Shown: piece by piece, positions 1 through 64,000 of the stretch | How the letters are laid out: every line of letters starts with the position of its first letter | Position numbering within the stretch: position 1 is the stretch's first letter | Origin: Synechococcales cyanobacterium bin2.concoct.b11b12b14.033 | Lineage (GTDB): Bacteria; Cyanobacteriota; Vampirovibrionia; Caenarcaniphilales; Caenarcanaceae | Direction: 5' to 3' | Assembly (NCBI GenBank): GCA_013298875.1 | Contig: JAAFJH010000001.1 | Location: 7,030-71,029, forward strand | DNA length: 64,000 bases | Translations under genes and position numbers: made by a program | Notes under the pieces: model-generated | Told to the model about the DNA's origin: nothing | Seen by the model: the letters and a program-made list of their open reading frames with translations, nothing else | The model's database searches: none

Positions 1-1326
1 TTTTCTGTAAAGCATGTATATTTCTCTGCAAAAAGATATCTCTCAGATGCTTAGTTTTACGCTTAGCTCTAAAAATTAAATCAAAACGATTATAACTATT
101 TTCAAGAACCTCTGCTTTTTTAAGAAATTCTACTTCACCTATAGTTTGATTATTAATAAGTGATAATCCTAAAGCCCTTTCCATTTCAACTAGCCGATGA
201 CTCCACCTTCCCTTTTCCTGAATACATTTTTGAGAAGCTTTTACAATTTCTTCTCTCCACTTATTATCTTTTAAAAGTTTTTGGCATAGTTCTCTGGCAC
301 CCCATGGAGAGTCAAACATTGGAATATCAATATAATCTTTCGTAAATTCTTTTATACCTTTTGAGTATTTAGAAACAAGGCATCCATTTGAAGCCATTAC
401 ATCCATTACTCTCCAGGAAAATCCAGTTTTCGCTTGTGAGTGATTAATATTTATTAATAATTTGGAAGAATTATAAATATCTTGATTATGTTTAAGAGAA
501 TACTTAGCTTCATTTGACACACAAATATTCAAAGCTGGTATTTCTTTTGCTAAACTATCCCAGTTTGCACCATATATATTTAAATCCAAATCCGCCAAAT
601 AAATCATTAAAACTGCCCGCCATTCGATTAAGCTCCAATAGTCAAATTCGCTTAAATTGAGTTCTTTGAATAAATCAGGAATTACTATTTCATTATCTTC
701 TTTTCGATTAAAACTATCTAAAAAAATTGCTTTAAGAGAACTTGTATTATTTGGATCACGCAAGATAGACAGTTTTTCAGATAAAGTATTTCCAAAATTA
801 GTACCAATAAAAGAAATATTTTTATCCTGAATTACTGTTTCACTATTAATTGCAGTAGCCCAATTAATCAAATGAACTTTTTCTGGTGGAATATTAATAT
901 TTTTATTTTCAATAATAAATTGATACTCTTCCTTTGAAGCAACAAATATATAGTACTTTTCAATGTTTTCCTTAAGAATATCAAAATTTGATAAGTAGGA
1001 AAACGAATCTATGATCCAAAGCACTACTGGGCAATTTACAATTTGTACTAAATTCCTATACAAAACATTATTAAAAGAAATTACTAATTCTGGCTTAAAG
1101 TCTTTAATCTTTTCTTCTAATCTTTCAATATCTAAAAATTCGTCATATTCAGTTTTAGAAGTTTCTACGCCAGCATGTATGGTCGCCCGATCTTTAATCC
1201 AAAAAGCATTATTAATAATTAAAACTTTATTCCCAGATTTTATAAGAGAATTGATAAAACCTTCATAAAAACAATATATTTTTTCTTCTTCCTCTAGCTG
1301 ACATTGCAAAGATATTAGAATTCTCA
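1..1326 (-). CDS. Glycosyltransferase-like protein (CgeB/DUF3880-like), 5' end in window, 3' end beyond position 1
   Basis: Reverse-complement ORF starting at ATG 1326 (MRILISLQCQLEEEEKIYCFYEGF...) stays open to the window edge; the + strand ORFs at 160..345 and 1011..1268 are antisense to it. The glycosyltransferase assignment rests on general fold-like pattern and context next to a sugar ketoisomerase gene only. Confidence 0.35.
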
Positions 1327-1725
1327 TTGTTCGACTGCTTTCAAAAACTCATCATAATCTCTAATATACTCTTCTTCATCATAATATTCACTTGCTAAAA
1401 CCAGTAAAACACAATCAGCCGAAAAATCAAACATCTCTCGCCAAATCATCTGCCCAATAAATAAACCTTGATTTCTTTCTTTCAACTCAATTATTTTTAT
1501 TTCTTTTCCACTATCTACTTTAATTTTGCAATTACCTGAAATACAAATCAAAACTTGATTTAATTCTCTATGTGCATGTTTTCCGCGAATAAAACTTTTT
1601 TCGGTATTAAAAATATAATAAATCCGCTTAATTTCAAACGATATATTCTTTTGCTGTTCTATGGCTACCAAAGAGCCTCTCTCATCGCCTTTAATATCAA
1701 AATTAATTAAATAACAGTTTTTCAT
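1324..1725 (-). CDS. WxcM/FdtA-like cupin, dTDP-sugar 3,4-ketoisomerase family
   Basis: 133 aa; small cupin with the conserved HAH (GKHAHRE) region typical of FdtA/WxcM C-terminal domain proteins; start overlaps the upstream glycosyltransferase ORF by 3 nt. Confidence 0.55.
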   Translation of the reverse strand: MKNCYLINFDIKGDERGSLVAIEQQKNISFEIKRIYYIFNTEKSFIRGKHAHRELNQVLICISGNCKIKVDSGKEIKIIELKERNQGLFIGQMIWREMFDFSADCVLLVLASEYYDEEEYIRDYDEFLKAVEQ

Positions 1726-1905
1726 ATCTTCATAATTTGATTTTTACAGACCTATATTTTTTAGTTTCTCTTTTTTTGAAAACTCTTTAGAAAAAGTTAA
1801 GTATATTATATTTTAGAGTATATTAAAAAAAATTTCATCAAAGCAATTAGTGCCAAAATTATCAAGATATATCACTATTTATAAAAGCTATTTCCGGATT
1901 TTCAA

Positions 1906-2979
1906 ATGCAAAATTTACGATTATTTTTACTTCTATTTTTTTCTTTAAACTTACCCATTTTTAAAGTTTTAGCTGATAGCCAAAATCCTGATTCTAAAGC
2001 GGTTAAAGGTATTGTTTTAAATATAATTTCTGATCAAAAGCGTAAATTAATCGATGGAGAAAAACAAAGACAACAATTAATCGAAATTCAGCTGACAGAC
2101 GGCCGGAAAATTGAAACTATTAATAATATTGCGGATAATTTAGCTTATAAAGTTATTTTAAAGGTTGGAGATCGTATTTTACTAACTGAAGAAGACGGTG
2201 CTTTTTTTGTAGAAGGTTATGAAAGAGAGTGGGTTTGCTGGGTTTTAATCGGTTTATTTTTATTATTAGTAATATTAATTGGACAGAAAAAAGGAGTTTT
2301 TGCTCTTTTATCTTTAAGTCTTAAATTTTGTATTTTATTTTTTGTTTTTATTCCTCTCATCAAAAGAGGCTTTTCTCCAATTTTAGCCGCTAGTTTCTTT
2401 TCGGTTGTATCTACTTTTTTAACTATTATTATGGTTAGTGGCTTTAATAATAAAAGTTTATCGGCTTGTTTTGGCACTATCGCAGGAATTATTGTGTCAG
2501 GTTTACTGGGAGCATTTTTAGTCAGTCAAGCTCATTTAAGTGGGCTTATGGAGCAAGAAACAAGTGCTTTATATGCTCAATTTCCGGTTATAAAAATTAC
2601 TGAATTAATTTCGGCAGGAGTTTTAATTGGGGCTTTGGGAGCTTGCATGGACGTTGCTATTTCAATTGCAAGTGCTTTAAATGAATTAAAAGAAGCGGCT
2701 CCCAATATGGATTTTAAAGATTTATTGAAAAGTGGCATGAATATTGGCCAGGACATAATGGGTACTATGATTAATACCTTAATTCTGGCTTACCTGGGGA
2801 GTTCTTTGCCAATTGTTATTTTAATTACCCAAATTCAGCCAACTTATTTATTTAATATGGAATTAATGGTAAAAGAATTGATTTTATCGATTGTCGGCAG
2901 TATTGGATTAGTGCTTACCATCCCATTTACCGCTTTAATTGCTAGTTATTTATATACTAAACCTAGCCAATCTAATTAG
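1906..2979 (+). CDS. YibE/F-family integral membrane protein
   Basis: 357 aa; N-terminal signal/TM, soluble segment, then multiple hydrophobic helices; architecture and several motifs resemble the YibE/F family. Confidence 0.45.
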   Translation: MQNLRLFLLLFFSLNLPIFKVLADSQNPDSKAVKGIVLNIISDQKRKLIDGEKQRQQLIEIQLTDGRKIETINNIADNLAYKVILKVGDRILLTEEDGAFFVEGYEREWVCWVLIGLFLLLVILIGQKKGVFALLSLSLKFCILFFVFIPLIKRGFSPILAASFFSVVSTFLTIIMVSGFNNKSLSACFGTIAGIIVSGLLGAFLVSQAHLSGLMEQETSALYAQFPVIKITELISAGVLIGALGACMDVAISIASALNELKEAAPNMDFKDLLKSGMNIGQDIMGTMINTLILAYLGSSLPIVILITQIQPTYLFNMELMVKELILSIVGSIGLVLTIPFTALIASYLYTKPSQSN

Positions 2980-3058
2980 CTATTAGCTAACAAAAATGTC
3001 AAAATGAGTGGGCTAAATAAAAACCTGGAAATAAATTAGTAAGAAAACAAGAAGGTGA

Positions 3059-4378
<1,320 letters not shown>

Positions 4379-4400
4379 GTAGTAGCTTACTTAAAAAAAT

Positions 4401-4430
4401 GGGGGAGACTTGAAAATACTTTTCTCCCCT
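4401..4430 (-). terminator. Rho-independent terminator-like hairpin (7-bp GC-rich stem, 14-nt loop) followed by an A/T run; T-tract lies on the minus-strand reading
   Basis: GGGGAGA(4402-4408)/TCTCCCC(4423-4429). The reverse complement gives hairpin + UUUUUUU (plus-strand AAAAAAA at 4394-4400). On the plus strand the tail is weak. Confidence 0.4.
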
Positions 4431-4437
4431 ATCATAT

Positions 4438-4639
4438 GCAATGGCGTTAAGTTAAGGAAAGAAGGTATAAATAAGTAAAAAATAAGAACTTTCAGTTGGG
4501 TCATAAACAGAATTTCGACAGAGTCCAACGAGTATAAGGGAAGGAAGAAGTCATGCAAGAAAAAGGTCAGCTTCTAAGTCAGCTCGTTACCGAAAGTACT
4601 CACGCAAAGCTTGTTTTTAGCTTAACTTAACGCCATTGC
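4438..4639. repeat. 202-bp element bounded by perfect 19-bp terminal inverted repeats (MITE-like element or structured RNA with long closing stem)
   Basis: gcaatggcgttaagttaag (4438-4456) is the exact reverse complement of cttaacttaacgccattgc (4621-4639). The 164-bp interior is non-coding (only a 26-codon ORF). Confidence 0.5.
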
Positions 4640-4666
4640 CCTTTAGGGGGTTAGGGGGCTTTTGAT

Positions 4667-5500
4667 TTATTTAAAAAAGCCTTTTGAAATGGCGAATAAA
4701 ACGATTGAGCCGACTATTAACCGGTAAAGCATAAATGGGAATAAAGATTGAGTTTGTAAAAATTTAAGTAAAAATTTAATTGCAAAATAACCAATAATCG
4801 CCGAAAAAACTGCTCCGATAATAGCTGCTGTCCAGCTAACTTCAAGGGATTTGGTATTTTTGAAAGCTTTAAAAACTTCATATAAGCCAGCTCCTAAAAT
4901 AACTGGAGAACCCATCAAAAAAGAAAAACGAGCTGATTCAGGCCGCGAAAAGCCTAATAATCTGGCAACCGTAATAGTTGAACCTGATCGCGAAACACCC
5001 GAAAACAATGCAGCCGCTTGCCCAAAGCCTATAAGAAGAGCTTGCCACCAATTAATATTTTTTTCTAAATCGTTTATGGTAACAGGTTTTAAATCAGTTA
5101 TAAAAAGTAAAATACCAACTACAATTAAACAAATAGTTGTGATTGTTAGGTTTTGATCAATTTTTTCAAAGAAGTCATGTGCAAAAAAACCGAATATAAT
5201 GGCTGGCAGACTGGCAATTATTATTTTAAAACCGAGGCTAGCAAAAAAGCTTTTCGGTGAACTTAAACTCTTGAATGTCTCAATGGCAATTTCAAATAAG
5301 TCTTTTCCAAAATAAATAAAAACGGCTATTAAAGTTCCCAAATGCAAAAAAGCAGATAATCCTAATCCAATGGCTGGCCAACCAAAAATATCGGGTACTA
5401 AGCGTAAATGAAAAGAACTACTAATTGGCAAAAATTCAGTTAAGCCCTGCACAATTCCCAGCACCATACAACGTATAATTTCTTCGTATTTTTCAAGCAT
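4667..5500 (-). CDS. uppP: Undecaprenyl-diphosphatase (UppP/BacA)
   Basis: 277 aa polytopic membrane protein; GxxQGxTEFLPISSSxH motif at N-terminus and conserved SRSG / PESARFSF region. Confidence 0.9.
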   Translation of the reverse strand: MLEKYEEIIRCMVLGIVQGLTEFLPISSSFHLRLVPDIFGWPAIGLGLSAFLHLGTLIAVFIYFGKDLFEIAIETFKSLSSPKSFFASLGFKIIIASLPAIIFGFFAHDFFEKIDQNLTITTICLIVVGILLFITDLKPVTINDLEKNINWWQALLIGFGQAAALFSGVSRSGSTITVARLLGFSRPESARFSFLMGSPVILGAGLYEVFKAFKNTKSLEVSWTAAIIGAVFSAIIGYFAIKFLLKFLQTQSLFPFMLYRLIVGSIVLFAISKGFFK

Positions 5501-5774
5501 AAATGATTATTTTCCTTTGATTTTTATTTATTTTATTTTTATTTTTATTTCTTTGCTAAAAATTTTTCTGTTTGCATAAATCATTTTTTGAAAAAAGCGG
5601 CTTTACTAGATTGAAAAGATAAAAGATTTATAATTGTCTAAATTACAGTATTTATGTAGAACCATAAAATAAAAAACATAGTCTGTCATTTAATTAAATC
5701 AGCATAATTACACTTCCAGACAACTTGTGTATAATTTAATTAACTTGAATTTTAGGATTAAATAATTAAATAAA

Positions 5775-6350
5775 ATGGCTTTTGAAAAAGAATTTGAAAA
5801 TTTATTTCGTAGTTTCGCTGAACTAAGAAACCAGCAGGCAAAAACTGATGAGCAATTGAAACGTACTGACGAACAGATGAAGTTTACTGATGAAAGACTT
5901 TCCGCTAAGTTAGAAAAATTATCCAAAGAACTAGGAAATATTGGTAATAATAATGGTGCCGCCGCGGAAGAATTCTTTTGGAATGGATTGAAAAATAAAA
6001 AAGAATTTGAGGGGATCAAAATTGATTATACTGAAGCCAATGTCAGGCCGCCAAGCAAAAAAGGTATTCAAGATGAATTTGACATACTTATGTGGAACGG
6101 TAATTCAGTAGTTATTGTTGAATCAAAATACAAAGTACATCCAAATTTAGTAGAGCAAATCAAAGAGAAAAAAATCCCAAATTTCAAAACCTTAATTCCG
6201 GACAGAGCTAATCATAAAATTTATTGTGCGATTGCTGGCTTTTCAATACCCGACGAAGTTGCCAAATCAGCGAAAGAAGAAGGATTTTTTATCATAAGGC
6301 AGTCAGGAGATAATATGGTAATTGAAAAGGGTGAAATTAAACCTTATTAG
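5775..6350 (+). CDS. Hypothetical protein: N-terminal coiled coil plus C-terminal PD-(D/E)xK-like motif (DUF3782-like)
   Basis: 191 aa; heptad-rich N-terminus (EQLKRTDEQMKFTDERL...); C-terminal D(EFD)...x13...E-S-K arrangement (DEFDILMWNGNSVVIVESKYK) compatible with a restriction-endonuclease-like fold. Confidence 0.3.
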   Translation: MAFEKEFENLFRSFAELRNQQAKTDEQLKRTDEQMKFTDERLSAKLEKLSKELGNIGNNNGAAAEEFFWNGLKNKKEFEGIKIDYTEANVRPPSKKGIQDEFDILMWNGNSVVIVESKYKVHPNLVEQIKEKKIPNFKTLIPDRANHKIYCAIAGFSIPDEVAKSAKEEGFFIIRQSGDNMVIEKGEIKPY

Positions 6351-6398
6351 CGGCTATTCAATTCTTGAATTGAGGGAAAAGATGTAAAAGCTATACTC

Positions 6399-7517
6399 TT
6401 ATGGCATTAGGCGGCTGATAATCTCAGTGGAAAGTAAAAAACCTTTTGGGGTAATTTTTAAATAATTGTTTTCTAGTTTTATCAAATTTTGGTTTTGTAA
6501 ATCCCTGATTAAATGCTCTTTGCCGGCTAATAAATCAATTTTATATTTAGTCTGATAATCTTTCAAATTTAAACCCCATTTAGTACGTAAAGGTAGCATC
6601 AAGTCTTCCAAAGCTGGATTTCTCTCTAATATTTTTTGATTACTTAATGAATTTTTTATATATTCGTCCAAATTTTCGGTATTAGCTTTTCGATTACCCT
6701 TTATGAATTCATGTGCTGAGACTCCGAAACCCCAAAAGTCTGTATTTTTCCAATAATTTAAATTATGCTTCGATTCAAAACCTTTTTTGGCGAAATTACT
6801 AACTTCATATTGCTCAAATCCTTTTTCCAAACATAATTTCTGCAGTATTTCATACATGTCTTCTAAACTCTTTTCTTGAGGTAATAAAGGATTTTGTGAA
6901 TTAGTATATATTTTGGCAAAAGGAGTATTCTCTTCAATACTTAATCCATAACAAGAAATATGCTCAATCGGTAATTCAAAAGCTTGTTTAATGCTTTCAG
7001 TCCAGCTTTGTATGGTTTGTTTAGGTAAGCCATAAATTAAATCAAGACTAATATTTTCAAAACCTTGCTTATGAGCATTTATAATTATATTTTTAGCTTC
7101 GATAGCATTATGTCCTCGAGCCAGCCTTTGTAATAATTCATCATTAAAAGTTTGTACTCCAACACTCAAGCGATTTATACCTAAAGTTTTAAAGCCTTGC
7201 AATTTATATTCGTCAGCAGTGCCTGGATTACATTCCAAGGTAATTTCAACTTTTGGGTCAAATTTAAATTGAGAATATAAAGTTTCAAACAATTCTTGCA
7301 ATAATTCAATCGGTAAAATAGATGGCGTACCCCCGCCTAAATATAAAGTTTGAATTAAATTATCATTTGACTGAAATACCCTATTTTTAATTTCTTGGCA
7401 GAGAGCTTTGATATAAGGCTCAAATAATTTTCCAGTATGATCCAACTTAACCGTAAAATTACAGTAAGGACAATGCGTTTTGCAAAAAGGAATATGTATA
7501 TAAATTGAACTTGGCAT
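6399..7517 (-). CDS. hemW: Radical SAM HemW/HemN-like protein (heme chaperone / oxygen-independent coproporphyrinogen III oxidase family)
   Basis: 372 aa; N-terminal IHIPFCxxxCxYCNF radical-SAM cysteine triad; GGGTPS motif; HemN C-terminal-like tail. Confidence 0.85.
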   Translation of the reverse strand: MPSSIYIHIPFCKTHCPYCNFTVKLDHTGKLFEPYIKALCQEIKNRVFQSNDNLIQTLYLGGGTPSILPIELLQELFETLYSQFKFDPKVEITLECNPGTADEYKLQGFKTLGINRLSVGVQTFNDELLQRLARGHNAIEAKNIIINAHKQGFENISLDLIYGLPKQTIQSWTESIKQAFELPIEHISCYGLSIEENTPFAKIYTNSQNPLLPQEKSLEDMYEILQKLCLEKGFEQYEVSNFAKKGFESKHNLNYWKNTDFWGFGVSAHEFIKGNRKANTENLDEYIKNSLSNQKILERNPALEDLMLPLRTKWGLNLKDYQTKYKIDLLAGKEHLIRDLQNQNLIKLENNYLKITPKGFLLSTEIISRLMP

Positions 7518-7986
7518 TTATTAGATAATGATAAACACTAATTCTTAGATTTACGCAAAAGGAAAAAAGTAAAAAAATTATTTAAAGTGAATTTGGTAAA
7601 CGAAAAAAACAAAAAACCTCTGATAGGTATTCCCTATGAGTGATTTGATGTATTACTTATTGTTGCTTGACATTTGTTTTATTGCTACTTACTTTTCAGA
7701 TACCCTCTCAGTAGGTCTTATTCGGTTTGTTACTTTTGGGCGAAGAAGGTAGTATTCCGAGTTTGTGATAGTTATGGAATGGAATTAATTCAGCTAATTA
7801 GAGAAGAAAGAAGTGGATAAGCAAAATAATAAAAAATTGGAAAATCAAGCGAAATCCCTAAATTAAAAAATGTATTAATGCAATATTAAAACAGAACTGA
7901 ATATGTTTATAATTTAAAAAAAGTGTTTATTTTTTGGATGGGTAAAGTATAAATATTAAAGAATAAAAAAACTAAAAAATTATTTT

Positions 7987-8769
7987 ATGACTCTTTTCTT
8001 GAATTTAATTTCATCATTTTTTGAAGGCTTTTTCCTAGTTTTATCGCCCTGCATTTTGTCAGTTTTGCCCATTATTTTATCTTCAACCATGCAAGGACGA
8101 AAAAGAAGAGCTTTTGCCATTGTGATTGGTTTATTAGGTTCTTTTGTTTTATTTAGTTTATTTTTAGGTAAAGCTTTTCAGTTTTTGGCCATCCGGCCTG
8201 AGGTTTTGCGCTTAATTGCTGGTTTAATTATTGCTGGTTTTGCTTTGCTAATGCTTTTTTCGGAATTAACTTATAAATTAAATACTTGGTTAAATCCAAT
8301 TGCTAAGTTTGGCCATCAGCTAACCGAAAATTTACATCATTCACTTTTGTCGAAGCACGATTTGTTAATTGGTTTATTGATTGGTGCTTGTTTAGGCTTA
8401 ATCTGGACTCCTTGTATTGGACCTTTCTTGGGTATTGCCATTATCAAAGCGGCGGCTCAAACTTCCTTATTGGCTAATTTTTCTAGTATTTTATTTTTTT
8501 GTTTGGGTTTTTCTCTGCCAATGCTTTTTATTATTCTCTCTGGGAAAGGCTTTTTACAACAATTTAATTTTATTCATGTTCAAAGGGCTAGACAAATATT
8601 AGGTTTAATTATTTTGATTAATGTTTTCTTTTCATTATCCAGTAATTCGTCCTTACAATTTGCAAATACTTGGCTACAAGCAAATTTAATGCAAAACAAA
8701 TCTGCGAAATTAGAATTGGCTTCTTATCAAGACGAGAATTTTCAAATAGGTTGTAAAATCAACATTTAA
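7987..8769 (+). CDS. ccdA: CcdA/DsbD-family thiol-disulfide transporter (cytochrome c biogenesis protein CcdA-like)
   Basis: 260 aa, 6+ TM helices; paired cysteines in LSPCILSVLP and WTPCIGPFLG match the CcdA/DsbD-beta SPCxLPxLP / TPCxGPxL signature. Confidence 0.7.
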   Translation: MTLFLNLISSFFEGFFLVLSPCILSVLPIILSSTMQGRKRRAFAIVIGLLGSFVLFSLFLGKAFQFLAIRPEVLRLIAGLIIAGFALLMLFSELTYKLNTWLNPIAKFGHQLTENLHHSLLSKHDLLIGLLIGACLGLIWTPCIGPFLGIAIIKAAAQTSLLANFSSILFFCLGFSLPMLFIILSGKGFLQQFNFIHVQRARQILGLIILINVFFSLSSNSSLQFANTWLQANLMQNKSAKLELASYQDENFQIGCKINI

Positions 8770-8776
8770 GTGTTTT

Positions 8777-9388
8777 TTAGTTTAATAATTCTTTTGCTTC
8801 AAAAATATGATGAACTTTTAAATTGGCTTCTTTTTCCAATAATTCTTTACCGGAGTTTTCACGTAAAATCAAACATATTAAATGATTTACTTCACAGCCA
8901 TGTTTGCGAGTTGAATTAATAGCCATTAAAGAAGAAGAACCCGTAGTAATCACATCTTCCAAAATAACTACTTTTTCCCTTTTGATTAAAGGTCCTTCTA
9001 CTAAGCGGCCTCGTCCATGTACTTTTTGCTCTTTGCGAATTAAACCAGCTTTTAATGGGTGTCCAGCCAAGAAAGAAAATTGACAAACCCCACTTACTAT
9101 CGGATCTGCTCCAATTGAAGGCCCAGCTATGCCCTGTATTTCATGAATGATCGGGTATATCATTGCCCAAACTAAATACGAAATTAAAGTTAAGCCTTCC
9201 GCTGATAAAGTGGTCAGTCTGGCATCTAAATAATAATCACTTTTTTGTCCGGAAGCTAAAACATAATTTCCTTTAAAAACAGACTGAGCTTTTAATATTT
9301 TCAACAAATTAAACTTAGCTTCTTTAATAGCGGGCAAAGATAGATCTAAATTAAGAATTCCTTCCAAATGGCTCATTATCTCCACCAC
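8777..9388 (-). CDS. pyrE: Orotate phosphoribosyltransferase
   Basis: 203 aa; FxxGxFxLxSGxxSxxYxD N-terminal motif and the PRPP-binding loop VxxLEDVITTGSS. Confidence 0.9.
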   Translation of the reverse strand: MVEIMSHLEGILNLDLSLPAIKEAKFNLLKILKAQSVFKGNYVLASGQKSDYYLDARLTTLSAEGLTLISYLVWAMIYPIIHEIQGIAGPSIGADPIVSGVCQFSFLAGHPLKAGLIRKEQKVHGRGRLVEGPLIKREKVVILEDVITTGSSSLMAINSTRKHGCEVNHLICLILRENSGKELLEKEANLKVHHIFEAKELLN

Positions 9389-9579
9389 TTTTCAAGCTCA
9401 TAAAAATTTGGCTTACAAACAGAATTACAAACTTTGACATAACATTTGCTTTCAGTCGAACATTTTTCACTTTTTTTGCATTTATTTTTAAGTGGGCAGC
9501 AGAAAATCTGAGCGGAAGAATTTAAAGGCAGTAAAAAAGTTAGGCACCCTAAAAGAAAAACTAAATATTTGAAAAACAT
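9376..9579 (-). CDS. Small secreted cysteine-rich peptide (hypothetical)
   Basis: 67 aa; hydrophobic signal-like N-terminus then 9 Cys in 45 residues (CCPLKNKCKKSEKCSTESKCYVKVCNSVCK); 3' end overlaps the pyrE start by about 13 nt. Could be a spurious ORF. Confidence 0.25.
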   Translation of the reverse strand: MFFKYLVFLLGCLTFLLPLNSSAQIFCCPLKNKCKKSEKCSTESKCYVKVCNSVCKPNFYELEKWWR

Positions 9580-9670
9580 TTTATAAATATAAGCTTTAAG
9601 TATTAATTTAATTTATATTATCTCAAAGAGCGATTTTTTTCCGCTTCAATTCAAGAGATTTTTGTAATAA

Positions 9671-10960
<1,290 letters not shown>

Positions 10961-10975
10961 TTACTATTTGATTTT

Positions 10976-11164
10976 TTATTTAATAATCCGGCGTTTTTTC
11001 TTTCTTTCATTCCGACGCTTTTTCAATCTTCTTTGAACTGATTCTGACACGAAAAAAGCTCTTTGTTTTACTTCTTGTAAAATTTTTTGTTTAGTTACTT
11101 GACGTCTAAATCTTCTAATTAAATTGTCGATTGGTTCTTGATCTTCGCGGGTAACTTCTATCAA
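10976..11164 (-). CDS. rpsU: 30S ribosomal protein S21
   Basis: 62 aa, very basic; N-terminal xEVxVREx-E-P-IDxxLRRFRR and C-terminal KKRR-rich tail typical of bS21. Confidence 0.85.
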   Translation of the reverse strand: MIEVTREDQEPIDNLIRRFRRQVTKQKILQEVKQRAFFVSESVQRRLKKRRNERKKKRRIIK

Positions 11165-11329
11165 AATTTTCTCCTTGATTTTTGTGATTAATTAAATTCA
11201 AATTATTAGGTATTCTACCTCTTTTATTATTTTCTTGTGATAATTTCGTCAAAAAATTTTAATTTAGTTTTTAAGCTTATAATGTTTAACATTAGTTTTT
11301 TGTTTTTAAGCTTTAACTTCTCAATCGTA

Positions 11330-12301
11330 ATGCGTAAAATAGAATTAAAACAACTTGAATATTTTTTAGCAGTTGCTGAGAATTTAAGCTTCACGAAAGC
11401 TGCCGAAGAAATTCATGTTGCTCAGCCAGCTATTAGTCAGCAAATAAAATATCTTGAATTTGTGCTTGGAGTGCCGCTTTTCAATCGAGATAATAAAAAA
11501 GTGACTTTAACCGAAGCCGGTGAATTATTACAAAAGCACACTCTTGAAGTTTTGGAATGCGTAGATCGAACGGTAGAAGTAATTGAAGAATTAAGAGGTT
11601 TAGAAAGAGGTTCCGTTTCAATAGCTATGTCTTCGACAGTTGCAACAGTTTTGATGGCGGATTTGGTGCATGAATTTAGAATGCAATTTCCAGACATAAA
11701 AGTGCGTGTAACCGAAGCTATGACTTCCGAAAGTATACAAAGACTGCAAAGCGGAGAGCTGGATTTAGCCATTGTTACTTTGCCGATTCAGGAAGAAAAT
11801 AATTTGAATGTTGAAAATTTATTCGATGAAGATTTAGAAGTAATTGTCTCTAATAAGCATGAATGGGCCAGGCAAAATATTGAATCAGTTAATTTAATTG
11901 ATTTGAATAAATATGAATGGATTTTAGCTAATAATCAAAATGGCTTAAGGCGTTTAATCAATGAAGCCTGCTCACAAAAAGGTTTTTGCCCGGTGCCAGC
12001 CATTGAACTTGACCGTATTAGTTCCGTTAAAAATGTTTTAATGTATTCTGAAAAAGGCATTACCATTTTGCCACCAACTGCTGTTTTAACCGAACTTTCT
12101 CTAGGTTTATTAAAACGTATCAAATTTAAAGATATAAGAATTTTCAGAATGGTTGGTTTAACTTGTCGACCGAAAAACTTATTGTCGCCGGCAGCTAGCG
12201 AAATGGTATCGGTTATTAAGCAAATTTGTTATAAATATCCAGAACGTTCATTTGTGGCTCACCCGGCGAATGAATTTTCCCTTCCTCCAAATCATAAATA
12301 A
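11330..12301 (+). CDS. LysR-family transcriptional regulator
   Basis: N-terminal HTH beginning MRKIELKQLEYFLAVAENLSFTKAAEEIHVAQPAISQQIKYLE, followed by a LysR substrate-binding domain. The tracked ORF starts at 11237, but the 31-aa hydrophobic extension is unlikely to be real, so the start is placed at ATG 11330. Confidence 0.8.
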   Translation: MRKIELKQLEYFLAVAENLSFTKAAEEIHVAQPAISQQIKYLEFVLGVPLFNRDNKKVTLTEAGELLQKHTLEVLECVDRTVEVIEELRGLERGSVSIAMSSTVATVLMADLVHEFRMQFPDIKVRVTEAMTSESIQRLQSGELDLAIVTLPIQEENNLNVENLFDEDLEVIVSNKHEWARQNIESVNLIDLNKYEWILANNQNGLRRLINEACSQKGFCPVPAIELDRISSVKNVLMYSEKGITILPPTAVLTELSLGLLKRIKFKDIRIFRMVGLTCRPKNLLSPAASEMVSVIKQICYKYPERSFVAHPANEFSLPPNHK

Positions 12302-12322
12302 ATACTTGTTTTCACTTTCATA

Positions 12323-12916
12323 ATGCAACTTTTCAATGAGAAAATTCCTTTTAATTTGTATTTTTCTGCTTTTGCTTTGGCATTTTCTTTAGGAGCAGCT
12401 TATTTTGACCTTAAAAACCGTAAAATACCCAATTGGTATAATTTAACTGGCTTTGGAATTGCTCTTTTAGTCAGATTAGTTTTACTTTTTATTAGTTTTG
12501 AATATTTAAAAAGTGGCGGACTTGGGTTTTTAACCGGCTTTTTTGTTTTATTTCCGTTTTTTATTTTTCGTTTAGCGGGCGGTGGAGATATTAAATTATT
12601 GGCGGCTTTAGGAATGATTTTGGGTTTTAAAGGTTTTTTGTGGGTTTTTGTATTAACAGCTATTTGGGACGGTGCTATTTTATTCCCACTTAATTGGATT
12701 TGGACTTTTTATTTGTTTTTAAGGCTTCCCTTTCCACTCAAAGAAAAATTTAATAATATTGTCTCTCATTTTAAAAGCTTAAAGCGTTCTAGCAAAAAAC
12801 CCTATGCTCTGCCAGTCTTTTTGGCCTGTTTATCTTATATATTTTTGTACTTGTATGCCAATCAATTTATCATTCACTATTTGGGACATAGGTTTGACTT
12901 GAGAAATAATTTATAA
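12323..12916 (+). CDS. A24-family prepilin peptidase-like membrane protein (CpaA/TadV-like, short form)
   Basis: 197 aa; first catalytic Asp context YFDLKNRKIPNW and second catalytic motif AGGGDIKLLAALG match the type IV prepilin peptidase (A24) signatures. Confidence 0.55.
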   Translation: MQLFNEKIPFNLYFSAFALAFSLGAAYFDLKNRKIPNWYNLTGFGIALLVRLVLLFISFEYLKSGGLGFLTGFFVLFPFFIFRLAGGGDIKLLAALGMILGFKGFLWVFVLTAIWDGAILFPLNWIWTFYLFLRLPFPLKEKFNNIVSHFKSLKRSSKKPYALPVFLACLSYIFLYLYANQFIIHYLGHRFDLRNNL

Positions 12917-13005
12917 AATTGAATTTTGTATATAATAAAAAATCCCCGACTTTGTTTAGAAGCGAGGATTCATAATAAAAGCAGCCAAATAGCAAATGAA
13001 AAAAC

Positions 13006-13551
13006 TTAATTATAATATTGAGGAAAAGTCAATAAATTTTCAGTTGTGTTTATGCGATGGACAAAACTTTTTTGTTGCAATTTCCGTTTATTCTTTAAAC
13101 CTCTTTCCACTGAAGTAATACAAACCTCGACGGCACCTAACTTTTCAGCTATATAATCACATGCAATTTGTGGAAAAACATGTTCACCGCAAGTATAAAT
13201 ATCAATTGCAGCATATTCTTCTTCTGGCCAAGTATGAATGGAGCAATGTGACTCAGAAAGTAAAATAATTCCGCTGACACCAATTGGCGTAAATTGATGA
13301 AACCGAGAGCTAATAATTGTGGCACCAGCTTTAATAACTGCTTCTTCCAAAGTTTTCTTGACAAAGTCAACGGATGAAATTAATTCTGCCTGACAATCAC
13401 TTAAATCTGCCAGTATATGGCGACCAAAGGTCCCGAAACTTTCGGCCTGACTAGCCTCATGAGATTGTTCTAAAGTTAAATTAGGAACTACCTTTTGTCC
13501 TATTTGTCCTATATTTTTTTCTAACAGGTATCCATGGAATTTTTGTTGCAA
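13006..13551 (-). CDS. speH: S-adenosylmethionine decarboxylase proenzyme, small class 1b (SpeH-type, pyruvoyl-dependent)
   Basis: Core GRHILADLxxC...GVSGIILLSESHCSIHTWPEE...IDIYTCG matches SpeH including the ES|H self-cleavage site. The ORF has a 45-aa N-terminal extension with no alternative in-frame start codon. Confidence 0.75.
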   Translation of the reverse strand: MQQKFHGYLLEKNIGQIGQKVVPNLTLEQSHEASQAESFGTFGRHILADLSDCQAELISSVDFVKKTLEEAVIKAGATIISSRFHQFTPIGVSGIILLSESHCSIHTWPEEEYAAIDIYTCGEHVFPQIACDYIAEKLGAVEVCITSVERGLKNKRKLQQKSFVHRINTTENLLTFPQYYN

Positions 13552-13901
13552 TTTTTGTATTTGCCCTCGGTTTTAACAAAACAAGAATAGAGATTATGCA
13601 ATCTTTTATTTTAAATGTAAATAAATTTTATTAAATTTCATAAAGATTATATAATTTCTTGTTTTCCCGCTTCTTTAAAGGCTAAATTAACCCAAAATGT
13701 TTTCCTCGCCAAATTAGTCAAAACCCTAAGCCAAAGTATCTTTAATCGAATTTTAATTTTAATTATTTATTCTCAATTCAGTCAGAGATATTTATCAATC
13801 AAAATCAAGTCTCTTCTCTCTCATCAATTAGCTCTTCTCTTTTTTCTGTCTCCGATTAATTTGTTTTTGTGTTGATGATGATTGATAAATCTGACTAAAA
13901 C

Positions 13902-14645
13902 TTAAACAATTGAATTTTTCAGCCATTTTGTCAGCGGCATTTTATTTGCTATTTCAATCAATGCAGTTTCCTGAAAATAGTTGTTTTCTGAACTAGGCTC
14001 CTGATAAGGAATTTCTCCTAAGAATTTAATTTTTCCATATTCTTCAATGAATTTAGCATTTGTCTGTTTAACTTCATTATCAACGGCACTTAAAGACTGA
14101 GAATAACAGAATAGAAAACCAATTAAATTTAAACCCAAACTTTGAGCATAAAAAGCACTTAAACAAGTTTGATTAATAGTCCCCAGTTTGTTTGCACTAA
14201 TTAATAAAGTAAATATTTCATGATTAAGTGAATTCTTTTGTAAAAATAAAATTAAATCTGCCAAAGTTTTTCCGCCACCTAATGGCACAATTAAGCCGCC
14301 CGCTCCCTCGACAATTAAAAAGTCTGGGTTTTGATTTATTAATTTTGCATAATCATTTTTAATTAAATTAAAATCAATAATAATATTTTCTTGTTTAGCG
14401 GCTAATTCTGGGGTCGCTGCTAGCTTTAAATAATAAGAACAATGTGTTTGTGTATTTGAGCAGTTTTTCTGAATGAAGTCAATGTCTGGAGCAATGAGGT
14501 GGCTTCCAAAATCTTCACAACCGCTTTGCACAGGTTTATAGAAAATTACTTTTTGTTTTAGGCTAATTAAATAATTAATTAAAAAAGCCGAGCTAAAAGT
14601 TTTGCCAATATCGGTGTCAGTGCCAGCTATAAAAATTATTTTCAT
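13902..14645 (-). CDS. bioD: ATP-dependent dethiobiotin synthetase
   Basis: 247 aa; N-terminal P-loop IFIAGTDTDIGKT (BioD GTDTxVGKT signature) and EGAGG motif. Confidence 0.85.
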   Translation of the reverse strand: MKIIFIAGTDTDIGKTFSSAFLINYLISLKQKVIFYKPVQSGCEDFGSHLIAPDIDFIQKNCSNTQTHCSYYLKLAATPELAAKQENIIIDFNLIKNDYAKLINQNPDFLIVEGAGGLIVPLGGGKTLADLILFLQKNSLNHEIFTLLISANKLGTINQTCLSAFYAQSLGLNLIGFLFCYSQSLSAVDNEVKQTNAKFIEEYGKIKFLGEIPYQEPSSENNYFQETALIEIANKMPLTKWLKNSIV

Positions 14646-14657
14646 TTAAATCCTTTT

Positions 14658-15158
14658 TTAAATTTGTATTTTAGCGGGACCCAATTTAGTAATTTGAATT
14701 TCTGGCTTAGAAAGGTTTTTATCGGAATTCAGGTAAATTAAAAAGATTTTGCTTTGACCTTTTAAAGAAGTTATTAAGTCATTTTCAAGCAAATTTAAAG
14801 TTAATAAATACTCACCAGTGCTAGGAATAAAGGTTTTACTTTTAATACTTGCATTTTTGTTTAAAACTGCCTCTTCTGAAATATAAGTTTGCATGATTTG
14901 CCGAGATGATAATTTAGAGCCATTGATTTTGATTTTGTATAAACCTTCTTCATCAATGAAATATTCTTTTTGCTGCCAATTTGAACTTTTAAAAGCAATT
15001 TTTTGAGGTTTTAATTCTTGTTTTTTTGTGTGTAAATCCGCAGAGTAGATCAATAAAACAAATGATAATAAATAAAAACTTAAAATTCTATTTTGCTTGG
15101 CTTTTTGTAAAATTACTTTTAGTAAAACTATTAACCTAAATTTCATCATTAAAAACAA
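14658..15158 (-). CDS. Hypothetical membrane-anchored protein
   Basis: 166 aa; N-terminal hydrophobic helix, no recognisable motif; immediately upstream of bioD on the same strand. Confidence 0.3.
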   Translation of the reverse strand: MFLMMKFRLIVLLKVILQKAKQNRILSFYLLSFVLLIYSADLHTKKQELKPQKIAFKSSNWQQKEYFIDEEGLYKIKINGSKLSSRQIMQTYISEEAVLNKNASIKSKTFIPSTGEYLLTLNLLENDLITSLKGQSKIFLIYLNSDKNLSKPEIQITKLGPAKIQI

Positions 15159-15196
15159 GACTAATTAGATTGATTTATTGTTCCCCCCTTAAATAA

Positions 15197-16138
15197 TTGA
15201 ATATGCTTTGTAAACCATTTAGTTTTGGAATGATAGAATCAAATCTAGAAATTTCTCGTCATTATGAAATTAGTAGCAAAGACAAAAATTCACCTATTAT
15301 GAAAAATAAATTTTCTCATCATTATTTTTACCTATTATTTTGTTGTTTATTTACAATATCTCAAGTCACGACTGCTCAGCCTTCTAATCAGGCTCAAAAG
15401 CCAATTTTAACTTTAAACCAAAAGCAGGAATTAAAAGCCAAAGAAGCTAAATTAAAATCTTTATTGAGCCAAAACCCACGAGTGCCAGAATTACACTTAA
15501 ATTTAGGAAATAATTATTGGGAACAAGGCCGTGATGGTAAGCCGATCAGACATTATTTGGCTGCCATTAAATTAAACCCAAACTATGCAGAAGCCTATTA
15601 TAACTTGGCTAATATTTACTTTGAGCAAGGAGAGCATGAATCTGCCATTCAAAATTACGAAAAAGCTATTCAGGTTAAACCTTCATTATTACAAGCTTGG
15701 AATGGATTAGCTAATGCTTTAATTGATGAAAAAAAATATTCAGAAGCGATTGAAAAATATCAAAAAGTGATTTCGATGGACTCCAGCAATAAAGATGCTG
15801 TTTATAATTTATGCTCAGTTTACATTTATTCAGCTCTTTATAATAAAGCAATTTCTGCGTGTAAAAATGCTACCGAAATAGTTAGAGATGCTCGCTCTTT
15901 CAATAATTTGGGCAATTCTTATTTTAGAACTAATCAATTTGATTTAGCTTTAGAAAATTATAAAAAAGCCCTTACGATTGATTCTGAACTGCCAGAAGCA
16001 CATTTCAATATAGCAGCTATTAGCTTGGTTCATAATAAAAATAAAACTGAAGCTTTAAGTAGACAAAAAATATTAGAAGCAATTGATCCACAAAAAAGTC
16101 ATAAGTTATTGGCCTTAATTAAGGCTTCCGGCATATAA
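15197..16138 (+). CDS. TPR-repeat protein (secreted/periplasmic?)
   Basis: Multiple 34-residue TPR-like units (AxxYxNLGNxY..., AIxxYxKAI...). A more plausible start is the ATG at 15299 (MKNKFSHHYFYLLFCC... signal-like). Confidence 0.65.
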   Translation: MNMLCKPFSFGMIESNLEISRHYEISSKDKNSPIMKNKFSHHYFYLLFCCLFTISQVTTAQPSNQAQKPILTLNQKQELKAKEAKLKSLLSQNPRVPELHLNLGNNYWEQGRDGKPIRHYLAAIKLNPNYAEAYYNLANIYFEQGEHESAIQNYEKAIQVKPSLLQAWNGLANALIDEKKYSEAIEKYQKVISMDSSNKDAVYNLCSVYIYSALYNKAISACKNATEIVRDARSFNNLGNSYFRTNQFDLALENYKKALTIDSELPEAHFNIAAISLVHNKNKTEALSRQKILEAIDPQKSHKLLALIKASGI

Positions 16139-16167
16139 TTTATTTTTTTAATTTCTACTTTTATCTC

Positions 16168-16656
16168 ATGAAAAACTTTGTATTTATTACTTTATTTGTT
16201 AGTTTAATTACTTTATTCCAGAATCCAGCTCACAGCGATAGTTTATTAAGTCAGTTCAAATGCCTAAGCCCTGAACAAGCCCAAACCGCCCAGCAAATTT
16301 TAAAGGAAAAAGGGTTTATTATTGATTTCTGCTCAGATTGCGAGCCCGCCAAAGCAGTTGTTAGACGCATTAATATTGTCGAAACTAAAATTGAACAAAC
16401 AGCTTGTGGCTCTGAAATAAAAATCAAAGGCAAAATTGTGCGTGGGATTAAGCCACCCGTCTTTGAAGGTAAATGTAGCGAAGAATTAAGTATTTATAAT
16501 CCTAGTTTTACTTTAGATTTGAATTATGAAAAGAGCCTTAATATTGCTTATAGTTATGTGCTGGCTGAGGATAAAAAGTCTTTCATTACAATTGCTGAAT
16601 TAATGGGCTTGGAAACTAATAATATTTGTATTCGAAAAATTCAATTGAAAAAATAA
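16168..16656 (+). CDS. Hypothetical secreted protein
   Basis: 162 aa; signal peptide (MKNFVFITLFVSLITLF...AHS), several Cys; no recognisable domain. Confidence 0.4.
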   Translation: MKNFVFITLFVSLITLFQNPAHSDSLLSQFKCLSPEQAQTAQQILKEKGFIIDFCSDCEPAKAVVRRINIVETKIEQTACGSEIKIKGKIVRGIKPPVFEGKCSEELSIYNPSFTLDLNYEKSLNIAYSYVLAEDKKSFITIAELMGLETNNICIRKIQLKK

Positions 16657-16726
16657 TATAACTTGTATGTCTAAATTTGTGGGCAAAGTTTAAGAAAAAA
16701 AATTAAAATAAAATAATTATTCATTA

Positions 16727-17596
16727 ATGTCCAAAAATTTTATGCAGATAAACCACTTTATATTTATTTGTGTAAGATTTTCAGCTTTATTTTTTTTATT
16801 TATAAATATAACTAGCTGCAATTCTTCGTTGCATCAACAGAAAATCACAATTGCTGGCTCGACAACTATTTTACCAATATCGGAAGACTGGGCAGGTTTA
16901 TTTCAGAAAAAGACAGGAGTTATTGTGAATGTGCAGGGCGGCGGCTCTACAAACGGTATTAATTTAATAAAAGCTGGCAAAGTAGATATTGGTGCTTCAT
17001 CTCGCAACTTATCCGAGGAAGAAGAAATTGATTTGCGCAAAATTGAAATTGGAAAAGACGCTTTAGCAATAGTGGTTCATCCCAGCAATTCAATCGCGGC
17101 AATTAATACGGACCAATTAAAAAAAATATTTTCAGGCAAAATTAAAAATTGGAAAGAATTAGGCGGATCTAATAGGCCAATTCAGGTTTTAAATCGTGAG
17201 TCTGGCTCGGGAACAAGATCCACTTTTGAAGAATTGATTATGTGCTTTTCTAAAGATAAAAACCATCCGAAATGTGAAAAAATGGAATTATCTTCAATTG
17301 TTTTAAATTCTAATGCGGAAGTTAAACGCTCAGTGATGGCTATTCCCGATTCAATTGGTTATATTTCATTTGGCTTTTTAGATAATAATGTTAAAGCTTT
17401 AGTTTTGAATGGAATTAGCCCATTAGAAGATGAAGTTAGAGCGGGGAAATATCCAATTTCTCGTGGGCTTTATTATTTATTGCCAGCTCACAAACAAAGC
17501 CCTGAAACAGTTAATGAGTTTTTAGCTTTTATTAAAACTCCCGAAGGATTGAAAGTATTAGCTAATGAAGGTTTTTTAGCGGTTAAAGAAAAGTAA
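16727..17596 (+). CDS. pstS: Phosphate ABC transporter substrate-binding protein PstS family
   Basis: 289 aa; signal/lipoprotein-like N-terminus (…ITSCNSS), then ITIAGSTTILP...GGGSTNGI...VDIGASSR blocks typical of PstS/PBP superfamily. Confidence 0.8.
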   Translation: MSKNFMQINHFIFICVRFSALFFLFINITSCNSSLHQQKITIAGSTTILPISEDWAGLFQKKTGVIVNVQGGGSTNGINLIKAGKVDIGASSRNLSEEEEIDLRKIEIGKDALAIVVHPSNSIAAINTDQLKKIFSGKIKNWKELGGSNRPIQVLNRESGSGTRSTFEELIMCFSKDKNHPKCEKMELSSIVLNSNAEVKRSVMAIPDSIGYISFGFLDNNVKALVLNGISPLEDEVRAGKYPISRGLYYLLPAHKQSPETVNEFLAFIKTPEGLKVLANEGFLAVKEK

Positions 17597-17598
17597 AA

Positions 17599-17671
17599 AG
17601 CCGACAATGGGATTCGAACCCACGGCCTACGCTTTACGAGAGCGTCGCTCTACCAACTGAGCTATGTCGGC
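17599..17671 (-). tRNA. tRNA-Thr (anticodon CGU)
   Basis: Reverse complement GCCGACA-UA-GCUCAGUUGGUAGAGC-G-ACGCU-CUCGUAA-AGCGU-AGGCC-GUGGG-UUCGAAU-CCCAU-UGUCGGC-U folds as a cloverleaf with a 7/4/5/5 stem pattern, T-loop GTTCGAATC and anticodon CGU; CCA is not encoded. Confidence 0.9.
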
Positions 17672-17723
17672 AAAATGCAGAAATATATTATAAGCTATAA
17701 AGAAAAATAGAGTTTAATTTATA

Positions 17724-18371
17724 ATGACCGAAAAAACTGAAAACAAATATAGTTATTATTCTTTCTTTTACCGACTGGCACAGTATTTGATTATTTATGG
17801 CATTTTCTGGCCTTATTATTTTTTCCGCTACAAATTAAAAATTGTCGGTCTAGAGAATCTTCCGAAGGATAATCTGCCTTTTTTATTCATTTCTAATCAT
17901 TATTCTTACAATGATCCAGCTCTTTTATCTTTGGCTTTGAGAAGGCCAATTGCTTATATTGCTAAAAAAGAATTATTTGAAGAAAAATATTTAGGCCCGA
18001 TTATAAGTGCTTTAGGTACTATTTCAATTGACCGAAAAAAAACCGGCTTAAGTACTATCAAAAATATCAAACAAGCCCTCAAAGACAATTGGGTAGTCGG
18101 AATTTTTATTGAAGGAACCCGCAATTTATCCAGGACTGAAATGACAAATCTTGAAGAAGGCACGGCATTTATTGCCCGAATTGCTGGAGGAATAAGAGTT
18201 TTACCGATGGCTTTGCGTGGAGGCGAAAAAAACTTTGACAAACTAGAAATTCACATTGGGGAAATTATTGAATTCAATTCAGCTTTGTCAAGCGAGGAAA
18301 TGACTTTAATTTATGGTCAAAAAGTTGCTGAATTAGCTGGCTTAGAACTAAAAATTAAACCTAAAAATTAA
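17724..18371 (+). CDS. plsC: 1-acyl-sn-glycerol-3-phosphate acyltransferase
   Basis: 215 aa; acyltransferase motif I NHYSYNDP (NHxxxxD), motif III FIEGTRN, PM motif. Confidence 0.8.
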   Translation: MTEKTENKYSYYSFFYRLAQYLIIYGIFWPYYFFRYKLKIVGLENLPKDNLPFLFISNHYSYNDPALLSLALRRPIAYIAKKELFEEKYLGPIISALGTISIDRKKTGLSTIKNIKQALKDNWVVGIFIEGTRNLSRTEMTNLEEGTAFIARIAGGIRVLPMALRGGEKNFDKLEIHIGEIIEFNSALSSEEMTLIYGQKVAELAGLELKIKPKN

Positions 18372-18473
18372 TAACTTTCCAGAACTAACTAATTGTATTT
18401 GGTGCTTTTTGTTTAATAAGTGTTAAATTATTTAAATGCTTAGAGCTTTAATCATTAGAAATATAATTAATTT

Positions 18474-18998
18474 ATGAATTCTTCCCTTGAAAATAAAAGA
18501 GCTGAATTTTATTCTTTGGAAGGTTGTTCCAGTCGGTCTCATTGTCAAGAGAATTTTCATGAAGCTTCTTCCCATTTGACTTTAAACTTAATTTATACTT
18601 ATCAAACTTTCACTAAGCTCATCGAGAAAAAGCTAGCTGAATTTGGACTTTCTTTAGCTTCTCTGAATGCTTTAATTATTTTGCGGGAATATCCAAATTG
18701 CACTATGAGTTTTTTGAAAGATATGCTTTTGGTGAGCGGGCCGAGCATTACTTCTTTAATTGATAATTTAGAAAAGAAAAAATTAGTCAAAAGGTCTTAC
18801 CCGGAAAAGGACAGACGCTCCAAAACTTTAATATTGACCGAAGGCAGCCATCAGCTTTTAAAGACTTTTTTGCCTCATTATCATAAATATCTACAAGAGC
18901 TGAGTTCCGGTATGCAAGATTCAGAGCTCTATAGCCTTAGTCAATTATTAAGTAATTTAAGGCAAAGTATTTCAGGCGAACCGGGAAAATTAAAATGA
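18474..18998 (+). CDS. MarR-family transcriptional regulator
   Basis: 174 aa; winged-helix region (LSLASLNALIILREYPNCTMSFLKDMLLVSGPSITSLIDNLEKKKLVKR); first gene of the efflux operon, stop overlaps the next start (ATGA). Confidence 0.7.
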   Translation: MNSSLENKRAEFYSLEGCSSRSHCQENFHEASSHLTLNLIYTYQTFTKLIEKKLAEFGLSLASLNALIILREYPNCTMSFLKDMLLVSGPSITSLIDNLEKKKLVKRSYPEKDRRSKTLILTEGSHQLLKTFLPHYHKYLQELSSGMQDSELYSLSQLLSNLRQSISGEPGKLK

Positions 18999-20407
18999 AA
19001 AAACTCTATTCAATTTTGTTTTATTTTTCTTTTTTAGCTTTAGCTTCCGCTTCCAAAGATGAAAAGCCAGCCGTTTTAAAAGGAAATATTAATTGGTCGG
19101 GTATTCAAGATAAAGAATATGAAAATAATTTAGCAAAAGAAACAACTTTATTTTTAGATTTAGAAACAACTTTACAAATGGCTTTAGACAAAAACTTAAC
19201 CATTCAAGTTCAGCAATATCAAGTCAAACAAGCTAAAGATCAGGTTTTGGGAACCGGAGCGGAATTTTTGCCAAGTGTTTCTTTTTCACAGACCTTTCTG
19301 CGTAGAGATGGAAATATTCAGCTTTTTGGTAATCAAGTTGTGCCAGTTAATGTTAGATCTATTCAGCCGCAAATTTTGCCGAGCTTTCGTTTATTTCAAG
19401 GCGGTCGAGTTTTATTTGGTTTTATAGCGGCTCGTAAAAACCTGAAATCCGAAAAACAACAATTTGAATCAGTCTCTCAGTCAACTTTACAAGATACAGC
19501 TAATACTTATTTTTCTTTGCAACGCTTTAAAGCTGAACTGGAAAGTGAATTAACTAGGTTAGCTCAAGCTGAACTGAATTTAAAAGAAAGGAAAATCGCC
19601 AAAGAGCTAGGAGCAGACATTGCTTTAAGTATTTTATTTGCCCGGCAAGAAGTAGAACAAGCTAAAGCTCGAATTGAAGAATTAAAGGGTAATTTGTACA
19701 CTGAATCAGCTAAATTGAATAAATTTTTAAATTTAAATGCAAATATTTTGGTTTTGCCGACGACAGGCATTCAGGAGCAAGATTTAATTAGTATTTTGGG
19801 TGAAAAACCAGTTAAAAAGTTAATTGCAAAAGCATTATTAAATAGTCCTGATATTGCTTCCTTGAAAGAATTAAGTGAATATTATAGATTTAAAAAAATA
19901 CAAAATATATCCGCTTTTTTACCAACGGTCGAAATCAGAAATATTTCTAGCTGGATTGGCTCTGAATTTAATAATTTGTCTCCCGATCGGCAATATATTT
20001 TAGCTATTCAATATGATTTTTTTCAAAACCTAGGCGGAAAAGCCATTACTAATTTATTGCTTGCCAAACATGTCCAACAAGAGAATGAAACCAGACTTAA
20101 AGAGCAAATCAAAGAATTAGAAAGTAAGGTTTCAGAGGCTTATTTGAAAGTAATGTCAGGTAAAAAAATCTTTTTGGCTAATAAAACCTCACTGCAAGTT
20201 TCCCAAGAAGCTTATAATCAATCAGTTGCTAGGCTCAAAGGAGAAGTTGGAACTTCCTATGAAGTAAAAATTGCCCAAACAGAACTTGAAAGAGCCAGAG
20301 CCAATTATTACGCAGCTTTAATTAATTATCAAATAGCCCAAATTAGCTTACTGAGAACTTTAGGCTTAGTTAATATTATTAATTTGACCCAAGGAGTAAA
20401 TTTATGA
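18995..20407 (+). CDS. Outer-membrane efflux protein (TolC/OEP family)
   Basis: 470 aa; signal peptide, two OEP-like repeats with coiled-coil heptads; operon position upstream of the MFP and RND genes. Confidence 0.8.
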   Translation: MKKLYSILFYFSFLALASASKDEKPAVLKGNINWSGIQDKEYENNLAKETTLFLDLETTLQMALDKNLTIQVQQYQVKQAKDQVLGTGAEFLPSVSFSQTFLRRDGNIQLFGNQVVPVNVRSIQPQILPSFRLFQGGRVLFGFIAARKNLKSEKQQFESVSQSTLQDTANTYFSLQRFKAELESELTRLAQAELNLKERKIAKELGADIALSILFARQEVEQAKARIEELKGNLYTESAKLNKFLNLNANILVLPTTGIQEQDLISILGEKPVKKLIAKALLNSPDIASLKELSEYYRFKKIQNISAFLPTVEIRNISSWIGSEFNNLSPDRQYILAIQYDFFQNLGGKAITNLLLAKHVQQENETRLKEQIKELESKVSEAYLKVMSGKKIFLANKTSLQVSQEAYNQSVARLKGEVGTSYEVKIAQTELERARANYYAALINYQIAQISLLRTLGLVNIINLTQGVNL

Positions 20408-21588
20408 ATTTGAGAATATTTCAACTTATTAATTTGTTTTTTATTATTTTATTTTTTAGTGCTTGTGCCAAAAAACCAACTGCTCCACCCAAAGCACCAC
20501 CGCCTGTCGTCAAAACTATTCAGGTAAAAGAAAGCCAATTTTATGATTCCGAAAAATATTTGGCTACGCTTAAGTCTCGACAATCAGTCAATTTAAACCC
20601 AGAAATTATCAGTAAAGTCGAGAATATTTATTTTAAATCTGGCGACCGAGTTAGTAAAGGCCAATTATTAATTTCACTCAGGGCGGACGAAGAAATATCA
20701 TCTTTGAATTCACAAATTGCTTTATCAAGTAGCAAAAATGAAGCAATTTCTTCCAAAGGAGCTGAAGTACAAGAAGCAAAAGCCAATTTAGACTTTGCCA
20801 AAGGCCGCTATGAAAGATATAAACAATTACAGCAAAAAGACTTAATTAGTAAGAACCAATTAGAAGAATATGAAAATCAATTAGCGAAAGCTCAAAATAC
20901 TTATAATTCGCTTAAATTTAATCTTGCCGGAGCCAATGATGAGTTAAAACAAGCCAAATCTACCATTAATGAAAGACGAGCCAAAGTGAATAAATTACGC
21001 ATTGTGGCTCCTTTTAGCGGTATTGTACAAGATATTCCAGCTAAAGTTGGTGATTCAGTTTCTAATTCAACCACTTTAATTTCAATTGCTAATGCGGATA
21101 ATTTAGAAGTTTATTTGAATATTCCAGTCGATAAAGCTATTGGTGTAAAAAGCGGCTCTCTGATTGAATTATTGAGCCCCGACGATGAAATTTTAGCCAC
21201 TAGCCAGGTTTCATTTACTTCCTCAACGGTTGATCCGCAAACCCAAACCGTTTTAGTTAAAGCAAGTTTGAATAATAATGAAGGCTTATTCCGTGATAAT
21301 CAACAAATAAAATGCAGAGTTAAATACAAACAAAAAACTGGCATTTTAATTCCAGCTACGGTTATTTCGCGGTTTGGTGATACTACTTTTATCTTTTTAT
21401 TAGCCAAGGACGATAAAGGCCAAGCAATTGCCAAGCAAAAACCAGTTCAATTAAAAAAATTAGTTGATAATAAATCTTATGAAGTGGCTGAGGGGTTAGC
21501 TCCTGGCGATATTATAATCAGTACCGGCATTCAAAAATTAGCTGATAATTCCCCAGTTAAGCTTGCTGAGGAGGAAGTTGAAAAATGA
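20404..21588 (+). CDS. RND efflux periplasmic adaptor (membrane fusion protein, AcrA/HlyD family)
   Basis: 394 aa; lipoprotein-like N-terminus (FFSACAK), biotinyl/lipoyl-like hairpin, coiled-coil, beta-barrel domain; overlaps neighbours by 4 nt at both ends. Confidence 0.85.
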   Translation: MNLRIFQLINLFFIILFFSACAKKPTAPPKAPPPVVKTIQVKESQFYDSEKYLATLKSRQSVNLNPEIISKVENIYFKSGDRVSKGQLLISLRADEEISSLNSQIALSSSKNEAISSKGAEVQEAKANLDFAKGRYERYKQLQQKDLISKNQLEEYENQLAKAQNTYNSLKFNLAGANDELKQAKSTINERRAKVNKLRIVAPFSGIVQDIPAKVGDSVSNSTTLISIANADNLEVYLNIPVDKAIGVKSGSLIELLSPDDEILATSQVSFTSSTVDPQTQTVLVKASLNNNEGLFRDNQQIKCRVKYKQKTGILIPATVISRFGDTTFIFLLAKDDKGQAIAKQKPVQLKKLVDNKSYEVAEGLAPGDIIISTGIQKLADNSPVKLAEEEVEK

Positions 21589-24500
21589 ATTTAAATGTTT
21601 TTATCCAAAGGCCGATTCTGGCTTCGGTTTGTTCATTTTTATTTTTATTGGGAGGGTTAATCTGCATTCCAAATTTGCCTTTGGCTCAGTATCCAGACAT
21701 TGCCCCACCCCAAATTAGAGTACAGGCTACTTATTTAGGAGCAAATGCAGATACTGTTGAATCAGCCGTTACAACTCCGCTCGAAAAAGAGATTAATGGA
21801 GCTGAAGGTGTGCAATATATTACTTCAACCAGCACGGATAATGGCTCTTCACAAATTAGCGTTGTAATAGACCGATCACGAAATTTGGATGATGCCATTA
21901 TTGATATTCAAAACCGTATAAAAAAGGCTGAGCCACGTTTACCCCAAGAGGTCAGACAAAGTGGTGTTCAAGTTAATAAATTCTCGCCCGAAATTCTTAT
22001 GGTAGTGGCTTTTTATGCTGAAAATAGAGCTTATGATAATTATTTTATTAGCAATTATGTCGATCGTTACGTTGTTGAAAGCCTGAAAAGACTGAAAGGA
22101 GTCGGAGATATTCGTCTTTTTGGTGAAAGAAAATATGCTATGCGTTTGTGGCTTGATAATAATAAATTAGCGGCTTTAAGTTTAAGTGCTGGTGATGTAG
22201 TAAAGGCTTTGCAAGAGCAAAATATACAAGTAGCGGCCGGTCAAATTGGGCAAATGCCAGCACCTGAAGGGCAAGCGATACAATTACCAATTAAAACCCA
22301 AGGCAGGCTTCAAACAGTTGAAGAATTTGAAAATATTATTTTAAAGCGTAGTCCTAGTGGAGCTTTAATTCATTTTAAAGATATTGGCCGTGTGGAGCTG
22401 GGAGCTGAAGATTATAGTACTCTTTTACGCTTTAATGGTGATGAAAAAGCGGTTGGCATGGTCGTCAATCAATTACCTGGTTCTAATGCAATTGAAGTTG
22501 ACAAAAATTTAAAAATTGCCCTTAAAGAATTGGAAGCTAAATTTCCGCCAGGACTGCATTATAAATTGGGTTTAAATCCGACTGAATTTGTCAAAAAGTC
22601 AATTGATGAAGTTATTCACACTTTAATTGAAGCAATTTTACTAGTAGTTTTGGTGATTTTTATTTTCCTGCAAAATTGGCGTAGTGTTTTAATTCCAGTC
22701 ATTACGGTGCCAATTTCTTTGATTGGGACTTTCATTTTTGTCAAGGCTTTTGGATTTTCGATTAATACTTTAACTTTGTTTGGGCTAACTTTGGCTACTG
22801 GACTGGTGGTGGATGATGCCATTGTCGTTTTGGAAAATATTGAAAGATTAATTAATGAAAAGAAAATGTCTTCTTTTGAAGCGGCAACTGAATCGATGAA
22901 AGAAATTAGCGGGGCAGTTATGGCAATTTCTTTAGTTTTAATGGCAGTTTTTATTCCCGTTTCCTTTTTGGAAGGTGCAACTGGTCAGCTTTACCGGCAA
23001 TTTGCTTTAACTATTGCTTTTTCAATTGCGATTTCAACTTTTAATGCTTTAACTCTCACACCAGCTCTTTCGGTAATTTTACTCAGAAATCATGCAGCCG
23101 AAAGCCATAAGCAAAAGAATAAAGTTTTTCAGTTTTTTGATTCAGTGATTGATGGCTCAAAATATTGGTATGCAAAGTATTTAAGTTTTGTACTCAGAGC
23201 CAAAGGAATAGTTGTAATTATTTTTATAATTTGCTCTTTAGCTTCAATTCTTCTATTACAAATTTTGCCTAAAAGCTTTGTTGCTTCGGACGATAGAGGT
23301 TATTTGATTGTTAGTGTACAGTCTCCAAGTGGCAGTTCAATTGAAGTTACTAAAGAAGTTATGAAAAAAGCTGAAAAAATTATCGGTAAACAAGAAGAGG
23401 TTTTAGGTATTTTCTCAATTGTTGGTTTTAGCTTTTTGGGTTCAGGGCCAAGCAAAGGGACTATTTTTGTGCCATTGAAAAACCTCGAAGATCGAATTGG
23501 TAAAGGACATTCATCTGAGATAGTTTTAGGGCGTTTGCGAGGAGCTTTGGGTGGAATTTCCGAGGGTATAATTGTTGGTTTTCCGCCAGCTCCTTTGCCA
23601 GGCTTAGGGAATTTCGGTGGTTTTCAATATGAGCTTAAGGCCGAAGGTTCTAATATCGATCTTGACACTTTAGCTGGCACAGCTGCTGACTTGGTAAAAC
23701 AAGGAAATCAGACCAAAGGCTTAGTCGGTTTATTTACGGGTTTTACTACTAATGATCCTCGCCTGGTGGTAGAAATTAACCGTGAAAAAGCCAAATCCTT
23801 GAATGTAAACTTAAAAGATATTTTTGATACTTTACAAATTTATTTAGGCTCTCAGTATGTTAATGATTTTGAAATTATGAATAGAATTTACCGGGTTTAT
23901 GTGCAAGCTGATCAGCAGTTCAGAGCCAATCCTGAAGATATTACTAATGCTTATGTTCGCTCTTTAGATGGCCAAATGATTTCTTTGAATAATTTTTTAA
24001 CGGTTAAAGAAGAAACTGGGGCACAAAATATTTCGCATTTTAATCTTTTTAGATCAGTTGAAATTAATGGCTCCGCCGCACCTGGTTTTAGCTCGGGGCA
24101 AGCTTTAGACAACTTAAAAAACTTATCCGAAAGGATTTTGCCAAAAGGTTTTAGTTATGAATGGGGAGGATTGGCACGGGAAGAGGTAAAGGCTGGTTCT
24201 CAGGCCATTTGGGTTTTTGTTTTTGGTTTTATATTTGTATTTTTGATTTTAGCCGCTCTGTACGAAAGTTTAATCGATCCAATTATTATTTTACTTTCGG
24301 TACCCTTGGCCATTTTTGGCGGCCTTTTAGCTCAATATTTAAGGGGTTTACAAAATGATGTTTTTTGCCAGATTGGACTTTTAATGCTGATTGGACTAGC
24401 TAGTAAAAATGCAATTTTAATTGTCGAATTTGCCAATCAACTATACAAACACAAAAATAATAGCCCATTACGTGCAGTAATTAAAGCTGCTAGAACTCGC

Positions 24501-24701
24501 TATCGACCAATTATTATGACTTCCTTGGCTTTCATTTTTGGAATTTGGCCTTTAGTAGTAGCTCAGGGAGCTGGAGAAAATAGCCGTCATTCTTTAGGTA
24601 CTGTCGTTTTGGGTGGAATGATTGCAGCGACCGTTTTAAGTTTATTTGTGGTGCCAATTATTTACTTATTTGTGGTAAAAAAGCCAACACAAAGAAATTA
24701 A
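21585..24701 (+). CDS. RND multidrug efflux permease (AcrB/HAE1 family)
   Basis: 1038 aa; 12-TM RND architecture, conserved TM4 motif ...GLVVDDAIVVLENIER..., two large periplasmic loops. Confidence 0.95.
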   Translation: MNLNVFIQRPILASVCSFLFLLGGLICIPNLPLAQYPDIAPPQIRVQATYLGANADTVESAVTTPLEKEINGAEGVQYITSTSTDNGSSQISVVIDRSRNLDDAIIDIQNRIKKAEPRLPQEVRQSGVQVNKFSPEILMVVAFYAENRAYDNYFISNYVDRYVVESLKRLKGVGDIRLFGERKYAMRLWLDNNKLAALSLSAGDVVKALQEQNIQVAAGQIGQMPAPEGQAIQLPIKTQGRLQTVEEFENIILKRSPSGALIHFKDIGRVELGAEDYSTLLRFNGDEKAVGMVVNQLPGSNAIEVDKNLKIALKELEAKFPPGLHYKLGLNPTEFVKKSIDEVIHTLIEAILLVVLVIFIFLQNWRSVLIPVITVPISLIGTFIFVKAFGFSINTLTLFGLTLATGLVVDDAIVVLENIERLINEKKMSSFEAATESMKEISGAVMAISLVLMAVFIPVSFLEGATGQLYRQFALTIAFSIAISTFNALTLTPALSVILLRNHAAESHKQKNKVFQFFDSVIDGSKYWYAKYLSFVLRAKGIVVIIFIICSLASILLLQILPKSFVASDDRGYLIVSVQSPSGSSIEVTKEVMKKAEKIIGKQEEVLGIFSIVGFSFLGSGPSKGTIFVPLKNLEDRIGKGHSSEIVLGRLRGALGGISEGIIVGFPPAPLPGLGNFGGFQYELKAEGSNIDLDTLAGTAADLVKQGNQTKGLVGLFTGFTTNDPRLVVEINREKAKSLNVNLKDIFDTLQIYLGSQYVNDFEIMNRIYRVYVQADQQFRANPEDITNAYVRSLDGQMISLNNFLTVKEETGAQNISHFNLFRSVEINGSAAPGFSSGQALDNLKNLSERILPKGFSYEWGGLAREEVKAGSQAIWVFVFGFIFVFLILAALYESLIDPIIILLSVPLAIFGGLLAQYLRGLQNDVFCQIGLLMLIGLASKNAILIVEFANQLYKHKNNSPLRAVIKAARTRYRPIIMTSLAFIFGIWPLVVAQGAGENSRHSLGTVVLGGMIAATVLSLFVVPIIYLFVVKKPTQRN

Positions 24702-25846
24702 GTAGTCGGTAAATCGATTAAAGTGGCAATTTCTTTATCCATTAATTTATCAACTTCAGCCACTGGCTCGGCTCCAGATAAATCCGTTAAAATAATACGA
24801 CTAGATCTCATCCGAAAGTTAATTCTTTTTAATTCTCTTTCAATTTGTCTAATTCTTATTTGGCTTAAAAATTTTGATTCCGGAGTATTAAGATTTAAAG
24901 CGGCCGCTGCTTCATTTTTGGCTTCTTGCAATTCATTATAAGCTAGGGCTGCATCCGTTCTTTCTTGTTTGTATAAATGATATTGCTGACGCACTCTTTC
25001 TGCCACTTGGTCAATCATCATAAACATAATAACCATTTCTGTTTGACTTAACTGCATATGGTCGCTGTTTTTTTTAGCTTTTCCATTAATCAAATCACTG
25101 GCTAAACCAGCACCCACATAACTTGATAAAGAAGAAATATCAGTTGGAGCAACGGTTTGCAAAGCATAAAAAGGTAAGAAAATAGCGGTATTTAAAATTT
25201 GGCTTAAAACTTGATTTTTCTTTTGGTTTTTATCTTCGGGCGTTAATTTTTGAACAATGAAGCGAATAGTTTTATTTCTTTCGAGGGTTGCTCTCCACAA
25301 AATAGTTAATTGTTCCTGCTCAGTACGGGTTAAAGCATAATCAATTAAAGCTTGCTCGTCTTTATTAAGTTCAACTGAAGGCTGAATAAAATTAATAATA
25401 TCTAAGTTTTTTTTACCTTGTTCTTTACTTTCATCGGTAATTTTTTTTAATTCACTTTTCTCTTTTTCTTTTTCAGTTTTTTGGTCAGTTTTTGGTTCTT
25501 CAGAAGTATTATTTTTTTTATCATCTATTTCGATAGGCTTACTAATATCTTTATCGGCTTTAGTTTGTTTTTCAGGTATTGGTTTGCTTTTCAGCTTTGA
25601 TGATTTTTTCTTTTTAAATTCAGTCTTTTTTACTTCTTTAGTTTTAGGAATGGAATCATTAGTTTTTGCGGTCTCAGAAATTGTTGCTGGCTCAGATTCT
25701 TGCTTAGCCTTAATTGTATTTTGTCCTGATTTATCAGCGGTTGATTTTTCAGCTTCTTCTTCCCAAAATGTCTTACAATCAGCTTGGAAAGATAGAATTA
25801 TTAGTAAAGAAAAAATACAACATGTCAATAATAATTTTTTTTTCAT
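24698..25846 (-). CDS. Hypothetical secreted Lys/Glu-rich coiled-coil protein
   Basis: 382 aa; signal peptide, about 130 aa of K/E/T low complexity, C-terminal helical domain; stop overlaps the acrB-like stop convergently (4 nt). Confidence 0.4.
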   Translation of the reverse strand: MKKKLLLTCCIFSLLIILSFQADCKTFWEEEAEKSTADKSGQNTIKAKQESEPATISETAKTNDSIPKTKEVKKTEFKKKKSSKLKSKPIPEKQTKADKDISKPIEIDDKKNNTSEEPKTDQKTEKEKEKSELKKITDESKEQGKKNLDIINFIQPSVELNKDEQALIDYALTRTEQEQLTILWRATLERNKTIRFIVQKLTPEDKNQKKNQVLSQILNTAIFLPFYALQTVAPTDISSLSSYVGAGLASDLINGKAKKNSDHMQLSQTEMVIMFMMIDQVAERVRQQYHLYKQERTDAALAYNELQEAKNEAAAALNLNTPESKFLSQIRIRQIERELKRINFRMRSSRIILTDLSGAEPVAEVDKLMDKEIATLIDLPTT

Positions 25847-26005
25847 GGTGAATTGATAAACCGAAAACTTAAAAGTTAATATTAAGAATTCATTGTTTCA
25901 TACATATAGTTGATTAAGCTATATGAATTGCCTAATAGAAAGCTGAAAAATTGTTTACAAAAGTTGGTAAAACAAATATAGTTATTAAAACGGCTTTAAA
26001 TACCA

Positions 26006-27049
26006 ATGCCAAATATGAGCAACAAAATATTGAATTTACCAGAACGGGAAAAAATACAACGCATTTCAGCTTTAATTCGTTATGCAGAAGAAAAATTAGC
26101 CAGAAAATTTCCCATTTTAAAAAAGCAGAATTTATTAGGAGCTTTAATTCTATTTACTTCTTGTTTTTGTTTTTTACTTAATTGTTATTTGTATATTCAA
26201 GGCATAATGCCCGCTTGGCTTTGTTTTATATTAAATGCTTTTTGTACTTCCTTTTTACATGAGCTTGAACATGATTTAATTCATAATTTATATTTTGGCA
26301 CCCGACCAATAATCCAAAATGCCTTCATGACTATTATTTGGATATTCAGAGGAAATTTAATTAGTCCTTGGTATCGTAAAATGATTCATATGTTGCATCA
26401 CCGTGAAGCTGGCCAAACAAGTGATATTGAAGAAAGATTAATTGGAAATGGTATGAAATATGGTGTGAAAAGGTTAATTACTATGTTTGATACCGCTTTA
26501 GGTTGGATTAATTTTAGTGAGTTAAAACAACAAATTCCGCAATTCAGCCTCAAGCAAATTTGGGGAGCTACTTTTCCGATATTTATTATTTTCAATGCTA
26601 TTTGGTTTAGTTTTTTAACTCATGAGGGCTGGAAAATTGTTAATTTAATTCACACCGTTGTGCCGCCTTTCCCTGAATGGTATATCGCGATAGTTAATAC
26701 TTTAATGGTTGTTTATGTTGGACCAAATATTTTAAGACAGGGCTGTTTATCTTTCGTCTCTTCCAATTGCCACTATTACGGAGATATTAAAAAAGCGGAT
26801 ATTTTAAAGCAAACTCAAGTTCTACAGCCATGGTATTTATTTCCGTTTCAGTTATTTTGTTTTAATTTTGGTGGAACTCATGCTATACATCATTTTGTAA
26901 TCGATCAGCCTTTTTATCTCCGACAATTTATTTCTCCTTTAGCTCATGCGGCGATGAAGAAATATGGCGTTAGATTTAATGATATTGCAACTTTTCTGCG
27001 TAATAATCGTTATTATGATTCATCATCTGGCATTGCATTGTCGTCGTAG
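26006..27049 (+). CDS. Membrane fatty-acid desaturase/hydroxylase-family protein
   Basis: 347 aa; three His boxes (HELEHDLIH, HMLHHRE, HAIHHF) in the HX3-4H / HX2HH / HX2HH arrangement with intervening TM helices. Confidence 0.65.
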   Translation: MPNMSNKILNLPEREKIQRISALIRYAEEKLARKFPILKKQNLLGALILFTSCFCFLLNCYLYIQGIMPAWLCFILNAFCTSFLHELEHDLIHNLYFGTRPIIQNAFMTIIWIFRGNLISPWYRKMIHMLHHREAGQTSDIEERLIGNGMKYGVKRLITMFDTALGWINFSELKQQIPQFSLKQIWGATFPIFIIFNAIWFSFLTHEGWKIVNLIHTVVPPFPEWYIAIVNTLMVVYVGPNILRQGCLSFVSSNCHYYGDIKKADILKQTQVLQPWYLFPFQLFCFNFGGTHAIHHFVIDQPFYLRQFISPLAHAAMKKYGVRFNDIATFLRNNRYYDSSSGIALSS

Positions 27050-27064
27050 TCTTAAAAAATTAAT

Positions 27065-28348
27065 ATGCAAGAAATATTTAAAATTGGTTTATTAGGCTGC
27101 GGAAATATTGGAGAGGCTGTGGCTCATGAGTTAATTGCAGGTAAAATTCCAAGCTTAAAATTTAAGAAGGCTTTTGTTAAAGACCTAAATAAAAAAAGAA
27201 ATATTCCAACTAATTTTTTAACTGATAAAGCGGACGATATATTAAATGACCCCGAAATAAATTTAATCATTGAAGTTTTAGGGGGCGAAGAGCCGGCTTT
27301 GGAATTGGTAATTAAGGCTTTAGAAAATAAAAAACACTTAGTAACCGCCAATAAAGAGTTAATTGCTAAGCATGGACCACAAATTTTTGAAGCCGCTTAT
27401 AAAAATGGCGTGCAAGTTCGATTAGACGCAACCGTTGGCGGCGGAATACCAATTATTAACACAATACTTGATAGCTTAAAAGCGAATGAAATTAATGAAG
27501 TTGTGGGGATTTTAAATGGTACAACTAATTATATTTTGACCCAAATGAAAAGAGGCCATAGTTTTGAGCAAGCTTTAAAAGAAGCACAAGAAAAAGGCTA
27601 TGCAGAACCTGATCCAACGAATGACTTGGAAGGAATTGACGCAAAATATAAAATTGCTATTTTGGCTTCTTTGGCTTTTGGAAATTATATTTCCCCCGAT
27701 CAAGTTTTTTGCCAAGGAATTAAAGGTATTTCGGTCTTAGACTTTAATTTAGCTAAAGAATTAGGCTTTTCGATTAAATTATTAGGAATTGCCAAAAAGT
27801 TTGCTCAAGATCAGATTAAAGTAAAAGTTTATCCGTGTTTAATACCATCCAAAAAACCCTTAGCCCGCATTGACGATGTTTTAAATGCAATTTTGGTAAG
27901 AGGTAATTTAATTCAAGAACTTTTATTAGTGGGGTCAGGAGCAGGAGCTAAACCAACAAGTAGTGCTATATTAGGCGATGTTTTGTCTATTCAAAAATTA
28001 ACAGATTCGTTAAAGTCGGTGATGCCTTATAAAATAAACTCATCCATAACACCAAATAATGGCTTTGAACAAAATTATCGTTTTTATGTCAGGCTAATGG
28101 TCGATGATCAAGTAGGTGTAATCAGGGATTTGGGCAATATTTTAGCTCAAAATAATATTAGCCTTGAATCAATCTCTCAAAAAGCCTATAATGATGAAAA
28201 TATTGAGAATAATAATCAAACAGAAGAAGCTATTTTAACTTTTTTAACCCATGAAGTTTCAGAGAATAACTTTGAATTGGCTTTAAAACAGGTAAGAACT
28301 TTAAAACCAATCCGAGAAGTTGCTTGTATTTTAAGGGTTTTTGAATAG
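27065..28348 (+). CDS. hom: Homoserine dehydrogenase with C-terminal ACT domain
   Basis: 427 aa; N-terminal Rossmann GLLGCGNIGEAV, catalytic-domain blocks (GGGIPII, AKYKIAILASLAFG), C-terminal ACT-like region. Confidence 0.9.
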   Translation: MQEIFKIGLLGCGNIGEAVAHELIAGKIPSLKFKKAFVKDLNKKRNIPTNFLTDKADDILNDPEINLIIEVLGGEEPALELVIKALENKKHLVTANKELIAKHGPQIFEAAYKNGVQVRLDATVGGGIPIINTILDSLKANEINEVVGILNGTTNYILTQMKRGHSFEQALKEAQEKGYAEPDPTNDLEGIDAKYKIAILASLAFGNYISPDQVFCQGIKGISVLDFNLAKELGFSIKLLGIAKKFAQDQIKVKVYPCLIPSKKPLARIDDVLNAILVRGNLIQELLLVGSGAGAKPTSSAILGDVLSIQKLTDSLKSVMPYKINSSITPNNGFEQNYRFYVRLMVDDQVGVIRDLGNILAQNNISLESISQKAYNDENIENNNQTEEAILTFLTHEVSENNFELALKQVRTLKPIREVACILRVFE

Positions 28349-28414
28349 TTAGTGGTTTTGTGTTAGGATTATTAGCTCTTTTTAAATATAAATTCTCATT
28401 TTAAACTTAAGATA

Positions 28415-28633
28415 ATGGCTGTACCAAAGAAAAGAAAATCAAAACAGAAATCCAGACAAGGCAAGGCTGGAAGAGCTAAATTACAAATTTTAAAAGCCAC
28501 TCCTTGTCCAAATTGTGGCGGGCCTAAAATTTCCCATCAAATATGCGGTACCTGCGGCTATTATAATGGGCGAATTTATGATTTCAAGAAAAAAGTTGTT
28601 AGCGACGAAATAGCCCCCGAGCAAGCTGCTTAA
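28415..28633 (+). CDS. rpmF: 50S ribosomal protein L32 (zinc-ribbon form)
   Basis: 72 aa; MAVPKKRKSKQKSRQ N-terminus typical of bL32 plus CPNCG...CGTCG C4 ribbon. Confidence 0.85.
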   Translation: MAVPKKRKSKQKSRQGKAGRAKLQILKATPCPNCGGPKISHQICGTCGYYNGRIYDFKKKVVSDEIAPEQAA

Positions 28634-28650
28634 ATAATTGGCTTGAAACT

Positions 28651-28980
28651 ATGAAATTTTTAGACCCAACCAATGATTTAGCATTTAAGAAAATATTTGG
28701 GAATATTAAGAAAAAAATATTCTCATTAGTTTTTTGAATGCAATTTTAGGCTTTGAAAATGAAAGAGCAATTATTGATGTTGAAATTGTAAATCCTTAGC
28801 AAACCCCAAAATTGAAAAGTTAAAAGAAACAATCTCTTGATATTCAAGCAATGAATGCTAAAAATGAAATAGAAACCGCTCAGAACGAAGGTTTTAATAA
28901 AGGCTTTAACGAAGGAATTGAAAAGGGCTGAAAAAAGGAGTAGAAAAAGCTCCACCTGAAGGATAAATCAGCCATAGCTT
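28651..28980 (+). pseudogene. Degraded Rpn/YhgA-like PD-(D/E)XK 'putative transposase' remnant
   Basis: Frame fragments MKFLDPTNDLAFKKIFGNIKKK..., ...NAILGFENERAIIDVEIVNP*, ...NEGFNKGFNEGIEKG* reproduce the N-terminal DPxNDxAFKKIFG and C-terminal GIEKG-repeat signatures of this family. They are broken by stops and frameshifts and represent about 110 of about 300 codons. Confidence 0.55.
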
Positions 28981-29209
28981 CTCGTCTTTTCTTTTTCAAT
29001 CTCCCGTTATTGCTAGACAGGGGAAAAGTTTTATGAAACCAATTATCAATAATTTACAATAAAAACCAAGACTCAAATATTGATGTAAAGTTTGTCTGAG
29101 TTAAATTTCATATCTCTGCAGCTTTGATTTTGGGTATTTAACCTGTAAGCAGACATTTATTAAGTGAATAACTATAAAATTGAATAACTAAAATAAAAGT
29201 TAATAAAAA

Positions 29210-30685
29210 ATGTTTGAATCAGGTTTAAGATTAAGAATTCCCCCTAGCCCAACTGGCTCACTACACTTAGGAACAGCTCGCACAGCTTTATATAATTGGT
29301 TATTAGCTAAAAGATTTAAAGGTACTTTTGTTTTTAGATTAGAAGACACTGACCGTGAAAGAAGTAAAAGTGAATTTGTAACCGATATAATTGAAGGTTT
29401 TAAATGGCTGGGAATTGATTGGAATGAAGGCCCATTAAGGCAAAGTGAGCATAAAGCTAGACATCAAATGGTCGTTAATCAACTTTTGGAAAATAATTTA
29501 GCTTATGAGTGTTTTTGTTCATCTGAAGAATTAGAGCAAATAAGAATCTCGCAAAGAGCTTTGAATAAAGTGGAAGGTTATGATAATCGGCACCGAAATT
29601 TAACTAAACAAGAAAAAGACAATTTTAGAGCCGAAGGACGTAAACCGGTTATTCGTTTTAAATTACTTAATAAAGCCGAAATCACCTGGACAGATTTGGT
29701 GCGTGGAAAAATGAGCGTTAATGCTTCTGATTTGGGCGGAGACCCGGTAATTGCAAAAGATAATGGCGATGTTTTATATAATTTTGCGGTTGTGGTCGAT
29801 GATCATGATTCAGCGATTAATTGCGTTATTAGAGGTGAAGATCATTTGCATAATACAGCCAAGCAAATACCAATTTATGAAGCTATGCAGTGGGAAATAC
29901 CCCAATTTGCCCATGTGCCTTTAATTTTAACTGCCAATCGTGAAAAGCTTTCCAAGCGGAAACATGGTGATATTGCCAGTATTAGTAATTATCTAAAAGC
30001 CGGTTATTTACCGGAAGCCATTAATAATTATTTAATTGCGATGAGTTGGCAATTCCCGTCAGATGACCATAAAGAAGTTTTTAGCAAAGAAGAAGCCGTT
30101 TTGCATTTTGATTTAAAAGATTTAAGTAAAAGTGCGGCCATTTACGATCCTTTGAAGTTAAATTGGTTTTGCAAAGAGCATTTTCAAAGATTGTCTGCTG
30201 AAGAAGTTTTAACTAGAGCCAAAACCGGAGGATTTTTAGAAGCCTTAAATAATTTAAAAGAATACTCGCCAGATGAGCAATTGAAAATAATTTCTTTGAT
30301 GAAAGATGGTTTGATCAAACTTAATGATTTGTCTAATCCAGCTTCAGCTGCTAACTTATTAGTATTTTGCCAAGCACCGAATTTGCAAGATTTAAAAGAA
30401 GAAGCTGAAAACTGCCTGCGTGAGCCAGAAGCTAAAATTGTTTTAAGTGAATTAAATAATTTATTGGAAACTTTGGCAGATTTAAACCCCGAAATTGTAC
30501 AAAAATTATTAGCGGATTTGGCGGCAAAAACTGGTTTAAAAAAAGGTAAAAAATTATTCTGGCCGATTAGAGTAGTGATTTCAGGGAATATACACGGAGC
30601 AGATTTGGTGGCTTTATTGAGTATTTTAAATAAAAACCGTCTTCAAGAGAGAGTAAAAGAAGCTTTAAAATATTTGGAAATGTGA
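29210..30685 (+). CDS. gltX: Glutamate--tRNA ligase
   Basis: 491 aa; class I HIGH-region PSPTGSLHLGTARTALYNW, KMSKS-equivalent KLSKRK, GluRS anticodon-binding C-terminus. Confidence 0.95.
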   Translation: MFESGLRLRIPPSPTGSLHLGTARTALYNWLLAKRFKGTFVFRLEDTDRERSKSEFVTDIIEGFKWLGIDWNEGPLRQSEHKARHQMVVNQLLENNLAYECFCSSEELEQIRISQRALNKVEGYDNRHRNLTKQEKDNFRAEGRKPVIRFKLLNKAEITWTDLVRGKMSVNASDLGGDPVIAKDNGDVLYNFAVVVDDHDSAINCVIRGEDHLHNTAKQIPIYEAMQWEIPQFAHVPLILTANREKLSKRKHGDIASISNYLKAGYLPEAINNYLIAMSWQFPSDDHKEVFSKEEAVLHFDLKDLSKSAAIYDPLKLNWFCKEHFQRLSAEEVLTRAKTGGFLEALNNLKEYSPDEQLKIISLMKDGLIKLNDLSNPASAANLLVFCQAPNLQDLKEEAENCLREPEAKIVLSELNNLLETLADLNPEIVQKLLADLAAKTGLKKGKKLFWPIRVVISGNIHGADLVALLSILNKNRLQERVKEALKYLEM

Positions 30686-31110
30686 AAATAGAATTTGTAA
30701 ATTACCTTTCAGAGTCATATTATGAAATTTTAAAACTCAGAAGAGAAATTTTACGTAAACCTTTATGCTTTGACTATACTGATTCACAGCTTTTAGAGGA
30801 GAAAGACGATTTATTTTTGGCTTATTATTTGAATGATAAAATTGTGGGCTGCTTGCTTTTAAGGCTTTTAAACCAAAATGAATTAAAAGTTAGACAAATA
30901 GCAGTAGATTTTAATATTCCGGGCAAGGGAATTGGCTAGGCTTTAATGAAATTTGTGGAAAATTATGCTAAAGAAAATGGCTTTTCCAAAATTAGCCTGC
31001 ACACTCGGGAAACGGCCATACCTTTTTATTTAAAACTTAATTATCAAATATTGGGTAATAAGTTTTATGAAATCAATTTTCCTCACCAGAAAATGTTTAA
31101 AGAAATTTAA
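30682..31110 (+). pseudogene. GNAT-family N-acetyltransferase interrupted by a single in-frame TAG (30937-30939)
   Basis: ATG overlaps the gltX stop (ATGTGA). Translation reads ...VRQIAVDFNIPGKGIG*ALMKFVENYAKENGFSKISLHTRETAIPFYLKLNYQILG.... This is a GNAT motif A (R/Q-x-x-G-x-G) with the stop sitting exactly where the residue before ALM belongs. The frame stays open to the TAA at 31110 (142 codons total). Confidence 0.6.
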
Positions 31111-31126
31111 AGGTGAGTTGGATAAT

Positions 31127-31690
31127 TTAAACAAAATTTCTTTCAAAGCTTCCTCTTAATGGTTTAATTCCTAAAAGTGAAAAAAACTCTTCTAAGTGAA
31201 ACCAAAAATTAAACTTGGCTAAAATCCCATTTGTAAAGCTTGTCATAACGCAAAAATTCTTGTCATAAGGCTTGGTGTGGTGTAATCCGTGTTCCTTTTT
31301 TGATTGAAGAATTTTTAGTTTTTGAAGCAGTGTAATAAATGCACCATTTTCTCTTTCTGTTCGGTGAGTAATTGCATGAAACTCATTACCCTGCGAAGCA
31401 AGTAAAAGGAAAAAACATATTTGCCAGTTCAATACCTGACACAAGGCCAAGATAGCTATTAAAACTATCGCCACTAAAACCGAAAGCTTAACTCTATGCC
31501 AATAAGTACTTTCCACAATGGCTCTTGGCTTAATATGATGATTTAAATTAGGCATAATTAGGTGCTTTCCAATAATGAGCCATTTGGGATTTCCATAAGT
31601 GTCTTCCCACCAATGAAATAAGCCCGTAAAAAAATCAGCCAAAATATAAAGCCCAAATATTTGAAAAGTAATAAAAAAATAGTTCAACAT
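31127..31690 (-). CDS. TMEM189/FAD4/CarF-like membrane lipid desaturase-family protein (Kua domain)
   Basis: 187 aa, 4 TM; His clusters HWWEDTYG, NHHIKP, HAITHRTE and C-terminal HGLHHTKPYDKNFCVMT resemble the HxxHH...P...YC arrangement of the FAD4/PEDS1 family. Confidence 0.4.
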   Translation of the reverse strand: MLNYFFITFQIFGLYILADFFTGLFHWWEDTYGNPKWLIIGKHLIMPNLNHHIKPRAIVESTYWHRVKLSVLVAIVLIAILALCQVLNWQICFFLLLASQGNEFHAITHRTERENGAFITLLQKLKILQSKKEHGLHHTKPYDKNFCVMTSFTNGILAKFNFWFHLEEFFSLLGIKPLRGSFERNFV

Positions 31691-31908
31691 CTTGTTTGTT
31701 TATTTGTGATTAGTTTGAGATGCAACTATTATACAAATATTAGTTCAAGATTCAACTACTTTTTTGTTATTTTAATAAATCAAATTATAAATTTTCGAGA
31801 GAGCATCCGATTAAAAAAATAGCAAACCTTATTTCTTTGTCCCAAAAAGCTTTTGAGCGGAAGTTAATAAGACTATGAGCTAAAAAAGGACACTCTCTTG
31901 AAAGGTTT

Positions 31909-32307
31909 TTACTTGGACTTTTTCTTAGTGGTAGCGGCTTTGGCTGAAACTTTAGAAGTGCTGGCTTTAGTAGCTGCTTTTTTCTTAGCACCAGCGGCAA
32001 CAATTTTTTTACCAAAAGATTTTAATTTTTTCTTTTGAGCGACTGATTGTTTAAGATTGTCCGAAAAACTAATAACTGGCACGTCAGTAGCAGGAATGGT
32101 CATTATTTTACGGGTTTGAGGATTAACGCCTTTGCGAGATTTACGATGTCTGACCTGAAAGCTTCCAAAACCGATTAAAGATACATTTTCATGCTTAGCT
32201 AAAGCTCCTGTAACCACATCCAAAAAAGAATTAAGGATTAAGGAAATTTTAGTTTTTTCCAATTCAGTTTTTTGAGCAATTTCATTGACTAATTCAGTTT
32301 TATTCAT
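31909..32307 (-). CDS. hup: DNA-binding protein HU with lysine/alanine-rich C-terminal tail
   Basis: HU fold (MNKTELVNEIAQKT...GFGSFQVRHRKSRKGVNPQTRKIMTIPA...) followed by a 45-aa KKKLKSFGKKIVAAGAKKKAATKASTSKVSAKAATTKKKSK histone-H1-like tail. The start is placed at MNKTEL; the tracked ORF begins 14 codons earlier. Confidence 0.85.
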   Translation of the reverse strand: MNKTELVNEIAQKTELEKTKISLILNSFLDVVTGALAKHENVSLIGFGSFQVRHRKSRKGVNPQTRKIMTIPATDVPVISFSDNLKQSVAQKKKLKSFGKKIVAAGAKKKAATKASTSKVSAKAATTKKKSK

Positions 32308-32464
32308 TTTTCTATTTTTATTGGTAAACGATAATATGCAAAAAAGCAATTAGAGTAAATCCGCCCTGAGTGAGTTGAAATCCAGCTCTAGTTTACTTTT
32401 CAACTTTGTCTAATGGCTTTTAAAGTATTAATTTCGGTTAAAAAATTTTCTTTTGCCGATTAGA

Positions 32465-33490
32465 CTAAGCATATAAACTTTGCCCAGTTGATCGTAAATC
32501 ATCACAAGCCAAACTTATTCTAGCTGCCATATTTTTCTCAGCTAATTTACCATAGTTTCGCGGATCATAAAACTTTTTATCACCAACTTCCCCATCAATC
32601 TTTAAAACTTTATCGTAATTTCTAATCATATGCTCGACAATTGGCCTTGTATAAGCATATTGAGTATCCGTGTCAACATTCATTTTTATGACGCCATATT
32701 CTAAAGTTTCATGAATTTCTTCAATTGACGATCCTGAGCCACCATGAAAGACTAAATTCAAATTAACTCCCGGGAATTCTTTGGTAACAGCAGTTTGTCC
32801 GTCATGTAAAATACTTGGTTTTAACTTAACACTGCCTGGTTTATAGACTCCATGAACATTTCCAAAGGTCGCGGCAAATAAAAATTCTTTTGATATTGGG
32901 CTTAATTGTTCATAAACATAAACCATATCTTCACGCGTTGTATAAAGCTTATCATTGCTCACTCCACTGGTATCATGGCCATCTTCTTCACCACCAACAA
33001 CTCCAGCTTCTACTTCCAACAATAATTCCAATTCAGTCATTTCTTTTAATAATTCTTTGTCAATGTTCATATTTTCTTTTAGTGGAAGCTCTGATCCATC
33101 AAACATATGAGAATTAAATAAATTAGCCAAGCCTTTTTCACGCCGACGACGAGTTTCAGAAATTAAAGGCCTTACAAATTTGTCTAATTTACCTGGTTGG
33201 CAGTGATCAGTATGCAAAGCGACATAAATATTAAATTGTTCGGCTAAACGGTGGACATATTCAGCAATCGCAATCGCTCCAGTTGGCATATCTTTAATTT
33301 TTGTTCCGGAAGCATATTCAGCTCCACCAGTTGAAACTTGTATTATTCCGTCAGATTGTTTATCTGCAAAACCTAGTAAAGCCGCTCTGGCTGTTTCCAT
33401 GCTGGTTACATTAATGGCGGCGAAAGCAAACTTTTTTTCTTTGGCTTTGGCAAGCATTTTACGGTAAATTTCGGGTGTGGCGACTGGCAT
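32465..33490 (-). CDS. fba: Fructose-bisphosphate aldolase, class II
   Basis: 341 aa; class II FBA blocks (AINVTSMETA..., HTDHC, GGEEDG, FHGGSGS). Confidence 0.95.
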   Translation of the reverse strand: MPVATPEIYRKMLAKAKEKKFAFAAINVTSMETARAALLGFADKQSDGIIQVSTGGAEYASGTKIKDMPTGAIAIAEYVHRLAEQFNIYVALHTDHCQPGKLDKFVRPLISETRRRREKGLANLFNSHMFDGSELPLKENMNIDKELLKEMTELELLLEVEAGVVGGEEDGHDTSGVSNDKLYTTREDMVYVYEQLSPISKEFLFAATFGNVHGVYKPGSVKLKPSILHDGQTAVTKEFPGVNLNLVFHGGSGSSIEEIHETLEYGVIKMNVDTDTQYAYTRPIVEHMIRNYDKVLKIDGEVGDKKFYDPRNYGKLAEKNMAARISLACDDLRSTGQSLYA

Positions 33491-33510
33491 AATTTATTTT
33501 TTTAGCTGAA

Positions 33511-33685
33511 CTAGTTTGATAATTTAAAATATAAAGCTTTTATTAAAAATAAGCGGGAAATAACTGACTTTTTAAGTAATTTTTAACTTTTTTAATTAAC
33601 TCAAACAAATCCTTAGACGCCAAGAATAATGATTGTTTTTAATTTTATTTTCCAAAACTTAAGATTATTACTTTTAGATTTTTGT
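33511..33685. repeat. Copy A of a roughly 170-bp duplicated upstream/5'-leader segment
   Basis: ctagtttgataatttaaaatataaagcttttattaaaaataagcgggaaataactgac...ccttagacgccaagaataatgattg... is about 95% identical to 34168-34335; lies between divergent fba and the 33763 gene. Confidence 0.8.
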
Positions 33686-33762
33686 TCATGTGAAGGTTTG
33701 TTTTAAAGTTCTCAATGATAGTCTTTGGTATATTTATTAAGTAAACTTTTAAAGGCAAAACA

Positions 33763-34107
33763 ATGACCGATTCAATCAGAGCAATTTCCCCTCAAAGCTG
33801 GAGAAACCTCGGACGAGAACTTACCCCTAGGGAAGAGGTTAGACAACGGGCAAAAAAATATTTACCTAATGCACAAGAACCTATTCTACCATTATCAGCC
33901 CCAAGAACTAAGCCAACTACTCCACAAAATGAAGGAAGTACTAATACAAATTCAGCACATTCAGAAAGTAATGACTTTCCCGATCACGTAAGTAGATTTG
34001 ATTTAAATGATAAACAGTTTTCTCTGCTGCCACCGGATAAGCAAGCTGAATTAAGTAAGAATGGCGGAACGATACCAGGCTGGTTAGCAAAAAGACTCTT
34101 AGGATAG
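33763..34107 (+). CDS. Hypothetical hydrophilic protein, paralog of the next gene's N-terminus (candidate secreted effector)
   Basis: 114 aa, no signal peptide, Pro/Ser/Thr/Asn-rich. Its first codons (atgaccgattcaatcagagcaatttcc) are recognisably homologous to the start of the 34424 gene, and it shares the duplicated upstream segment. Confidence 0.45.
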   Translation: MTDSIRAISPQSWRNLGRELTPREEVRQRAKKYLPNAQEPILPLSAPRTKPTTPQNEGSTNTNSAHSESNDFPDHVSRFDLNDKQFSLLPPDKQAELSKNGGTIPGWLAKRLLG

Positions 34108-34167
34108 TACCGCATAATTAATAGTTTCAAACCATAAAGTTAAAAGTGATTTCAATCCATTTTTTAA

Positions 34168-34335
34168 CTAGTTTGATGATTTAAAATATAAAGCTTTTAT
34201 TAAAAATAAGCGGTAAATAACTAACTTTTTAAGTAATTTTTAACTTTTTTAATTAACTCAAATAAATCCTTAGACGCCAAGAATAATGATTATTTTTAAT
34301 TTTATTTTTCATAGTTTGAGATTATTATTTTTTGT
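34168..34335. repeat. Copy B of the roughly 170-bp duplicated upstream/5'-leader segment
   Basis: Near-identical to 33511-33685 (a handful of substitutions); directly upstream of the 34424 gene. Confidence 0.8.
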
Positions 34336-34423
34336 CAATTGGTCAAACGAAGGTTTATTTTTAAATTCTTTAGTGTTAGGCTGTAAATTATATTTACTAA
34401 ACAAACTTTACAGGTAAAGAATA

Positions 34424-35629
34424 ATGACAAATCCAATTGGAGCAACTTCCACAGGACAAAAATATCAAACTCCAAGAAATAGTTTAAAACAAACTTGGGA
34501 GGAGCCTTCAGCTAGAACTATGGCTGAATTTGAGGCACAACAAGCCCAATCTCTAAGGGTTCCTAATCTTGAGGTAATAAAGGAATTGTTTACGAATGCT
34601 AAAACTGAAGCCCCCCAAAGCAAACTTTCAACTCCCGCCAGTAAATTATTAGAACCAGCTAATCAAAATCTTCAATTAACTGCTGAATTGCCAACTGATA
34701 AATTACTTCAAGAGTATGATACTTCACTCCAAACATTGGCTGCTGAGCATTATGCCAACTTACATGCTTTAACCCAATCAAATGAAGCAGATATTGAGGA
34801 ATTAAAAAGTAATATTGAAACAAAATTTAAAGAATTCTCAGCCAAAGAACTTCGGTCTCATCACGAAGCCGTAAAAAGAGCAGAAGAAGCCTTACTTTTA
34901 GCTAAAGCAGATTTGGCAAATGAAGAGAAAAAATTACTCGATATTAAGGGAGATTCACTAGAAGCTAAGAAAGCCAATTTATTAAAAGCTCACCAGAAAG
35001 CTCTGCAAACTGCTGGAAAAGAACATGAAAAAGCTGTGTCAAATGCAACTGGAGCCTATTATTTGAAAAAGAATAAATCGGAAGAGTTGGCAGAAAAAGT
35101 TAATAGTGTGTCAACCGCTTTTCTTTCTCAATTACCCCAAGAAGGGAAATCCACAACGCCTAATTCATTTCAAGATTCTATTACTGGATTAGGAGTATTG
35201 AAAAAGAATCTTCTTTCTTCAGCTAAAGCTAAACCTCAGTCAAATAATTCAGGTACGCCAACTACTTCGGAGCCATTAAGTAATAATACTACTTCCTCCA
35301 ACAACAATGAGTGGTTACCTAAAGCAGGTCAATCAATGCTTACCCCAAGGACAAAACCGTCAGTTTCACTTCCTAATAATGAAACAAGTGCTTCAAAACC
35401 AACGATTGAATCAATGACGACTCAGATTAAAAATAGTAATTTTATTAGTGCGGAAGATAAACAACAAAGACTTAGCTTAATTAAGGATTTTGATGAAATG
35501 CTTTCGGAAGGTAAAAAAGGAGAAGCCTTTAACCACTTAAACAAAATGATAACTAATAGAGAAGGAGTGCTAGCTAGTAAACTTAAAGACCTCTGGAATG
35601 CAACTCACCCAAATAATCCAATCGGTTAA
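34424..35629 (+). CDS. Hypothetical coiled-coil / low-complexity protein (candidate secreted effector)
   Basis: 401 aa; no signal peptide, disordered N-terminus, central coiled coil, S/T/N-rich tract (SNNSGTPTTSEPLSNNTTSSNNNEW). Confidence 0.5.
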   Translation: MTNPIGATSTGQKYQTPRNSLKQTWEEPSARTMAEFEAQQAQSLRVPNLEVIKELFTNAKTEAPQSKLSTPASKLLEPANQNLQLTAELPTDKLLQEYDTSLQTLAAEHYANLHALTQSNEADIEELKSNIETKFKEFSAKELRSHHEAVKRAEEALLLAKADLANEEKKLLDIKGDSLEAKKANLLKAHQKALQTAGKEHEKAVSNATGAYYLKKNKSEELAEKVNSVSTAFLSQLPQEGKSTTPNSFQDSITGLGVLKKNLLSSAKAKPQSNNSGTPTTSEPLSNNTTSSNNNEWLPKAGQSMLTPRTKPSVSLPNNETSASKPTIESMTTQIKNSNFISAEDKQQRLSLIKDFDEMLSEGKKGEAFNHLNKMITNREGVLASKLKDLWNATHPNNPIG

Positions 35630-35683
35630 GAACGCTTCTGAATCAGGATTTATTGGATTAAAGGATAAACAGGATTTACGTTT

Positions 35684-36094
35684 GTGAAAAGTTATAAAAG
35701 TCAATTCTTAAAATCTCAAAATCTTAAATATCCTGATTCAGATCATAAAAATATGATTATTCAACGAACAAATTTATCTGCTCAATTTATTAAAAGCCAA
35801 GTTGCTTACAAACATAAATCGGCACATTCCGTAGAGACGGGTAGTTATAGGGGGAGAATTTCAGAAGTTCGTGGATTTATTCTTGGTTTATTTTTGCTCG
35901 AACATCAAGCAAAATCATTAATTAAAAAACTTGATGAATTTGAATCTGCAATTCGAGATACTCGCTTCCTTACTGCTAAAGAAATTATAAATTCTTTTGA
36001 TCAATCGACCACAGACCCTTTAAATATTAAACCCGACGAAATAACAATTCAGAGACATTTACAAGAAATATTAAATCACGAAAGAAAATCTTAA
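35684..36094 (+). CDS. Hypothetical basic protein
   Basis: 136 aa; tracked ORF begins at GTG; first ATG (MIIQRTN...) is 23 codons in; no recognisable motif. Confidence 0.3.
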   Translation: MKSYKSQFLKSQNLKYPDSDHKNMIIQRTNLSAQFIKSQVAYKHKSAHSVETGSYRGRISEVRGFILGLFLLEHQAKSLIKKLDEFESAIRDTRFLTAKEIINSFDQSTTDPLNIKPDEITIQRHLQEILNHERKS

Positions 36095-36233
36095 ACCACT
36101 TTGTACCTTTTCTATTTTGAATACTCGCCTAGTAATTCAATTTACAAAGTCTCCTAAGCCTGTTTCTTATTGAAGCTTGCAAGATTTTAGGTTTATTTCT
36201 CCAACAAAAACATTGAAATTATTAAAAAGTAAT

Positions 36234-37061
36234 TTAATTTTGAGCGGCAAAAGCCGGAGCCATTCCAGCTAAGCGTCTTTTTATATATTCTTGGCTTGAT
36301 GGATAAGAACGGCGAAATGAAGCAGTTGGAATTATTTTTTTGAATAGAATTTCTGCCAAGTTTTCAACATTAATTTCAACATTTAAATAATAACTGTCAA
36401 GCCCAGCTCCAATTAAGCTAGTATATTCTCCATAAACAGGAAATACACTAGTACTTAATTCGCCTTTTAATAAAACTGCACGTGTTTTTCCCGAAGAATT
36501 ACTGTGTTGATAAGCAGTATTCCCCATAGAGCGATCCAACATGCCCAGTAAATTCCGCCTTGCAATTGGTAAAAGAGAGCTTTGTGGGTTTAAATTTCCT
36601 TTTTGTTTTGCCAAATCAATTATTTCAGCCGGTGGAATTAAAACTGGAAGTGCTATTTCGGGGTTTAAACGTAAACTGGCAAAATGCAAAATAGCATGAA
36701 AGCTTTCATGAATCCAGACTTTAATAACTTGTTCGGAATTATATTCTTTAAAATAATTGCCTGAAAAACGCATGCTCCAGTCATCTGAATGAAAGGTAGC
36801 CACAAATCGAATTCGGTCATAAGTAATTTCAGTAATTGGCAAAGGAGCTAAGCTAGGAAATAAAGCTAAGTGTAAGTCTTGCAAAAAGCTAATACGACTT
36901 TCTTTCGACATATAAGCCCACTCTGTCCGGGTTCTGCTAAAAAGTTGAGTTGCTTCCTGAAAAGCTATTGGTTTAAAAGTTTGTGCAAAAAAGCTTTGAT
37001 AAATCTCACTTGAAAGAGGTTTTACCTCGTCTGGTATTGGTTTTCCAGGCTGAATATACAT
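36234..37061 (-). CDS. Hypothetical protein with HExxH zinc-metallopeptidase motif
   Basis: 275 aa; WIHESFHAILH contains a canonical HEXXH; no signal peptide; otherwise unrecognised. Confidence 0.4.
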   Translation of the reverse strand: MYIQPGKPIPDEVKPLSSEIYQSFFAQTFKPIAFQEATQLFSRTRTEWAYMSKESRISFLQDLHLALFPSLAPLPITEITYDRIRFVATFHSDDWSMRFSGNYFKEYNSEQVIKVWIHESFHAILHFASLRLNPEIALPVLIPPAEIIDLAKQKGNLNPQSSLLPIARRNLLGMLDRSMGNTAYQHSNSSGKTRAVLLKGELSTSVFPVYGEYTSLIGAGLDSYYLNVEINVENLAEILFKKIIPTASFRRSYPSSQEYIKRRLAGMAPAFAAQN

Positions 37062-37070
37062 GGTGATGGT

Positions 37071-37670
37071 TTATGAATTATTTTGAATGAAATTTTTTAA
37101 TAATTGATGACCGTATTCTGTCATAATCGACTCTGGGTGAAATTGTACGCCATAAATTGGATATGTTAAATGCTGAATGGCCATAATTAAATTATCATCC
37201 TGGCTATGAGCGGTTATATTCAATTCTTCTTTTGGAAAAGTTATGTCGTTAATTACTAATGAATGATAGCGAGTTGCCTTGAATGAAGAAGGAATTTCTT
37301 TGAAGATAATTGAGTTTTGATGTTCTATAACTGATACTTTACCGTGTTTGGGTAAGGGTGCTTTGATAATTTCTCCGCCAAAAAACTGCCCAATGCACTG
37401 ATGGCCTAAGCAAACTCCCAAAATTGGTTTTTGATTATAAAAGTTTTTTAAAATATCTAAGCTGATTCCTGCCTCATTAGGAGTGCCAGGCCCTGGCGAA
37501 ATTACTATATGGCTAAAATTTAAACTCTCAATTTGACTTATGGTAATCTTGTCATTTCTTTCAACCAGAGTTTCATAGCCTAATTCCCATAAATATTGTG
37601 CCAAATTATAAGTAAAGCTATCGTAATTATCAACTAGAAGAATTTTAGTGGAATTATTCATGACATTCAA
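37071..37670 (-). CDS. pabA: Class I glutamine amidotransferase, anthranilate/aminodeoxychorismate synthase component II
   Basis: 199 aa; ILLVDNYDSFTYNL N-terminus, catalytic GVCLGHQ and HPES motifs. Confidence 0.85.
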   Translation of the reverse strand: MNVMNNSTKILLVDNYDSFTYNLAQYLWELGYETLVERNDKITISQIESLNFSHIVISPGPGTPNEAGISLDILKNFYNQKPILGVCLGHQCIGQFFGGEIIKAPLPKHGKVSVIEHQNSIIFKEIPSSFKATRYHSLVINDITFPKEELNITAHSQDDNLIMAIQHLTYPIYGVQFHPESIMTEYGHQLLKNFIQNNS

Positions 37671-37828
37671 GCAAATTATTAATTTATTTTACTATTTTAA
37701 ACTTTTAGCGAATTAGAATAATTAATTTTAAATTTATTTACATTTTCAGATTCTGAGATTAGCTTTGAGACCAGATTAATTGAAAATCTTTTGCAAAGCG
37801 AGAAGCTTAAACATACCATTAATCTACT

Positions 37829-37945
37829 TTATAAAAGTCCTAATTTTTTAAGTCTAAAACTCATGGCTTGACTAGAAACCTGAAAAGTATTAGCTAAGTC
37901 ATTAACTTCTTCGCATTGATTCCAGTACAAAGAAACTAATTGCAT
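37829..37945 (-). pseudogene. 38-codon remnant resembling the C-terminus of an ImmA/IrrE-family (DUF955) metallopeptidase
   Basis: Minus-strand ORF MQLVSLYWNQCEEVNDLANTFQVSSQAMSFRLKKLGLL* has the ...VSxQAMxxRLxxLGL* ending characteristic of ImmA/IrrE proteins; no upstream HExxH part remains. Confidence 0.3.
37832..37851. repeat. Left copy of the 20-bp direct repeat flanking hicBA (taaaagtcctaattttttaa)
   Basis: Identical 20-mer recurs at 38452-38471. It encodes ...KKLGLL* of the ImmA-like remnant on the minus strand. Confidence 0.8.
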
Positions 37946-37964
37946 TGAATAATCTAAGGAATTA

Positions 37965-38174
37965 TTAAATTAAGTCTTTTTCTGTGAGGTTAGCTTGTTT
38001 CATTATTGATTTTAATATCCCAATTCCTAAATCTTGATTTGAATGAACTGGCACAGAAATTGCAAAGTTATTTCCTTTTTTTCTATATACATGATGACTT
38101 CCATTAACACGAATAAAGATCCAGCCATGTTTTTCTAAAACTTTACAAAATGCTTTACCAGAATAACTTTTCAC
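37965..38174 (-). CDS. hicA: HicA-family mRNA interferase toxin
   Basis: 69 aa; YcfA/HicA fold with GWxxxRxxGSHHxY motif (KHGWIFIRVNGSHHVYRK). Confidence 0.85.
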   Translation of the reverse strand: MKSYSGKAFCKVLEKHGWIFIRVNGSHHVYRKKGNNFAISVPVHSNQDLGIGILKSIMKQANLTEKDLI

Positions 38175-38377
38175 AAATTAAACTCCATCAATTGAGAACG
38201 CTTATCTAATTCACCTTCTGGAATATTCATTGCTTCAATCCAGCCTTCAGCAGACTCTTTTAAGTTTTCAATTATCTCTTCAATAGTTTTGCCTTGAGTA
38301 AAACAACCAGGTAAAGCTGGTACTTCCGCCCAGTAACCGCCTTCTTCTGCTTCGTGAATAATTGCTTGAATTTTCAT
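38171..38377 (-). CDS. hicB: HicB-family antitoxin (short UPF0150 form)
   Basis: 68 aa; MKIQAIIHEAEEGGYWAEVPALPGCFTQGKTIEEIIENLKE matches the HicB RNase-H-like N-domain; 4-nt overlap with hicA downstream. Confidence 0.7.
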   Translation of the reverse strand: MKIQAIIHEAEEGGYWAEVPALPGCFTQGKTIEEIIENLKESAEGWIEAMNIPEGELDKRSQLMEFNL

Positions 38378-38451
38378 CTTGTTTTTTTATTACTAATTAC
38401 ATCTTACCTAAAAAAATATTAACTTAAAATAATACAAATCTAGCCTGTTTT

Positions 38452-38471
38452 TAAAAGTCCTAATTTTTTAA
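38452..38471. repeat. Right copy of the 20-bp direct repeat flanking hicBA
   Basis: Exact copy of 37832-37851, 620 bp away; sits in the 5' leader of the OLD-like gene. Confidence 0.8.
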
Positions 38472-38509
38472 AGTTTATTTTACAATCAAGCAAATGAAAA
38501 AGTTTTGAG

Positions 38510-39964
38510 ATGTTTAAGAACATGGCAATCTTAAAAGAAGTATGTATTGAAAAATTTCGAGATATAAAAGATCTAATTTTACCAATTGGTGAGCGGCTTA
38601 CAATAATAGCTGGGCGAAATGGAACTTCCAAAACAACAATTTTAGGAATGCTAGCACATGGGTTTACTTTTGATGCAGAACATAAAACATTATTTGGATC
38701 TGCTTTTCATACAGACTTAAAAGAGGTACTCCAGCTAAGTGATGAAGAGATTCAAAGTACAAAAATTAATATAAATCTCCACTCTAAAGAAAGACCATTT
38801 ATTCAGCTAATACCTACTTATCATAAAGAGGAGGATAGACACAGAATTGTTGCAAGAGGAAAAGCGGAAGACTCAGAGGGAAAGCTTAAGGCAATAAGTT
38901 CAAAACATTCTTGTCCAGTAATTTACTTAACTCTTGGCAGATTAAGTCCACTATTTGAGCTTACATCTGCCGATCCAGATCATTCTTTTCAAGAGGAAAG
39001 CTTAAGTGAGGATGAGCTAAAAATAGGCCAACACTTACATAAAGCTTTAATTAACATTGATGAAGAGCTTATCAGTTTTGAAAGACTGACATCAAAGATA
39101 AAAACAAAAAGTGGAAAGAATACCAGAAAAATAGCTGCGGGAACGAAGAAGTATGGGAAATATGGCATGTCCGCAGGACAGGATACTATTGTTCAAATTG
39201 CTTTTGCCATCCTTTCCTTCAAGCGATTAAAAGAAAAAACTCAAGATTATAAAGGAGGTCTTTTATTAATTGATGAAGTTGAAGCGACCTTGCATCCATC
39301 TGCCCAGAGAAGTCTTATTCAAATACTAAATCAATATTCCAGAGAGTATAGCATGCAAATTGTTTTAACTACCCATTCATGGTCATTTCTTCAAGACAGT
39401 CGTAAGGAAAAATCGCAGATCAACTATATTACAAAAGATGAAGGGGAATTTAAATTACTTACAGATATGCAGGGGATAGAAGAAGATTTCTTTTCGAGAG
39501 CATTTGATCAAAGAAAATCAAAAATACAAATACCTGGTTTTTGTGAAGATAAATCTGCAAAGAAATTCTTGGAACTCATTCTTTCAAAAGAAAATAAGGA
39601 GCAAATTCATCTTGGAGTATTGGGTACACGTGATGTTATTGTGCAGCTGGCAAAGAATTTCTTTAAGTGTAAATTGAATCCTTGCGTATGGTTCTTGGAT
39701 GGAGATCAATTGAGATCTAAAAACTTAGAAAAGGGAGTACTCGTTTTACCTTCTAATAGGCAAGTTTGCCCAGAATTGGAAATTTACGAGTTTCTAGTTG
39801 GCTTAGAATCTTCAGATTCTTTGTGGCAATTAATTAGCTATACAAAATCTCAAATGTTTCACAAGTCAAATAGTGAGCCATTAAAGTCTAGGCCAGAAAA
39901 CAAAGCGAAAAGATTATGGGAAGATATCTCAAATACAAGTCGTAAAGTGAACATAAGACTTTAA
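38510..39964 (+). CDS. OLD-family ATP-dependent nuclease (ABC/AAA_21-type ATPase fused to a C-terminal Toprim domain)
   Basis: 484 aa; Walker A GRNGTSKTT, ABC-signature-like MSAGQ, Walker B LLLIDEVEATLHP, H-loop VLTTHS; then Toprim-like glutamate (GFCEDKSAKKFLE) and DxD (WFLDGDQ). Confidence 0.75.
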   Translation: MFKNMAILKEVCIEKFRDIKDLILPIGERLTIIAGRNGTSKTTILGMLAHGFTFDAEHKTLFGSAFHTDLKEVLQLSDEEIQSTKININLHSKERPFIQLIPTYHKEEDRHRIVARGKAEDSEGKLKAISSKHSCPVIYLTLGRLSPLFELTSADPDHSFQEESLSEDELKIGQHLHKALINIDEELISFERLTSKIKTKSGKNTRKIAAGTKKYGKYGMSAGQDTIVQIAFAILSFKRLKEKTQDYKGGLLLIDEVEATLHPSAQRSLIQILNQYSREYSMQIVLTTHSWSFLQDSRKEKSQINYITKDEGEFKLLTDMQGIEEDFFSRAFDQRKSKIQIPGFCEDKSAKKFLELILSKENKEQIHLGVLGTRDVIVQLAKNFFKCKLNPCVWFLDGDQLRSKNLEKGVLVLPSNRQVCPELEIYEFLVGLESSDSLWQLISYTKSQMFHKSNSEPLKSRPENKAKRLWEDISNTSRKVNIRL

Positions 39965-40082
39965 GTGGAAACGCAATATTAACTAAAATTATCAAGGAAT
40001 GGATAAAGCGGAATCAAGCGATAGTAGACGTATTTAATAAAGATTTTCAACAAACAATTATAAAAATCCAAAGGGCTAAAAA

Positions 40083-40949
40083 ATGAGCTTTGATTCACCT
40101 CTTCGATATCCAGGCGGCAAAGGTCGTCTAACAAACTACATTAAATCAATTTTTGAACTGAATGATTTAGTAGGTGGTGAATATGTTGAACCTTATGCTG
40201 GTGGTGCAGGAATAGCCTGTTCACTTTTACTTTCTGGTCATGTATCTAAAATTCACCTAAATGATTTAAACAAGTCTATTTATGCTTTTTGGTACTCAAT
40301 AATGAATAGTACTGATGAATTTTGTAAATTGATTTTTGACACTGAACTAACTATTGAGGAATGGTATAAACAACGAGAAATTCAAAAAGATTATGATTCA
40401 TGGCTTTCACTTGGTTTCTCTACATTTTTCTTAAATCGTACTAATCGATCTGGAATTATTACTGCTGGTGTAATTGGAGGATTGAAGCAAGATGGAGAAT
40501 GGAAATTAGATGCTCGATTCAATAAAAGCAATTTAATTTCAAGAATTGAAAAACTTGCGCAATATAAAAAACAAATTAAGTTATCTAATAAAGACGCTGT
40601 TATTTTTGTGAAGGAAACTATCAAAAAACTTCCTGAGAAATCTTTGATCTATTTTGATCCACCTTATTATATGAAAGGGCAAAAACTGTATGCAAATTAC
40701 TATGAGCATCATGATCATCTTCAAATCTCTTCTTTAATTCAAGAAAAAATAACGCAAAATTGGATTGTTTCTTACGATTATGTTCCTGAAATTGCAAAAA
40801 TGTATAAAGTTCAGTCAAAAGTTTATGATTTAAGTTACAGTGCTGGTAATCGTTATAAAGGTAAAGAAATAATGTTTTTTTCTCCCAATTTAAAGAAACC
40901 CACAACTATAAGCAAATCAAGCCTTTTGGAGAGAAAGAAGTTTAGCTAA
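40083..40949 (+). CDS. dam: DNA adenine methyltransferase, D12 (Dam) class
   Basis: 288 aa; N-terminal YPGGKGRL (Dam AdoMet/FxGxG-region equivalent), catalytic DPPY (IYFDPPYY); 118 bp downstream of the OLD-like gene, same strand. Confidence 0.85.
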   Translation: MSFDSPLRYPGGKGRLTNYIKSIFELNDLVGGEYVEPYAGGAGIACSLLLSGHVSKIHLNDLNKSIYAFWYSIMNSTDEFCKLIFDTELTIEEWYKQREIQKDYDSWLSLGFSTFFLNRTNRSGIITAGVIGGLKQDGEWKLDARFNKSNLISRIEKLAQYKKQIKLSNKDAVIFVKETIKKLPEKSLIYFDPPYYMKGQKLYANYYEHHDHLQISSLIQEKITQNWIVSYDYVPEIAKMYKVQSKVYDLSYSAGNRYKGKEIMFFSPNLKKPTTISKSSLLERKKFS

Positions 40950-43790
40950 ATATTTACCAGTAAAAGATTGTTTATTTTTTATAATTTGTATTGGGGTACC
41001 TTCGGCGATAATTTCCCCGCCAGCTTGTCCACCTTCAGGCCCCAAATCAATGATCCAATCAGCTTGTTTAATAACATCCAAATTATGCTCAATAATTAAA
41101 ACAGTATTTCCCGCCTCTGCTAATTTGTGTAGTACTAACATTAATTTTTCAATATCATACCAATGCAAGCCGGTAGTCGGCTCATCCAAAATATAAAGCG
41201 TTTTGCCAGTATGTCTGCGTGATAATTCGGTGGCCAATTTTATGCGCTGAGCTTCGCCACCAGAAAAGGTAGTTGCAGATTGACCTAATTGTATATAACC
41301 CAAGCCTACTTCTTCTAAAGTTTTAAGCTTATTATAAACCGCTGGAATTGACTCAAAGACATTGTTAGCTTGGCTTACCGTCAGATTGAGTATGTCGGAG
41401 ATCGAATAGCCTTTATATTTTACTTCTAAAGTTTCTTGATTATATCTTTTGCCATCACAGACTGCACATTTCACAAAAACCGAAGGCAAAAAATTCATTT
41501 CAATTTCTAAATGTCCTTGCCCATTACAAGCCTCACAACGCCCACCTTTGACATTAAACGAAAAACGCCCTGGGCCATAACCTCTTAGCTTAGCGTCTGA
41601 CATAGTAGCAAAAAGCTCTCTGATTGGTGTGAAAGCCCCCGTATAAGTAGCCGGATTAGAATGGGGAGTTCTTCCAATTGGGCTTTGGTCAATTTCAATT
41701 ACTTTGTCTATATTTTCCAGTCCTTCAATTAAATCAACACCCACTGGTTTTTGGCGATTTTTGAGTAAGCAACTTTGCAAATAAGGAAAAAGCAAATTCA
41801 TAATTAAACTTGACTTGCCCGAACCAGAAACTCCTGTAACCAAAACCATTTTTCCAAGCGGAATTTCAGTACTTACATTTTTTAAATTGTTTAAATGAGC
41901 ATTTGTAATTTTAATTGATTGATTATTTCCTTCTCGAGGTTTAATTGGGCCTTTTAATTGCCATTCTCCTGATAAATATTTGCCCGTTAAAGATTCTTCG
42001 GTTGAACAAATACTTTCAAAACTGCCGGTTGCTACTATTTCTCCGCCTTCTCTTCCAGCTTTTGGCCCAACATCAATAATCCAATCACAAGCTCTAATGG
42101 TATCTTCATCGTGCTCAACCACTAAAACTGTATTTCCCAAGTTTTTTAATTTTTTTAAAGTTTCGATTAAGCGGTCATTATCTCTTTGGTGCAGCCCAAT
42201 GCTAGGTTCATCCAAAACATATAAAACTCCCGATAAACCAGACCCAATTTGTGTCGCTAATCTAATTCTTTGGGCTTCTCCGCCCGATAAAGTTGATGCA
42301 CCACGAGACAAGTTTAAATAATTTAAGCCCACATCTTTCAAAAACTGCAAACGATTTTTAATTTCCAGAATAATTCTTTCCGCTACTTTTAAGTCAAATT
42401 CACTAACTAAAGAAGGTATTTTCTCAAAAAACGCTAAAGTATCATCAATGCCTAAACTTGTTATTTCATTAATTGATAGATCGCCAAATTTAACTGCCGA
42501 AGATTCTTTACGCAGACGAGAACCATTACATTCCGGGCAAGTCTGAAATGACATATAACCTTCGAGGTCGCTTTTGGCTTTGTCATTACTGGAGCTGCAA
42601 GCTTTTTGATATTTTTTGTTTAAATTATTAATTACTCCTTCAAAGGGCATATTAAAAGTTAAAAGATCGTCCCCATCAAAAGAATCATAACTTAATTCAA
42701 TTGGCTCATCGGAACCGTATAAAACAGTTTTTCTAATTTCTCGGCTCAAGGATTTCCAGGGCGTGGCGGGTTTAATTTTAAAAGCTTTGCAAACCGAATT
42801 TAATAATTGTACATAATAATTAGTGCTTGACTTTGCCCATGGCACAATACAATTCAGCAAAGCCATATCTGTATTTGGAATTAATTTAGAGAGGTCAAAT
42901 TCTTGGGTATGTCCTAATCCATGGCACTCTGGGCAAGCACCTTCTGGGCTATTAAAAGAAAATAATTTGGGTGAAAGAGGCGGCAAACTTCCATGTCCTT
43001 GCGGGCAAGCTAAATGCTCCGAAAAGTGTAGCTCAGAAGTAATTTCTTGATCGTCATTCACAATTGCAAATTTAGCAAAGCCATTTCCTTTACGCAGAGC
43101 CAAACCCAAACTATCTGCTAGGCGAGAACGGTTTTCCAATTTGACACTTAAACGGTCAATGACAATTTCGATATTATGTTTTTTATTTTTAGTTAATTTA
43201 ATTTCCTCATCCAATGAATAAATTATTTCATTTACCTTAACTCGCAAAAATCCTTCTTTTTTTAATTTGCCAAATAAAGTTGTATGGTCACCTTTTTTCA
43301 GTTCAGCTACTGGAGCTAAGATTAATCCTTTTTGATCTTCGGCCTTGCTAAAAACTTCATCAATAATTTGATCAATACTTTGTTTGCTTACAGCAGTGCC
43401 ACAAATTGGGCAAAATTGTTTTCCGACACGTCCAAATAAAAGCCTTAAGTGATCGTAAATTTCGGTTACTGTTCCAACGGTTGAACGTACATTATGGCTA
43501 GCTGACTTTTGGTTAATAGCAATGGCGGGGCTAAGTCCTTCAATTGAATCAATGTCTGGTTTATCAACTTGGCCTAAAAACTGCCGAGCATAAGAAGATA
43601 AAGATTCGACATAACGGCGCTGGCCTTCTGCAAAAATGGTATCAAAAGCTAAAGAACTTTTGCCAGAGCCAGAAACACCTGTTATAACCACCAATTGGTT
43701 TTTAGGAATGCAAACATCAATATTTTTTAAATTATGTTCTCTTGCTCCAGTAACTTTAATCCATTCTTGGTTTTTCCCATCAGCAGTCAT
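40917..43790 (-). CDS. uvrA: Excinuclease ABC subunit A
   Basis: 957 aa; two ABC ATPase modules (GVSGSGKSSL twice), zinc-finger cysteines, UvrB-binding and insertion domains in canonical order; last 11 codons overlap dam's last 11 codons on the opposite strand. Confidence 0.97.
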   Translation of the reverse strand: MTADGKNQEWIKVTGAREHNLKNIDVCIPKNQLVVITGVSGSGKSSLAFDTIFAEGQRRYVESLSSYARQFLGQVDKPDIDSIEGLSPAIAINQKSASHNVRSTVGTVTEIYDHLRLLFGRVGKQFCPICGTAVSKQSIDQIIDEVFSKAEDQKGLILAPVAELKKGDHTTLFGKLKKEGFLRVKVNEIIYSLDEEIKLTKNKKHNIEIVIDRLSVKLENRSRLADSLGLALRKGNGFAKFAIVNDDQEITSELHFSEHLACPQGHGSLPPLSPKLFSFNSPEGACPECHGLGHTQEFDLSKLIPNTDMALLNCIVPWAKSSTNYYVQLLNSVCKAFKIKPATPWKSLSREIRKTVLYGSDEPIELSYDSFDGDDLLTFNMPFEGVINNLNKKYQKACSSSNDKAKSDLEGYMSFQTCPECNGSRLRKESSAVKFGDLSINEITSLGIDDTLAFFEKIPSLVSEFDLKVAERIILEIKNRLQFLKDVGLNYLNLSRGASTLSGGEAQRIRLATQIGSGLSGVLYVLDEPSIGLHQRDNDRLIETLKKLKNLGNTVLVVEHDEDTIRACDWIIDVGPKAGREGGEIVATGSFESICSTEESLTGKYLSGEWQLKGPIKPREGNNQSIKITNAHLNNLKNVSTEIPLGKMVLVTGVSGSGKSSLIMNLLFPYLQSCLLKNRQKPVGVDLIEGLENIDKVIEIDQSPIGRTPHSNPATYTGAFTPIRELFATMSDAKLRGYGPGRFSFNVKGGRCEACNGQGHLEIEMNFLPSVFVKCAVCDGKRYNQETLEVKYKGYSISDILNLTVSQANNVFESIPAVYNKLKTLEEVGLGYIQLGQSATTFSGGEAQRIKLATELSRRHTGKTLYILDEPTTGLHWYDIEKLMLVLHKLAEAGNTVLIIEHNLDVIKQADWIIDLGPEGGQAGGEIIAEGTPIQIIKNKQSFTGKYLAKLLSLQKA

Positions 43791-43957
43791 AATTTATTTA
43801 TATAATTCAAGTCAATAAGTAAAATTATATAGTTTTTTAGATTTTTTCAATGTTAAAATGTGTTGATTGAATTACAAACTTGACATATTGATTGTTTTTT
43901 AGCACACTTAGCTTATGCTTTGCTGCGTACTGAAAAAAGGCTAACCTGTTAAATAAC

Positions 43958-45652
43958 ATGGCTAACGAAAGAATTACAGAAAATATTGTGAGGAATCTTT
44001 TAAGGGATAAAGGGTATTATGATAATGATAAAATCATAATTGAAGAACAATCATCTGCCAACCCCCAAATAAACAAATTACTGAAATTAGCCTCTAAGAG
44101 TGGTACGGGAAAAGGTTATCCTGAATTTATTATATCCTTTAAAAACAAACCTAATGACCTTATAGTCATTGAATGTAAGGGGAGCATTACATATCACGAG
44201 AGTAAGGATAGAGAGCAATATAAGAATTATGCAGTTGACGGGGTCTTGCTGTATGCCTCTTATTTGAAAGATTCGTTTAACGTAACAGCTATTGCGGTAA
44301 GTGGTGAAAATGAGAGAGAGAAAAAAATATCATCTTTTATTTGGCTGAGAGAGCATTACACCTATAAAAACATTCAGGATAAAATACTATTAGCTCCTGA
44401 TGAAATTTCCAATATAATAGTAGAGCAATCCAAACCTATTTCAGAAGATGAGTTAATAAAAAAGGCTATTGAATATAACTCCTTTTTACACAAATACTCT
44501 ATACCCGAAGTTGAAAGATGTACCCTGATAAGCTCAATATTGATAGCGTTACAAGACAAACCTTTTCTAAGCAGCTACAAAGAATATACAAACAACAGGG
44601 ATTTAATAGAGAACTTAATTGAGGCTTGCAAGCGTGTTTTAAAAAGTAAGGAATTAGAAGATAGAAAGACAGAAGTAATCATTGATGAATACTCAAAGTT
44701 TAAAAACAACAATGGTTCATTTAACTCTCAGACATTCTATAATAAAAAGACTAAAAGCGACGAAGCAAACACTATACTTAGAGATTTTATAATTCTCATT
44801 AATGAAAATATACTTCCTTATATCAATAATAGTGAATTTGATGTATTAGGTAAGTTCTATACACAGTTTATAAGATATGCAGGTAGCGATAAAAAAACGG
44901 GGTTAGTCTTAACACCTACTCATATAACAGATTTATTTTGTGAAATAGCCGATTTAGGTATAGATGATATAGTTTTTGATGAGTGCTGCGGTACTGCAGG
45001 TTTTTTAGTCTCAGCTATGAATTATATGCTAAAGAAAGCAGGGAACAACTCTGAAAAGAAGAAAATAATTAAGTCATCTCAATTATTGGGTATTGAAGAT
45101 CGTTCTGATATGTTTTCTCATGCTTGCTCTAATATGATGATGAGGGGGGACGGCAAAAGCCACATTCTTTACGGCGACTGTTTCAAGGAAGAAAATAAAA
45201 GTATTATTAGAGCAAATAAACCGACAAAAGCCTTTTTAAATCCTCCATACCAAGATGGGAATGCAGCCGAACAATTAGAATTTATCGAAAATGCTTTAAG
45301 TTGCCTAGTAAAAGATGGGCTCTGTATTGCCATTTGTCAAATGTCAACAACTGTTTCGAGTAATAAGGATGTAATAGAAGTTCGGGAACGGATATTGGCC
45401 AACCATACATTAGAAGCCACATTTTCAATGCCTATCGATTTGTTTCACCCCGTCGGAGTTAATACGAGCATTTTGATCTTCAAGGCACATCATGTGCATC
45501 CCCAAAGGAAAAAAACATTTTTTGGGTATTTTAAAAACGATGGTTTTGTGAAAACCAAAAATCATGGAAGGGTAGATAAGAACAATCAGTGGGACGAAAT
45601 TAAAAAAACTTGGCTTAATGCTTACATTAATAAAGAAAGCATTGTAGGATAA
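43958..45652 (+). CDS. N6-adenine DNA methyltransferase (gamma class, HsdM/Eco57I-like) with N-terminal restriction-endonuclease-like domain; no adjacent HsdS/HsdR
   Basis: 564 aa; N-terminal PEFIISF...LIVIECKG resembles a (P)D/E...(D/E)xK nuclease or HsdR-N-like core. The methyltransferase has motif I VFDECCGTAGFL, then motif IV NPPY (FLNPPYQDG); it has no target-recognition domain and no specificity subunit nearby. Confidence 0.7.
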   Translation: MANERITENIVRNLLRDKGYYDNDKIIIEEQSSANPQINKLLKLASKSGTGKGYPEFIISFKNKPNDLIVIECKGSITYHESKDREQYKNYAVDGVLLYASYLKDSFNVTAIAVSGENEREKKISSFIWLREHYTYKNIQDKILLAPDEISNIIVEQSKPISEDELIKKAIEYNSFLHKYSIPEVERCTLISSILIALQDKPFLSSYKEYTNNRDLIENLIEACKRVLKSKELEDRKTEVIIDEYSKFKNNNGSFNSQTFYNKKTKSDEANTILRDFIILINENILPYINNSEFDVLGKFYTQFIRYAGSDKKTGLVLTPTHITDLFCEIADLGIDDIVFDECCGTAGFLVSAMNYMLKKAGNNSEKKKIIKSSQLLGIEDRSDMFSHACSNMMMRGDGKSHILYGDCFKEENKSIIRANKPTKAFLNPPYQDGNAAEQLEFIENALSCLVKDGLCIAICQMSTTVSSNKDVIEVRERILANHTLEATFSMPIDLFHPVGVNTSILIFKAHHVHPQRKKTFFGYFKNDGFVKTKNHGRVDKNNQWDEIKKTWLNAYINKESIVG

Positions 45653-45722
45653 AAATATTGAATTAGGCCAAAAAACTAGTAATGGCCAATCTCAATGGGT
45701 TATTATCGGTAAACAATTAAGT

Positions 45723-45989
45723 TTATTGTGAGTCTGTTTCTACTGTGAAATTATGACTTTCTCCATTTATGTGAATTGTTCCTTTATCTTCTCCATTAAA
45801 TTGGGGATCATAACCATTTTTTGTAAGTGCATTAATCTCAGTAGTATTTAGAGAATCTCCCGCTTTAATTCGTCTCAAAGCCGTTGTTAAATCATTCCTG
45901 GAGCTTGTATCTATTCTATTTTTTCCAGCATAGCTTCTTTCTGTTCTACTTTTTACTTGAAGTGTAGGAATTATATTTGTAATTCTCAT
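45723..45989 (-). CDS. Hypothetical small protein
   Basis: 88 aa ORF with no recognisable motif; may be non-coding. Confidence 0.25.
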   Translation of the reverse strand: MRITNIIPTLQVKSRTERSYAGKNRIDTSSRNDLTTALRRIKAGDSLNTTEINALTKNGYDPQFNGEDKGTIHINGESHNFTVETDSQ

Positions 45990-46342
45990 TTATTTGTGTT
46001 GTATAAAATTTGTTCTACTATTCTATAAGAGGTTGATGATTTTTTCAAATAGACTCAACTATAATCTCAATATTTAATCTTCCGTCCGAGCCACTGGTTG
46101 AAATAATGCGTTTGATTTTGCCATTAATTGGGCTTTTACAAATTATTTCTTGTGGTAGTTTAAGCGAAATTGAAGACTTTTAAATCTCTTTCTATAAGCA
46201 CTTTCTAGTTCAATAGTTGAGTAATACTTGTTCTCGGGTTTAAATTCAAATTAGCTCTCATCTTTCAACTTCTGATTAATAGATTCCCTGAACTAACATA
46301 AAGTAGTATTCACGTAACTAATAGCTAAAAATTATTTCATTT

Positions 46343-47338
46343 ATGCCTCAAAATCAGAGACTCTCGCAGTTGACTTTATTAAGTTTATCTTTATCTTTTT
46401 CACCCAGTATCATATCAATTGCAGCTTCCAACTCTTTGGCAGAAATTCAATCCGCCAGCCAAAATCAGATGATAGCCATTGCTTATGGAGAATATTATCC
46501 ACCGACTAATCATAATCATCAGCCGCAGCAACAATATTACCCAAGGCCGCAGCAAAGATATTATCCAAGACCACCCAGAAACAGATTTCCAAGTGGGGGA
46601 TATGCCACAACTCCCAGAATACCAATTTGTCCCATGCCGCCTGCTCAGCCACAACCAATGCCGCCCTTAGATGATCCACACCATCCTGTGGCTTATAAGC
46701 CAGCTATTTACCTTTATCCCGAAAAGCCAACTGAAGTTGAAGTTTTTATTGATCCGAAAATTAACTTAACTATTGATATTCCAAAATATAATCCCCAAAA
46801 AGGTTGGAAAGTTTTAGCTTATCCAAATGGCTTACTCGAAGATCTTCAATTAGAACAAACTGATCCTGAATCTTATAAAAAATATTTAAATTCAACTGGA
46901 CTAGAATATGCTTATAGTTCTGCTCTCAGAGGTACTTATCCTTATTTGTATTGGGAAGGTACTCTTATCGAAGAAGCCAGTAAAAAAACTAATGGTTGGA
47001 TAGTTTCAGACTCTGAAATCAAAACTTTTTTAAGTGCAAGACTTGATGAAATGAATTTCAGTCGTATTGAGAAAAAAGACTTTTTAGATTATTGGGTCAT
47101 TAAAATCAAAGAAAAACAAAAACCTTTCTATTGGATTTCTTTCGTTTTAACTAAAGAATTTGACCAAAAGCACCCCCTAAAAATTGTGCCTAAGCCAGAT
47201 TCAATCATGAGAGTATTAATTGAAGTAGCTCCATTGGATGAAAAGCCAAGTAAATTACCTGAACCCCAAAAATTGGAAAGTATTATTCGTAAAGGTTTTA
47301 CTGTTTTAGAATGGGGGGGTTATTTCGTGAAGAAATAA
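46343..47338 (+). CDS. Hypothetical secreted protein with proline-rich YYPRP-repeat linker
   Basis: 331 aa; signal-like N-terminus, Q/P-rich tract with two YYPRP(Q/P) repeats, about 230-aa globular C-terminal domain of unknown function. Confidence 0.45.
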   Translation: MPQNQRLSQLTLLSLSLSFSPSIISIAASNSLAEIQSASQNQMIAIAYGEYYPPTNHNHQPQQQYYPRPQQRYYPRPPRNRFPSGGYATTPRIPICPMPPAQPQPMPPLDDPHHPVAYKPAIYLYPEKPTEVEVFIDPKINLTIDIPKYNPQKGWKVLAYPNGLLEDLQLEQTDPESYKKYLNSTGLEYAYSSALRGTYPYLYWEGTLIEEASKKTNGWIVSDSEIKTFLSARLDEMNFSRIEKKDFLDYWVIKIKEKQKPFYWISFVLTKEFDQKHPLKIVPKPDSIMRVLIEVAPLDEKPSKLPEPQKLESIIRKGFTVLEWGGYFVKK

Positions 47339-47354
47339 GTCTCTTTTTATTTTA

Positions 47355-48599
47355 TTAAACTGAATTACCGGCTACCCAGCCAGTTGTCCAAGCTGATTGC
47401 AGATTAAAACCGCCTGTAAAACCGTCAACATTAAGCACTTCTCCTGCCCAATAAAGACCATTTACTATTTTAGATTGCATAGTATTTGGGTTTATTTCAT
47501 TAAATTCAAGGCCTCCAGCTGTTACAATTTCTTCGCCAGATGGACGAATACCTGAAATATTGATTTTTAATTTTATTAAACTTTCAACAATTTGTCCTAA
47601 TTCTTTTTTGCTAATTTCAGATAAGGTTTTTTGGGTATTAAGGCTAATTTGCGAAAGTATTTCGTCTTTTAATCTCTCGGGGCAAACATTTTCCAGGCAA
47701 TTAATTACTTTTTTCCGGGCATTGTTTTTCCATTTTTCTTTTAAGGCATTTTCCAGGTCAGCTACTTTTAAATCAGGAAATAAATTTAAAAAAAGTTCAT
47801 AAATACCTTGGTTATAATCTTGGCCGGCGGCTAAACTGCTTATTTTAAAAACTCCTGGCCCAGTAATTCCCCAATGTGTAAATAAAAGTCCTCCCGTCTG
47901 TTCAGCTATTTTTTTTGAGTTATGGCATAAAGTTAATTTTATATTAGCCAAAGTTAAACCTTTCAAGTTATGCACCCAATTATCTGAGCTTAAATAGCCA
48001 GTCAGAGAAGGTTGAGCTTTAATAACTTTATGACCTGCTTTAATGGCCCATTCATAAGCGTCTCCGGTTGAGCCAGTTTTTTGATAGCTCATTCCCCCAC
48101 AGGAAACTAAAATATTTTTGCTATAAATAATTTCTCCATTTTCCAAAACGATTCCACGAACTATTTGATTTTCAATTAATAAATTTTTGACATTTTGCTT
48201 ATATAAAATTTCTACTTTGGCTTGGCTACAGGCTTTTAATAAAGTATTTAAAACATCGGCTGAATTATCGGTAATTGGAAAAACACGGCCATCGTCTTCA
48301 GTTTTGGTTTTTAAGTTTCGGCTCTCAAACCAATTAATAGTATCAATATGGCTAAATTTAGTTAAAAGTCCCCATAAAAACTTGCTTCCCCGCGGGTAAT
48401 TTTGCAAAAAATCTTTGATTTCTAAATATTTATTATTAGTAATATTACATCTACCACCACCAGAGATCAGGATTTTACGACCAGCTTTTTCGCCTTTTTC
48501 GAGCAGTAAAACTTTTAAACCACGCTCGCCAGCTTGAATTGAGGCCATTAAACCAGCAGCACCTGCTCCAATCACTATTAAATCATAAGTTGAATTCAC
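47355..48599 (-). CDS. HI0933/BaiN-family FAD-dependent flavoprotein (NAD(P)/FAD oxidoreductase)
   Basis: 414 aa; N-terminal dinucleotide fold YDLIVIGAGAAGLMA and GGGRCN motif characteristic of HI0933-like proteins. Confidence 0.8.
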   Translation of the reverse strand: MNSTYDLIVIGAGAAGLMASIQAGERGLKVLLLEKGEKAGRKILISGGGRCNITNNKYLEIKDFLQNYPRGSKFLWGLLTKFSHIDTINWFESRNLKTKTEDDGRVFPITDNSADVLNTLLKACSQAKVEILYKQNVKNLLIENQIVRGIVLENGEIIYSKNILVSCGGMSYQKTGSTGDAYEWAIKAGHKVIKAQPSLTGYLSSDNWVHNLKGLTLANIKLTLCHNSKKIAEQTGGLLFTHWGITGPGVFKISSLAAGQDYNQGIYELFLNLFPDLKVADLENALKEKWKNNARKKVINCLENVCPERLKDEILSQISLNTQKTLSEISKKELGQIVESLIKLKINISGIRPSGEEIVTAGGLEFNEINPNTMQSKIVNGLYWAGEVLNVDGFTGGFNLQSAWTTGWVAGNSV

Positions 48600-48754
48600 T
48601 AAATGTTTTTGCCTCTGCGCTTCAAGTTGACCGAGTTTATCCTTGTATAATAACTTTTTTAATTGCTAAGGTAATTTAAGAATAAAAAATGGGAACAAAA
48701 TATACTAGTTTGTGCTTCATTAAGGTTATTGGATTATCAGAAATTAGGTTTTAA

Positions 48755-49003
48755 ATGCTTACGGAATTATATAATAGAGCGGAAGAATTGATTTTAACAG
48801 AAGAACAAAAGCAGGCTTTAAATTTGCTTAAGTGTATTCAAACATATCGAGTTTATCCTTCGGTGGCTCAGTTGCTGGCTAGTCGGTCAAAATTAGTTTA
48901 TCAGTTAGATGACATTTATAAATTATGGAGACGCTTTGATCGTTTATCGAATAAAGAATTAGCTGAATTAGCGATGGAATTGATTAATGAAATTTGGGAT
49001 TAA
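48755..49003 (+). CDS. Hypothetical small protein
   Basis: 82 aa helical ORF; no recognisable motif. Confidence 0.3.
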   Translation: MLTELYNRAEELILTEEQKQALNLLKCIQTYRVYPSVAQLLASRSKLVYQLDDIYKLWRRFDRLSNKELAELAMELINEIWD

Positions 49004-49112
49004 TTAGGATTTGGCTGCTTAATATAAACTTTTAGCTTGGAAATAATTAATATTAACAAATAATTAAAATCATCCTTCGTAACAAAAATACAACTTAAAA
49101 TCGTATGTATAT

Positions 49113-50129
49113 TTGTTGTTAGACTTGCTTATGATTATTCGCCCAGGATTAAGTGTACTCAGACAAGCTTTTTCTCTTACAGATGTTAGTCAAGCTAAAG
49201 CTCCAGTTGAAGTTGAAGATCAATGGAGGAGTGGACTTCGCTTACCAGATGGAATTAATTCTCAGGATTCAGGAATAATACCTACTTCTAATAATAAGCA
49301 GATAACGATTGAAGAGTCTGGCCTATCAGCTTGGGCTTTTAATATCTTGAAAAAAACAGGTTTACTAACTGTAGAAAAAATACTACAATCCATTCAAGAA
49401 AATAATGGAAATCTTCCAAAGGGTACGGTAGAAAATTCAAGCAAAACAGGGCGTGAAATTATAAATTATGCACTAACTAAAAATGCTGAGCAGGAAGGTG
49501 AAACGTCAATTGAAGAGTCTGGCTTGTCAACTAGAGCTTTGAAAATCTTAACTACAGAAGGTTTACTAACTGTAGAAAAAATACTACAATCCATTCAAGA
49601 AAATAATGGAAATCTTCCAGAGGGTACAGTAAAAAACTCAAGCGATACAGGGCGTGAAATTATACATTATGCACTAACTAAAAATGCTGAGCAGGAAGGT
49701 GAAACGTCAATTACGGATACGGAACTTGGTTTAGAGATACAGTATTTTAGTGTTTTATTGAGGAGCGGTTTATTCACCGCCGAAGATGTACTCGAAGCAA
49801 TTCAAGAAAATAATGGAGCTCTTCCTTATGGTACATTAGAAAACTCAAGCCAAACAGGACGTAAAATTATAAATTTTGCCTTAAATATAAATGCTAAGAA
49901 AAAAGATAAAACGTCAATTACGGAACTTAACTTAGACATAAGGTATATTAATGCTTTGTTAAAAAAAGGTTTATTTACGGTTGAAGATGCATTCAAAGCA
50001 CTTTCCCAAAAACAAACAATTTGTAGAGATCAAGGAGTAATTAAAGTAGCTGTTTTAGGGTTTTGGGCTAGACAAAGTGAACAAGCTAAACTTTTGCCTA
50101 CTGGATTAAAAGCAAAAGAGGCGGACTAG
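49113..50129 (+). CDS. Protein composed of four tandem RNA-polymerase-alpha-CTD-like helix-hairpin-helix repeats
   Basis: 338 aa; four units of 67-69 aa (IEESGLSxxALKILxxxGLLTVEKILQ...GRExIxYAL...) match the alpha-CTD pattern E-L-x-L-S-V-R-x-x-N-x-L-K-x-x-G-I-x-T-V-x-D-L. The underlying 201-bp DNA repeats R1 and R2 are nearly identical. Confidence 0.55.
   Translation: MLLDLLMIIRPGLSVLRQAFSLTDVSQAKAPVEVEDQWRSGLRLPDGINSQDSGIIPTSNNKQITIEESGLSAWAFNILKKTGLLTVEKILQSIQENNGNLPKGTVENSSKTGREIINYALTKNAEQEGETSIEESGLSTRALKILTTEGLLTVEKILQSIQENNGNLPEGTVKNSSDTGREIIHYALTKNAEQEGETSITDTELGLEIQYFSVLLRSGLFTAEDVLEAIQENNGALPYGTLENSSQTGRKIINFALNINAKKKDKTSITELNLDIRYINALLKKGLFTVEDAFKALSQKQTICRDQGVIKVAVLGFWARQSEQAKLLPTGLKAKEAD
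49308..50129 (+). repeat. Tandem array of four 201-207-bp coding repeats (starts 49308, 49509, 49710, 49917)
   Basis: R1 vs R2 about 90% nucleotide identity over 201 bp; R3 and R4 are progressively diverged. Confidence 0.8.
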
Positions 50130-50181
50130 TTAAAGCCAACCTCTTAAGATTTTAAATTATCAAGTTTTAAGTATCTAAAGC

Positions 50182-50688
50182 TTATAAATTATTTTTGAAA
50201 TAACTATAGTCTTCTTCATTTTTAGGTTTTGCACCTACAATGATTTTACCGCCTTTGATTTGTTCCTCATACTCTTTAGCTTCACTTTCGGCTATGCCCA
50301 TACCTACTAATGCTCCCACTAATCCACCAGTAAGACCACCAGCTCCGGCTCCGGCAAGTGCGGCAGCAAGAGGTCCGGCTACTACTAATCCTAAACCAGG
50401 AAGAAATAATGAAGTACCAATTGCAGCTATAGCAGCAGTGGTTGCTCCAATAACACTACCAACAGCAGAACCTACACCACTTCCTTCTTTAGCAGCTTCT
50501 TCTAAGCGTTCTGGATGATTCATTGTACCGTGATATTTTTTTCTGGTTTCATCCGACATCATCAAAGCAATTTCTTTATCGGTATAGCCTCTAGCTTTAT
50601 ATTTATCATAGGCAGACATTGCACTATCATAATCGGCATAATCTTTTCCAAAAAAGTTCTTTTGGTTATTTTGAGTTGAGGTTTCCAT
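50182..50688 (-). CDS. Glycine-zipper (GxxxG-rich) membrane protein, general-stress-protein-like
   Basis: 168 aa; hydrophilic N-terminus, then about 60 aa of G/A-rich helices (GSGVGSAVGSVIGATTAAIAAIG...GLTGGLVGALVGMG); the coding strand is GC-rich relative to its surroundings. Confidence 0.45.
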   Translation of the reverse strand: METSTQNNQKNFFGKDYADYDSAMSAYDKYKARGYTDKEIALMMSDETRKKYHGTMNHPERLEEAAKEGSGVGSAVGSVIGATTAAIAAIGTSLFLPGLGLVVAGPLAAALAGAGAGGLTGGLVGALVGMGIAESEAKEYEEQIKGGKIIVGAKPKNEEDYSYFKNNL

Positions 50689-50820
50689 AAAATTATCCTA
50701 TTGTTATCTGCTCACTTAAAAAGCCTACCACCCTAGATAATTAATAAACCTTAAAATTTAATTAAGATGAAAATCCAAATTATAACAAAAACTATGCCAT
50801 TTGTAAAGTTTATTTTTTAT

Positions 50821-52422
50821 TTATAAGCAAAACCAATTCAATAAAGATTTTCCGGTCATTTGGTCAGGCTTTTCGATGTGCATTAATTTTAAAACCGTGG
50901 GAGCAATATCACATAAAGCACCATTTTGAAGTTTATGGTTTTTATATTCTTCACTCACTAAAATAAAAGGTACCAAATTTAAACTATGAGCCGTTCTAAT
51001 ACTTCCATCCGGATTAATCATTTGGTCAGCATTTCCATGGTCAGCGGTAATTAATAAATTAACTTTTTTCTTCAAACATAATTCACTTAAGTCTTTCAAA
51101 GCTAAATCAATATATTCAATTGCTTTGGAAGCGGCTGTAAAAATACCTGAATGCCCAACCATATCTGCATTAGCAAAATTAGCCACAATTAAATCAAATT
51201 TATCGCTTTCAATCGCATTAATTAAAGCACTCATAATTCCTGGTAAGCTCATTTCGGGCTGCAGGTCATAAGTGGCAACTTTTGGAGAAGGTATTAAAAT
51301 TCTTTCTTCACCGTCAAAAGGATTTTCCAGGCTTTGATTGAAAAAGCTAGTTACATGTCTAAACTTTTCAGTTTCTGCTATACGTAATTGTTTTAAGCCT
51401 GTTTGTGACACAATTTCTCCCAAACTCAAGCTTTTATCCTGGGCAGGAAAGGAAGATTCATGAAAAGCAACTGGTACAATTGGGTTAGCACCAGCTTCTG
51501 CACAGTCTAAAGAATTATCATAGCTAGTAAGACAAACATAATTAATTTGTGGAAAAATATCTCTTTCAAAACCGGTAAAATTCTTTTGGGTTAAAACCGT
51601 TGTTATTTGCCTAGCCCGGTCAGGACGGAAATTAAAGAAAATTACTCCATCTCCATTTTTGATAGTGCTGTCTAGACCTACAAAATAAGTTGGCTGTATA
51701 AACTCATCACTGTTTTCGGCTGGAGTATATAAACCATGTGGTCTAGTATAAGCTTCCTGAACTGCACTGGTGGGGTTTTGGCTAATAAGCCCTTGATTTT
51801 TAGTTAATAAATTCCAGTATTTTTTAATTCTTTCCCAATTATTATCACGATCCATAGCCCAATAGCGGCCACAGACTGAGCCAATTTTGCCATTATTTGT
51901 ACGGCTTAATTTGTTTTGTAAATCTTTTAATAAATGAAGACAATTTTTCTGTGGATCATCTCGGCCGTCTAGGATTGGATGTATGAAAAAGCTGATATTA
52001 TCTCTCTCGGCCCAATCGATTAAAGCATATAAATGCCCTAAATGACTATGCACATCCCCTTCACTCAATAAACCAATTAAGTGCAATTTTTTATTAGTAG
52101 CTTTAGTTTGGCTAAATAAACTTTGCAAAGTTTGATTTTGAAAAAAGCTTTTATTTTCAATGGCTTCGCTGATTAAAGTTAATTTTTGTTTTGAGGCACG
52201 TCCAGCACCAATATTTTCATGACCCACTTCAGAATTGCCCATTACTCCTACTGGTAAACCAACGGCTTTTCCACTTGCCTCCAGTTGACTATTTGGATAA
52301 TCCTCAAGCAATTGATTAAAAACGGGCGGATTAACTTTAGCAATGGCACTTTGCTCTTTATTCGGATTTATACCCCAACCATCTAAAATTAATAAAACGG
52401 TTTTTTTATTTTCTTCAGTCAT
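50821..52422 (-). CDS. gpmI: 2,3-bisphosphoglycerate-independent phosphoglycerate mutase
   Basis: 533 aa; N-terminal LLILDGWGI, catalytic Ser region, metal-binding ADHGN and TADHGNA motifs. Confidence 0.95.
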   Translation of the reverse strand: MTEENKKTVLLILDGWGINPNKEQSAIAKVNPPVFNQLLEDYPNSQLEASGKAVGLPVGVMGNSEVGHENIGAGRASKQKLTLISEAIENKSFFQNQTLQSLFSQTKATNKKLHLIGLLSEGDVHSHLGHLYALIDWAERDNISFFIHPILDGRDDPQKNCLHLLKDLQNKLSRTNNGKIGSVCGRYWAMDRDNNWERIKKYWNLLTKNQGLISQNPTSAVQEAYTRPHGLYTPAENSDEFIQPTYFVGLDSTIKNGDGVIFFNFRPDRARQITTVLTQKNFTGFERDIFPQINYVCLTSYDNSLDCAEAGANPIVPVAFHESSFPAQDKSLSLGEIVSQTGLKQLRIAETEKFRHVTSFFNQSLENPFDGEERILIPSPKVATYDLQPEMSLPGIMSALINAIESDKFDLIVANFANADMVGHSGIFTAASKAIEYIDLALKDLSELCLKKKVNLLITADHGNADQMINPDGSIRTAHSLNLVPFILVSEEYKNHKLQNGALCDIAPTVLKLMHIEKPDQMTGKSLLNWFCL

Positions 52423-52503
52423 TTTTATTATGTTGAATCAGCTATTCTTCAATTTTATCCTCTCTTTCTTTTTGTGAGTTAAGTAACCAATAAAAAAATA
52501 AAA

Positions 52504-53811
52504 TTAAACGTTCAAATTAATACGAGCTAAATTCTGGGCACCTGGGAGTTTAACTAAAAGAACATTACTTTCAATTACCGAATTTCTTTCTAAAACTGGG
52601 CCTACCAAAGCACTGCAACCAATACGTCCATAGGCAGGAATTTGGTTGGCCAATAAGCAGTTAGCGGCTGGTATTTGTCTATTCCATTTAACCGGAAACG
52701 ATTTTTGCGTAAAGAAATCAATAATTTTTGTTCTCTCGGCACTCATCGCAGCTCTTAAAGCCCCATTTAACTGAATACTATGAGGACTATTATTTTTTAC
52801 TGTCCAGAAAACTTTAGCTTCGCTGCCATCAGGTGATACAGCCACCGAATTTAATTCATAAACAATATCTTTAATTGGGCCTTGCACGGTTGCAATTGTA
52901 TAAGCAGCGGGTGAACTCCCTCCTTCGATTACTTGGCTGTAAGCCTGATTATCTTGATTTTCCGAACGTAATATTCCCTGGGTATTATAATCATTAATAT
53001 TTCTTCTTTCAGCTTGTCCATAGTTTGGGCTCATATCCTCGGGGTTATAATTTTGATTTTCAGGTGTTATGCCATTCCAAATTTCCACCGACGAAGCTGT
53101 GTTTGGATTAGGGCAATTGCAAATACAATGAATTTGAGTTGGATGATTATTATAATAATTATTTACTCTAGCAATATGTTTGTCTAGTTGAGTTGGTGGT
53201 CTTTTTTTAATAGTATGTGAAGTGTCGCCTGGCGGAATTGCCCTCTGATAGTGATTATCAGGCGAATTGTTTTGATTATTATAATTAGTCGGTGAATTTT
53301 GGGCTGGGTTTTGGCTTAATTCATTATCATTATTAGATTGGACATTATTATTTTCGGGTACTGGAGCTGGAGAGGGCGGCAAATTCAAGCTACTTTCAGT
53401 ATTTAATCCTTCTTTTGAATTTTCTTGCACTTCCTTATTTTCATTAGGCAAGTCGAATGGCAAAGTATTTTCTAAAGCGGCTCGATAAGCACTCAAATTA
53501 ATAGCAAAATCATTTACTAAACTTTGGGTAAAATTTTTATCTTTCAATTCGGTTAATAAATTATCTTCTAATAATTGTTCGTCAATCACTCTCTGAGATA
53601 GGTCATCAACTTCTTGATTGCTAGTAGTTGCTTCATTATTTTGAGCTTGTTCTTCGAGGCCTAAAATAGCGTCATTAGCGGACAGATTAACAGCTTGCTC
53701 GGTGAACTGTGTATTTTGAGATTGTTGCCAAAAATAACGGCCAGCAAAAAATATAATTACTCCTAAAATACAAATTGCTAACAAGCGAGAGATGATATTA
53801 ATGCTTATCAT
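52504..53811 (-). CDS. Hypothetical membrane-anchored protein with Asn/Gln/Pro-rich low-complexity region
   Basis: 435 aa; N-terminal TM helix, about 250 aa of N/Q/P/S-rich sequence, about 150-aa C-terminal globular domain. Confidence 0.45.
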   Translation of the reverse strand: MISINIISRLLAICILGVIIFFAGRYFWQQSQNTQFTEQAVNLSANDAILGLEEQAQNNEATTSNQEVDDLSQRVIDEQLLEDNLLTELKDKNFTQSLVNDFAINLSAYRAALENTLPFDLPNENKEVQENSKEGLNTESSLNLPPSPAPVPENNNVQSNNDNELSQNPAQNSPTNYNNQNNSPDNHYQRAIPPGDTSHTIKKRPPTQLDKHIARVNNYYNNHPTQIHCICNCPNPNTASSVEIWNGITPENQNYNPEDMSPNYGQAERRNINDYNTQGILRSENQDNQAYSQVIEGGSSPAAYTIATVQGPIKDIVYELNSVAVSPDGSEAKVFWTVKNNSPHSIQLNGALRAAMSAERTKIIDFFTQKSFPVKWNRQIPAANCLLANQIPAYGRIGCSALVGPVLERNSVIESNVLLVKLPGAQNLARINLNV

Positions 53812-53992
53812 GAAGGTTTAATTTAATTTATATAGCGTATTAACTTTATGGTTTTATCTTAACATATTAAGTTTTTGAAATTGCAGTTATATTTACAATT
53901 TTTATTTTTACAACTAATTATTTGATTTAAAAGTGCTTTAGAAGCTGTTACTGTTAAAATAATCTTTCTCAGATTTTTATTTTTATTTTCTA

Positions 53993-55285
53993 ATGTCTAC
54001 TTCTTTATCGCCTGAACTTAATTTATTCATTTGTGCTGGTGAGTCATCTGGCGATTCGCACGCCGCAGAAATTATTTTAGCTCTCAAAGAATTACTAACT
54101 ACTCAAAATTCCGGCATAAATTTGAAAGCTTGGGGAATGGGTGGGACTAAGTTAAAAGAAGCTGGCCTTGAAATTATTCAGGATTCCACTAATTTGGGCA
54201 TAATTGGAATTGCTGATATTATCAAGAATTTGGGCTTTTTTATTAAGCTAGAACAAAGACTAATCCAAGAATTAATTGCTCGCAAACCTCAAATTGCTCT
54301 TTTTATTGATTATCCTGGTTTGAATTTACGTTTAGCAAAAGCCATCAGAAAACATGTACCAAGCTGCAAAATTATTTATTATGTGGCACCACAAGTTTGG
54401 GCTTGGAATGAAGGACGTTTAAAACAAATTCCTAATTTAGTAGACCGTTTATTTCCAATTTTACCTTTTGAAGAAGATTTGCATAAAAAAGCTGGCACTT
54501 CTGCTAAGTATGTAGGCAATCCGTCAGCTTGGATTATTGGGCAAGTAGAAAAGATTTTTGATAAACAAAAGTTTTTTGATTTTATGGGTTTTGATATAAA
54601 TAAACCTTTAATTGGTATATTCCCTGGCTCTCGCAATCGAGAAATTGAGTATATGCTGCCAGTATTTTTGGAGGCTGCTAAAGAATTAAATAAAACAAAT
54701 CCAGAAATTCAGTTTTTATTAGTGCGAGCAAACAGCATCAAGGCCGAAAAAATTGAACAATATTTACAAAAACACAATATAAAAGAAAACCTAATTAAAG
54801 TCTCAGACTCTCAATATAATCATTATATTTTAAAAGGTTTGGATATTGCTTGGCTTACGTCAGGAACAGTAACGCTTGAAGCCGCTTGTACCGAAACTCC
54901 TTTAATTTTGGGCTATCGAGAAAATCCTTTATTTTGGCCATTTTATTTATTAGTGCGGAAAATAGACAAAATTGGTTTACCAAATATTATTGCTAATGAA
55001 AGTATTTGCCCCGAATTATTACAAAAAGATTGCACACCGGAAAACTGGATTGATCTGACTCAAAAGTGGCTAGCAGAACCAGAGTTATTAGAAGATATTA
55101 AAAAGAATTTACGAGACAAAGTAAAAGCCAAATTAAAGCCCGAATTAGACCCAACTTTATATATTGCCCAAGAAATTCAAACTATTTACCAAATCGGAGA
55201 AGCCAGCTTAATAAATGCTTCTCATATCAAAGAACAAGCCAAAATAAATAGTGCCAAAACCAAAAGTGAAATCATCAGAAAGTAA
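53993..55285 (+). CDS. lpxB: Lipid-A-disaccharide synthase
   Basis: 430 aa; N-terminal GExSGD motif (ICAGESSGDSHAAEII) and GT-B fold blocks of LpxB. Confidence 0.9.
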   Translation: MSTSLSPELNLFICAGESSGDSHAAEIILALKELLTTQNSGINLKAWGMGGTKLKEAGLEIIQDSTNLGIIGIADIIKNLGFFIKLEQRLIQELIARKPQIALFIDYPGLNLRLAKAIRKHVPSCKIIYYVAPQVWAWNEGRLKQIPNLVDRLFPILPFEEDLHKKAGTSAKYVGNPSAWIIGQVEKIFDKQKFFDFMGFDINKPLIGIFPGSRNREIEYMLPVFLEAAKELNKTNPEIQFLLVRANSIKAEKIEQYLQKHNIKENLIKVSDSQYNHYILKGLDIAWLTSGTVTLEAACTETPLILGYRENPLFWPFYLLVRKIDKIGLPNIIANESICPELLQKDCTPENWIDLTQKWLAEPELLEDIKKNLRDKVKAKLKPELDPTLYIAQEIQTIYQIGEASLINASHIKEQAKINSAKTKSEIIRK

Positions 55286-55300
55286 TAATTTACTTTATTC

Positions 55301-56038
55301 TTAGGCTTTAACCGCAACGCCAATATAAGAAAGCAATAAACTTTTTGTCAATTCAAACCTTAAAGTTTTTGGCACAATACCGCTAAATAAACTACTAGAT
55401 GGAATACTCGATAAAACTGGCTTAATACCGACCATTTCAGTTACATTCATACTTGCATTCAGGCAATATTGCTTTAATTCACTTGGCTTAATGAATAAAT
55501 GTAAAACGTGCAAATTTTTTGGTGTTTTTTTAATCAGCCATTCCACCATTTTTATAATTACTAAATAAGCCACCAAGTTCCGATTAAAAGTATGAAAAAT
55601 AAATAAACCTTTTGGTTTTAAAACCCGAGAAAACTCCTTAATAATTTCAGCTGGTTTATCAACATGCTCCAAAAAGTCCATTGCAGTAATAATATCAAAG
55701 CTTTGGTCTGCAAAAGATAAGCGATAAGCATCCGCCACTTGATAATTAACACTATTTGTTTCATCGTGATTTTTAGCAACTTTTAAGCTTTCAGCGGATA
55801 AATCAATTCCAGTAACTTGTAAATTTTGCTTGGCTAAAGCATTGCTCAAAAAGCCGCCACCGCAGCCAACATCTAACACTTTAGTATTTGTATTTAAATA
55901 ATTATATTCTTTTATTTTGTCAATAATCCACGGAGTTTTAGTTTTCGATTCAGCTCTTAATAAAGCAACTGGGTCATCATCAGCCGTATACCAGCGATCG
56001 CCGTATTCATCATAAATGTCATTATTTACTTTTTCCAT
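55301..56038 (-). CDS. Class I SAM-dependent methyltransferase (UbiG/UbiE-like)
   Basis: 245 aa; motif I VLDVGCGGGFLS, motif post-I GIDLS, motif II ITAMDFLEH. Confidence 0.7.
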   Translation of the reverse strand: MEKVNNDIYDEYGDRWYTADDDPVALLRAESKTKTPWIIDKIKEYNYLNTNTKVLDVGCGGGFLSNALAKQNLQVTGIDLSAESLKVAKNHDETNSVNYQVADAYRLSFADQSFDIITAMDFLEHVDKPAEIIKEFSRVLKPKGLFIFHTFNRNLVAYLVIIKMVEWLIKKTPKNLHVLHLFIKPSELKQYCLNASMNVTEMVGIKPVLSSIPSSSLFSGIVPKTLRFELTKSLLLSYIGVAVKA

Positions 56039-56075
56039 AATTCAATAATATCAACCAATCAAGCCTTTGAATGAA

Positions 56076-56798
56076 TTATCTTTTAGGTTGCATAATTTGC
56101 CTCAATAAATTAATTGAATGAATGGTGCTTGTATATTCAGGAAAATTACCTTCTTTTTGAAATAAATTTTTGGCTTCTTCATGATCATTCATTGAGTCGT
56201 GATATTGATGTAATTTATATTTAGCATAAGCTCTTAATTTATAAGCTTGAGCTAAGTCTGATTGGCGGATTAAAGCTTCATCTAAGTCAGTCAAGGCATT
56301 TCGATATTCACCGATTTTGATTTTAGCATTGGCTCTTTGCAGAAATAAAATTGGTAAATTATCATCAATATTAATGGCTTTTGAATAGTCTTTAATGGCA
56401 GCTATAAAGTCGCCGCTGAGTTCTTTTTGTTGGCCTTGTTTCAAATAAAAATTAGCACTGTCTGGGTTTAAAGTTAAAGCATAAGCAAAATCTTCATTGG
56501 CTAATTTATTTTCGCCCTGTGCTTTGAGAGATTTCCCTCGGGCTAAATAAGCTTTGCCAAAATTGGGATTTAATTCAATTGCTTTATTAAAATCTTCCTC
56601 CGCTCCTTTATAATCAAGTAAGTTTAATTTGGACAGGCCTCTTTCATAGAAATCAGCTGAGGTTTTTACTTGTTCTGAGCGCACTTTATCAAATTCAGCA
56701 ATAAAAGAATTGTCATTTGCAGCTCTGCCGGAAAGAATTGGAAGGCAAGTTAAGCTTAAAAATAAAAAGCTCTTGAAAATAAAATCAAATTTTTGCAT
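56076..56798 (-). CDS. TPR-repeat protein (signal peptide; periplasmic/lipoprotein?)
   Basis: 240 aa; signal peptide then at least 5 TPR-like 34-mers (AxxDFxKAIELNP..., AYxxRGxxxxxxG...). Confidence 0.65.
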   Translation of the reverse strand: MQKFDFIFKSFLFLSLTCLPILSGRAANDNSFIAEFDKVRSEQVKTSADFYERGLSKLNLLDYKGAEEDFNKAIELNPNFGKAYLARGKSLKAQGENKLANEDFAYALTLNPDSANFYLKQGQQKELSGDFIAAIKDYSKAINIDDNLPILFLQRANAKIKIGEYRNALTDLDEALIRQSDLAQAYKLRAYAKYKLHQYHDSMNDHEEAKNLFQKEGNFPEYTSTIHSINLLRQIMQPKR

Positions 56799-56803
56799 AA
56801 GTT

Positions 56804-57310
56804 TTATTTCTGGAAGGAAGCAGAAGCATTTTTTACTTTAGAATTAAGGTTTGGATTTTTAGACTTAGCTAAAAGAGCAAAAACTATTTTCTGTCTGTCC
56901 CGAAGCCTAGTTAATTGTTTAGAAGTGAGTTGTCCTTTAACTAATAGCCAAGTTTCAAGTTGATAATTCCGTAAAGTCTGATAATTATTGTCTAATTCTT
57001 TATTTCTTTTAACTAAAGCTGAGCCTTTTATATTCTCTTGCAGAGCTTCGTCTAAGTAATTTTTCATTAAATTAATAGATTTATCTTGCAATTCTCGGGT
57101 TTTATCAGCTCTCTGAGTCAAAATTGCTTCGATTTTTTCTTGTTGTTCAGGAGCCAAATCTTCTAATTCAAGCACCGATTTTATTAAAGATTGAATGCCG
57201 GGCTTATTTTCTACTTTTAAAGTTTTGGGCTTGGCAAAAATTGAACTAGAAACAAAAAAACTAATTAGAAGTAAAAAAGCAAATTTATTTTTATGCGAGT
57301 AAAAAAACAT
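56804..57310 (-). CDS. Periplasmic LTXXQ-motif protein (Spy/CpxP-like)
   Basis: 168 aa; signal peptide, helical, contains LAPEQ and QLTSKQLTRL LTXXQ-type motifs. Confidence 0.4.
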   Translation of the reverse strand: MFFYSHKNKFAFLLLISFFVSSSIFAKPKTLKVENKPGIQSLIKSVLELEDLAPEQQEKIEAILTQRADKTRELQDKSINLMKNYLDEALQENIKGSALVKRNKELDNNYQTLRNYQLETWLLVKGQLTSKQLTRLRDRQKIVFALLAKSKNPNLNSKVKNASASFQK

Positions 57311-57414
57311 ACAAATTCAATAACCTTAAAAAACAAATATTTTAAAAATCAATTTTAGCTAAAAAGACTTTTTCTTTAAGGAATTGTTCCACTTTTATTA
57401 TTTTCTTAATTAAG

Positions 57415-57837
57415 TTATTTTTCGTAATCATTTATTCGGTCAATCAATTCTTGCTCAGAAAGACCTTTTAAGCGATCATAATTTAATTTAAAAAGCCAAA
57501 TCGCACGCTGAGCATCTTCTTCAGATAAAATCGTGAATTGAACCCAACCATCATAAACTCCACCCCCATATTCAAATACTTTCGCCAAATCTTTTTCAAT
57601 TAATTTAACTTTTAATTCTTGATTAGTTGCTAAATGAACTTCTCCCGAAAGATGAATATGTCCAATTTCCTCTTCCTTTAAGTAAAAATCAGCACCGTCA
57701 ACAATATTTGGCTGATACAAATCCCAGTGAGCCACGGAAATTATATTGGGTAAAGCCTGCACTGCTTGAGAGGTTAATTCTGCAAAATTATCGAAAATTG
57801 GTGGAGCTTGAATTTTTCCTTTTTCTTTTAATTTCAT
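57415..57837 (-). CDS. Hypothetical protein
   Basis: 140 aa; no motif I can name with confidence. Confidence 0.35.
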   Translation of the reverse strand: MKLKEKGKIQAPPIFDNFAELTSQAVQALPNIISVAHWDLYQPNIVDGADFYLKEEEIGHIHLSGEVHLATNQELKVKLIEKDLAKVFEYGGGVYDGWVQFTILSEEDAQRAIWLFKLNYDRLKGLSEQELIDRINDYEK

Positions 57838-57999
57838 AATTTAAAAAGATATTTTAATGAAGGGATTGAAGAACGTCTGAAAGGAAGCTTTAAGTAAACT
57901 AATTAGAAGCGGCATAACTGAAGAACAAGCCAAAAATATTTTAGGATTATAGAATTGTAAACCAGCTTAATTGAGAAAGCATTAGGGAAATAATAAATT

Positions 58000-59892
58000 A
58001 TGCAAAAAATTAATTTAAATAAAATTATTGGCTTATGTTTTATTAGTATTTTGTTTTTAAGTGCTTGTAGTGATAAATCTAATATAAACAATAAAATTGC
58101 AATTAAACAAATTGATGATACAAAAAATGCCAAAAGCCTCTATAAAAGCAAAACTATTAATATTGATGGCACCGAATATAAACAACTTTTACATGGCAAA
58201 CCTGGTAAATATGGCGGAAATTTGATTTTAGCTTTGGGTGGCACGGGTCCCAAAACTTTTAATTATTGGGCTTCGACTGACTCAACTAGTTCGCAAGTTA
58301 GTAGTTTAATGTTTAGTGGCCTGCTTGAAAGAGACCCGTGGACTGGTGAAATGATGCCTGCCTTAGCCAAAAATTATGAAGTTCAAGACGGCGGTAAAAC
58401 CATTATTATTCATTTGCGTAAAGGTTTAAAATGGTCTGATGGGAAGGCAATTACTAGCGAAGATATTGATTTTACGTGGAATACAATTTTAAAAGAAGGC
58501 TTTGAAAGACTTGGGGCTAGGGAAACCGTTTGTATCGATGGAAAATTTCCTGAAGTGAAAATCTTAGACGAATATACAGTATCTTTCAAAACAATTAGGG
58601 TGTTTGCACCTTTTTTGGGTGAATTAGGTTATTCAATTGCTCCTGCTCATTATTTTAAGCCAATTTTACAAAAAGCCAGCCGAGGTTTAAGCCCTGAAAA
58701 AGCCCTTGAAAAGCAAAAGCAAGTTTTTTCTTCAATTTGGGGAGGAGATATAAACCCCCAAGAACTGATTGTGAGCGGGCCTTTTAAACTTAATAATTAT
58801 GCTAAAAGTGAAAGACTTGAATACATTAATAATAAAAATTATTATGTTTTGGACTCTGAGAAGAATCATTTGCCTTATGTAGAAAAGCTAACTTATTTAA
58901 TTTTGCCAAATGATGATTTAGAAGTTTATAAGTTTACTTCTGGGGAAATTCCGTTCTTGGGTTTAAATCCAGATACTTTTGCTTTACTCAAAAAAGTTAA
59001 ATCCAAAAATGCTTTTACTGTTTATGATCAAGGGCCGGCCAGCTCTTTGATATTTTGGGCTTTTAATTTGCAAAAAGGCAGAAAACCTCCCGCCAGTATT
59101 TGGTTTAACGATAAGTCTTTCCGGGCAGCTCTAGCCAAAGCTATTGACCGAGAAGCCATTATCAATAGTATTTATTTAGGTTTAGGTAGTCCAACTTGTT
59201 TAATTCAGCCTGATAATTCAATTTACTTTAATAAGCAATTAGGTAGTCAATGTAATTCTAAAGCAAGTCTGGAAGAGGCTAAAGGTATTTTAAAAAAAGC
59301 CGGTTATAAATATGACGCAGAGGGTAATTTGCATGATAAAAAAGGCAATTTAATTCAATTTTCTTTATATACAAATGCGGGCAGCAGCTCTGAAACAAAT
59401 TCTCCCCGGGAATTAATGGCTGTTTTAATTAAAGAGAATTTACAAAAGCTAGGTATTAAACTAGATATTAAAGTGGTTGAATTCAATAATTTAGTGGCCA
59501 GACTGACGCAAACTGGTGATTGGGAAACTACTATTATGGGGTTTAGCGGCGGAGACCCTTTTGAACCAAATAGTTCTGCTAATTTTTTATATTCAGATTC
59601 CCGCTTACATATTTATGATCAAAGGCCTGCTGGCAAAAAAATAAATGATTTACGTCCTTGGGAGGCTGATATTGATTATAATGTTAAAGAAGGAACCGCT
59701 TATTTGGACTTTGCGGAGAGAAAAAAATATTATGATAAAGTACAAGCTATTTTGTGGGAAGAAAAACCATTAATTTGTTTGGCAGTGCCTAAAAGCTTAA
59801 GTGCCGTGCGGGAAAATTATATTGGCAACTTTATGCCTAGCAAAGCAGCGGGGCTTTCTCATAATATTGAACAGTGGTATTTAAAACCATAA
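58000..59892 (+). CDS. ABC transporter substrate-binding protein, family 5 (oligopeptide/dipeptide OppA/DppA-like), lipoprotein
   Basis: 630 aa; lipobox LSACSD, SBP_bac_5 architecture. Confidence 0.8.
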   Translation: MQKINLNKIIGLCFISILFLSACSDKSNINNKIAIKQIDDTKNAKSLYKSKTINIDGTEYKQLLHGKPGKYGGNLILALGGTGPKTFNYWASTDSTSSQVSSLMFSGLLERDPWTGEMMPALAKNYEVQDGGKTIIIHLRKGLKWSDGKAITSEDIDFTWNTILKEGFERLGARETVCIDGKFPEVKILDEYTVSFKTIRVFAPFLGELGYSIAPAHYFKPILQKASRGLSPEKALEKQKQVFSSIWGGDINPQELIVSGPFKLNNYAKSERLEYINNKNYYVLDSEKNHLPYVEKLTYLILPNDDLEVYKFTSGEIPFLGLNPDTFALLKKVKSKNAFTVYDQGPASSLIFWAFNLQKGRKPPASIWFNDKSFRAALAKAIDREAIINSIYLGLGSPTCLIQPDNSIYFNKQLGSQCNSKASLEEAKGILKKAGYKYDAEGNLHDKKGNLIQFSLYTNAGSSSETNSPRELMAVLIKENLQKLGIKLDIKVVEFNNLVARLTQTGDWETTIMGFSGGDPFEPNSSANFLYSDSRLHIYDQRPAGKKINDLRPWEADIDYNVKEGTAYLDFAERKKYYDKVQAILWEEKPLICLAVPKSLSAVRENYIGNFMPSKAAGLSHNIEQWYLKP

Positions 59893-59901
59893 AGCTTTAG
59901 A

Positions 59902-60360
59902 ATGAATATTGGCCGTCGTGTAGTAAATATCCTAAAAACAATGTTAATTTATGAGTTAAGTAGCCAAAAGCCTGTCAGTGCTTGTCAGTTAAAAGCAGAG
60001 TTGGGCGTTATAGGAACCGAAAATATTGATTTACGTGAAGTTATGAATTTGGTTAGTAGCGGTAAATATGCTTCTTTTGATGAAATAATCATTGATGATC
60101 AAACCCCCAAGGAATTATTAAACAAATTTTCCGAAGAGCATTTGCACCATGATGAAGAAGTAAGATATTTCTTGGAAGGCAAATCTATTTTTGATGTACG
60201 TGGCTCTTCAGACGAATGGATTAGAATTGAAGCAGAAGAAAAAGACTTTATTACAGTTCCAGCTAATTTATATCATCGTTTTTTTGCTATCGATAAAAAA
60301 GTAAAAGCTATTCGTTTGTTTACTGATACCGATGGCTGGCAACCAATCTACCGAGAGTAA
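59902..60360 (+). CDS. mtnD: Acireductone dioxygenase (ARD, methionine salvage)
   Basis: 152 aa cupin; EEHLHHDEEVRYFLEG and metal-ligand His/Glu pattern of ARD. The tracked start may be slightly N-terminally short. Confidence 0.8.
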   Translation: MNIGRRVVNILKTMLIYELSSQKPVSACQLKAELGVIGTENIDLREVMNLVSSGKYASFDEIIIDDQTPKELLNKFSEEHLHHDEEVRYFLEGKSIFDVRGSSDEWIRIEAEEKDFITVPANLYHRFFAIDKKVKAIRLFTDTDGWQPIYRE

Positions 60361-60450
60361 TCAATCGTTTTTCAACCCCTAATTATTAAATTGTATAAAT
60401 TTGTTATACTAAATCAAAATATTAATTTGGCTAATTTTTGAGGACTGATT

Positions 60451-60801
60451 TTGAAATTTCTCCTTTTATTTATATTTCTGATTTCAGTTCAGACTTCTCA
60501 TATTGCTATTTCCACGGAGATCAAAGCTCTATGTTATGGGCCAGGCCTTTATGGCAATAAAACTGCTTGCGGATTAAAATTAAGCCCCGATTTGCGTGGC
60601 GTAGCTCATAAAAGCTGGCCGCTAGGCAAAAAGATAAAAATAAAATATTGTAAAAAAGAAATTATTTTGCCAATTATTGACCGAGGGCCTTATGCAACTG
60701 AGGCTCAGTTAGACGTTACGGAAGCTGGGGTTCAAGCCTTAGGTTTTAAAGACTGTGCTGACTTTGGCTCACGGACATTATTAGTTGACATCCAAGACTA
60801 A
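60451..60801 (+). CDS. RlpA-like double-psi beta-barrel (DPBB/3D-domain) protein
   Basis: 116 aa; signal peptide, CYGPGLYGNKTACG...IIDRGPY motif typical of RlpA/3D domains. Confidence 0.6.
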   Translation: MKFLLLFIFLISVQTSHIAISTEIKALCYGPGLYGNKTACGLKLSPDLRGVAHKSWPLGKKIKIKYCKKEIILPIIDRGPYATEAQLDVTEAGVQALGFKDCADFGSRTLLVDIQD

Positions 60802-60894
60802 TTTCCTTACCGATTTTATCTGTTTACCCCTTGTAGGTAATCTTCTTTTATAATAGGTGAAATATCATTTTGTCTAGCAGCTTATATAAATATT

Positions 60895-61776
60895 ATGCTT
60901 TCAGCTTTTAACCAAGTAATTAACAGTTCGGAATTTATTATTACCTGTGAATTATCGCCGCCCAAAGGTGTAAACTATTCTCAAATGATTGAACTCGCCA
61001 GGCCGCTAAAAAATTTGGTACACGCTATTAATATTACTGATGGGCAGGGTGCAAATATGCACATGAATTCAATTATTGCGTCTCACCTAATAGAAAAGGA
61101 AACTGGCATTGAATCTATTTGTCAATTAGTTTGCAGAGATCGTAATTCTATTGCTTTGCAAGCTGATTTATTAGGAGCTTTGGCTTTGGGGCTAAAAAAC
61201 TTTTTGGCTTTGTCTGGAGATAAAAGTTCAGCTGGAGACCATCCTCAGGCAAAAGATGTTTTTGAATTAGGCACTGACGATTTAATTAAAATATTCGGAC
61301 AATTTGCCAAAGGTTTAGATTTGATGAATAATAAAATTGACCAAATTATTCCAGCGGAAAATAATTGTATTGGAGCAGCGGCTCATCCTGGAATGGAAGA
61401 TTTGAAGACTCAAGCCACGAAAATGAAACAGAGACTTGAAACCGGGGTTAAGTTTTTTCAGACCCAAATAGTTTATGACTTAGAGCAACTCAAAAGGTTT
61501 TTAGATTCAATTCAAGAAATTAAAGTACCAGTTTTAATTGGAATTACGCCCCTGAAAAGTGTCAAGATGGCTAATTTTATGAATGAAAAAATTTATGGAG
61601 TTACGGTCCCAGACAATTTAATTAAACGTTTAGCTCAGGCTGATAATCAAAAAGAAGAAGGTTTTAAAATAGCAGCTGAATTGGTGGCTGAAGTTAAAGC
61701 TTTAAAAGGCCGAGGAGTGCATATTATGGCAATTGGACAAGAGAGTTTCTTACCGCAAATCATTCAAGGCATTTGA
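60895..61776 (+). CDS. metF: Methylenetetrahydrofolate reductase
   Basis: 293 aa; TIM-barrel MTHFR blocks (ITCELSPPKG, ALSGD, GAAAHP). Confidence 0.85.
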   Translation: MLSAFNQVINSSEFIITCELSPPKGVNYSQMIELARPLKNLVHAINITDGQGANMHMNSIIASHLIEKETGIESICQLVCRDRNSIALQADLLGALALGLKNFLALSGDKSSAGDHPQAKDVFELGTDDLIKIFGQFAKGLDLMNNKIDQIIPAENNCIGAAAHPGMEDLKTQATKMKQRLETGVKFFQTQIVYDLEQLKRFLDSIQEIKVPVLIGITPLKSVKMANFMNEKIYGVTVPDNLIKRLAQADNQKEEGFKIAAELVAEVKALKGRGVHIMAIGQESFLPQIIQGI

Positions 61777-61869
61777 GTATTTATTAATTTGTAATTAAGT
61801 TTCATAATTCGGTGATTTAAATGACTGAGAACTGGGAAAAATTTATTTAAATTAGGCCACGTTTGTGTA

Positions 61870-63393
61870 ATGAAAAATAAAATCCAGAATTCGACAGTTT
61901 TAGTTTTAGGCTCAAATCCTTTAAGTAAAAAAGACTTGAATTATGAATTGCTCAATTTGAAATACTTGCCCTCTCTGGATCAGGTATTAGCTTTAAAACC
62001 TAATTTATTGATTGTTAATTTTAATAGTTACAAATCAAATTATCATGGCCAATTAATCGAGCTTTGCGAAAATTTAAAAAAACTTTCAGCTTTACCCATA
62101 ATTTTAATTGAAGATCAAGACAAGGCTGGCTCAGAAATTGAAGATCATATTAAAAATTTATTTGAAAATATTTGGAGTACTTCTTTTAGTATTAATCAAG
62201 CCTCCGATCAAATTAATGCCCTTTTAACCCAAGACAATTCAGAGACGGAAGAGTTTTTAGCTAAAACCCATAATTCAGAGGAAAAAGAATTAAAATTTCA
62301 AGAAAATATTTTTCTTAATTGTCTTTCCCCAATTAATTTAGAAACACATTTTTACAGCTCTTATGCAAATACTAATAAACCAATAATTAGCGGCAACTTT
62401 TTTAAAATTATAGATTTGTCTGCTAGTCAAGTGGGTATTTTCTTTGCGGAAATAAAGTCTAGCGAGGCAATTAAAGCTTTTTTGACTGGATATTTATTAG
62501 CAGAAATTAATACTTTAATTAATACTGAGCAAAAACAAATACTTTGGTCGGCTAATTCATTACTAAGCAAATTGTCAGATTCTTTATATGAAGTGAATAA
62601 AGATTGCTCCACCAGTATAAAGGCTTGGTATGGAATTGTTGACCTAGGAAATTTGAAAATTAATTATGCTAGTGCCGGAAAATTATCGCCGCTCCTTAAA
62701 ACAAATTCATTAAAAACTGAAATACAAAGTGAATTGGGCTTAAAAGCTGGAATGGTTTACCCTGAGGCTAATTGTGAATTAGAAGCAAAAAGTAATTTTT
62801 TATTTTATACCGACAATTTGATTAATAATGAGCAACTTTTTAGCCAACTTGAAAATATAAGCCAAGAAGTGAATGCTCAAGATGAAAATAAAAATTTGGA
62901 GAATATATTAAAAGACTTTTCGAATGAAGATTATTTAGTTTTATATTGTAAATTGAAAGAAAATCGTGAAATTCATTGCCTAGGAGATAGTTTTTCGGAA
63001 ATTTTGCCTCAAATCGATGAAATATTAAATTCTTTACCCGAAAATTTAAATCCTGAAATTGTTAATGAAACCGAAATTGCTTTGCAGGAATTGTTTTTCA
63101 AAGCTTATACCAAAATTCAAAGAAGCCGCCTAATTGACTCTTTTAATGAGGAAGCAGACCAAATTGGCAAACAACTAAATTTATTTTCGATTAAAGGTTT
63201 TAAAGCTAATTGGTGGCTAAATTCAGACAAATTAGATATTTCGATTTATTTGCATGAAAGCAATATTCCTTGGTCTTGGAATAATAAATTGCATCAAGAT
63301 TTAGAAGGAATTAGCGATTTAATTTTATTCTTTGACAATATTCAAATTCACCCCAATCAAAGAGAAATAACCATGAGCAAAAGCCTTTTTTAA
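61870..63393 (+). CDS. Degenerate PP2C/SpoIIE-like (pseudo)phosphatase with receiver-like N-terminal domain
   Basis: 507 aa; C-terminal region follows SpoIIE/RsbU block order (GNFFKIIDL... for GDFYDV, ASAGKLSP for ANAGHPP, YTDNL for YTDGL), but the metal-binding GDVSGHG block is replaced by AEIKSSE. Confidence 0.45.
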   Translation: MKNKIQNSTVLVLGSNPLSKKDLNYELLNLKYLPSLDQVLALKPNLLIVNFNSYKSNYHGQLIELCENLKKLSALPIILIEDQDKAGSEIEDHIKNLFENIWSTSFSINQASDQINALLTQDNSETEEFLAKTHNSEEKELKFQENIFLNCLSPINLETHFYSSYANTNKPIISGNFFKIIDLSASQVGIFFAEIKSSEAIKAFLTGYLLAEINTLINTEQKQILWSANSLLSKLSDSLYEVNKDCSTSIKAWYGIVDLGNLKINYASAGKLSPLLKTNSLKTEIQSELGLKAGMVYPEANCELEAKSNFLFYTDNLINNEQLFSQLENISQEVNAQDENKNLENILKDFSNEDYLVLYCKLKENREIHCLGDSFSEILPQIDEILNSLPENLNPEIVNETEIALQELFFKAYTKIQRSRLIDSFNEEADQIGKQLNLFSIKGFKANWWLNSDKLDISIYLHESNIPWSWNNKLHQDLEGISDLILFFDNIQIHPNQREITMSKSLF

Positions 63394-63426
63394 AATCTAC
63401 CTTCTTAAACTTCTTTTTTGATTAGA

Positions 63427-64000
63427 TTACATGGTCAAAATCTTGAAAGTTTCGGGGAATATTTCTTTTGCGATTTCTTTCATAGCCTTGGCATATTGTT
63501 GAATTTCCCATTGAGCGTTTTCATGATCTCGGAGTTTTATAAAATGCAGCAAAGCCCTTAAATTACAAGTCCAATAATATTCGGTATAAGTAGTTAGTGG
63601 CAATACTCCCCTGGCTTGTTCTCGAGCTACTCCTAATGCTAATAGCTGTTTATAATTTTCAAAGCTTTCTTTGACGGTTTTTGTATAAATTAAATTGGCT
63701 TTTTCATGCTCTAATTCATTACCTTCAATACTTGCTTGTCGATTATTAGTACTTTGTTGTCTAAATTCTTTCGGTATATAAAATTCTTCTTTTACTTCTA
63801 CGTATCGTCCACTTATCTCATTAAAACTGGAAATACGATGGCGAAAATGTTGACGGGCAATAAATATAGGAGCTTTAACCAAAAAAGTAATTGAATTATG
63901 CTCAAAAGGTGTTCCGTGATCATGTTCGAGCAAATATTTAATTAATTTTCGGTCTTTGTCTTCAATGCTGTCTATTTTCTTTCCAAAACTCACCCGTGCA
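63427..64000 (-). CDS. thyX: Flavin-dependent thymidylate synthase, N-terminus beyond window end
   Basis: ThyX signature RHRxxSxxExSxRY (ARQHFRHRISSFNEISGRY) and HGTPFEH. The frame is open through position 64000 (...ARVSFGKK resembles the ThyX N-terminal AARVCY block), so the true start lies outside the window. Confidence 0.9.
   Translation of the reverse strand, partial: ARVSFGKKIDSIEDKDRKLIKYLLEHDHGTPFEHNSITFLVKAPIFIARQHFRHRISSFNEISGRYVEVKEEFYIPKEFRQQSTNNRQASIEGNELEHEKANLIYTKTVKESFENYKQLLALGVAREQARGVLPLTTYTEYYWTCNLRALLHFIKLRDHENAQWEIQQYAKAMKEIAKEIFPETFKILTM

Follow-up and report, generated by a model that had tools for sequence, protein, structure and literature searches.

A very probable MITE of the IS4 family lies between the convergent eno and uppP genes in a Caenarcaniphilales genome

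We analysed a 64-kb stretch of genomic DNA (the window) and found, between the convergent eno and uppP genes, a 202-bp element that is bounded by perfect 19-bp terminal inverted repeats (TIRs) and carries a short remnant of a transposase gene. We conclude with high confidence that this element (4438-4639, plus strand) is a non-autonomous MITE of an IS4-family insertion sequence (IS), near the IS4 and IS4Sa subgroups. The first-pass annotation had proposed a MITE as one of two readings of the locus, the other being a 6S-like structured RNA. The MITE reading gained support, as the arms are the TIRs of a transposase-encoding IS4-family group with many MITEs.

The 19-bp perfect inverted repeat claimed in the first-pass annotation is real. 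The left arm (IR-L), GCAATGGCGTTAAGTTAAG, occupies 4438-4456 on the plus strand, and its exact reverse complement (IR-R) lies at 4621-4639 on the minus strand. Both were read from the sequence and recovered by a repeat search, which leaves 164 bp between the perfect arms and a total span of 202 bp. At 88% complementarity the arms reach 26 nt (4438-4463 and 4614-4639). Throughout the 64-kb window, GCAATGGCGTTAAGTTAAG matched these two arms only, even with three mismatches allowed; 0.06 matches were expected in the shuffle control, and none of 100 shuffles gave two. The pair 4438-4456/4621-4639 is also the sole long near-perfect short-range inverted repeat in the window. With 19 of 19 TIR positions paired and a length of 202 bp, the element lies well within the size range of MITEs (below ~600 bp, with TIRs), and it shares its TIR with full-length IS.

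Position 4438 corresponds to the left end of the IS, and position 4639 to its transposase-3' end. IR-L resembles the ends of E. coli IS4 and fits the IS4-type end consensus. It is followed by an A-rich subterminal segment (4457-4498, plus strand) that corresponds, by blastn, to the untranslated 5' region of the parent IS. Over 50 nt, window positions 4438-4485 share 82% identity with the left end of a full-length Arcobacter IS (L081:2966-3013; loci in other genomes and contigs are given by L numbers). The segment 4457-4498 had no blastn counterpart in the Caenarcaniphilales relics L063 and L009. By its best named UppP and Eno homologues, the source organism belongs to Caenarcaniphilales or stands close to it. 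These two relics are solo IS ends in a single metagenome-assembled genome (MAG) of the same order, and they share the right 141 nt of the element (4499-4639, plus strand) instead. The blastn identity of this part was 92.2% to L063:286-426, 92.0% over 125 nt to L009:1082-1206 and 94% over 52 nt to L106. The inferred deletion junction was placed near 4498/4499. The plus strand thus reads IR-L, a 5' leader of ~42 nt, the junction, the last 37 transposase codons with their stop, and IR-R, an order that, judged from the sequence, is the classical structure of a MITE formed by internal deletion.

The coding remnant occupies 4507-4620 on the plus strand and comprises the last 37 codons of an IS4-family transposase, TEFRQSPTSIREGRSHARKRSASKSARYRKYSRKACF, followed by a TAG stop (4618-4620), as identified by BLASTP and tblastn. 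The stop codon directly abuts IR-R, and the reading frame is the one used beside IR-R by full-length elements. The peptide matched the C-terminus (residues 400-435) of the Caldilineaceae transposase encoded at L002:6322-7629, a protein of 435 aa (44% identity, E = 2e-8, BLASTP). It is 89% identical to the relic in L063 and also aligns with relics at other loci. With the L002 transposase as tblastn query we obtained a match to L063:213-404, which keeps ~66 transposase codons. The window element has no functional transposase of its own, only the 37-codon C-terminal relic. Since this relic is present and the adjoining DNA is 92% identical to solo IS relics, we regard the element as an internal-deletion derivative. 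No other transposase homologue was found in the 64-kb window by tblastn.

We also considered the small open reading frames inside the element. A 25-codon ORF on the plus strand (4553-4630), MQEKGQLLSQLVTESTHAKLVFSLT, is preceded by the Shine-Dalgarno-like GGAAGGAAG. It was judged spurious and discarded as a small protein or toxin since the conserved frame is that of the transposase relic: L002, L025 and L063 share the frame that starts at 4459/4507, whereas the frame of 4553-4630 is not conserved at the protein level. A 55-aa ORF on the minus strand was rejected as a gene because it had no Pfam family match, and none was found for the remaining small ORFs of the element either (22-55 codons).

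Next to its occurrence in the window, the 19-mer is a widespread IS end. An exact-match scan for GCAATGGCGTTAAGTTAAG, with one genome per species, gave 92 stretches. The carriers are Caldilineaceae and Anaerolineaceae (Chloroflexota), Synergistia, several Acidobacteriota, many Campylobacterota, Actinomycetota, Deltaproteobacteria/Desulfobacteraceae and one Caenarcaniphilales MAG. When the flanks of all matches were compared, the inward sequence varied by lineage and the outward sequence was that of the host. A search for partner ends, which tolerated a few mismatches, returned inverted pairs in two size classes, 114-212 bp (MITEs) and 1400-1724 bp (full-length IS). MITEs ending in the 19-mer occur in genomes of at least six phyla; one Synergistia MAG holds 14 identical 212-bp copies, and Caldilineaceae have many copies of 147 bp and 126 bp. 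Perfect 8-9-bp direct repeats, which are the footprint of DDE transposition, border ~39 of the pairs, while about one third of the sister pairs have none. At non-palindromic targets the duplication abuts the outer G of the end, and this G therefore belongs to the element.

A few of the 92 matches are chance or conserved-gene matches. In three Acinetobacter species (L010:4350, L015:1543 and L083:4641) the 19-mer lacks a partner end, and both of its flanks are conserved and identical across the three species; on this evidence these copies sit inside conserved sequence, and not all 92 matches appear to be transposon ends. A separate observation concerns Arcobacter and Campylobacteraceae MAGs (L081:2901-3013 and L004:1558-1627), in which two 19-mers in the same orientation lie 51-65 nt apart. 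Each is preceded by GGGTCAG(G/T)(T/C), and the arrangement corresponds to a solo left end with a further insertion directly behind it in the same target motif.

The long elements bounded by the 19-mer measure 1400 bp (L002, L017, L025, L027, L072 and L091), ~1500 bp (L034 and L050) and 1724 bp (L081). Homology to an IS4-family transposase was detected by tblastn in the 1400-bp and 1724-bp elements; in the ~1500-bp elements L034 and L050, no match to the L002 transposase reached E<=1e-3. A single protein of 435 aa (6322-7629) is encoded by the 1400-bp Caldilineaceae element L002:6261-7660; it scored 164.6 bits against NCBIfam transpos_IS4_1 (cutoff 115) and also matched Pfam DDE_Tnp_1. This protein shares 24% identity with InsG of E. 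coli IS4 (E = 4e-13). It has more than 1600 database homologues, most of them on contigs of ~1.4-1.7 kb, and its few named homologues carry the annotation 'IS4 family transposase'.

The ends point to the same family. The E. coli K-12 IS4 ends TAATGCCGATCAGTTAAGG and TAATGCCAGTCAGTTAAGC agree with (G)CAATGGCGTTAAGTTAAG at 14 of 18 positions. The published end consensus is -AATR--------WTW for the IS4 subgroup, with a target duplication of 10-13 bp, and CA------T for the sister IS4Sa subgroup, with a duplication of 8-10 bp (PMC2266710, Table 1). Read from its C, CAATGGCGTTAAGTTA agrees with both of them (the 5'-NA... type). The IS4-family target duplication is ~8-13 bp; the sister elements, with 8-9 bp, fall in this range and the window copy has none. 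From these comparisons the parent IS belongs to the IS4 family and stands close to the IS4 and IS4Sa subgroups. The clade with this 19-bp end is IS4/IS4Sa-like and apparently unnamed. Its end is identical in at least six phyla, even between transposases that are only ~37% identical.

Compared with E. coli IS4 (insG), the full-length relatives are similar in their ends, in their size (1400-1724 bp) and in having a single DDE_Tnp_1/transpos_IS4_1 transposase with the stop beside IR-R. However, their transposase shares only 24% identity with InsG, the end carries an extra terminal G, and the duplication is 8-9 bp in the clade, whereas the E. coli K-12 copy has 12 bp. The window element differs further from E. 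coli IS4 in that the transposase has been lost.

As a check on bias, we also fetched elements by transposase homology alone (49-51% identity, and one plasmid copy at 40%). These elements end in TCACT(G/A)CCATTAAGTTAAG: they share the inner half of the end but not the outer half, and their duplications measure 9-10 bp. The plasmid copy, on the Sulfurospirillum plasmid pSulSP, encodes an 'IS4 family transposase' (40%) and has the TIR TCACTACCATTAAGTTAAG, with the common inner part TTAAGTTAAG and a 9-bp duplication, GCCTCCCCC. It differs from the present type in the outer half of the TIR (TCACTACCA versus GCAATGGCG). In annotated plasmids the nearest named element is ISPa1635, at 34% to the L002 transposase, and no clear TIR of this type was seen around ISPa1635 in L120.

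Several known systems resemble the element in part. MIC231 elements are non-autonomous, have IS4-family TIRs, are mobilised in trans and carry passenger genes. The window element shares the first two traits, and presumably the third, with MIC231 and related IS231-derived cassettes; it differs in containing a transposase relic only, without passenger genes, and in belonging to another subgroup. Correia elements (Neisseria), ERIC/IRU, RUP and BOX are likewise short intergenic repeats bounded by TIRs, and they are often transcribed as part of a 3' or 5' UTR, in which the paired TIRs make a long RNA stem. However, each of those families counts tens to hundreds of copies in a genome, and their effects on RNA are documented, whereas here one copy is visible. 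Two other identities were rejected. GTTAAGT fits the GTTRRRY of an integron attC site, which is contradicted by the 8-9-bp target duplications and the DDE transposase of full-length copies. A Tn3-family end was suggested by GGGGTCAG flanks in Campylobacterota, and this flank proved to be the duplicated target.

Target choice in the clade is a subject of its own. Loci with the end ...TTAAGTTAAG (L002-L093, L107-L111 and L119) show near-absolute target sites that are specific to the lineage. The target is GGGTCAGKT in Campylobacterota, GCGTWACGC within GTNACGC arrays in Synergistia, GCNNNNGC in the loop of an ATTCCC/GGGAAT REP-like hairpin in Caldilineaceae, and CGCNNNAGCG within a TTCCCA/TGGGAA hairpin in another lineage. 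The arms beside the duplication are palindromic above chance (2.7 of 4 adjacent positions, with ~1 expected). IS231A is known to prefer the symmetric target GGG(N)5CCC. The clade resembles the IS4 and IS4Sa subgroups in a marked preference for symmetric or structured target arms; specificity for target arms has already been reported for these subgroups, and the IS231 subgroup is described in the same work (PMC2266710).

At the window copy no target-site duplication was found; the flanks, ...TATCATAT on the left and CCTTTAGG... on the right, share no direct repeat. Immediately beside the element the left flank reads ...CTCCCCTATCATAT and the right flank CCTTTAGGGGG..., that is, ...CTCCCC plus 8 nt on one side and 6 nt plus GGGGGTTAGGGGG on the other. 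CCTTTAGGGGG recurs unchanged beside the same IS end in L063, and AGGGGGTTGGGG stands beside the L009 end. The flank motif TAGGGGGTTAGGGGGC occurs once in the window. By their sequence, the window flanks look like the hairpin-type target of the clade. Either the flanks of this copy are old or, as seems more likely, it arose when two copies recombined at a rearrangement junction. Since the gene order at eno and uppP is wholly different in the closest relatives, a rearrangement junction is a plausible explanation for the missing duplication. In a Caldilineaceae MAG, the 8-bp flanks of the full-length copies at L017:3651-5050, L027:4224-5623 and L072:570-1969 are not direct repeats but inverted (GCCTTCGC ... 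GCGAAGGC) or unrelated, which suggests IS-mediated inversion or copy-copy recombination.

One more feature was seen beside the IS4-like relic in L063. At L063:1-121, on the minus strand, an ORF starts with MLADLVSIFVSFDDFCKEFEK... and ends at the contig edge. Its N-terminus presumably resembles those of other DDE transposases (an IS982-like 'DDFC' motif), and the ORF may belong to a second IS that truncated the IS4-like copy.

The 64-kb window contains one copy of the element, and no autonomous copy was found in the source organism within these 64 kb. L095, a Logan contig of the same organism, stops at window position 4467, 30 nt (k-1) inside IR-L. This suggests a repeat boundary at 4438; the element may be multi-copy in the source genome, and the contig break is the sole basis for that. 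Altogether, the Logan contigs L094, L095 and L001, from independent short-read assemblies of the same organism, end at window positions 4422, 4467 and 4637, and so all break within or beside the element. The breaks at 4422 and 4637 are unaccounted for by a simple repeat boundary and may reflect strain polymorphism of the spacer. A metagenome scan with an interior 22-mer of the subfamily gave no matches, and one with the TIR plus 4 nt gave a single short relic. In the closest relatives (UppP 85%, Eno 94%) we found no empty site: both genes have different neighbours, and no MITE is present there.

Two other repeats were noted in the window. Two AT-rich upstream regions of ~275 nt (33491-33765 and 34148-34426) are 90% identical, and each ends at the ATG of a plus-strand ORF (33763-34107, 114 aa; 34424-35629, 401 aa, no Pfam domain). 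They had no Rfam match at E<=1 and may be a duplicated promoter or leader. At 49308-49916 there are three tandem repeats of 201 nt (67 codons), with 90% and 68% identity to the first, inside an ORF (49113-50129, 338 aa) that has a weak match to an RNA-polymerase-alpha-CTD-like helix-hairpin-helix.

The genes on either side were assigned by Pfam as enolase (eno, 3062-4378, plus strand) and the undecaprenyl-diphosphatase UppP/BacA (uppP, 4667-5500, minus strand), which bears out the earlier placement of the element between these two convergent genes. The minus-strand hairpin with a U7 tract, also described before, is present too: GGGGAGA (4402-4408) pairs with TCTCCCC (4423-4429), and A7 lies at 4393-4399 on the plus strand. 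Read on the minus strand, the hairpin 4402-4429 is followed by CA and U7, i.e. CAUUUUUUU. In sequence and fold this terminator-like feature (4393-4429, minus strand; hairpin 4401-4430) is located outside the MITE, 8 nt beyond IR-L. It probably belongs to uppP as its terminator, and the MITE now stands between the two. On the plus strand we found a weak terminator-like hairpin that the first-pass annotation had missed, GCCCTTTAGGGGGTTAGGGGGC (4638-4659), followed by TTTTGATTTA. This feature (4638-4669) abuts the right arm and is outside the MITE save for 2 nt; it is a possible eno terminator and belongs to the G-rich target-type flank. After eno, the only terminator-like site on the plus strand is 4638-4659, and after uppP the only one on the minus strand is 4402-4429, both beyond the MITE. 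The 3' UTRs of eno and uppP therefore probably read through the element and could form a 19-26-bp stem, and the two transcripts could overlap as sense and antisense over ~270 nt.

The history of the locus may be pictured as follows. The element derives from a parent IS of ~1.4-1.7 kb that lost nearly all of its transposase gene by internal deletion. For IS10 and IS50/Tn5, which belong to the IS4 family, cut-and-paste by a DDE transposase is established. By analogy, the element would be mobile only if a full-length copy provided a cognate DDE transposase in trans; this enzyme would bind the two 19-bp ends, bring them into a synapse, cut the element out and reinsert it elsewhere with an 8-9-bp staggered cut. 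It would have landed, or have come by recombination between copies, in a G/C-rich hairpin region between eno and uppP. There it would now separate each gene from its terminator-like hairpin, with no function of its own.

The last point bears on one of the competing explanations, which accepts the transposon origin and adds to it that the MITE has been co-opted. The 19-26-bp UTR stem, or the sense/antisense overlap of ~270 nt, would then modulate mRNA stability or termination. Such effects are on record for some MITEs. Both terminator-like sites lie beyond the MITE and the stem is thermodynamically dominant in the folds of both strands, as co-option would have it. However, nothing is conserved at the locus, where relatives have neither the element nor the gene arrangement, and any effect would be incidental to insertion in a hairpin-rich spacer. 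We therefore consider co-option unlikely. We are equally doubtful of a broader idea: that the unnamed clade inserts near-absolutely into GC-rich hairpin loops or short palindromes of the REP-like and terminator type, and that the MITE has been retained here as a functional RNA stem or antisense module. If it were true, terminator and REP hairpins would be a general 'safe harbour' and a regulatory insertion niche for this clade.

The second reading of the first-pass annotation placed a small RNA, 6S-like or otherwise rod-shaped, on the minus strand downstream of uppP, with the 19-bp helix as its closing stem and the hairpin at 4402-4429 as its terminator. The element is similar to 6S RNA (RF00013) in its length of ~200 nt and its terminal closing helix, and the minus-strand hairpin with U7 just past the left arm is genuine. 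Moreover, the whole 281-nt region folds modestly more stably than its shuffles (z about -2.6 to -2.8). However, this stability stems wholly from the 19-bp stem. The folding check on the minus strand that had been proposed placed all of the excess in the TIR stem and none in the interior: the 164-nt interior behaves like shuffled sequence (z = +0.39 for the minus and +0.15 for the plus strand) and is not a rod. The proposed Rfam scan, 6S RF00013 included, found nothing at the locus; neither 6S nor any other plausible family was matched in 3800-5300 even at E<=10, and at the gathering threshold the whole window gave one tRNA. A tRNA/tmRNA scan at the locus was negative as well, and no promoter-like site for a minus-strand RNA was found in 4640-4700. 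In addition, the arms are transposon ends that enclose unrelated interiors in many phyla, and the interior here is a relic of a transposase gene. The closest relatives, L063 and L009, retain 92% identity with one arm only, so the closing helix cannot form in them, and it is not the helix that is conserved. In contrast to 6S RNA, the element thus has no covariance-model match, no rod-like interior with a central bubble and no structure kept in relatives. Since Rfam gave no match, the interior is shuffle-like and the relatives cannot form the closing helix, we rejected this reading, which we regard as extremely improbable.

An inverton, in which a site-specific recombinase would flip the 164-bp segment and so alter antisense or terminator activity between eno and uppP, is hardly credible either: perfect 19-bp inverted repeats on both sides of a short intergenic stretch are what inverton finders look for, but these repeats are IS4-type transposon ends with target duplications elsewhere, the segment contains no promoter-like site, the neighbouring ORFs scanned against Pfam encode no recombinase domain, and the transposase relic keeps a fixed orientation to IR-L and IR-R, as in full-length elements.

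The element at 4438-4639 should be annotated as a MITE or IS4-family remnant, neither as an sRNA gene nor as a small protein gene. It is ordinary selfish DNA and leaves the current understanding of transposons unchanged. MITEs from this IS4-like clade are found in Chloroflexota, Synergistota, Acidobacteriota, Campylobacterota, Actinomycetota and Vampirovibrionia. Repeats of the clade break metagenome assemblies and mark rearrangement junctions, and the 19-mer can serve as a convenient marker for the ends of this widespread IS4-like clade, whose members target hairpin loops.

Follow-up and report, generated by a model that had tools for sequence, protein, structure and literature searches.

Why do two neighbouring genes, whose coding sequences cannot be aligned beyond the first codons, stand behind nearly the same stretch of upstream DNA? 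The question is raised by a locus in a contig of a metagenome-assembled genome (MAG) from Caenarcaniphilales, a little-known uncultured lineage of non-photosynthetic cyanobacteria. Further in this study the window means the whole analysed stretch of DNA, 64,000 nt long. In the original prediction, an upstream segment was described as duplicated in tandem, each copy preceding one of two paralogous effector-like genes, and the better preservation of the non-coding part was taken to suggest selection on a promoter, operator or 5'-UTR element rather than neutral duplication. Below we describe the duplicated segment and its surroundings, then the two genes, and then weigh the explanations for the likeness of the two upstream regions.

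Extent and setting of the duplicated segment

The repeat search in the window revealed a direct repeat of 204 nt (33509–33712 vs 34166–34369) with 89% ungapped identity and a start-to-start spacing of 657 nt. In the blastn alignment the homology reaches further, covering 33509–33789 and 34166–34450 (286 columns, 83% identity, E=4e-80). The left and the right units are referred to as copy A and copy B, respectively. Both precede open reading frames (ORFs) of the same strand: copy A, an ORF of 114 aa starting at 33763 (MTDSIRAIS...), and copy B, an ORF of 401 aa starting at 34424 (MTNPIGATS...). Thus, a two-copy tandem duplication of an upstream segment before two genes was predicted correctly, with the limits only slightly shifted, and the repeat is a genuine, fairly ordinary local duplication.

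Identity between the copies changes in steps along the repeat. The first 165 nt match at 154 positions (93%), and most of this part is a near-identical core of 143 nt, located on the forward strand at 33509–33651 in copy A and at 34166–34308 in copy B, with five mismatches (96.5% identity). The core has an A+T content of ~80%, and the window, a G+C content of ~33%. The high-identity tract is contiguous; it begins at the left limit of homology and has a sharp end near 33652. Beyond the core the identity of the copies is ~68%, with indels, across ~110 nt, the ATG codon and the first approximately nine codons, after which the sequences become unalignable. The difference between the core (5 mismatches in 143 nt) and the neighbouring ungapped 61 nt (18 mismatches) is highly significant (Fisher p=5e-7), and the longest exact match between copies A and B is 39 nt. 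Two further claims are therefore upheld: the first codons are common to both genes, the DNA alignment covering about nine of them, and the non-coding DNA is kept better than the coding DNA (96.5% identity in the core as against coding sequences that are unalignable after these codons).

The diverged proximal parts of the copies extend from the core to the start codons, occupying 33652–33762 in copy A and 34309–34423 in copy B (forward strand). Relative to the start of the 114-aa gene, core A spans positions −254 to −112. The 657-nt repeat period is completed by a unique tail of 58 nt between the stop codon of the 114-aa gene and copy B (34108–34165, forward strand); the alignment showed no counterpart of this tail upstream of copy A, and a scan found no terminator-like site in it.

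A core-derived 25-mer has exactly two occurrences in the window, compared with zero expected from 100 shuffles, and neither the 25-mer count nor blastn found a third copy in these 64 kb. A weak third match at 16686–16722 was rejected as a compositional match between A+T-rich sequences. No match to the element was found in phage and plasmid collections, so that the view of the element as something other than a generic scattered repeat holds within the window and these collections. Searches of the loci surrounding fba, the gene adjacent to copy A, in 80 other genomes and in 8 metagenome contigs found no copy of the element and none of the orphan proteins encoded behind it. Exact-pattern scans of genome contigs (a 25-mer), metagenome contigs (two patterns) and viral contigs returned nothing, or chance matches that were limited to the seed and did not extend. 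Such scans demand an exact match: the first metagenome pattern missed contig L095 (JGI 3300079869, 1643 nt) by a single C-to-T change, and the second one falls outside this contig. The exact-pattern negatives are weak, because one real relative was missed through a single SNP. This relative, a partial orthologous copy on metagenome contig L095 that covers 34236–34308 of core B and the sequence after it, is the one relative of the element found beyond the window.

Reading of the sequences gives a sole promoter-like arrangement conserved in copy A, copy B and L095, namely TTG[T/G]TC and TAAA[G/T]T separated by a spacer of 16–17 nt, and it is situated in the proximal part. The candidate σ70-like promoter of copy A consists of TTGTTC (33682–33687), a 16-nt spacer and TAAAGT (33704–33709), and that of copy B, of TTGGTC (34339–34344), a 17-nt spacer and TAAATT (34362–34367), all on the forward strand; L095 has the same hexamers as copy B. 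Both candidates lie ~55 nt before the start codons. In a generic promoter scan, sites were no commoner than expected by chance. As far as the hexamers indicate, the promoter is likely to be in the diverged proximal part, not in the near-identical core.

On its other side copy A faces fba, which encodes class II fructose-bisphosphate aldolase (32465–33490, reverse strand; Pfam PF01116, E=1.5e-75) and is transcribed divergently. The copy begins 18 nt from the fba start codon (33490, minus strand), and core A spans positions −19 to −161 from this start; the placement of copy A in the divergent fba promoter region is thus correct as a position. The whole fba upstream region in this lineage is made up of copy A. 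The closest match to the Fba protein, from a Candidatus Caenarcaniphilales MAG, has 93% identity, and the next best matches come from Caenarcanales, Vampirovibrionia and Melainabacteria. In the relatives with 93% identical Fba, an orphan gene of 343 aa in the same orientation and a spacer of 280 nt stand before fba. This spacer has no significant similarity to the DNA upstream of fba in the window, the local alignment score being below the mean of shuffles, which places a rearrangement breakpoint no farther than ~20 nt from the fba start. A MAFFT alignment had suggested that copy A could be homologous to the ancestral fba promoter, but this was rejected on the same score. As the DNA before fba bears no relation to that in the relatives, we infer that the fba promoter must be contained in the copy A region, with core A carrying, on the other strand, whatever drives fba. 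The islet of orphan genes, which is variable among strains, adjoins this synteny break.

Genes behind the two copies

The codon usage of both ORFs agrees with that of genuine genes. The 114-aa ORF (33763–34107, forward strand) has a codon-usage score of +0.31 in frame and negative scores in the two other sense frames, which is within the range of the known genes of the window; the 401-aa ORF (34424–35629, forward strand) likewise shows native codon usage in frame. Neither protein matches a Pfam or NCBIfam family, and both are singletons in a collection of 15 billion proteins.

The DNA homology of the two genes stops at about codon 9. For the proteins, BLASTP yielded a single short motif (E=0.02), and the profile comparison by hhalign, E=0.31 on a different alignment. 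The weak matches PRTKP, DKQ and LA[KS][RK]L are co-linear in the two proteins, and the gap-tolerant global score was equalled by 7 of 500 shuffles. With P0017, a 169-aa relative of the 401-aa protein described below, the 114-aa protein gave E>1 in BLASTP. Whole-length paralogy was considered and is unproven, given that the co-linear resemblance beyond approximately nine residues is not significant by BLASTP or by hhalign. Hence the word paralogous, as applied to these genes originally, fits their common first nine or so codons, and the paralogy of the remainder does not reach significance (BLASTP E=0.02, profile E=0.31).

The description of the genes as effector-like finds no support. Searches of Pfam, NCBIfam and structures found no effector domain or fold in these proteins, and no secretion-system family was matched among the window ORFs scanned with Pfam. 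The context is that of an ordinary chromosome: the neighbours comprise gltX, a lipid desaturase gene, HU, fba, a glutamine amidotransferase gene, uvrA, an AcrB-type pump and homoserine dehydrogenase, that is, housekeeping functions, together with a HicAB pair (toxin-antitoxin) and DNA methyltransferases (restriction-modification). The source is a Caenarcaniphilales MAG of a free-living type, and to our knowledge this order has not been described as an effector-secreting pathogen.

The sole true relative of the 401-aa protein, identified by phmmer among 1.8 billion representatives, is P0017 (169 aa, E=5e-29), which starts with MTNPISPTPSG. It is encoded by contig L095, which is syntenic with the window and carries the partial element, the 169-aa gene, a 113-aa gene and, on the opposite strand, a 275-aa gene. 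L095 aligns only to 34236–34438 (91% identity) and 35316–36577 (90%) of the window; between these blocks, 178 nt in L095 replace 877 nt in the window, with no similarity between the two. From the breakpoint on, the contig of another strain, L096 (Logan SRR12360574), the third in this comparison, shares 97.7% identity with L095, but upstream of the breakpoint it has window-like sequence, i.e. similar to the 401-aa gene, from 35179. This pattern of matches marks the 401-aa gene as a mosaic: its 5' flank is conserved, its middle can be exchanged, and its C-terminal part is shared. Codons 1–5 are common with the orthologue, the middle (34439–35315) is variable, and the sequence is conserved from 35316 to its end in a four-helix domain. 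Thus, the middle of the gene behind copy B has been exchanged between strains. The AlphaFold2 model of the 401-aa protein consists of a disordered N-terminus, long helices (91–235), a disordered linker and the four-helix C-terminal domain (pLDDT 88), for which no match was found among solved structures.

The two downstream neighbours allow for a comparison of evolutionary rates. The 113-aa orphan gene (35753–36094, forward strand) is syntenic in L095 and L096 and has 91% amino acid identity to positions 832–1173 of L095; the ATG codon at 35753 is likely to be the true start of the 136-aa ORF that opens with GTG. The conserved 275-aa gene (36234–37061, reverse strand) contains an HExxH motif, shows a weak SprT-like match below the cutoff and is identical in L091 and L092; it was used as the yardstick of neutral divergence between strains. 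The last 84 codons of the 401-aa gene show 37 non-synonymous and 3 synonymous differences between the window and L095 (dN 0.21, dS 0.063, dN/dS ~3, p=0.03). The respective values are dN 0.046 and dS 0.058 for the 113-aa gene, and dN 0.004 and dS 0.11 for the 275-aa gene. The contrast between the upstream and coding DNA is therefore partly due to the hypervariable downstream gene, which is mosaic and has dN/dS of ~3, and not only to conservation upstream. A strain-variable middle together with an excess of amino acid changes in the C-terminal domain is a common pattern in proteins that come into contact with phages, hosts or competitors. The gene behind copy B, hypervariable and with its middle swapped among strains, is a more useful lead than the repeat.

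Age of the duplication and near-identity of the core

In the three-way alignment of copy A, copy B and L095, copy A is the odd one out at 28 sites, copy B at 4 and L095 at 3. The L095 copy is orthologous to copy B, and therefore the duplication that gave rise to A and B is older than the split between the window strain and L095. The proximal parts agree in that A and B differ by ~32% mismatches and B and L095, by 7.5%, which is near the synonymous divergence (8 mismatches and 8 gap columns in 115 columns, about the neutral level). In contrast, the cores of A and B differ by 3.5%, less than the synonymous divergence between strains, which equals 6–11% (dS 0.058, 0.063 and 0.11). As the divergence between paralogous cores is below the neutral divergence between strains, the core has not been evolving neutrally since the duplication. 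The proposal that selection, rather than neutral duplication, accounts for the likeness of the copies is not established, since a contiguous tract with sharp edges fits gene conversion between them equally well.

The part of core B present in L095 (34236–34308, 73 nt) differs from it by one substitution and one indel, compared with ~4–8 changes expected. This reduction is marginal, with p from 0.003 to 0.2 varying with the neutral rate and the way the indel is counted, and the comparison of the core with the proximal part between B and L095 yields Fisher p=0.09. Three-way comparison assigned to this 73-nt stretch two changes specific to A and one substitution and one indel specific to L095, the latter being represented by one copy only.

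The reading that we favour, with about an even chance of being right, is that the repeat represents a 5' flank duplicated within a fast-evolving gene family, and that its core remains near-identical mainly through concerted evolution, possibly with some constraint. The duplicated flank would comprise the upstream DNA, the translation start and about nine codons of two tandem genes, and these genes would be members of a very small, lineage-restricted and fast-evolving family in Caenarcaniphilales. The near-identity of the core may be mainly the product of gene conversion or unequal crossing-over between the tandem copies, possibly supplemented by purifying selection. The core itself is probably generic upstream promoter DNA of both genes, situated at approximately −40 to −180 from the putative transcription start, where DNA of this kind or regulator sites are normally found. 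Direct repeats of 143 nt with 96.5% identity and a spacing of 657 nt could support RecA-dependent deletion or duplication of the 114-aa gene, and through the same tract of homology the genes behind the copies could be deleted, duplicated or reshuffled.

Gene conversion or unequal crossing-over, on the one hand, and purifying selection, on the other hand, both fit the data, which do not separate them. The contiguous and sharp-edged tract speaks for conversion, as constraint alone would have to be approximately ten-fold over 143 A+T-rich bases. Simple gene conversion is awkward in that the tract runs to the edge of homology, leaving no homology on the left side for resolution. Conversion alone, acting within one genome, does not explain the low divergence of the core between B and L095, which points to some constraint, albeit on small numbers. 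At both sites of the 73-nt stretch that vary between A and B, L095 agrees with B, so that nothing there speaks positively for a recent conversion.

Constraint is given the leading role if the core is taken to be a discrete cis-regulatory module, i.e. an array of operator or activator sites or a curved UP-like region, that is under strong purifying selection and provides a shared input to both genes and perhaps to fba. We consider this possible, though doubtful. The core has been kept between paralogues that predate the separation of the strains; in the orthologous comparison it is identical at 72 of 73 positions, apart from one indel, as against 7.5% mismatches in the proximal part and dS of 6–11%; and its location at approximately −40 to −180 relative to the candidate promoter is appropriate for regulatory sites. 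The short palindromes AACTAGTT and TTAATTAA and three TTTTTAA repeats at 8–11 nt from one another can be seen in it by eye, but palindromes of this kind are common in DNA with 80% A+T. Moreover, an approximately ten-fold constraint over 143 contiguous bases, uninterrupted by variable islands, exceeds that on most coding DNA here and is atypical of arrays of binding sites. The cross-strain test that would favour a module is marginal (p 0.003–0.2; core vs proximal part, Fisher p=0.09), and just two copies of the core are known. A more specific version seems to us unlikely: a dedicated cis module, the core, would accompany genes under diversifying selection in Caenarcaniphilales, providing them with a shared regulatory input and at the same time with a recombination handle, by which variable gene bodies could be duplicated, deleted or swapped while the expression signal before them stays fixed. 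If the core did prove to be a selected regulatory or recombination module, it could serve as a marker for such genes elsewhere in these genomes.

It is very improbable that the core is a mobile or recombination element, such as a MITE, an IS end or an integron-type attC site, that carries or captures the genes behind it. Such an element would be in keeping with a repeat unit placed amid orphan genes, in a strain-variable islet beside the synteny break at fba, and with the mosaic structure of the genes behind the copies. However, the repeat search found no terminal inverted repeats at the ends of the unit, there are no further copies in the window and none in the phage and plasmid collections, and the window ORFs scanned with Pfam include no integrase, transposase or recombinase. 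The attC sites fold as single-stranded hairpins, whereas the two cores, when either strand is folded as single-stranded DNA, are less stable than shuffled sequences (z from +0.9 to +1.6) and form no hairpin.

We hardly credit the idea that the core encodes a structured RNA (a riboswitch or other leader, or a small RNA) or a leader peptide that regulates the genes behind it. The segment is indeed upstream of both genes, and an ATG codon (33629 in A, 34286 in B) opens a small ORF in both copies. Yet no Rfam match was obtained at the gathering threshold or at E≤1, and the RNA folds of both strands are less stable than those of dinucleotide shuffles (z from +0.5 to +1.2). The weak folds, both as RNA and as single-stranded DNA, thus exclude a riboswitch-type leader and an attC-type hairpin. 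The small ORF has 25 aa in A, 43 aa in B and, by reading, 9 aa in L095, so that no frame is conserved, and the changes in it, judged by eye, are mostly non-synonymous. Nothing in these searches and folds hints that the core acts in any form but double-stranded DNA.

The assembly of the locus is supported by a contig from nearly the same strain, L097 (Logan SRR9948933), which is 99.87% identical to the window over 5384 nt and confirms the junction between fba and copy A with an A-specific base. It ends at 33551 of the window, inside a 35-nt stretch that is identical in A and B, and contig L095 likewise starts inside the core; the end of L097 agrees with the break that a two-copy repeat would cause in a short-k assembly, if the k-mer size is as assumed. 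An artefact of assembly, that is, a chimeric join of strain variants in a metagenome contig, is scarcely conceivable: although the source is a MAG contig, the short contigs of other assemblies break inside the core and no contig except the window spans both copies, the longest exact A/B match is only 39 nt, both copies have unique flanks, the junction between the 114-aa gene with its tail and core B must physically exist, L097 independently confirms the junction of fba with core A, and breaks within the core are expected from a real repeat in a short-k assembly.

Comparison with known systems

Terminal reassortment of type III effectors, reportedly described by Stavrinides et al. in 2006, is said to fuse a shared promoter and N-terminal secretion signal to unrelated C-termini. 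The likeness to our locus consists in a common 5' flank and first codons followed by unrelated protein bodies. The difference is that only approximately nine codons are shared here and nothing marks the proteins as secreted.

Concerted evolution by gene conversion is well known in duplicated bacterial genes, as are mosaic genes with conserved ends and a variable middle, e.g. babA and babB of Helicobacter pylori. The locus studied here resembles them in the sharp-edged near-identity between old paralogues and in conserved gene ends with a middle swapped among strains. It differs in that the tract is non-coding upstream DNA and not coding DNA, and conversion is inferred. The locus is of modest importance. 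It provides a clean small example, in a little-known uncultured lineage, of a duplicated 5' flank that stays near-identical while the genes behind it diverge or are swapped.

In Borrelia, the genes behind a conserved upstream homology box (UHB) recombine and vary. The locus described here is like that system in having well-conserved upstream sequence before otherwise divergent genes, with 96.5% identity in the core and coding sequences that are unalignable after about nine codons. In Borrelia burgdorferi, OspE paralogues of the erp family share similar promoter sequences, the UHB, with OspF-type genes (PMC7002432); the naming of the erp family is credited, as cited there, to Marconi et al. 1996. 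The UHB exists in many copies on cp32 prophage plasmids, precedes lipoprotein genes and has known operator-binding proteins, whereas our locus has two copies in tandem on the chromosome, lacks a signal peptide and a known regulator, and shows no relation to the UHB in sequence. In design, the UHB is the closest analogue of the locus, and the resemblance is not one of family membership. Were the core to be a cis module of the kind considered above, the locus would represent a chromosomal analogue, in non-photosynthetic cyanobacteria, of the UHB/erp design of Borrelia.

The fba upstream region and the repeated core

Synteny is broken directly at the start of fba in the comparison of the window (33491–33508) with the DNA upstream of fba in three loci from related genomes (L001, L006 and L009). 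In these relatives, whose Fba is 93% identical to that of the window, the gene order is rpoC2-rpoB-(191 aa)-(343-aa orphan)-fba-HU and fba is preceded by an SD-like GGAG, whereas the upstream DNA of the window is unrelated to theirs and lacks GGAG. The 343-aa orphan gene of related Caenarcaniphilales lies immediately upstream of fba (L009, 288–1319; L001, 8688–9719), and no family match was found for its product. Its place is that of the duplicated islet in the window, and the site upstream of fba seems apt to hold lineage-specific genes. On the other side of fba, a gene at 31909–32349 (minus strand) encodes an HU-type DNA-binding protein whose C-terminal tail is long and rich in Lys and Ala. 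This gene is conserved beside fba in all relatives; its start varies by gene caller, yielding 132–159 aa.

Independent short contigs break off within the near-identical core repeat. L097, a Logan contig (SRR9948933) from nearly the same strain as the window, starts at window position 33551, and L095, a JGI contig (3300079869) from another strain, at 34236. Such ends fit a core that is repeated in the reads of two different samples or strains.

Strain variation in the 401-aa gene and the genes beyond it

The middle of the 401-aa gene (34439–35315) differs among strains: L095 has an unrelated stretch of 178 nt in its place, and in L096, a Logan contig (SRR12360574) from another strain, it is in part window-like. 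In the C-terminal four-helix domain (35375–35626), 37 of the changes between strains are non-synonymous and 3 are synonymous, a dN/dS of about 3.3 (p=0.03).

The following 136-aa ORF with a GTG start (35684–36094) probably corresponds to a true gene of 113 aa starting from the ATG at 35753, the start that matches the orthologues in L095 and L096. The 113-aa protein (35753–36094) has no family match, and its gene looks relaxed (dN/dS about 0.8). The next, 275-aa protein (36234–37061, minus strand) is strongly kept between strains (dN 0.004, dS 0.11). It contains an HExxH motif (HESFH) and shows a weak, sub-threshold SprT-like match; this protein may be a zinc protease.

Other genes of the neighborhood

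A 338-aa ORF with a TTG start (49113–50129, plus strand) matches solely the C-terminal domain of the RNA polymerase alpha subunit (E=1.3e-9), the N-terminal RpoA domains not being detected in it. Overlapping ORFs at 37965–38377 (minus strand) encode a HicA toxin (E=3e-20) and a HicB-like antitoxin. Genes around uvrA encode an AAA_15/AAA_21-type ATPase (38510–39964), a D12-class adenine methyltransferase (40083–40949) and an N6_Mtase protein (43958–45652); these ATPase and methyltransferase genes may form a restriction-modification or defence cluster near the orphan-gene islet.

Follow-up and report, generated by a model that had tools for sequence, protein, structure and literature searches.

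The accessory island and its genes

The whole stretch of DNA analysed here, referred to as the window (64 kb), contains a 3.1-kb accessory island between two housekeeping genes, which extends from the uvrA stop codon to the trpG promoter. Read along the minus strand, the order was found to be uvrA (ending at 40917), a methyltransferase gene and an ATPase gene on the opposite strand, immA-R, spacer F, hicB and hicA, followed by a 25-nt scar, immA-L (111 nt), a flank of ~40 nt, the trpG promoter and trpG. The features are as follows.

37071..37661, minus strand: trpG/pabA-type glutamine amidotransferase gene, the housekeeping gene on the distal side (PF00117, E=5e-59)
37788..37828, minus strand: flank directly 3' of immA-L, resembling the last ~50 nt of uvrA; best part 37788-37809 (18/22)
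37829..37939, minus strand: immA-L, 3' pseudogene remnant of an XRE-HTH + Peptidase_M78 gene; 111 nt, 36 codons plus stop, with ~800 nt of the 5' coding sequence gone
37832..37851, minus strand: left 20-mer copy, the last 6 codons of immA-L (KKLGLL, plus part of the L codon before it), followed by the stop TAA at 37829-37831
37940..37964, minus strand: junction from the hicA stop to the start of immA-L homology; 25 nt without a homologue, a deletion or join scar
37965..38174, minus strand: hicA toxin gene, 69 aa (PF07927 HicA_toxin, E=3e-20); 100% identical in L001
38171..38377, minus strand: hicB antitoxin gene, 68 aa (PF15919, E=4e-10; PF21748, E=1.5e-9); 4-nt overlap with hicA
38378..38451, minus strand: spacer F, 74 nt; the native downstream sequence of the intact immA in L118, here the upstream region of hicBA
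38452..38471, minus strand: right 20-mer copy (immA-R), the final 20 nt that remain from a second copy of immA; stop TAA changed to AAA, immA homology ending abruptly at 38471/38472
38472..38509, no strand assigned: 38 nt from the immA-R truncation point to the ATPase start codon; a junction present in the window assembly only
38510..39964, plus strand: AAA_15/AAA_21 ATPase gene (Pfam; OLD/Gabija/PtuA-like), island cargo, 484 aa (PADLOC ATPase-Toprim_I-B, E=1.6e-22)
40083..40949, plus strand: D12-class N6-adenine DNA methyltransferase gene, island cargo (PF02086, E=4e-17; PADLOC PD-Lambda-5_B, E=6e-121, full length)
40917..43790, minus strand: uvrA; its stop codon is the proximal island boundary, and homology to the uvrA loci of relatives ends at 40916

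Judged by its domains and layout, the hicB-hicA pair is a HicAB type II toxin-antitoxin module, with two adjacent, co-oriented genes and the domains of both HicA, a dsRBD-like toxin, and HicB, an antitoxin with an RNase H-like fold, present. It resembles such modules in its Pfam domains, in the 4-nt gene overlap and in the small size of both products, and differs from them in that the antitoxin gene comes first and the 68-aa HicB is minimal, consisting of the HicB/UPF0150 fold alone without the usual RHH/HTH DNA-binding extension. Because HicB lacks this extension, the autoregulation of hicBA may in the past have depended on another factor. The hicBA promoter presumably lies within spacer F.

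The last 33 nt of the methyltransferase gene overlap the 3' end of uvrA on the opposite strand, and L133 was 100% identical at the methyltransferase gene. An exact look-up of the ATPase with two alternative starts returned no record. Relatives had only uvrA in common with the locus, at 87% identity, and a relative with an 89% identical TrpG carried another gene upstream of trpG; the synteny of the window was kept in none of them. The best named TrpG relative belonged to Caenarcaniphilales (69%). When genome contigs were searched with TrpG, the homologues among the matches listed were at most 59% identical, the universal motif dominated, and no orthologous loci were among them. A tycheposon-like tRNA island, as in Prochlorococcus, was ruled out, the only tRNA of the window being 20 kb off.

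Two 3' ends of an ImmA-type gene around hicBA

The 20-mer TAAAAGTCCTAATTTTTTAA occurred exactly twice in the window, at 37832-37851 and 38452-38471, one copy on each side of hicB-hicA and identical at 20/20 positions, just as the first-pass annotation had claimed. No third copy was found in the 64-kb window at three mismatches or fewer; the suspicion that the 20-mer might recur at many unrelated intergenic sites was thus not borne out within these 64 kb. The repeat grew to 24 nt with one mismatch (37828-37851 versus 38448-38471). With two true duplications of ~200 nt set aside, no other exact short direct repeat in the window was as long. In first-order Markov simulations of the whole window, a 20-mer direct repeat appeared anywhere in 12 of 300 simulated windows and within 1 kb in 1 of 300. 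Beyond the window, IMG/VR gave 0 matches to the 20-mer, and all 29 metagenome matches fell in unrelated ORFs or flanks, being chance-like and uninformative on the hicBA locus.

On the left side, a 38-codon ORF was present at 37829-37945 on the minus strand, in a frame that is open over 46 codons and starts just within the hicA stop. Its last codons and stop (KKLGLL*) are the left copy, as had been proposed. The resemblance to an ImmA/IrrE C-terminus noticed at first sight was likewise upheld by an exhaustive phmmer search of 1.84 billion proteins, in which the remnant aligned with residues 267-303 of the 303-aa protein P0121 (E=3.4e-13, 89% identity), i.e., with its extreme C-terminus; tblastn gave 92% for residues 268-303. 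This search was needed, as the 44-aa remnant found no match in a word-index protein search. A direct Pfam scan of the 38-aa and 44-aa remnants returned HTH_20 alone (E=0.05-0.065). P0121 itself contains HTH_3 (E=5.6e-10) and Peptidase_M78 (PF06114, E=3.3e-12) domains, the latter matching at residues 246-298 and so taking in the region of immA-L. It also has a HELGH motif, shared with P0130, and matched capP (E=8.5e-21) and, weakly, capH (E=7.8e-5) in PADLOC. The window retains 36 C-terminal codons and has neither the HEXXH zinc-binding motif nor an intact frame; by its sequence, immA-L is a pseudogene stub and not a functional ImmA/IrrE member. P0121 had one tblastn match only in the 64-kb window, in which no intact immA was found.

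Intact 303-aa immA homologues were located on two metagenome contigs, L118 from JGI metagenome 3300033517 and L132 from JGI metagenome 3300081838, which together with L001 were the three comparator contigs with immA sequence. The two were 92% identical over 1062 nt, and their homology was lost within a few nt past the stop, so that the immA 3' end is a recurrent synteny boundary. In DNA, immA-L was 88.5% identical to L132 and 93.8% identical to L118 over 113 nt (blastn; window 37939-37827, L118 1529-1641). With trpG at 85.5% identity to its relative, immA-L is the nearer of the two to its counterpart (binomial p=0.005), which suggests that the immA gene has been exchanged horizontally. The matches of P0121 and HicB in IMG/VR were weak and partial only, and those of P0121 to phage records were at most 40% identical (tblastn).

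The right copy encodes KKLGLL in a spurious antisense ORF over the start of the neighbouring gene, which agrees with the first reading. That gene had been called OLD, and its name was refined to an AAA_15/AAA_21 ATPase, with ATPase-Toprim_I-B as the best PADLOC match. Coding homology of the right copy to immA halts at 38471, and flank homology continues into spacer F: window 38471-38370 matched L118 1617-1717 at 86.5% over a 104-nt tract that reaches the hicB ATG. In L118, the intact immA, its final 20 nt and the next 75-80 nt are contiguous, and it is this downstream stretch that follows the right copy in the window. L118 thus has immA and the spacer without hicBA, in a genomic context different from that of the window; a PGI gene is also present on this contig. 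The idea that spacer F is a degraded uvrA fragment is a model-driven guess only, the similarity not being significant (p=0.14-0.8).

The locus thus reads [tail + native flank]-hicBA-[gene body + tail]: the native flank continues from the right copy, and the gene body (91 nt upstream of the 20-mer, inside the 111-nt remnant) leads into the left copy. Had hicBA inserted into an ImmA gene, the gene body would be expected ahead of the first copy and the native flank beyond the second. The order observed is the reverse and does not support such an insertion.

L001, which came from another sequencing run, was 100% identical to the window over hicBA and trpG and showed ~20 differences in 105 nt around immA-L. 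Its left junction was 92% identical over 39 nt to the right copy of the window and carried the derived bases of that copy. L001 ends at the hicB ATG, and no independent contig spans 38471/38472, where the upstream region of the ATPase gene meets immA-R. The hicBA unit has Logan contig ends at or near its edges, at 37805 and 38377. The source is apparently a metagenome-assembled genome of a population with at least two haplotypes at the hicBA locus.

The flank directly after immA-L may be a displaced, attR-like 3' fragment of uvrA, for which the evidence is moderate. In the window allele it was identical to the uvrA end at 18 of 22 positions, with an empirical p of 0.012-0.14. In the L001 allele the identity was 37/51 (p=0.0027; 0/3000 against the L122 uvrA), a score that merely ties the best random match in 64 kb. 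L132 carries a displaced uvrA 3' fragment directly after its intact immA, 84% identical over 62 nt to the window uvrA and 79.5% over 88 nt to the uvrA of relatives. The uvrA end and the distal fragment in the window had no common exact stretch longer than ~9 nt, i.e., no exact att core. A foreign origin of the last 118 nt of uvrA was also considered and gave no signal, identity to L122 being flat along the gene.

Origin of the repeat

Based on these comparisons, we proposed that the 20-mer pair is probably a tail that two decayed copies of an ImmA-type regulator gene have in common, and not the footprint of a cassette insertion. Both 20-mers would then be vestigial, and it seems likely that two members of one gene family, decaying separately, left them as overlapping 3' ends. 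The first-pass annotation had offered two options. Site-specific insertion of the toxin-antitoxin cassette with duplication of an attachment site was not supported: the flank order is reversed, the repeat forms no hairpin, and the recombinase that was to be looked for was not found, Pfam detecting no integrase, recombinase or transposase domains when ORFs of at least 90 aa in the 26-50 kb region were scanned. The other option, in which hicBA is what remains between the ends of two ImmA-like genes, came close to the data in that both copies are ImmA-type 3' ends. An integron gene cassette was not supported either, since folding was no better than for shuffled sequences, no inverted repeats formed an attC and the scanned ORFs included no intI integrase.

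The best reading, held with reasonable confidence, is that two eroded ImmA-type genes mark the ends of two accessory modules in the uvrA-trpG island. The island would once have held two immA-headed or immA-terminated modules in tandem, one of which bore hicBA, while the other would since have been replaced by the PD-lambda-5-like pair of ATPase and methyltransferase genes. Both immA regulators would have been lost through 5' deletions or replacements, and hicBA would have outlasted them because an addiction module resists loss. The repeat itself would have no function, and it could act as a short substrate for homologous recombination or gene conversion. The postulated ancestor, with two intact immA genes flanking hicBA, was seen in no genome.

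A single ancestral immA-spacer-hicBA arrangement could also account for the locus if template switching or unequal exchange had duplicated a segment locally, so that the last ~110 nt of immA and its ~40-nt flank came to lie downstream of hicA, and if the original had been cut to 20 nt when the ATPase and methyltransferase pair arrived. Such a duplication of the 3' 150 nt fits the present-day structure equally well, and both the identity of the copies over 20 nt and the 92% match of the L001 allele over 39 nt are as in a fairly recent intralocus copy. We consider it unlikely, however, as the left flank of the window departs from spacer F after ~20-40 nt and resembles the uvrA 3' end, and in L132 the intact immA also has the uvrA fragment next to it rather than F, which favours independent units of immA plus flank. 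Quite improbable is a Campbell-style recombination, the only topologically possible form of the attachment-site option, in which a small circular or linear DNA [immA 3' fragment-20-mer-spacer-hicBA] met a resident immA tail beside the ATPase gene and, by homologous or site-specific exchange, doubled the shared segment around hicBA. A circle integrating at a resident 20-mer would give [20-mer-F-hicBA-immA body-20-mer], the L001 junction is a mosaic, and the two Logan contig ends at the unit edges suggest population variation. Nevertheless, a 620-bp circle presupposes the same repeat structure in the donor genome, and no empty site was observed. The scanned ORFs nearby include no recombinase gene, inverted repeats and attC-like folding are lacking, and the 20-mer is absent from IMG/VR and has only chance-like metagenome matches. 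Moreover, efficient RecA recombination normally requires homology longer than 20 nt.

Two further explanations concern the 20-mer as such. It could be a functional cis element (an operator, a terminator or a small RNA), duplicated because hicBA needs one at each end, and it is true that the region 75 nt upstream of hicB, where the right copy is located, is conserved with L118 and that a weak inverted repeat, TTAAAA...TTTTAA, can be seen by eye in its outer hexamers. This is very improbable, for the 3' coding end of a protein gene accounts for each of the two copies. The 20-mer showed neither a hairpin nor a terminator structure, its folding being no better than shuffled (z = +0.8 to +2.0), neither copy was overlapped by a terminator-like or promoter-like site, and Rfam gave no credible match at the repeat, only a sub-threshold small RNA match (E=0.81) next to the right copy. 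It is scarcely credible that the repeat arose as a chance AT-rich match or through misassembly of a mixed population. The G+C content of the genome is 32%, another exact repeat of 19 nt (D11) has arisen elsewhere in the window, apparently by chance, and the right-hand junction is without independent contig support. Against this stand the rarity of such a repeat within 1 kb in the simulations, the location of both copies inside longer tracts, of 113 nt and 104 nt, whose homology is to one and the same place in L118, and the independent confirmation of the left copy by L001 from the other run; a chimeric join at 38471/38472 would also need a shared k-mer, and none is present.

The L132 fragment, together with the weaker flank in the window, hints at elements that target the uvrA 3' end. 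Carried further, two eroded immA ends in one island might be explained by a more doubtful, tentative scheme, in which the uvrA 3' end of a Caenarcaniphilales-like (Melainabacteria) lineage is an integration hot spot for small elements with a fused HTH-M78 (CapH-CapP-like) terminal gene, each integration displacing the earlier uvrA 3' end. The window would then record two tandem events, i.e., immA-R with spacer F, then hicBA...immA-L with the uvrA-like stub; integrases and regulators would since have been stripped, leaving defence and toxin-antitoxin cargo, and the 20-mer would be the conserved outermost sequence of the right end of the element. A scan of ORFs of at least 90 aa at 26-50 kb revealed no integrase for such an element. 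If confirmed, the succession of immA and a uvrA 3' fragment in L132 would establish an integration target in a protein gene as well as a family of elements; a limited literature check found no description of these for the poorly sampled non-photosynthetic relatives of cyanobacteria.

On the favoured reading of two decayed immA genes, an apparent attachment site is explained away: where short exact repeats flank a toxin-antitoxin pair, they can stem from two degraded regulator genes whose stubs overlap, and need not be recombination sites. The origin of such repeats is therefore relevant wherever mobile cassettes are identified by sequence only. The hicBA locus would also be a small example of a defence and toxin-antitoxin islet that erodes while its addiction module persists.

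Comparison with known systems

The IrrE/DdrO system of Deinococcus comprises an M78/COG2856 peptidase and an XRE repressor. P0121 resembles it, as well as ImmA/ImmR of ICEBs1 and phage phi105, in combining an XRE-type HTH with a Peptidase_M78 domain bearing HEXXH. It differs in that HTH and peptidase are fused in one 303-aa protein. The window retains the 111-nt and 20-nt 3' stubs alone, with no function left and no adjacent integrase or excision genes.

ImmA-type genes are typically found at the edges of mobile elements, which they control, and fused CapH-CapP forms adjoin DISARM and CBASS systems (Lau et al. 2022, preprint, 10.1101/2022.04.27.489752). The match of P0121 to capP and weakly to capH is in line with the latter, as is the defence-type cargo of the window (a PD-lambda-5_B-like methyltransferase, an OLD-like ATPase and hicBA). 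However, CapH/CapP sit upstream of the controlled operon on the opposite strand, whereas both stubs in the window share the orientation of hicBA and face away from the ATPase and methyltransferase pair, and the genes are destroyed.

PD-lambda-5 is a compact two-gene defence system of the RM+Abi-like kind (Vassallo et al. 2022, PMC9519451). The methyltransferase matches PD-Lambda-5_B over its full length and is paired with an ATPase, but the best matches of that ATPase are ATPase-Toprim_I-B/AriA/PtuA, and PD-Lambda-5_A is not among the best 25 matches listed; the two genes are a candidate PD-lambda-5-like pair.

The island also resembles those that integrate into the 3' ends of tRNA or protein genes and grow there by tandem accretion. 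It abuts a conserved gene end, the uvrA stop, a uvrA fragment follows immA in L132 and a weaker, putative one follows immA-L, and the two successive immA-end junctions resemble tandem attR scars. It differs from such islands in that the scanned ORFs include no integrase, in having no exact att core, and in a uvrA-like flank that is only marginally significant. The streptococcal phage-like chromosomal islands SpnCI and SmiCI also target uvrA (PMC4129442); those islands use its 5' end or promoter, whereas the case of the window and L132 concerns the 3' end of the gene.

The 20-nt repeat and the two immA gene ends

The first-pass annotation described a hicB-hicA pair bracketed by exact 20-nt direct repeats, and this was confirmed as written: TAAAAGTCCTAATTTTTTAA was found at 37832-37851 and 38452-38471. 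The repeat extended to 24 nt when one mismatch was admitted, and no third copy was detected in the 64-kb window with up to 3 mismatches permitted. It was the longest exact short direct repeat in the window when two true ~200-nt duplications were set aside. In first-order Markov simulations, a 20-mer direct repeat arose within 1 kb in 1 of 300 windows and anywhere in 12 of 300. The folding of the repeat with its surroundings was no better than that of shuffled sequence, no promoter-like or terminator-like sites overlapped either copy, and an Rfam search of the repeat gave no family at a credible score. The 20-mer was absent from IMG/VR, and its 29 metagenome occurrences all lay within unrelated reading frames and flanks. 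The repeat is best read as a by-product without a function of its own.

Reading frames between and at the repeat copies
38171-38377, minus strand: hicB (PF15919, E=4e-10)
37965-38174, minus strand: hicA (PF07927, E=3e-20)
37829-37945, minus strand: short ORF ending ...FRLKKLGLL*

Pfam scans of the left remnant alone yielded a weak HTH_20 match and nothing else, and a word-index protein search found no match. When 1.84 billion representative proteins were searched exhaustively with phmmer, one strong match emerged, P0121 (E=3.4e-13), with 89% identity over its last 37 residues; the left copy had thus been correctly taken for the C-terminus of an ImmA/IrrE protein. P0121 is a 303-aa protein with an N-terminal XRE-type HTH (HTH_3, E=5.6e-10) and a Peptidase_M78 domain (E=3.3e-12) carrying a HELGH motif, and it matched the PADLOC capP at E=8.5e-21. 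A second intact copy, P0130, belonged to its 90% cluster. The gene, hereafter immA, encodes HTH and peptidase as one fused protein, a type (CapH-CapP fusion) known beside defence operons (Lau et al. preprint). By blastn, window 37939-37827 aligned with 1529-1641 of L118, a metagenome contig with an intact immA, at 93.8% DNA identity. On this match, the left feature (immA-L) is a 111-nt 3' stub. No further pieces of immA were found in the window by tblastn with P0121.

In the same blastn run, window 38471-38370 matched L118 1617-1717 at 86.5%, a stretch made up of the immA end (20 nt) and the sequence 3' of the intact gene. The alignments placed the 74-nt spacer in front of the hicB start codon (38378-38451) in the downstream sequence of the intact L118 immA. 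Upstream of 38471 the similarity ended abruptly, 38 nt ahead of the start codon of an oppositely oriented ATPase gene. Since the alignment spans both the last 20 nt and the native downstream spacer, the right copy (immA-R) is identified by homology as the 3'-terminal 20 nt of another immA copy with its native 3' flank still joined. The hicBA promoter presumably lies within this conserved spacer. L118 lacks hicBA; it diverges past ATGAAAAT and continues as unrelated sequence to a pgi gene. Past the intact immA of L118 (1640-1948; JGI 3300033517), conservation covered the spacer and the initial 8 nt of hicB (ATGAAAAT), and the hicB start was a breakpoint common to L118 and the end of contig L001.

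Other repeats were also observed. A 204-nt direct repeat (33509-33712 and 34166-34369, 89% identical, spacing 657 nt) placed each copy upstream of an ORF without a Pfam match (33763-34107 and 34424-35629). Duplication of a promoter or leader, or else of a module, may account for it. The ORF 49113-50129, whose sole Pfam match was an RNA_pol_A_CTD-like helix-hairpin-helix, contained three tandem copies of a 201-nt (67-codon) unit (49308-49916; 90% and 68% identity to the first).

Origin of the hicBA arrangement

The two explanations offered by the first-pass annotation fared differently: the repeat does come from an ImmA-type gene, whose tail is present as two gene ends, but its reading as an attachment site for hicBA was not supported. 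Integration of hicBA into the immA 3' end would place the gene body before the first repeat and the native flank after the second. The observed order was reversed: the right copy, which comes first, is followed by the native flank, and the left copy, which comes second, is preceded by the gene body. No integrase, recombinase or transposase was found by Pfam scans of ORFs of at least 90 aa at 26-50 kb, where housekeeping genes, DNA methyltransferases and three ORFs without a match were recorded. The sole tRNA of the window, tRNA-Thr(CGT) at 17599-17671, lay ~20 kb from the hicBA locus. The sole insertion-type scenario compatible with the topology is a small circle, composed of an immA stub, the 20-mer, the spacer and hicBA, which recombined with a resident immA tail. 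This is a minor rival: it calls for a donor already built in this way, and homologous exchange would have had very little identity (20 nt) to work with. Alternatively, though less probably than the reading below, the 3' end of a lone ancestral immA may have been copied within the locus.

We propose instead that two copies of the HTH-M78 regulator stood in the same orientation, one upstream and one downstream of hicBA, and that the 5' parts of both were lost. The upstream copy would have been trimmed to 20 nt where the ATPase and methyltransferase block joins, and the downstream copy to 111 nt at a scar 25 nt past hicA. The 20 nt would be the stretch still common to both stubs before the flanks diverge. 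The hicBA pair was intact and identical in two strains; its retention is probably explained by counter-selection against losing a toxin-antitoxin pair. Judging from the L001 mosaic, either stub may still recombine with the other or with newly arriving copies of immA.

The accessory island and its variation

Island order, read on the minus strand
uvrA, minus strand, ending at 40917
D12 methyltransferase, strand opposite to uvrA, last 33 nt overlapping uvrA (PADLOC PD-Lambda-5_B, E=6e-121)
AAA_15 ATPase, strand opposite to uvrA (ATPase-Toprim_I-B, E=1.6e-22)
immA-R, spacer, hicB, hicA, 25-nt scar and immA-L, in that order, minus strand
~170 nt intergenic, then trpG, after immA-L

Relatives with 87% identical uvrA DNA (L122-L131) had nothing in common with the window on either side of the gene, homology stopping at 40916, and a relative with 89% identical TrpG (L083) carried a different gene upstream of trpG. 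On these comparisons, the 3.1-kb stretch that separates uvrA from trpG is assigned as lineage-specific cargo. PD-lambda-5 is a compact RM+Abi-like prophage system (PMC9519451).

The OLD/PtuA-like AAA_15 ATPase and Dam-like methyltransferase at 38510-40949 are likely an RM/Abi-type defence pair, and the final 11 codons of uvrA, read on the complement, encode the methyltransferase C-terminus. In contig L133, which begins at 39953 near the ATPase stop, a 43-aa partial ORF overlapping the methyltransferase start was called; there may be a frameshift or variant near the ATPase stop and methyltransferase start. An N6_Mtase gene was found on the other side of uvrA (43958-45652), and L122-L131 carried T5orf172 and type I RM HsdM/HsdS upstream of uvrA. 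Variable defence-type cargo seems to flank uvrA on both sides in this lineage.

Close comparators were scarce: exact proteins were on record only from one 90-kb NCBI contig and a few short Logan contigs, immA sequence was present in three comparator contigs only, and the nearest named TrpG relative was a Caenarcaniphilales MAG at 69% identity. The window does not come from a Prochlorococcus genome. The source was a MAG from a polymorphic population (window G+C 32%), in which the ATPase/immA-R junction was without independent contig support. Contigs L133 and, wherever compared, L082 (both SRR9948933) were 100% identical to the window. L001, from another run (SRR9948926), covers the hicB ATG to trpG; its hicBA and trpG were 100% identical to the window, but a 105-nt stretch about immA-L with its flank held ~20 differences. 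At the left junction, L001 reads ...GGACTTTTAAAAACAAGCTGA, sharing the mutated stop and next bases with the right copy of the window (92% over 39 nt), whereas the left copy of the window kept the TAA stop, as in L118 and L132. As the changes cluster between otherwise identical strains, they are better explained by gene conversion or allele replacement than by point mutation. The immA-L identity to L118 (93.8%) exceeded that of trpG to its relative (85.5%; binomial p=0.005), which would fit a regulator gene that is exchanged horizontally.

Independent Logan contigs from the two runs ended at 37805, 38377, 39953 and 41053 (boundaries 37805/37806, 38377/38378, 39952/39953 and 41053/41054); the ends 38377/38378 and 41053/41054 lay near inferred module boundaries. 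Since the 37805 end adjoins the first base differing between the two alleles, both probably coexist in that sample. The other three ends are read as branch points in the same population, with no alternative alleles seen there. The contig ends together suggest that several island haplotypes coexist in the sampled population.

Similarity to the uvrA 3' end

In the metagenome contig L132, an intact immA (HTH-M78) is followed by a frameshifted uvrA 3' fragment (1381-1461; JGI 3300081838). Across the promoter and coding region of immA, L132 and L118 were 92% identical; the two contigs parted a few bases past the stop codon. Directly 3' of that stop, L132 matched the uvrA 3' end at 84% over 62 nt (window 41035-40974) and the uvrA of L122-L131 at 79.5% over 88 nt (positions -118 to -31 from the stop), its frame being broken by a 7-nt deletion. 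The local alignment score was 74, against a maximum of 32 among 3000 random window segments. The distal junction (attR) of a 3'-end integration consists of the element end followed by a dead 3' fragment of the target gene. The L132 junction looks like the attR of an element integrated in uvrA.

The window island begins at the uvrA stop, and the flank past immA-L resembled the last ~50 nt of uvrA, with weaker evidence than in L132. The L001 allele flank was identical to the window uvrA at 37/51 positions (empirical p=0.0027; 0/3000 against the L122 uvrA), a score level with the best random match in 64 kb. The window allele flank was identical at 18/22 positions (37788-37809, p=0.012-0.14). The similarity of the spacer to uvrA was not significant, and the last 118 nt of the window uvrA showed no shift in divergence. 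A tandem pair of elements, each ending in immA, at the 3' end of uvrA is offered as a hypothesis rather than a finding, and as one less likely than not.

The feature itself is of a known kind, eroded regulators and a toxin-antitoxin module in a defence islet, and the uvrA 3' end is the only part of the case able to grow into something new. Streptococcal phage-like chromosomal islands are known to use uvrA as a target, though their site is the 5' end or promoter of the gene (PMC4129442).

Follow-up and report, generated by a model that had tools for sequence, protein, structure and literature searches.

Two adjacent genes in the 64,000-nucleotide stretch of DNA analyzed here (the window) encode an ABC ATPase fused to a Toprim-like domain (ORF1, 38510-39964, + strand, 484 aa) and a D12-class DNA methyltransferase (ORF2, 40083-40949, + strand, 288 aa), separated as read by 118 bp. 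Our preferred reading, to which we assign a probability of about 0.45, is that the two genes make up a mobile anti-phage cassette linked to methylation and resembling PD-λ-5, with the ATPase-Toprim protein in place of the ParB/HEPN effector. The pair looks like an undescribed variant of PD-λ-5 and HEC-04/IbfA, that is, a variant of two known anti-phage systems and not a new kind of system, and may have been described earlier in a classification of ABC ATPases. The first-pass annotation had suggested that it would be a hybrid of restriction-modification and OLD/Gabija-type defense, in a pairing it did not recognize. The pair is not an unprecedented hybrid, because the methyltransferase subfamily already belongs to PD-λ-5, a defense system (A + B) that has been validated experimentally (Vassallo et al. 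2022, PMC9519451), and the pair therefore appears to be an effector-swap variant. If the two genes act as one system, they would join HEC-04/IbfA-type ATPase-Toprim effectors with the PD-λ-5 methyltransferase, hitherto described apart. A single methyltransferase subfamily would then be the common core for interchangeable effectors, and the scheme of contexts for OLD-like proteins (solitary, helicase-associated or in a retron) would gain a methyltransferase-coupled one.

Domain structure of the ATPase-Toprim protein

Both ORFs and all the motifs quoted in the first-pass annotation were found in the sequence where it had placed them, and the proposed architecture, in which an ABC ATPase with a Toprim-like C-terminus precedes a D12-class methyltransferase, was supported, the domain matches being well beyond chance level. 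ORF1 likely starts at the ATG at 38522, where the 480-aa database entry and the family members begin. Pfam detected AAA_15 (8.8e-20) and AAA_21 (8.2e-16) in ORF1, with AAA_15, AAA_21 and SMC_N spanning residues 8-300. This region contains a Walker A/P-loop (GRNGTSKTT, residues 35-43, 38612-38638), an ABC signature and a Walker B/D-loop (SAGQD, 221-225, and LLLIDEVE, 251-258; together 39170-39283), and an H-loop (TTHS, residues 287-290, 39368-39379). Residues G35, N37, T39 and K41, S221-D225, I254-E256 and T288-S290 are unchanged across 26 homologues. A Toprim-like core follows at 39539-39775 on the same + strand, with FCEDKSA (344-350), FLDGDQ (395-400) and LP...PE (413-422). In the 26-homologue alignment, E346 and D397 are invariant, and D399 is present in at least 90% of sequences. 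A total of 1314 homologues, typically 490-540 aa in length, align over their full length.

The best PADLOC match to ORF1 was the retron ATPase-Toprim_I-B model (1.6e-22, residues 11-410), and the HEC-04 model matched residues 171-430 (3.2e-18). A BLAST search of ORF1 against plasmids did not reach IbfA, and a profile comparison was required. Aligning the ATPase family with IbfA of plasmid R64 by hhalign gave a probability of 99.4% (E 2.5e-21) over 378 columns covering both domains, and the PADLOC HEC-04 model matched 10 of 16 family members when only their C-terminal domain was scanned. K41 is present as the Walker A lysine, and E346, D397 and D399 align with E319 and D372/D374 of IbfA. HEC-04 requires its Walker A lysine and E/D/D triad for defense (Payne et al., bioRxiv 10.1101/2024.01.29.577857), and the E...DxD triad of ORF1 aligns with the residues whose mutation abolishes it. 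HEC-04 and IbfA, too, each carry an ABC ATPase and then a compact Toprim domain on a single polypeptide of ~500-520 aa. Judged by its sequence, ORF1 joins an ABC ATPase to a compact Toprim-like domain. HEC-04/IbfA and the retron I-B ATPase-Toprim proteins match it best over the full length, and HEC-04 and IbfA are its closest characterized relatives. The ORF1 family nevertheless forms a separate clade, which BLAST does not join to HEC-04/IbfA, and is usually coupled to a D12 methyltransferase, whereas HEC-04 and IbfA stand alone; the neighbors of R64 ibfA are proQ/finO-like and hypothetical genes, none of them for a methyltransferase.

Pfam matched no Toprim, DUF4435, RloB or OLD family to the isolated domain of 16 family members at E ≤1, and a profile of the domain gave only noise against PDB sequences. 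The same profile found three fragments in a word-indexed homologue search, and in an exhaustive search of representatives it found only close family members, with no bridge to annotated Toprim families. No domain for reading DNA sequence was evident in the ATPase-Toprim protein.

The protein had also been described as having OLD architecture. The order of an ABC ATPase and a Toprim-like C-terminus is indeed shared with the OLD family (P2 Old and TsOLD, class 1; GajA, class 2; the retron Eco8 effector, class 3), but ORF1 is not a canonical OLD protein. The Old, GajA and PtuA models of PADLOC, the Eco8 and PtuA models of NCBIfam and the PDB sequence of OLD (6p74) matched only parts of the ATPase region, far below curated cut-offs. 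In a Foldseek search with a full-length model, the top matches were TsOLD, GajA and retron Eco8 (6p74, 1e-12; 8u7i, 8x5i, 9lpa), and structural matches of the ATPase part included OLD, GajA, Rad50 and SMC heads. The ORF1 protein differs from these in being shorter (~525 aa, compared with ~510 to 750 residues for the PDB chains and PADLOC models of OLD, GajA and Eco8) and in its compact Toprim domain. Its context differs as well, with HicAB upstream and the D12 methyltransferase followed by uvrA downstream, whereas there is no methyltransferase context among the published OLD classes (PMC10568477). Neither a UvrD-like helicase nor a reverse transcriptase lies beside the ATPase-Toprim gene, and no helicase gene adjoins the pair; unlike Gabija, the locus is without a GajB helicase.

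The methyltransferase and its relation to PD-λ-5

ORF2 is intact and encodes a DNA methyltransferase in subfamily 'B' of PD-λ-5, predicted to modify adenine at N6. It matched the PADLOC models PD-Lambda-5_B (6.2e-121, 401 bits, residues 2-280) and MTase_II PDLC03358 (4.7e-109) and the Pfam family MethyltransfD12 (4e-17). The motifs LRYPGGK, EPYAGGAG and DPPY (residues 192-195) are conserved, and these, with the MTase_II match, are the likeness to classical type II restriction-modification. The first-pass annotation had assigned the gene as D12/Dam. The D12 class was borne out, but ORF2 scored only 55.1 bits against the NCBIfam dam model (TIGR00571; cut-off 114.85) and is therefore not a Dam orthologue.

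The cassette shares with PD-λ-5 the methyltransferase subfamily, carriage by prophages and the arrangement of an effector gene followed by the methyltransferase gene, the two often overlapping. The ATPase-Toprim gene also occurs in one operon with PD-λ-5_A and PD-λ-5_B in many genomes. The difference is that PD-λ-5 is defined by its ParB/HEPN 'A' protein, whereas in the window A is missing and the ATPase-Toprim protein is the sole partner. No ORF for it lies between the two genes or next to them. Searching all six reading frames of the window with an HMM built from 17 A-like genes gave no match at E ≤10, and PD-Lambda-5_A was not among the 25 best PADLOC matches to ORF1. The methyltransferase of PD-λ-5 modifies host DNA, as judged from the need for an mrr-deleted host (PMC9519451).

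Occurrence of the pair

The first-pass annotation had left open whether the pair is co-inherited elsewhere, and the co-inheritance proved to be strong. A PD-λ-5_B-type methyltransferase lies beside the ATPase in 57 of 70 informative genome loci from many phyla, including archaea (25 of them two-gene loci), and accompanies the ATPase in 66 of 73 informative viral contigs (60 in the two-gene form) and in 6/6 deposited phage genomes with the ATPase; these are raw locus counts that include phylogenetic redundancy, and near-identical sequences seem to be numerous among the viral contigs. Both genes share a strand in 23 other two-gene loci, where the gaps range from -26 to +196 bp and mostly fall below 80 bp. 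The ATPase gene precedes the methyltransferase gene in 59 viral loci, with gaps of -3 to ~100 bp among those listed. At one end of a Clostridium butyricum prophage, a gene annotated 'AAA family ATPase' precedes one annotated 'DNA adenine methylase'. PADLOC-DB 2.0.0 contains no family-specific model for the ATPase (best match 78 bits), and PD-λ-5 'A' is missing from the window, so such loci are probably annotated in this way in general.

Among 80 close homologues of the methyltransferase, 51 were accompanied by PD-λ-5_A only, 13 by the ATPase only, 8 by both and 8 by neither (4 of these having less than 200 nt of upstream sequence). Only 3 of the 80 had full flanks and no partner, and the methyltransferase is thus not a lineage-wide orphan, as the first-pass annotation had considered it might be. 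Where PD-λ-5_A is missing, the ATPase gene is usually directly beside the methyltransferase gene, mostly immediately upstream, which is the classical place of PD-λ-5_A. Both partners are present in 40 of 138 classified methyltransferase loci, where the ATPase looks like an add-on; three-gene loci keep the A-then-B core of PD-λ-5, with the ATPase gene at either end.

The two genes could instead be functionally independent cargo of prophages and islands that travel together, namely a stand-alone Abi-type ATPase-Toprim protein and a methyltransferase that shields the DNA of the mobile element from host restriction. Genes of either kind are common as prophage morons, the pair is found at prophage ends and in temperate phages, the ATPase is sometimes solo, and the methyltransferase has a different partner in PD-λ-5. 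Unlinked cargo would, however, be expected to reshuffle, whereas gene order, strand and near-zero spacing are conserved over bacterial phyla, archaea and viruses. The methyltransferase subfamily almost never occurs without one of the two effectors, and two methyltransferase clades (13 and 5 members) have the ATPase as sole partner throughout, which argues for stable lineages. We consider independent cargo very improbable.

The ATPase family also occurs in other settings. A homologue lies between hsdS and hsdR in a type I locus (L003, hsdM-hsdS-ATPase-hsdR), others adjoin NgoPII and a C5 methyltransferase (L066, L069), and these type I and NgoPII systems bring a nuclease of their own and differ in methylation chemistry. 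Solo copies exist as well, such as those that directly follow a CI-like prophage repressor, and the putative nuclease is therefore not universally dependent on a PD-λ-5_B-type methyltransferase. The ATPases of ATPase-only loci are longer (559-586 aa), with the same architecture and internal inserts, in which no added domain was recognized.

Proposed mechanism

In the methylation-linked cassette that we favor, the PD-λ-5_B-type m6A methyltransferase, of the D12 class, would be the shared core and would methylate resident DNA. The effector would be the ~525-aa protein with its ABC ATPase and compact Toprim nuclease domain, a member of the HEC-04/IbfA branch of OLD-like proteins. Its ATPase head may serve as sensor and switch, and its E...DxD site as a metal-dependent nuclease. 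The co-translated methyltransferase would supply a self mark that keeps the nuclease off host and prophage DNA, which is the most conjectural of these steps, and unmodified incoming phage DNA would be attacked.

The narrower proposal that the ATPase-Toprim protein is a methylation-gated, ATP-dependent, OLD-like restriction enzyme, which distinguishes self from non-self through a PD-λ-5-type m6A methyltransferase, seems to us rather doubtful. If true, it would make the methyltransferase a hub able to license two or more unrelated effectors, among them ParB/HEPN and ABC-Toprim, and would define a new OLD-like class and a new two-gene type of restriction-modification, carried mostly on prophages. 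The presence of the ATPase family in type I and NgoPII loci with their own nucleases, and as solo copies, cuts against a self-protection role for the methyltransferase. Known relatives also count against a methylation-linked reading, since HEC-04, IbfA, P2 Old and PARIS AriB work without a methyltransferase. So do the loci with both partners, in which the ATPase looks added on, and the lack of an evident domain for reading DNA sequence. The cassette is small and widespread, and it occurs on phages of culturable hosts (Citrobacter, Streptococcus, Vibrio, Acinetobacter, Pseudomonas, Clostridium); methylation gating of the ABC-Toprim nuclease is therefore directly testable.

The same relatives suggest a different role. 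The ATPase-Toprim protein may be a second-line guard in the style of PrrC and PARIS ('RM + Abi'). It would be an abortive-infection effector, perhaps with RNase or tRNase activity, that is tied genetically, and perhaps physically, to a modification or restriction module and stays latent until a phage knocks out or escapes that module. The methyltransferase would then be the guarded or regulating partner and not a protective marker. Several of the characterized relatives named above behave as abortive-infection effectors, and PARIS AriB and P2 Old are among those reported to be tRNases. HEC-04, first found within Hma systems, is toxic when induced (bioRxiv 10.1101/2024.01.29.577857), IbfA of the IncI1 plasmids R64 and pUA1135 shows abortive-infection-like behavior (PMC12111858), and PD-λ-5 was termed a compacted 'RM+Abi' system by Vassallo et al. 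(PMC9519451). The genomic contexts described above fit as well: the homologue in L003 occupies the position of prrC, others sit beside NgoPII and a C5 methyltransferase, the three-gene loci retain the PD-λ-5 core with the ATPase added at either end, and the solo copies after a CI-like repressor are at the classical prophage exclusion site. The two-gene form, however, has no restriction nuclease to back up and its methyltransferase alone would be no defense, yet it accounts for 60 of the 73 viral contigs. About 80% of informative loci are tied to one methyltransferase subfamily, far tighter than expected of generic embedding, and the stop/start overlap of the genes suggests stoichiometric co-production. 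We regard a guard role as unlikely, though it is the main alternative.

PARIS (AriA ABC ATPase and AriB Toprim) and PrrC-EcoprrI resemble ORF1 in combining an ABC ATPase sensor with a nuclease effector and in their genetic or functional link to restriction-modification. PARIS differs in consisting of two proteins with no dedicated methyltransferase, and the AriA and AriAB models matched ORF1 weakly and only in the ATPase segment; the effector of PrrC is a HEPN domain, whereas that of ORF1 is Toprim. MADS, Hma, BREX and type I restriction-modification are alike in concept, pairing a DNA methyltransferase with an ATPase-driven effector, but show no specific homology (NCBIfam MAD3 matched at 4.7e-05, against a cut-off of 420 bits), and the cassette in the window has two genes and no helicase.

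State of the cassette in the window

The 3' end of the ATPase-Toprim gene is frameshifted. Restoring the frame against the family HMM traced a one-base shift (or else a sequencing error) to the interval 39941-39963 (+ strand), and the addition of one base or removal of two anywhere in it yields a protein of 524-525 aa. The frame-restored protein covers positions 2-502 of the family HMM (504 positions), compared with 2-473 for the ORF as read, and the protein as read covers only positions 2-149 of the C-terminal profile (187 positions). The missing part lies out of frame at 39955-40086 on the + strand (KTLSGNAILTKIIKEWIKRNQAIVDVFNKDFQQTIIKIQRAKK*) and agrees with the family consensus W(K)xxNxxExxxFxxxF. 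Its TGA overlaps the ATG of the methyltransferase gene, which points to ancestral genes overlapping as ATGA (stop/start). The ORFs as read are indeed 118 bp apart, as the first-pass annotation had noted, but by comparison with the family this spacer is an artefact: it is not intergenic and encodes the conserved C-terminal helix, the last ~40 codons of ORF1, in another frame.

The copy in the window may thus be inactivated, with the system perhaps on its way to a methyltransferase-only state. Inactivation is the usual fate of toxic nuclease genes. We tentatively entertain that the local cassette is a remnant of this kind, in which the frameshift has inactivated the ATPase-Toprim gene and a solitary, presumably working methyltransferase remains; such decay is compatible with any mechanism for intact copies. 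The frameshift removes a conserved terminal helix bearing a nearly invariant W and F, the methyltransferase motifs are all intact, and the sequence from 39953 onwards is reproduced in a contig of a short-read assembly of SRR9948933 (L081), which may share its reads with the window and does not cover 39941-39952. On the other hand, the catalytic motifs of the ATPase and Toprim domains are all intact with no further stops, the shift may be an assembly error in this metagenome-assembled genome, and the truncated protein might still fold.

Genomic neighborhood in the window

The cassette is accessory. On its right, the housekeeping gene uvrA (40917-43790, - strand; NCBIfam UvrA, 1434.8 bits) forms the boundary, its 3' end overlapping that of the methyltransferase gene by 33 nt. 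The cassette is missing from a relative with a 94%-identical UvrA, which has only uvrA in common with the window (40916-43868, 87% nucleotide identity) and differs in both flanks. On its left is a divergent HicA/HicB toxin-antitoxin pair (37965-38377, - strand; Pfam HicA_toxin, 3e-20, and HicB_lk_antitox, 4.2e-10), which is not conserved with the cassette. The island proposed in the first-pass annotation is small: HicAB does lie beside the pair, but the region is only ~3 kb, and the second methyltransferase gene is beyond uvrA. A promoter and terminator scan of 37900-41200 found no more sites than in shuffled sequence. The sole Rfam match was a tRNA ~21 kb away. Elsewhere in the window, the region 18995-24701 was considered as a type I restriction-modification operon and rejected; with OEP, HlyD and AcrB, the operon is one for RND efflux.

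Identity of the two proteins

Two adjacent genes were found on the forward strand of the window, 118 bp apart as read, with all of the motifs quoted in the first-pass annotation: ORF1 (38510-39964, 484 aa as read), encoding an ABC-ATPase/Toprim-like protein, and ORF2 (40083-40949, 288 aa), encoding a predicted D12-class m6A methyltransferase. ORF1 residues 8-300 match Pfam AAA_15 (8.8e-20), AAA_21 and SMC_N. A search of ~5.8 billion proteins gave 1314 homologs, typically 490-540 aa long and 30-38% identical, which align across 88-99% of the query, indicating a coherent two-domain family. In a 26-sequence alignment, the invariant ATPase residues are Walker A G35, N37, T39 and K41, SAGQD (221-225), IDE (254-256) and THS (288-290). 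E346-D347, L396-D397, L413-P414 and P421 in the C-terminal region are also invariant, and G398 and D399 are kept in at least 90% of the sequences; the Toprim-like glutamate (E346) and DxD motif (D397, D399) are among these conserved residues.

The C-terminal domain was not recognized by Pfam, either in the whole ORF1 protein or in 16 isolated domains at E-values up to 1. The PADLOC retron type I-B 'ATPase-Toprim' model spans ORF1 residues 11-410 (1.6e-22), and the HEC-04 model spans residues 171-430 (3.2e-18) and matches the isolated C-terminal domain in 10 of 16 members (best E 3e-07). The AlphaFold model of ORF1 (mean pLDDT 80) contains a small α/β domain, with E346 after strand 1 and the DxD motif after strand 3. 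A Foldseek search with the full model ranked TsOLD (6p74, 1e-12), GajA and the retron Eco8 effector at the top; the isolated C-terminal domain gave nothing significant.

Profile comparison of the ORF1 family with IbfA of plasmid R64 gave 99.4% probability (E 2.5e-21) over 378 columns covering both domains, pairing E346 with IbfA E319, and D397/D399 with IbfA D372/D374. By these comparisons IbfA is the closest characterized relative of ORF1. IbfA is the plasmid homolog of HEC-04 (PMC12111858), an experimentally validated single-gene ABC-ATPase/TOPRIM defense protein, whose activity is abolished by mutation of the Walker A lysine or of the E/D/D site (bioRxiv 10.1101/2024.01.29.577857). The OLD, GajA and PtuA models match the ATPase part of ORF1 only. 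The OLD architecture previously assigned to this protein thus holds in the broad sense but not in the canonical one, and we place ORF1 by homology in the branch of HEC-04/IbfA and retron I-B, distinct from canonical OLD.

ORF2 matches Pfam MethyltransfD12 (4e-17), with the motifs LRYPGGK, EPYAGGAG and DPPY all intact. It had been described as a D12/Dam enzyme; the D12 class is retained, but Dam itself is not, the score being 55 bits against a curated cut-off of 114.85. Among PADLOC models, ORF2 scored 401 bits (6.2e-121) on PD-Lambda-5_B and 362 bits on the REBASE-type MTase_II model. PD-λ-5 comprises two genes, annotated 'ParB/HEPN, methyltransferase'; this validated system, found in a prophage of E. 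coli, protects broadly, required an mrr-deleted host for cloning, and was called a compacted 'RM+Abi' system by its authors (PMC9519451). Operons of ParB/HEPN and a methylase had already been noted in 2013 (PMC3710099). Judged from the model matches, PADLOC probably would not call PD-λ-5 at this locus, because the ParB/HEPN component, PD-λ-5_A, is missing.

Ancestral overlap of the two genes and the 3′ end of ORF1

A conserved helix, W(K)xxNxxExxxFxxxF, closes the proteins of the ORF1 family; it is absent from the protein as read in the window. What had been taken for a 118-bp intergenic gap encodes this helix in another frame (ending in GNAILTKIIKEWIKRNQAIVDVFNKDFQQTIIKIQRAKK before the stop codon), and the TGA of that frame overlaps the methyltransferase ATG as ATGA (39941-40086 region). 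This arrangement argues that the ancestral pair was a translationally coupled operon.

The ORF1 reading frame breaks ~40 codons ahead of its natural end, and if one base is restored at any point within 39941-39963, the product is a protein of 524-525 aa, whose match to the family HMM (504 positions) runs from 2 to 502, compared with 2-473 as read. In an exhaustive search, the C-terminal profile (187 positions) was matched by the window protein over 2-149 only. A separately stored short-read contig is identical from 39953 on; it covers the interval 39941-39963 only in part, and may share its reads with the window. The present ORF1 copy is either mutated or mis-assembled. Inactivation of this particular copy by the frameshift is a real possibility, to which we give rather less than even odds.

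Recurrence of the pair

To describe the distribution of the pair, loci were sampled around either gene; the counts are raw and ignore relatedness, and several of the viral loci look near-identical. Among 80 ATPase-centered loci, one genome per species, 70 were informative, and 57 of these carried the methyltransferase, 25 in the two-gene form lacking PD-λ-5_A and 32 together with PD-λ-5_A; the remaining 13 had full flanks and lacked this methyltransferase. The methyltransferases in this sample are 37-55% identical to ORF2, and the third gene reaches 8e-164 on the PD-Lambda-5_A models. The hosts include Bacteroidota, Bacillota, Pseudomonadota, Melainabacteria, candidate phyla and archaea. Of 80 viral contigs, 73 were informative: 66 carried the methyltransferase (60 two-gene, 6 with PD-λ-5_A) and 7 lacked it despite full flanks. 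All six deposited phage records with the ATPase (Citrobacter phiNP, three Streptococcus prophages and two of Vibrio phage ValB1MD-2) have the methyltransferase within ~1.5 kb, and none lacks it. The pair is also present at a prophage end on a C. butyricum megaplasmid, where its genes are labeled simply 'AAA family ATPase' and 'DNA adenine methylase'. Copies regarded as intact include those of Citrobacter phage phiNP (OR565852, 42.1-44.8 kb), Acinetobacter nosocomialis GNU001 (CP107049, near 2.89 Mb), Pseudomonas sp. BR20 and C. butyricum pCFSA3989.

Two-gene loci have both genes on the same strand with a gap of -26 to +196 bp, mostly <80 bp, and 59 of the 60 viral ones have the ATPase followed by the methyltransferase on one strand. 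In Flavobacterium sp. RS13.1 (locus L054, 7545-8342), an IS4/IS5-type transposase (DDE_Tnp_1) splits the two genes.

A further sample, unbiased as to partner, comprised the 80 metagenomic loci closest to ORF2. PD-λ-5_A alone accompanied the methyltransferase in 51 of these, the ATPase alone in 13, both in 8 and neither in 8; four of the partnerless loci have <200 nt of upstream sequence and one has 795 nt. The methyltransferase is thus almost never an orphan: the possibility of a widespread orphan enzyme raised in the annotation was not borne out, and co-inheritance of the pair, about which it asked, held in four independent samples. Clustering of 138 methyltransferases revealed purely ATPase-partnered clades, of 13 and 5 members, as well as clades with mixed partners, and the nearest relatives of ORF2 are PD-λ-5_A-partnered. 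Effectors have evidently been swapped around a conserved methyltransferase.

Many metagenomic ATPase-only loci (L104, L120, L127, L135 and others) belong to a longer ATPase-Toprim subclade of 559-586 aa, which has internal inserts and a longer post-Toprim region, and in which DxD is sometimes LDSD or LDAD. The methyltransferases of this subclade may be the 13-member ATPase-partnered clade.

The two genes form a conserved and mobile operonic cassette. As judged from sequence, one of its proteins, an ATPase/metal-nuclease, looks intact, and the other, an m6A methyltransferase of a defense-validated subfamily, looks active. We assign a probability of about 0.45 to its being a PD-λ-5-like, methylation-linked defense system, in which the ATPase-Toprim protein would replace the ParB/HEPN effector here, and add to it elsewhere, while methylation would label self DNA. 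This reading draws on the location of the ATPase next to the methyltransferase, most commonly directly upstream in the classical place of PD-λ-5_A and with a stop/start overlap, on the near absence of orphan methyltransferases, on the two-gene form being the dominant one in viruses, and on the stable ATPase-only clades.

A review of the OLD classes names single genes, Gabija and retrons as contexts, with no mention of a methyltransferase (PMC10568477), and none is described in the HEC-04 (bioRxiv 10.1101/2024.01.29.577857) or P2 Old tRNase preprints. PADLOC-DB 2.0.0 contains no dedicated model for the ATPase family (best score 78 bits). On this evidence, the pairing of a HEC-04-like ATPase-Toprim effector with a PD-λ-5 methyltransferase is unnamed but widespread, may have been mentioned earlier in ABC-ATPase surveys, and is not a categorically new system. 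For a specialist the surprise would be mild; the pairing does offer a compact, tractable test of whether DNA methylation can gate an OLD-like nuclease.

ATPase homologs lacking the methyltransferase

Loci without the methyltransferase show that the ATPase family can exist independently of it. That the two genes are independent cargo was considered improbable. In one genome (L003, 3144-10641) the order is hsdM-hsdS-ATPase-hsdR, with the homolog between hsdS and hsdR, the place of prrC in EcoprrI; L009 looks like a second type I locus, because an N6_Mtase-domain gene lies upstream of the ATPase. An NgoPII endonuclease is directly upstream of the ATPase in L069 and L066 (both ~4100-7500), together with a C5 methyltransferase in L069, and with a putative C5 methyltransferase and a 346-aa ORF as neighbors in L066. 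A C5 methyltransferase also accompanies the ATPase in L023. Other restriction-modification systems thus often carry the family as a passenger. In L039 the ATPase lies between polA and holA with no methyltransferase nearby, and elsewhere its neighbors are SMODS, Fic or NYN genes, or housekeeping genes.

Seven viral loci (L200, L202, L203, L204, L210, L217 and L219; ~4164-6668) encode a longer homolog, of ~615 aa, directly downstream of a 216-217-aa ORF. The one such ORF scanned, in L200, encodes a CI-like repressor composed of HTH_3 and Peptidase_S24 domains; the place after a CI-like repressor is the classical prophage superinfection-exclusion position.

Such loci bear on another explanation, that the ATPase-Toprim protein is a second-line abortive-infection effector of the PrrC/PARIS type, tied to modification modules. 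Consistent with this are the homologs embedded in type I and NgoPII loci, the coexistence of the ATPase with PD-λ-5_A, the solitary copies located at prophage exclusion sites, the abortive-infection-like action of HEC-04 and IbfA, which needs no methyltransferase, and the reports of AriB and P2 Old as tRNases. We regard it as the main alternative, somewhat less likely than the PD-λ-5-like reading, which we favor.

Genomic context of the cassette

The closest named UvrA relatives of the window are from Candidatus Caenarcaniphilales (70-72% identity), and UvrA relatives place it in the Melainabacteria/Vampirovibrionia. Its genes are mostly housekeeping (gltX, fba, homoserine dehydrogenase), with an RND efflux operon. 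Three overlapping ORFs of 470, 394 and 1038 aa (18995-24701) resembled a type I restriction-modification system by size; they are in fact the RND efflux genes (OEP, HlyD, AcrB). No Pfam match was found for 24698-25846 (382 aa), 34424-35629 (401 aa), 35684-36094 (136 aa) or 46343-47338 (331 aa), and the second and third of these also lack a convincing NCBIfam or PADLOC match.

The cassette is flanked by a glutamine amidotransferase gene on one side and uvrA on the other, with a divergent HicA/HicB toxin-antitoxin pair upstream (37965-38377, reverse strand). HicA/HicB was not seen as a kept neighbor in other cassette loci. A 564-aa protein (43958-45652, forward strand), with an N6_Mtase domain at residues 294-552, matches the PADLOC REase_MTase_IIG model PDLC03608 nearly end to end (2.9e-107). 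It has no obvious target-recognition domain, and 564 aa seems short for a type IIG enzyme. The defense island proposed in the annotation is small: HicAB accompanies the pair, and the second methyltransferase gene lies beyond uvrA in a mostly housekeeping window.

In a relative with 94%-identical UvrA, uvrA alone is shared (87% nucleotide identity; window 40916-43868, relative's locus 9918-12872). Its flanks carry different genes on both sides, including T5orf172, a 685-aa N6_Mtase protein and an EVE-domain protein, which indicates that the cassette is accessory. Either side of uvrA is occupied by defense-like genes in both genomes, and these differ between the two; uvrA looks like a hotspot for variable defense genes in this lineage. 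On the opposite strand, uvrA overlaps with its 3′ end the final 33 nt of the methyltransferase ORF (40917-40949), and homology with the relative ends exactly at 40916, so that the C-terminal tail of the methyltransferase reads into the end of uvrA and marks the insertion junction.
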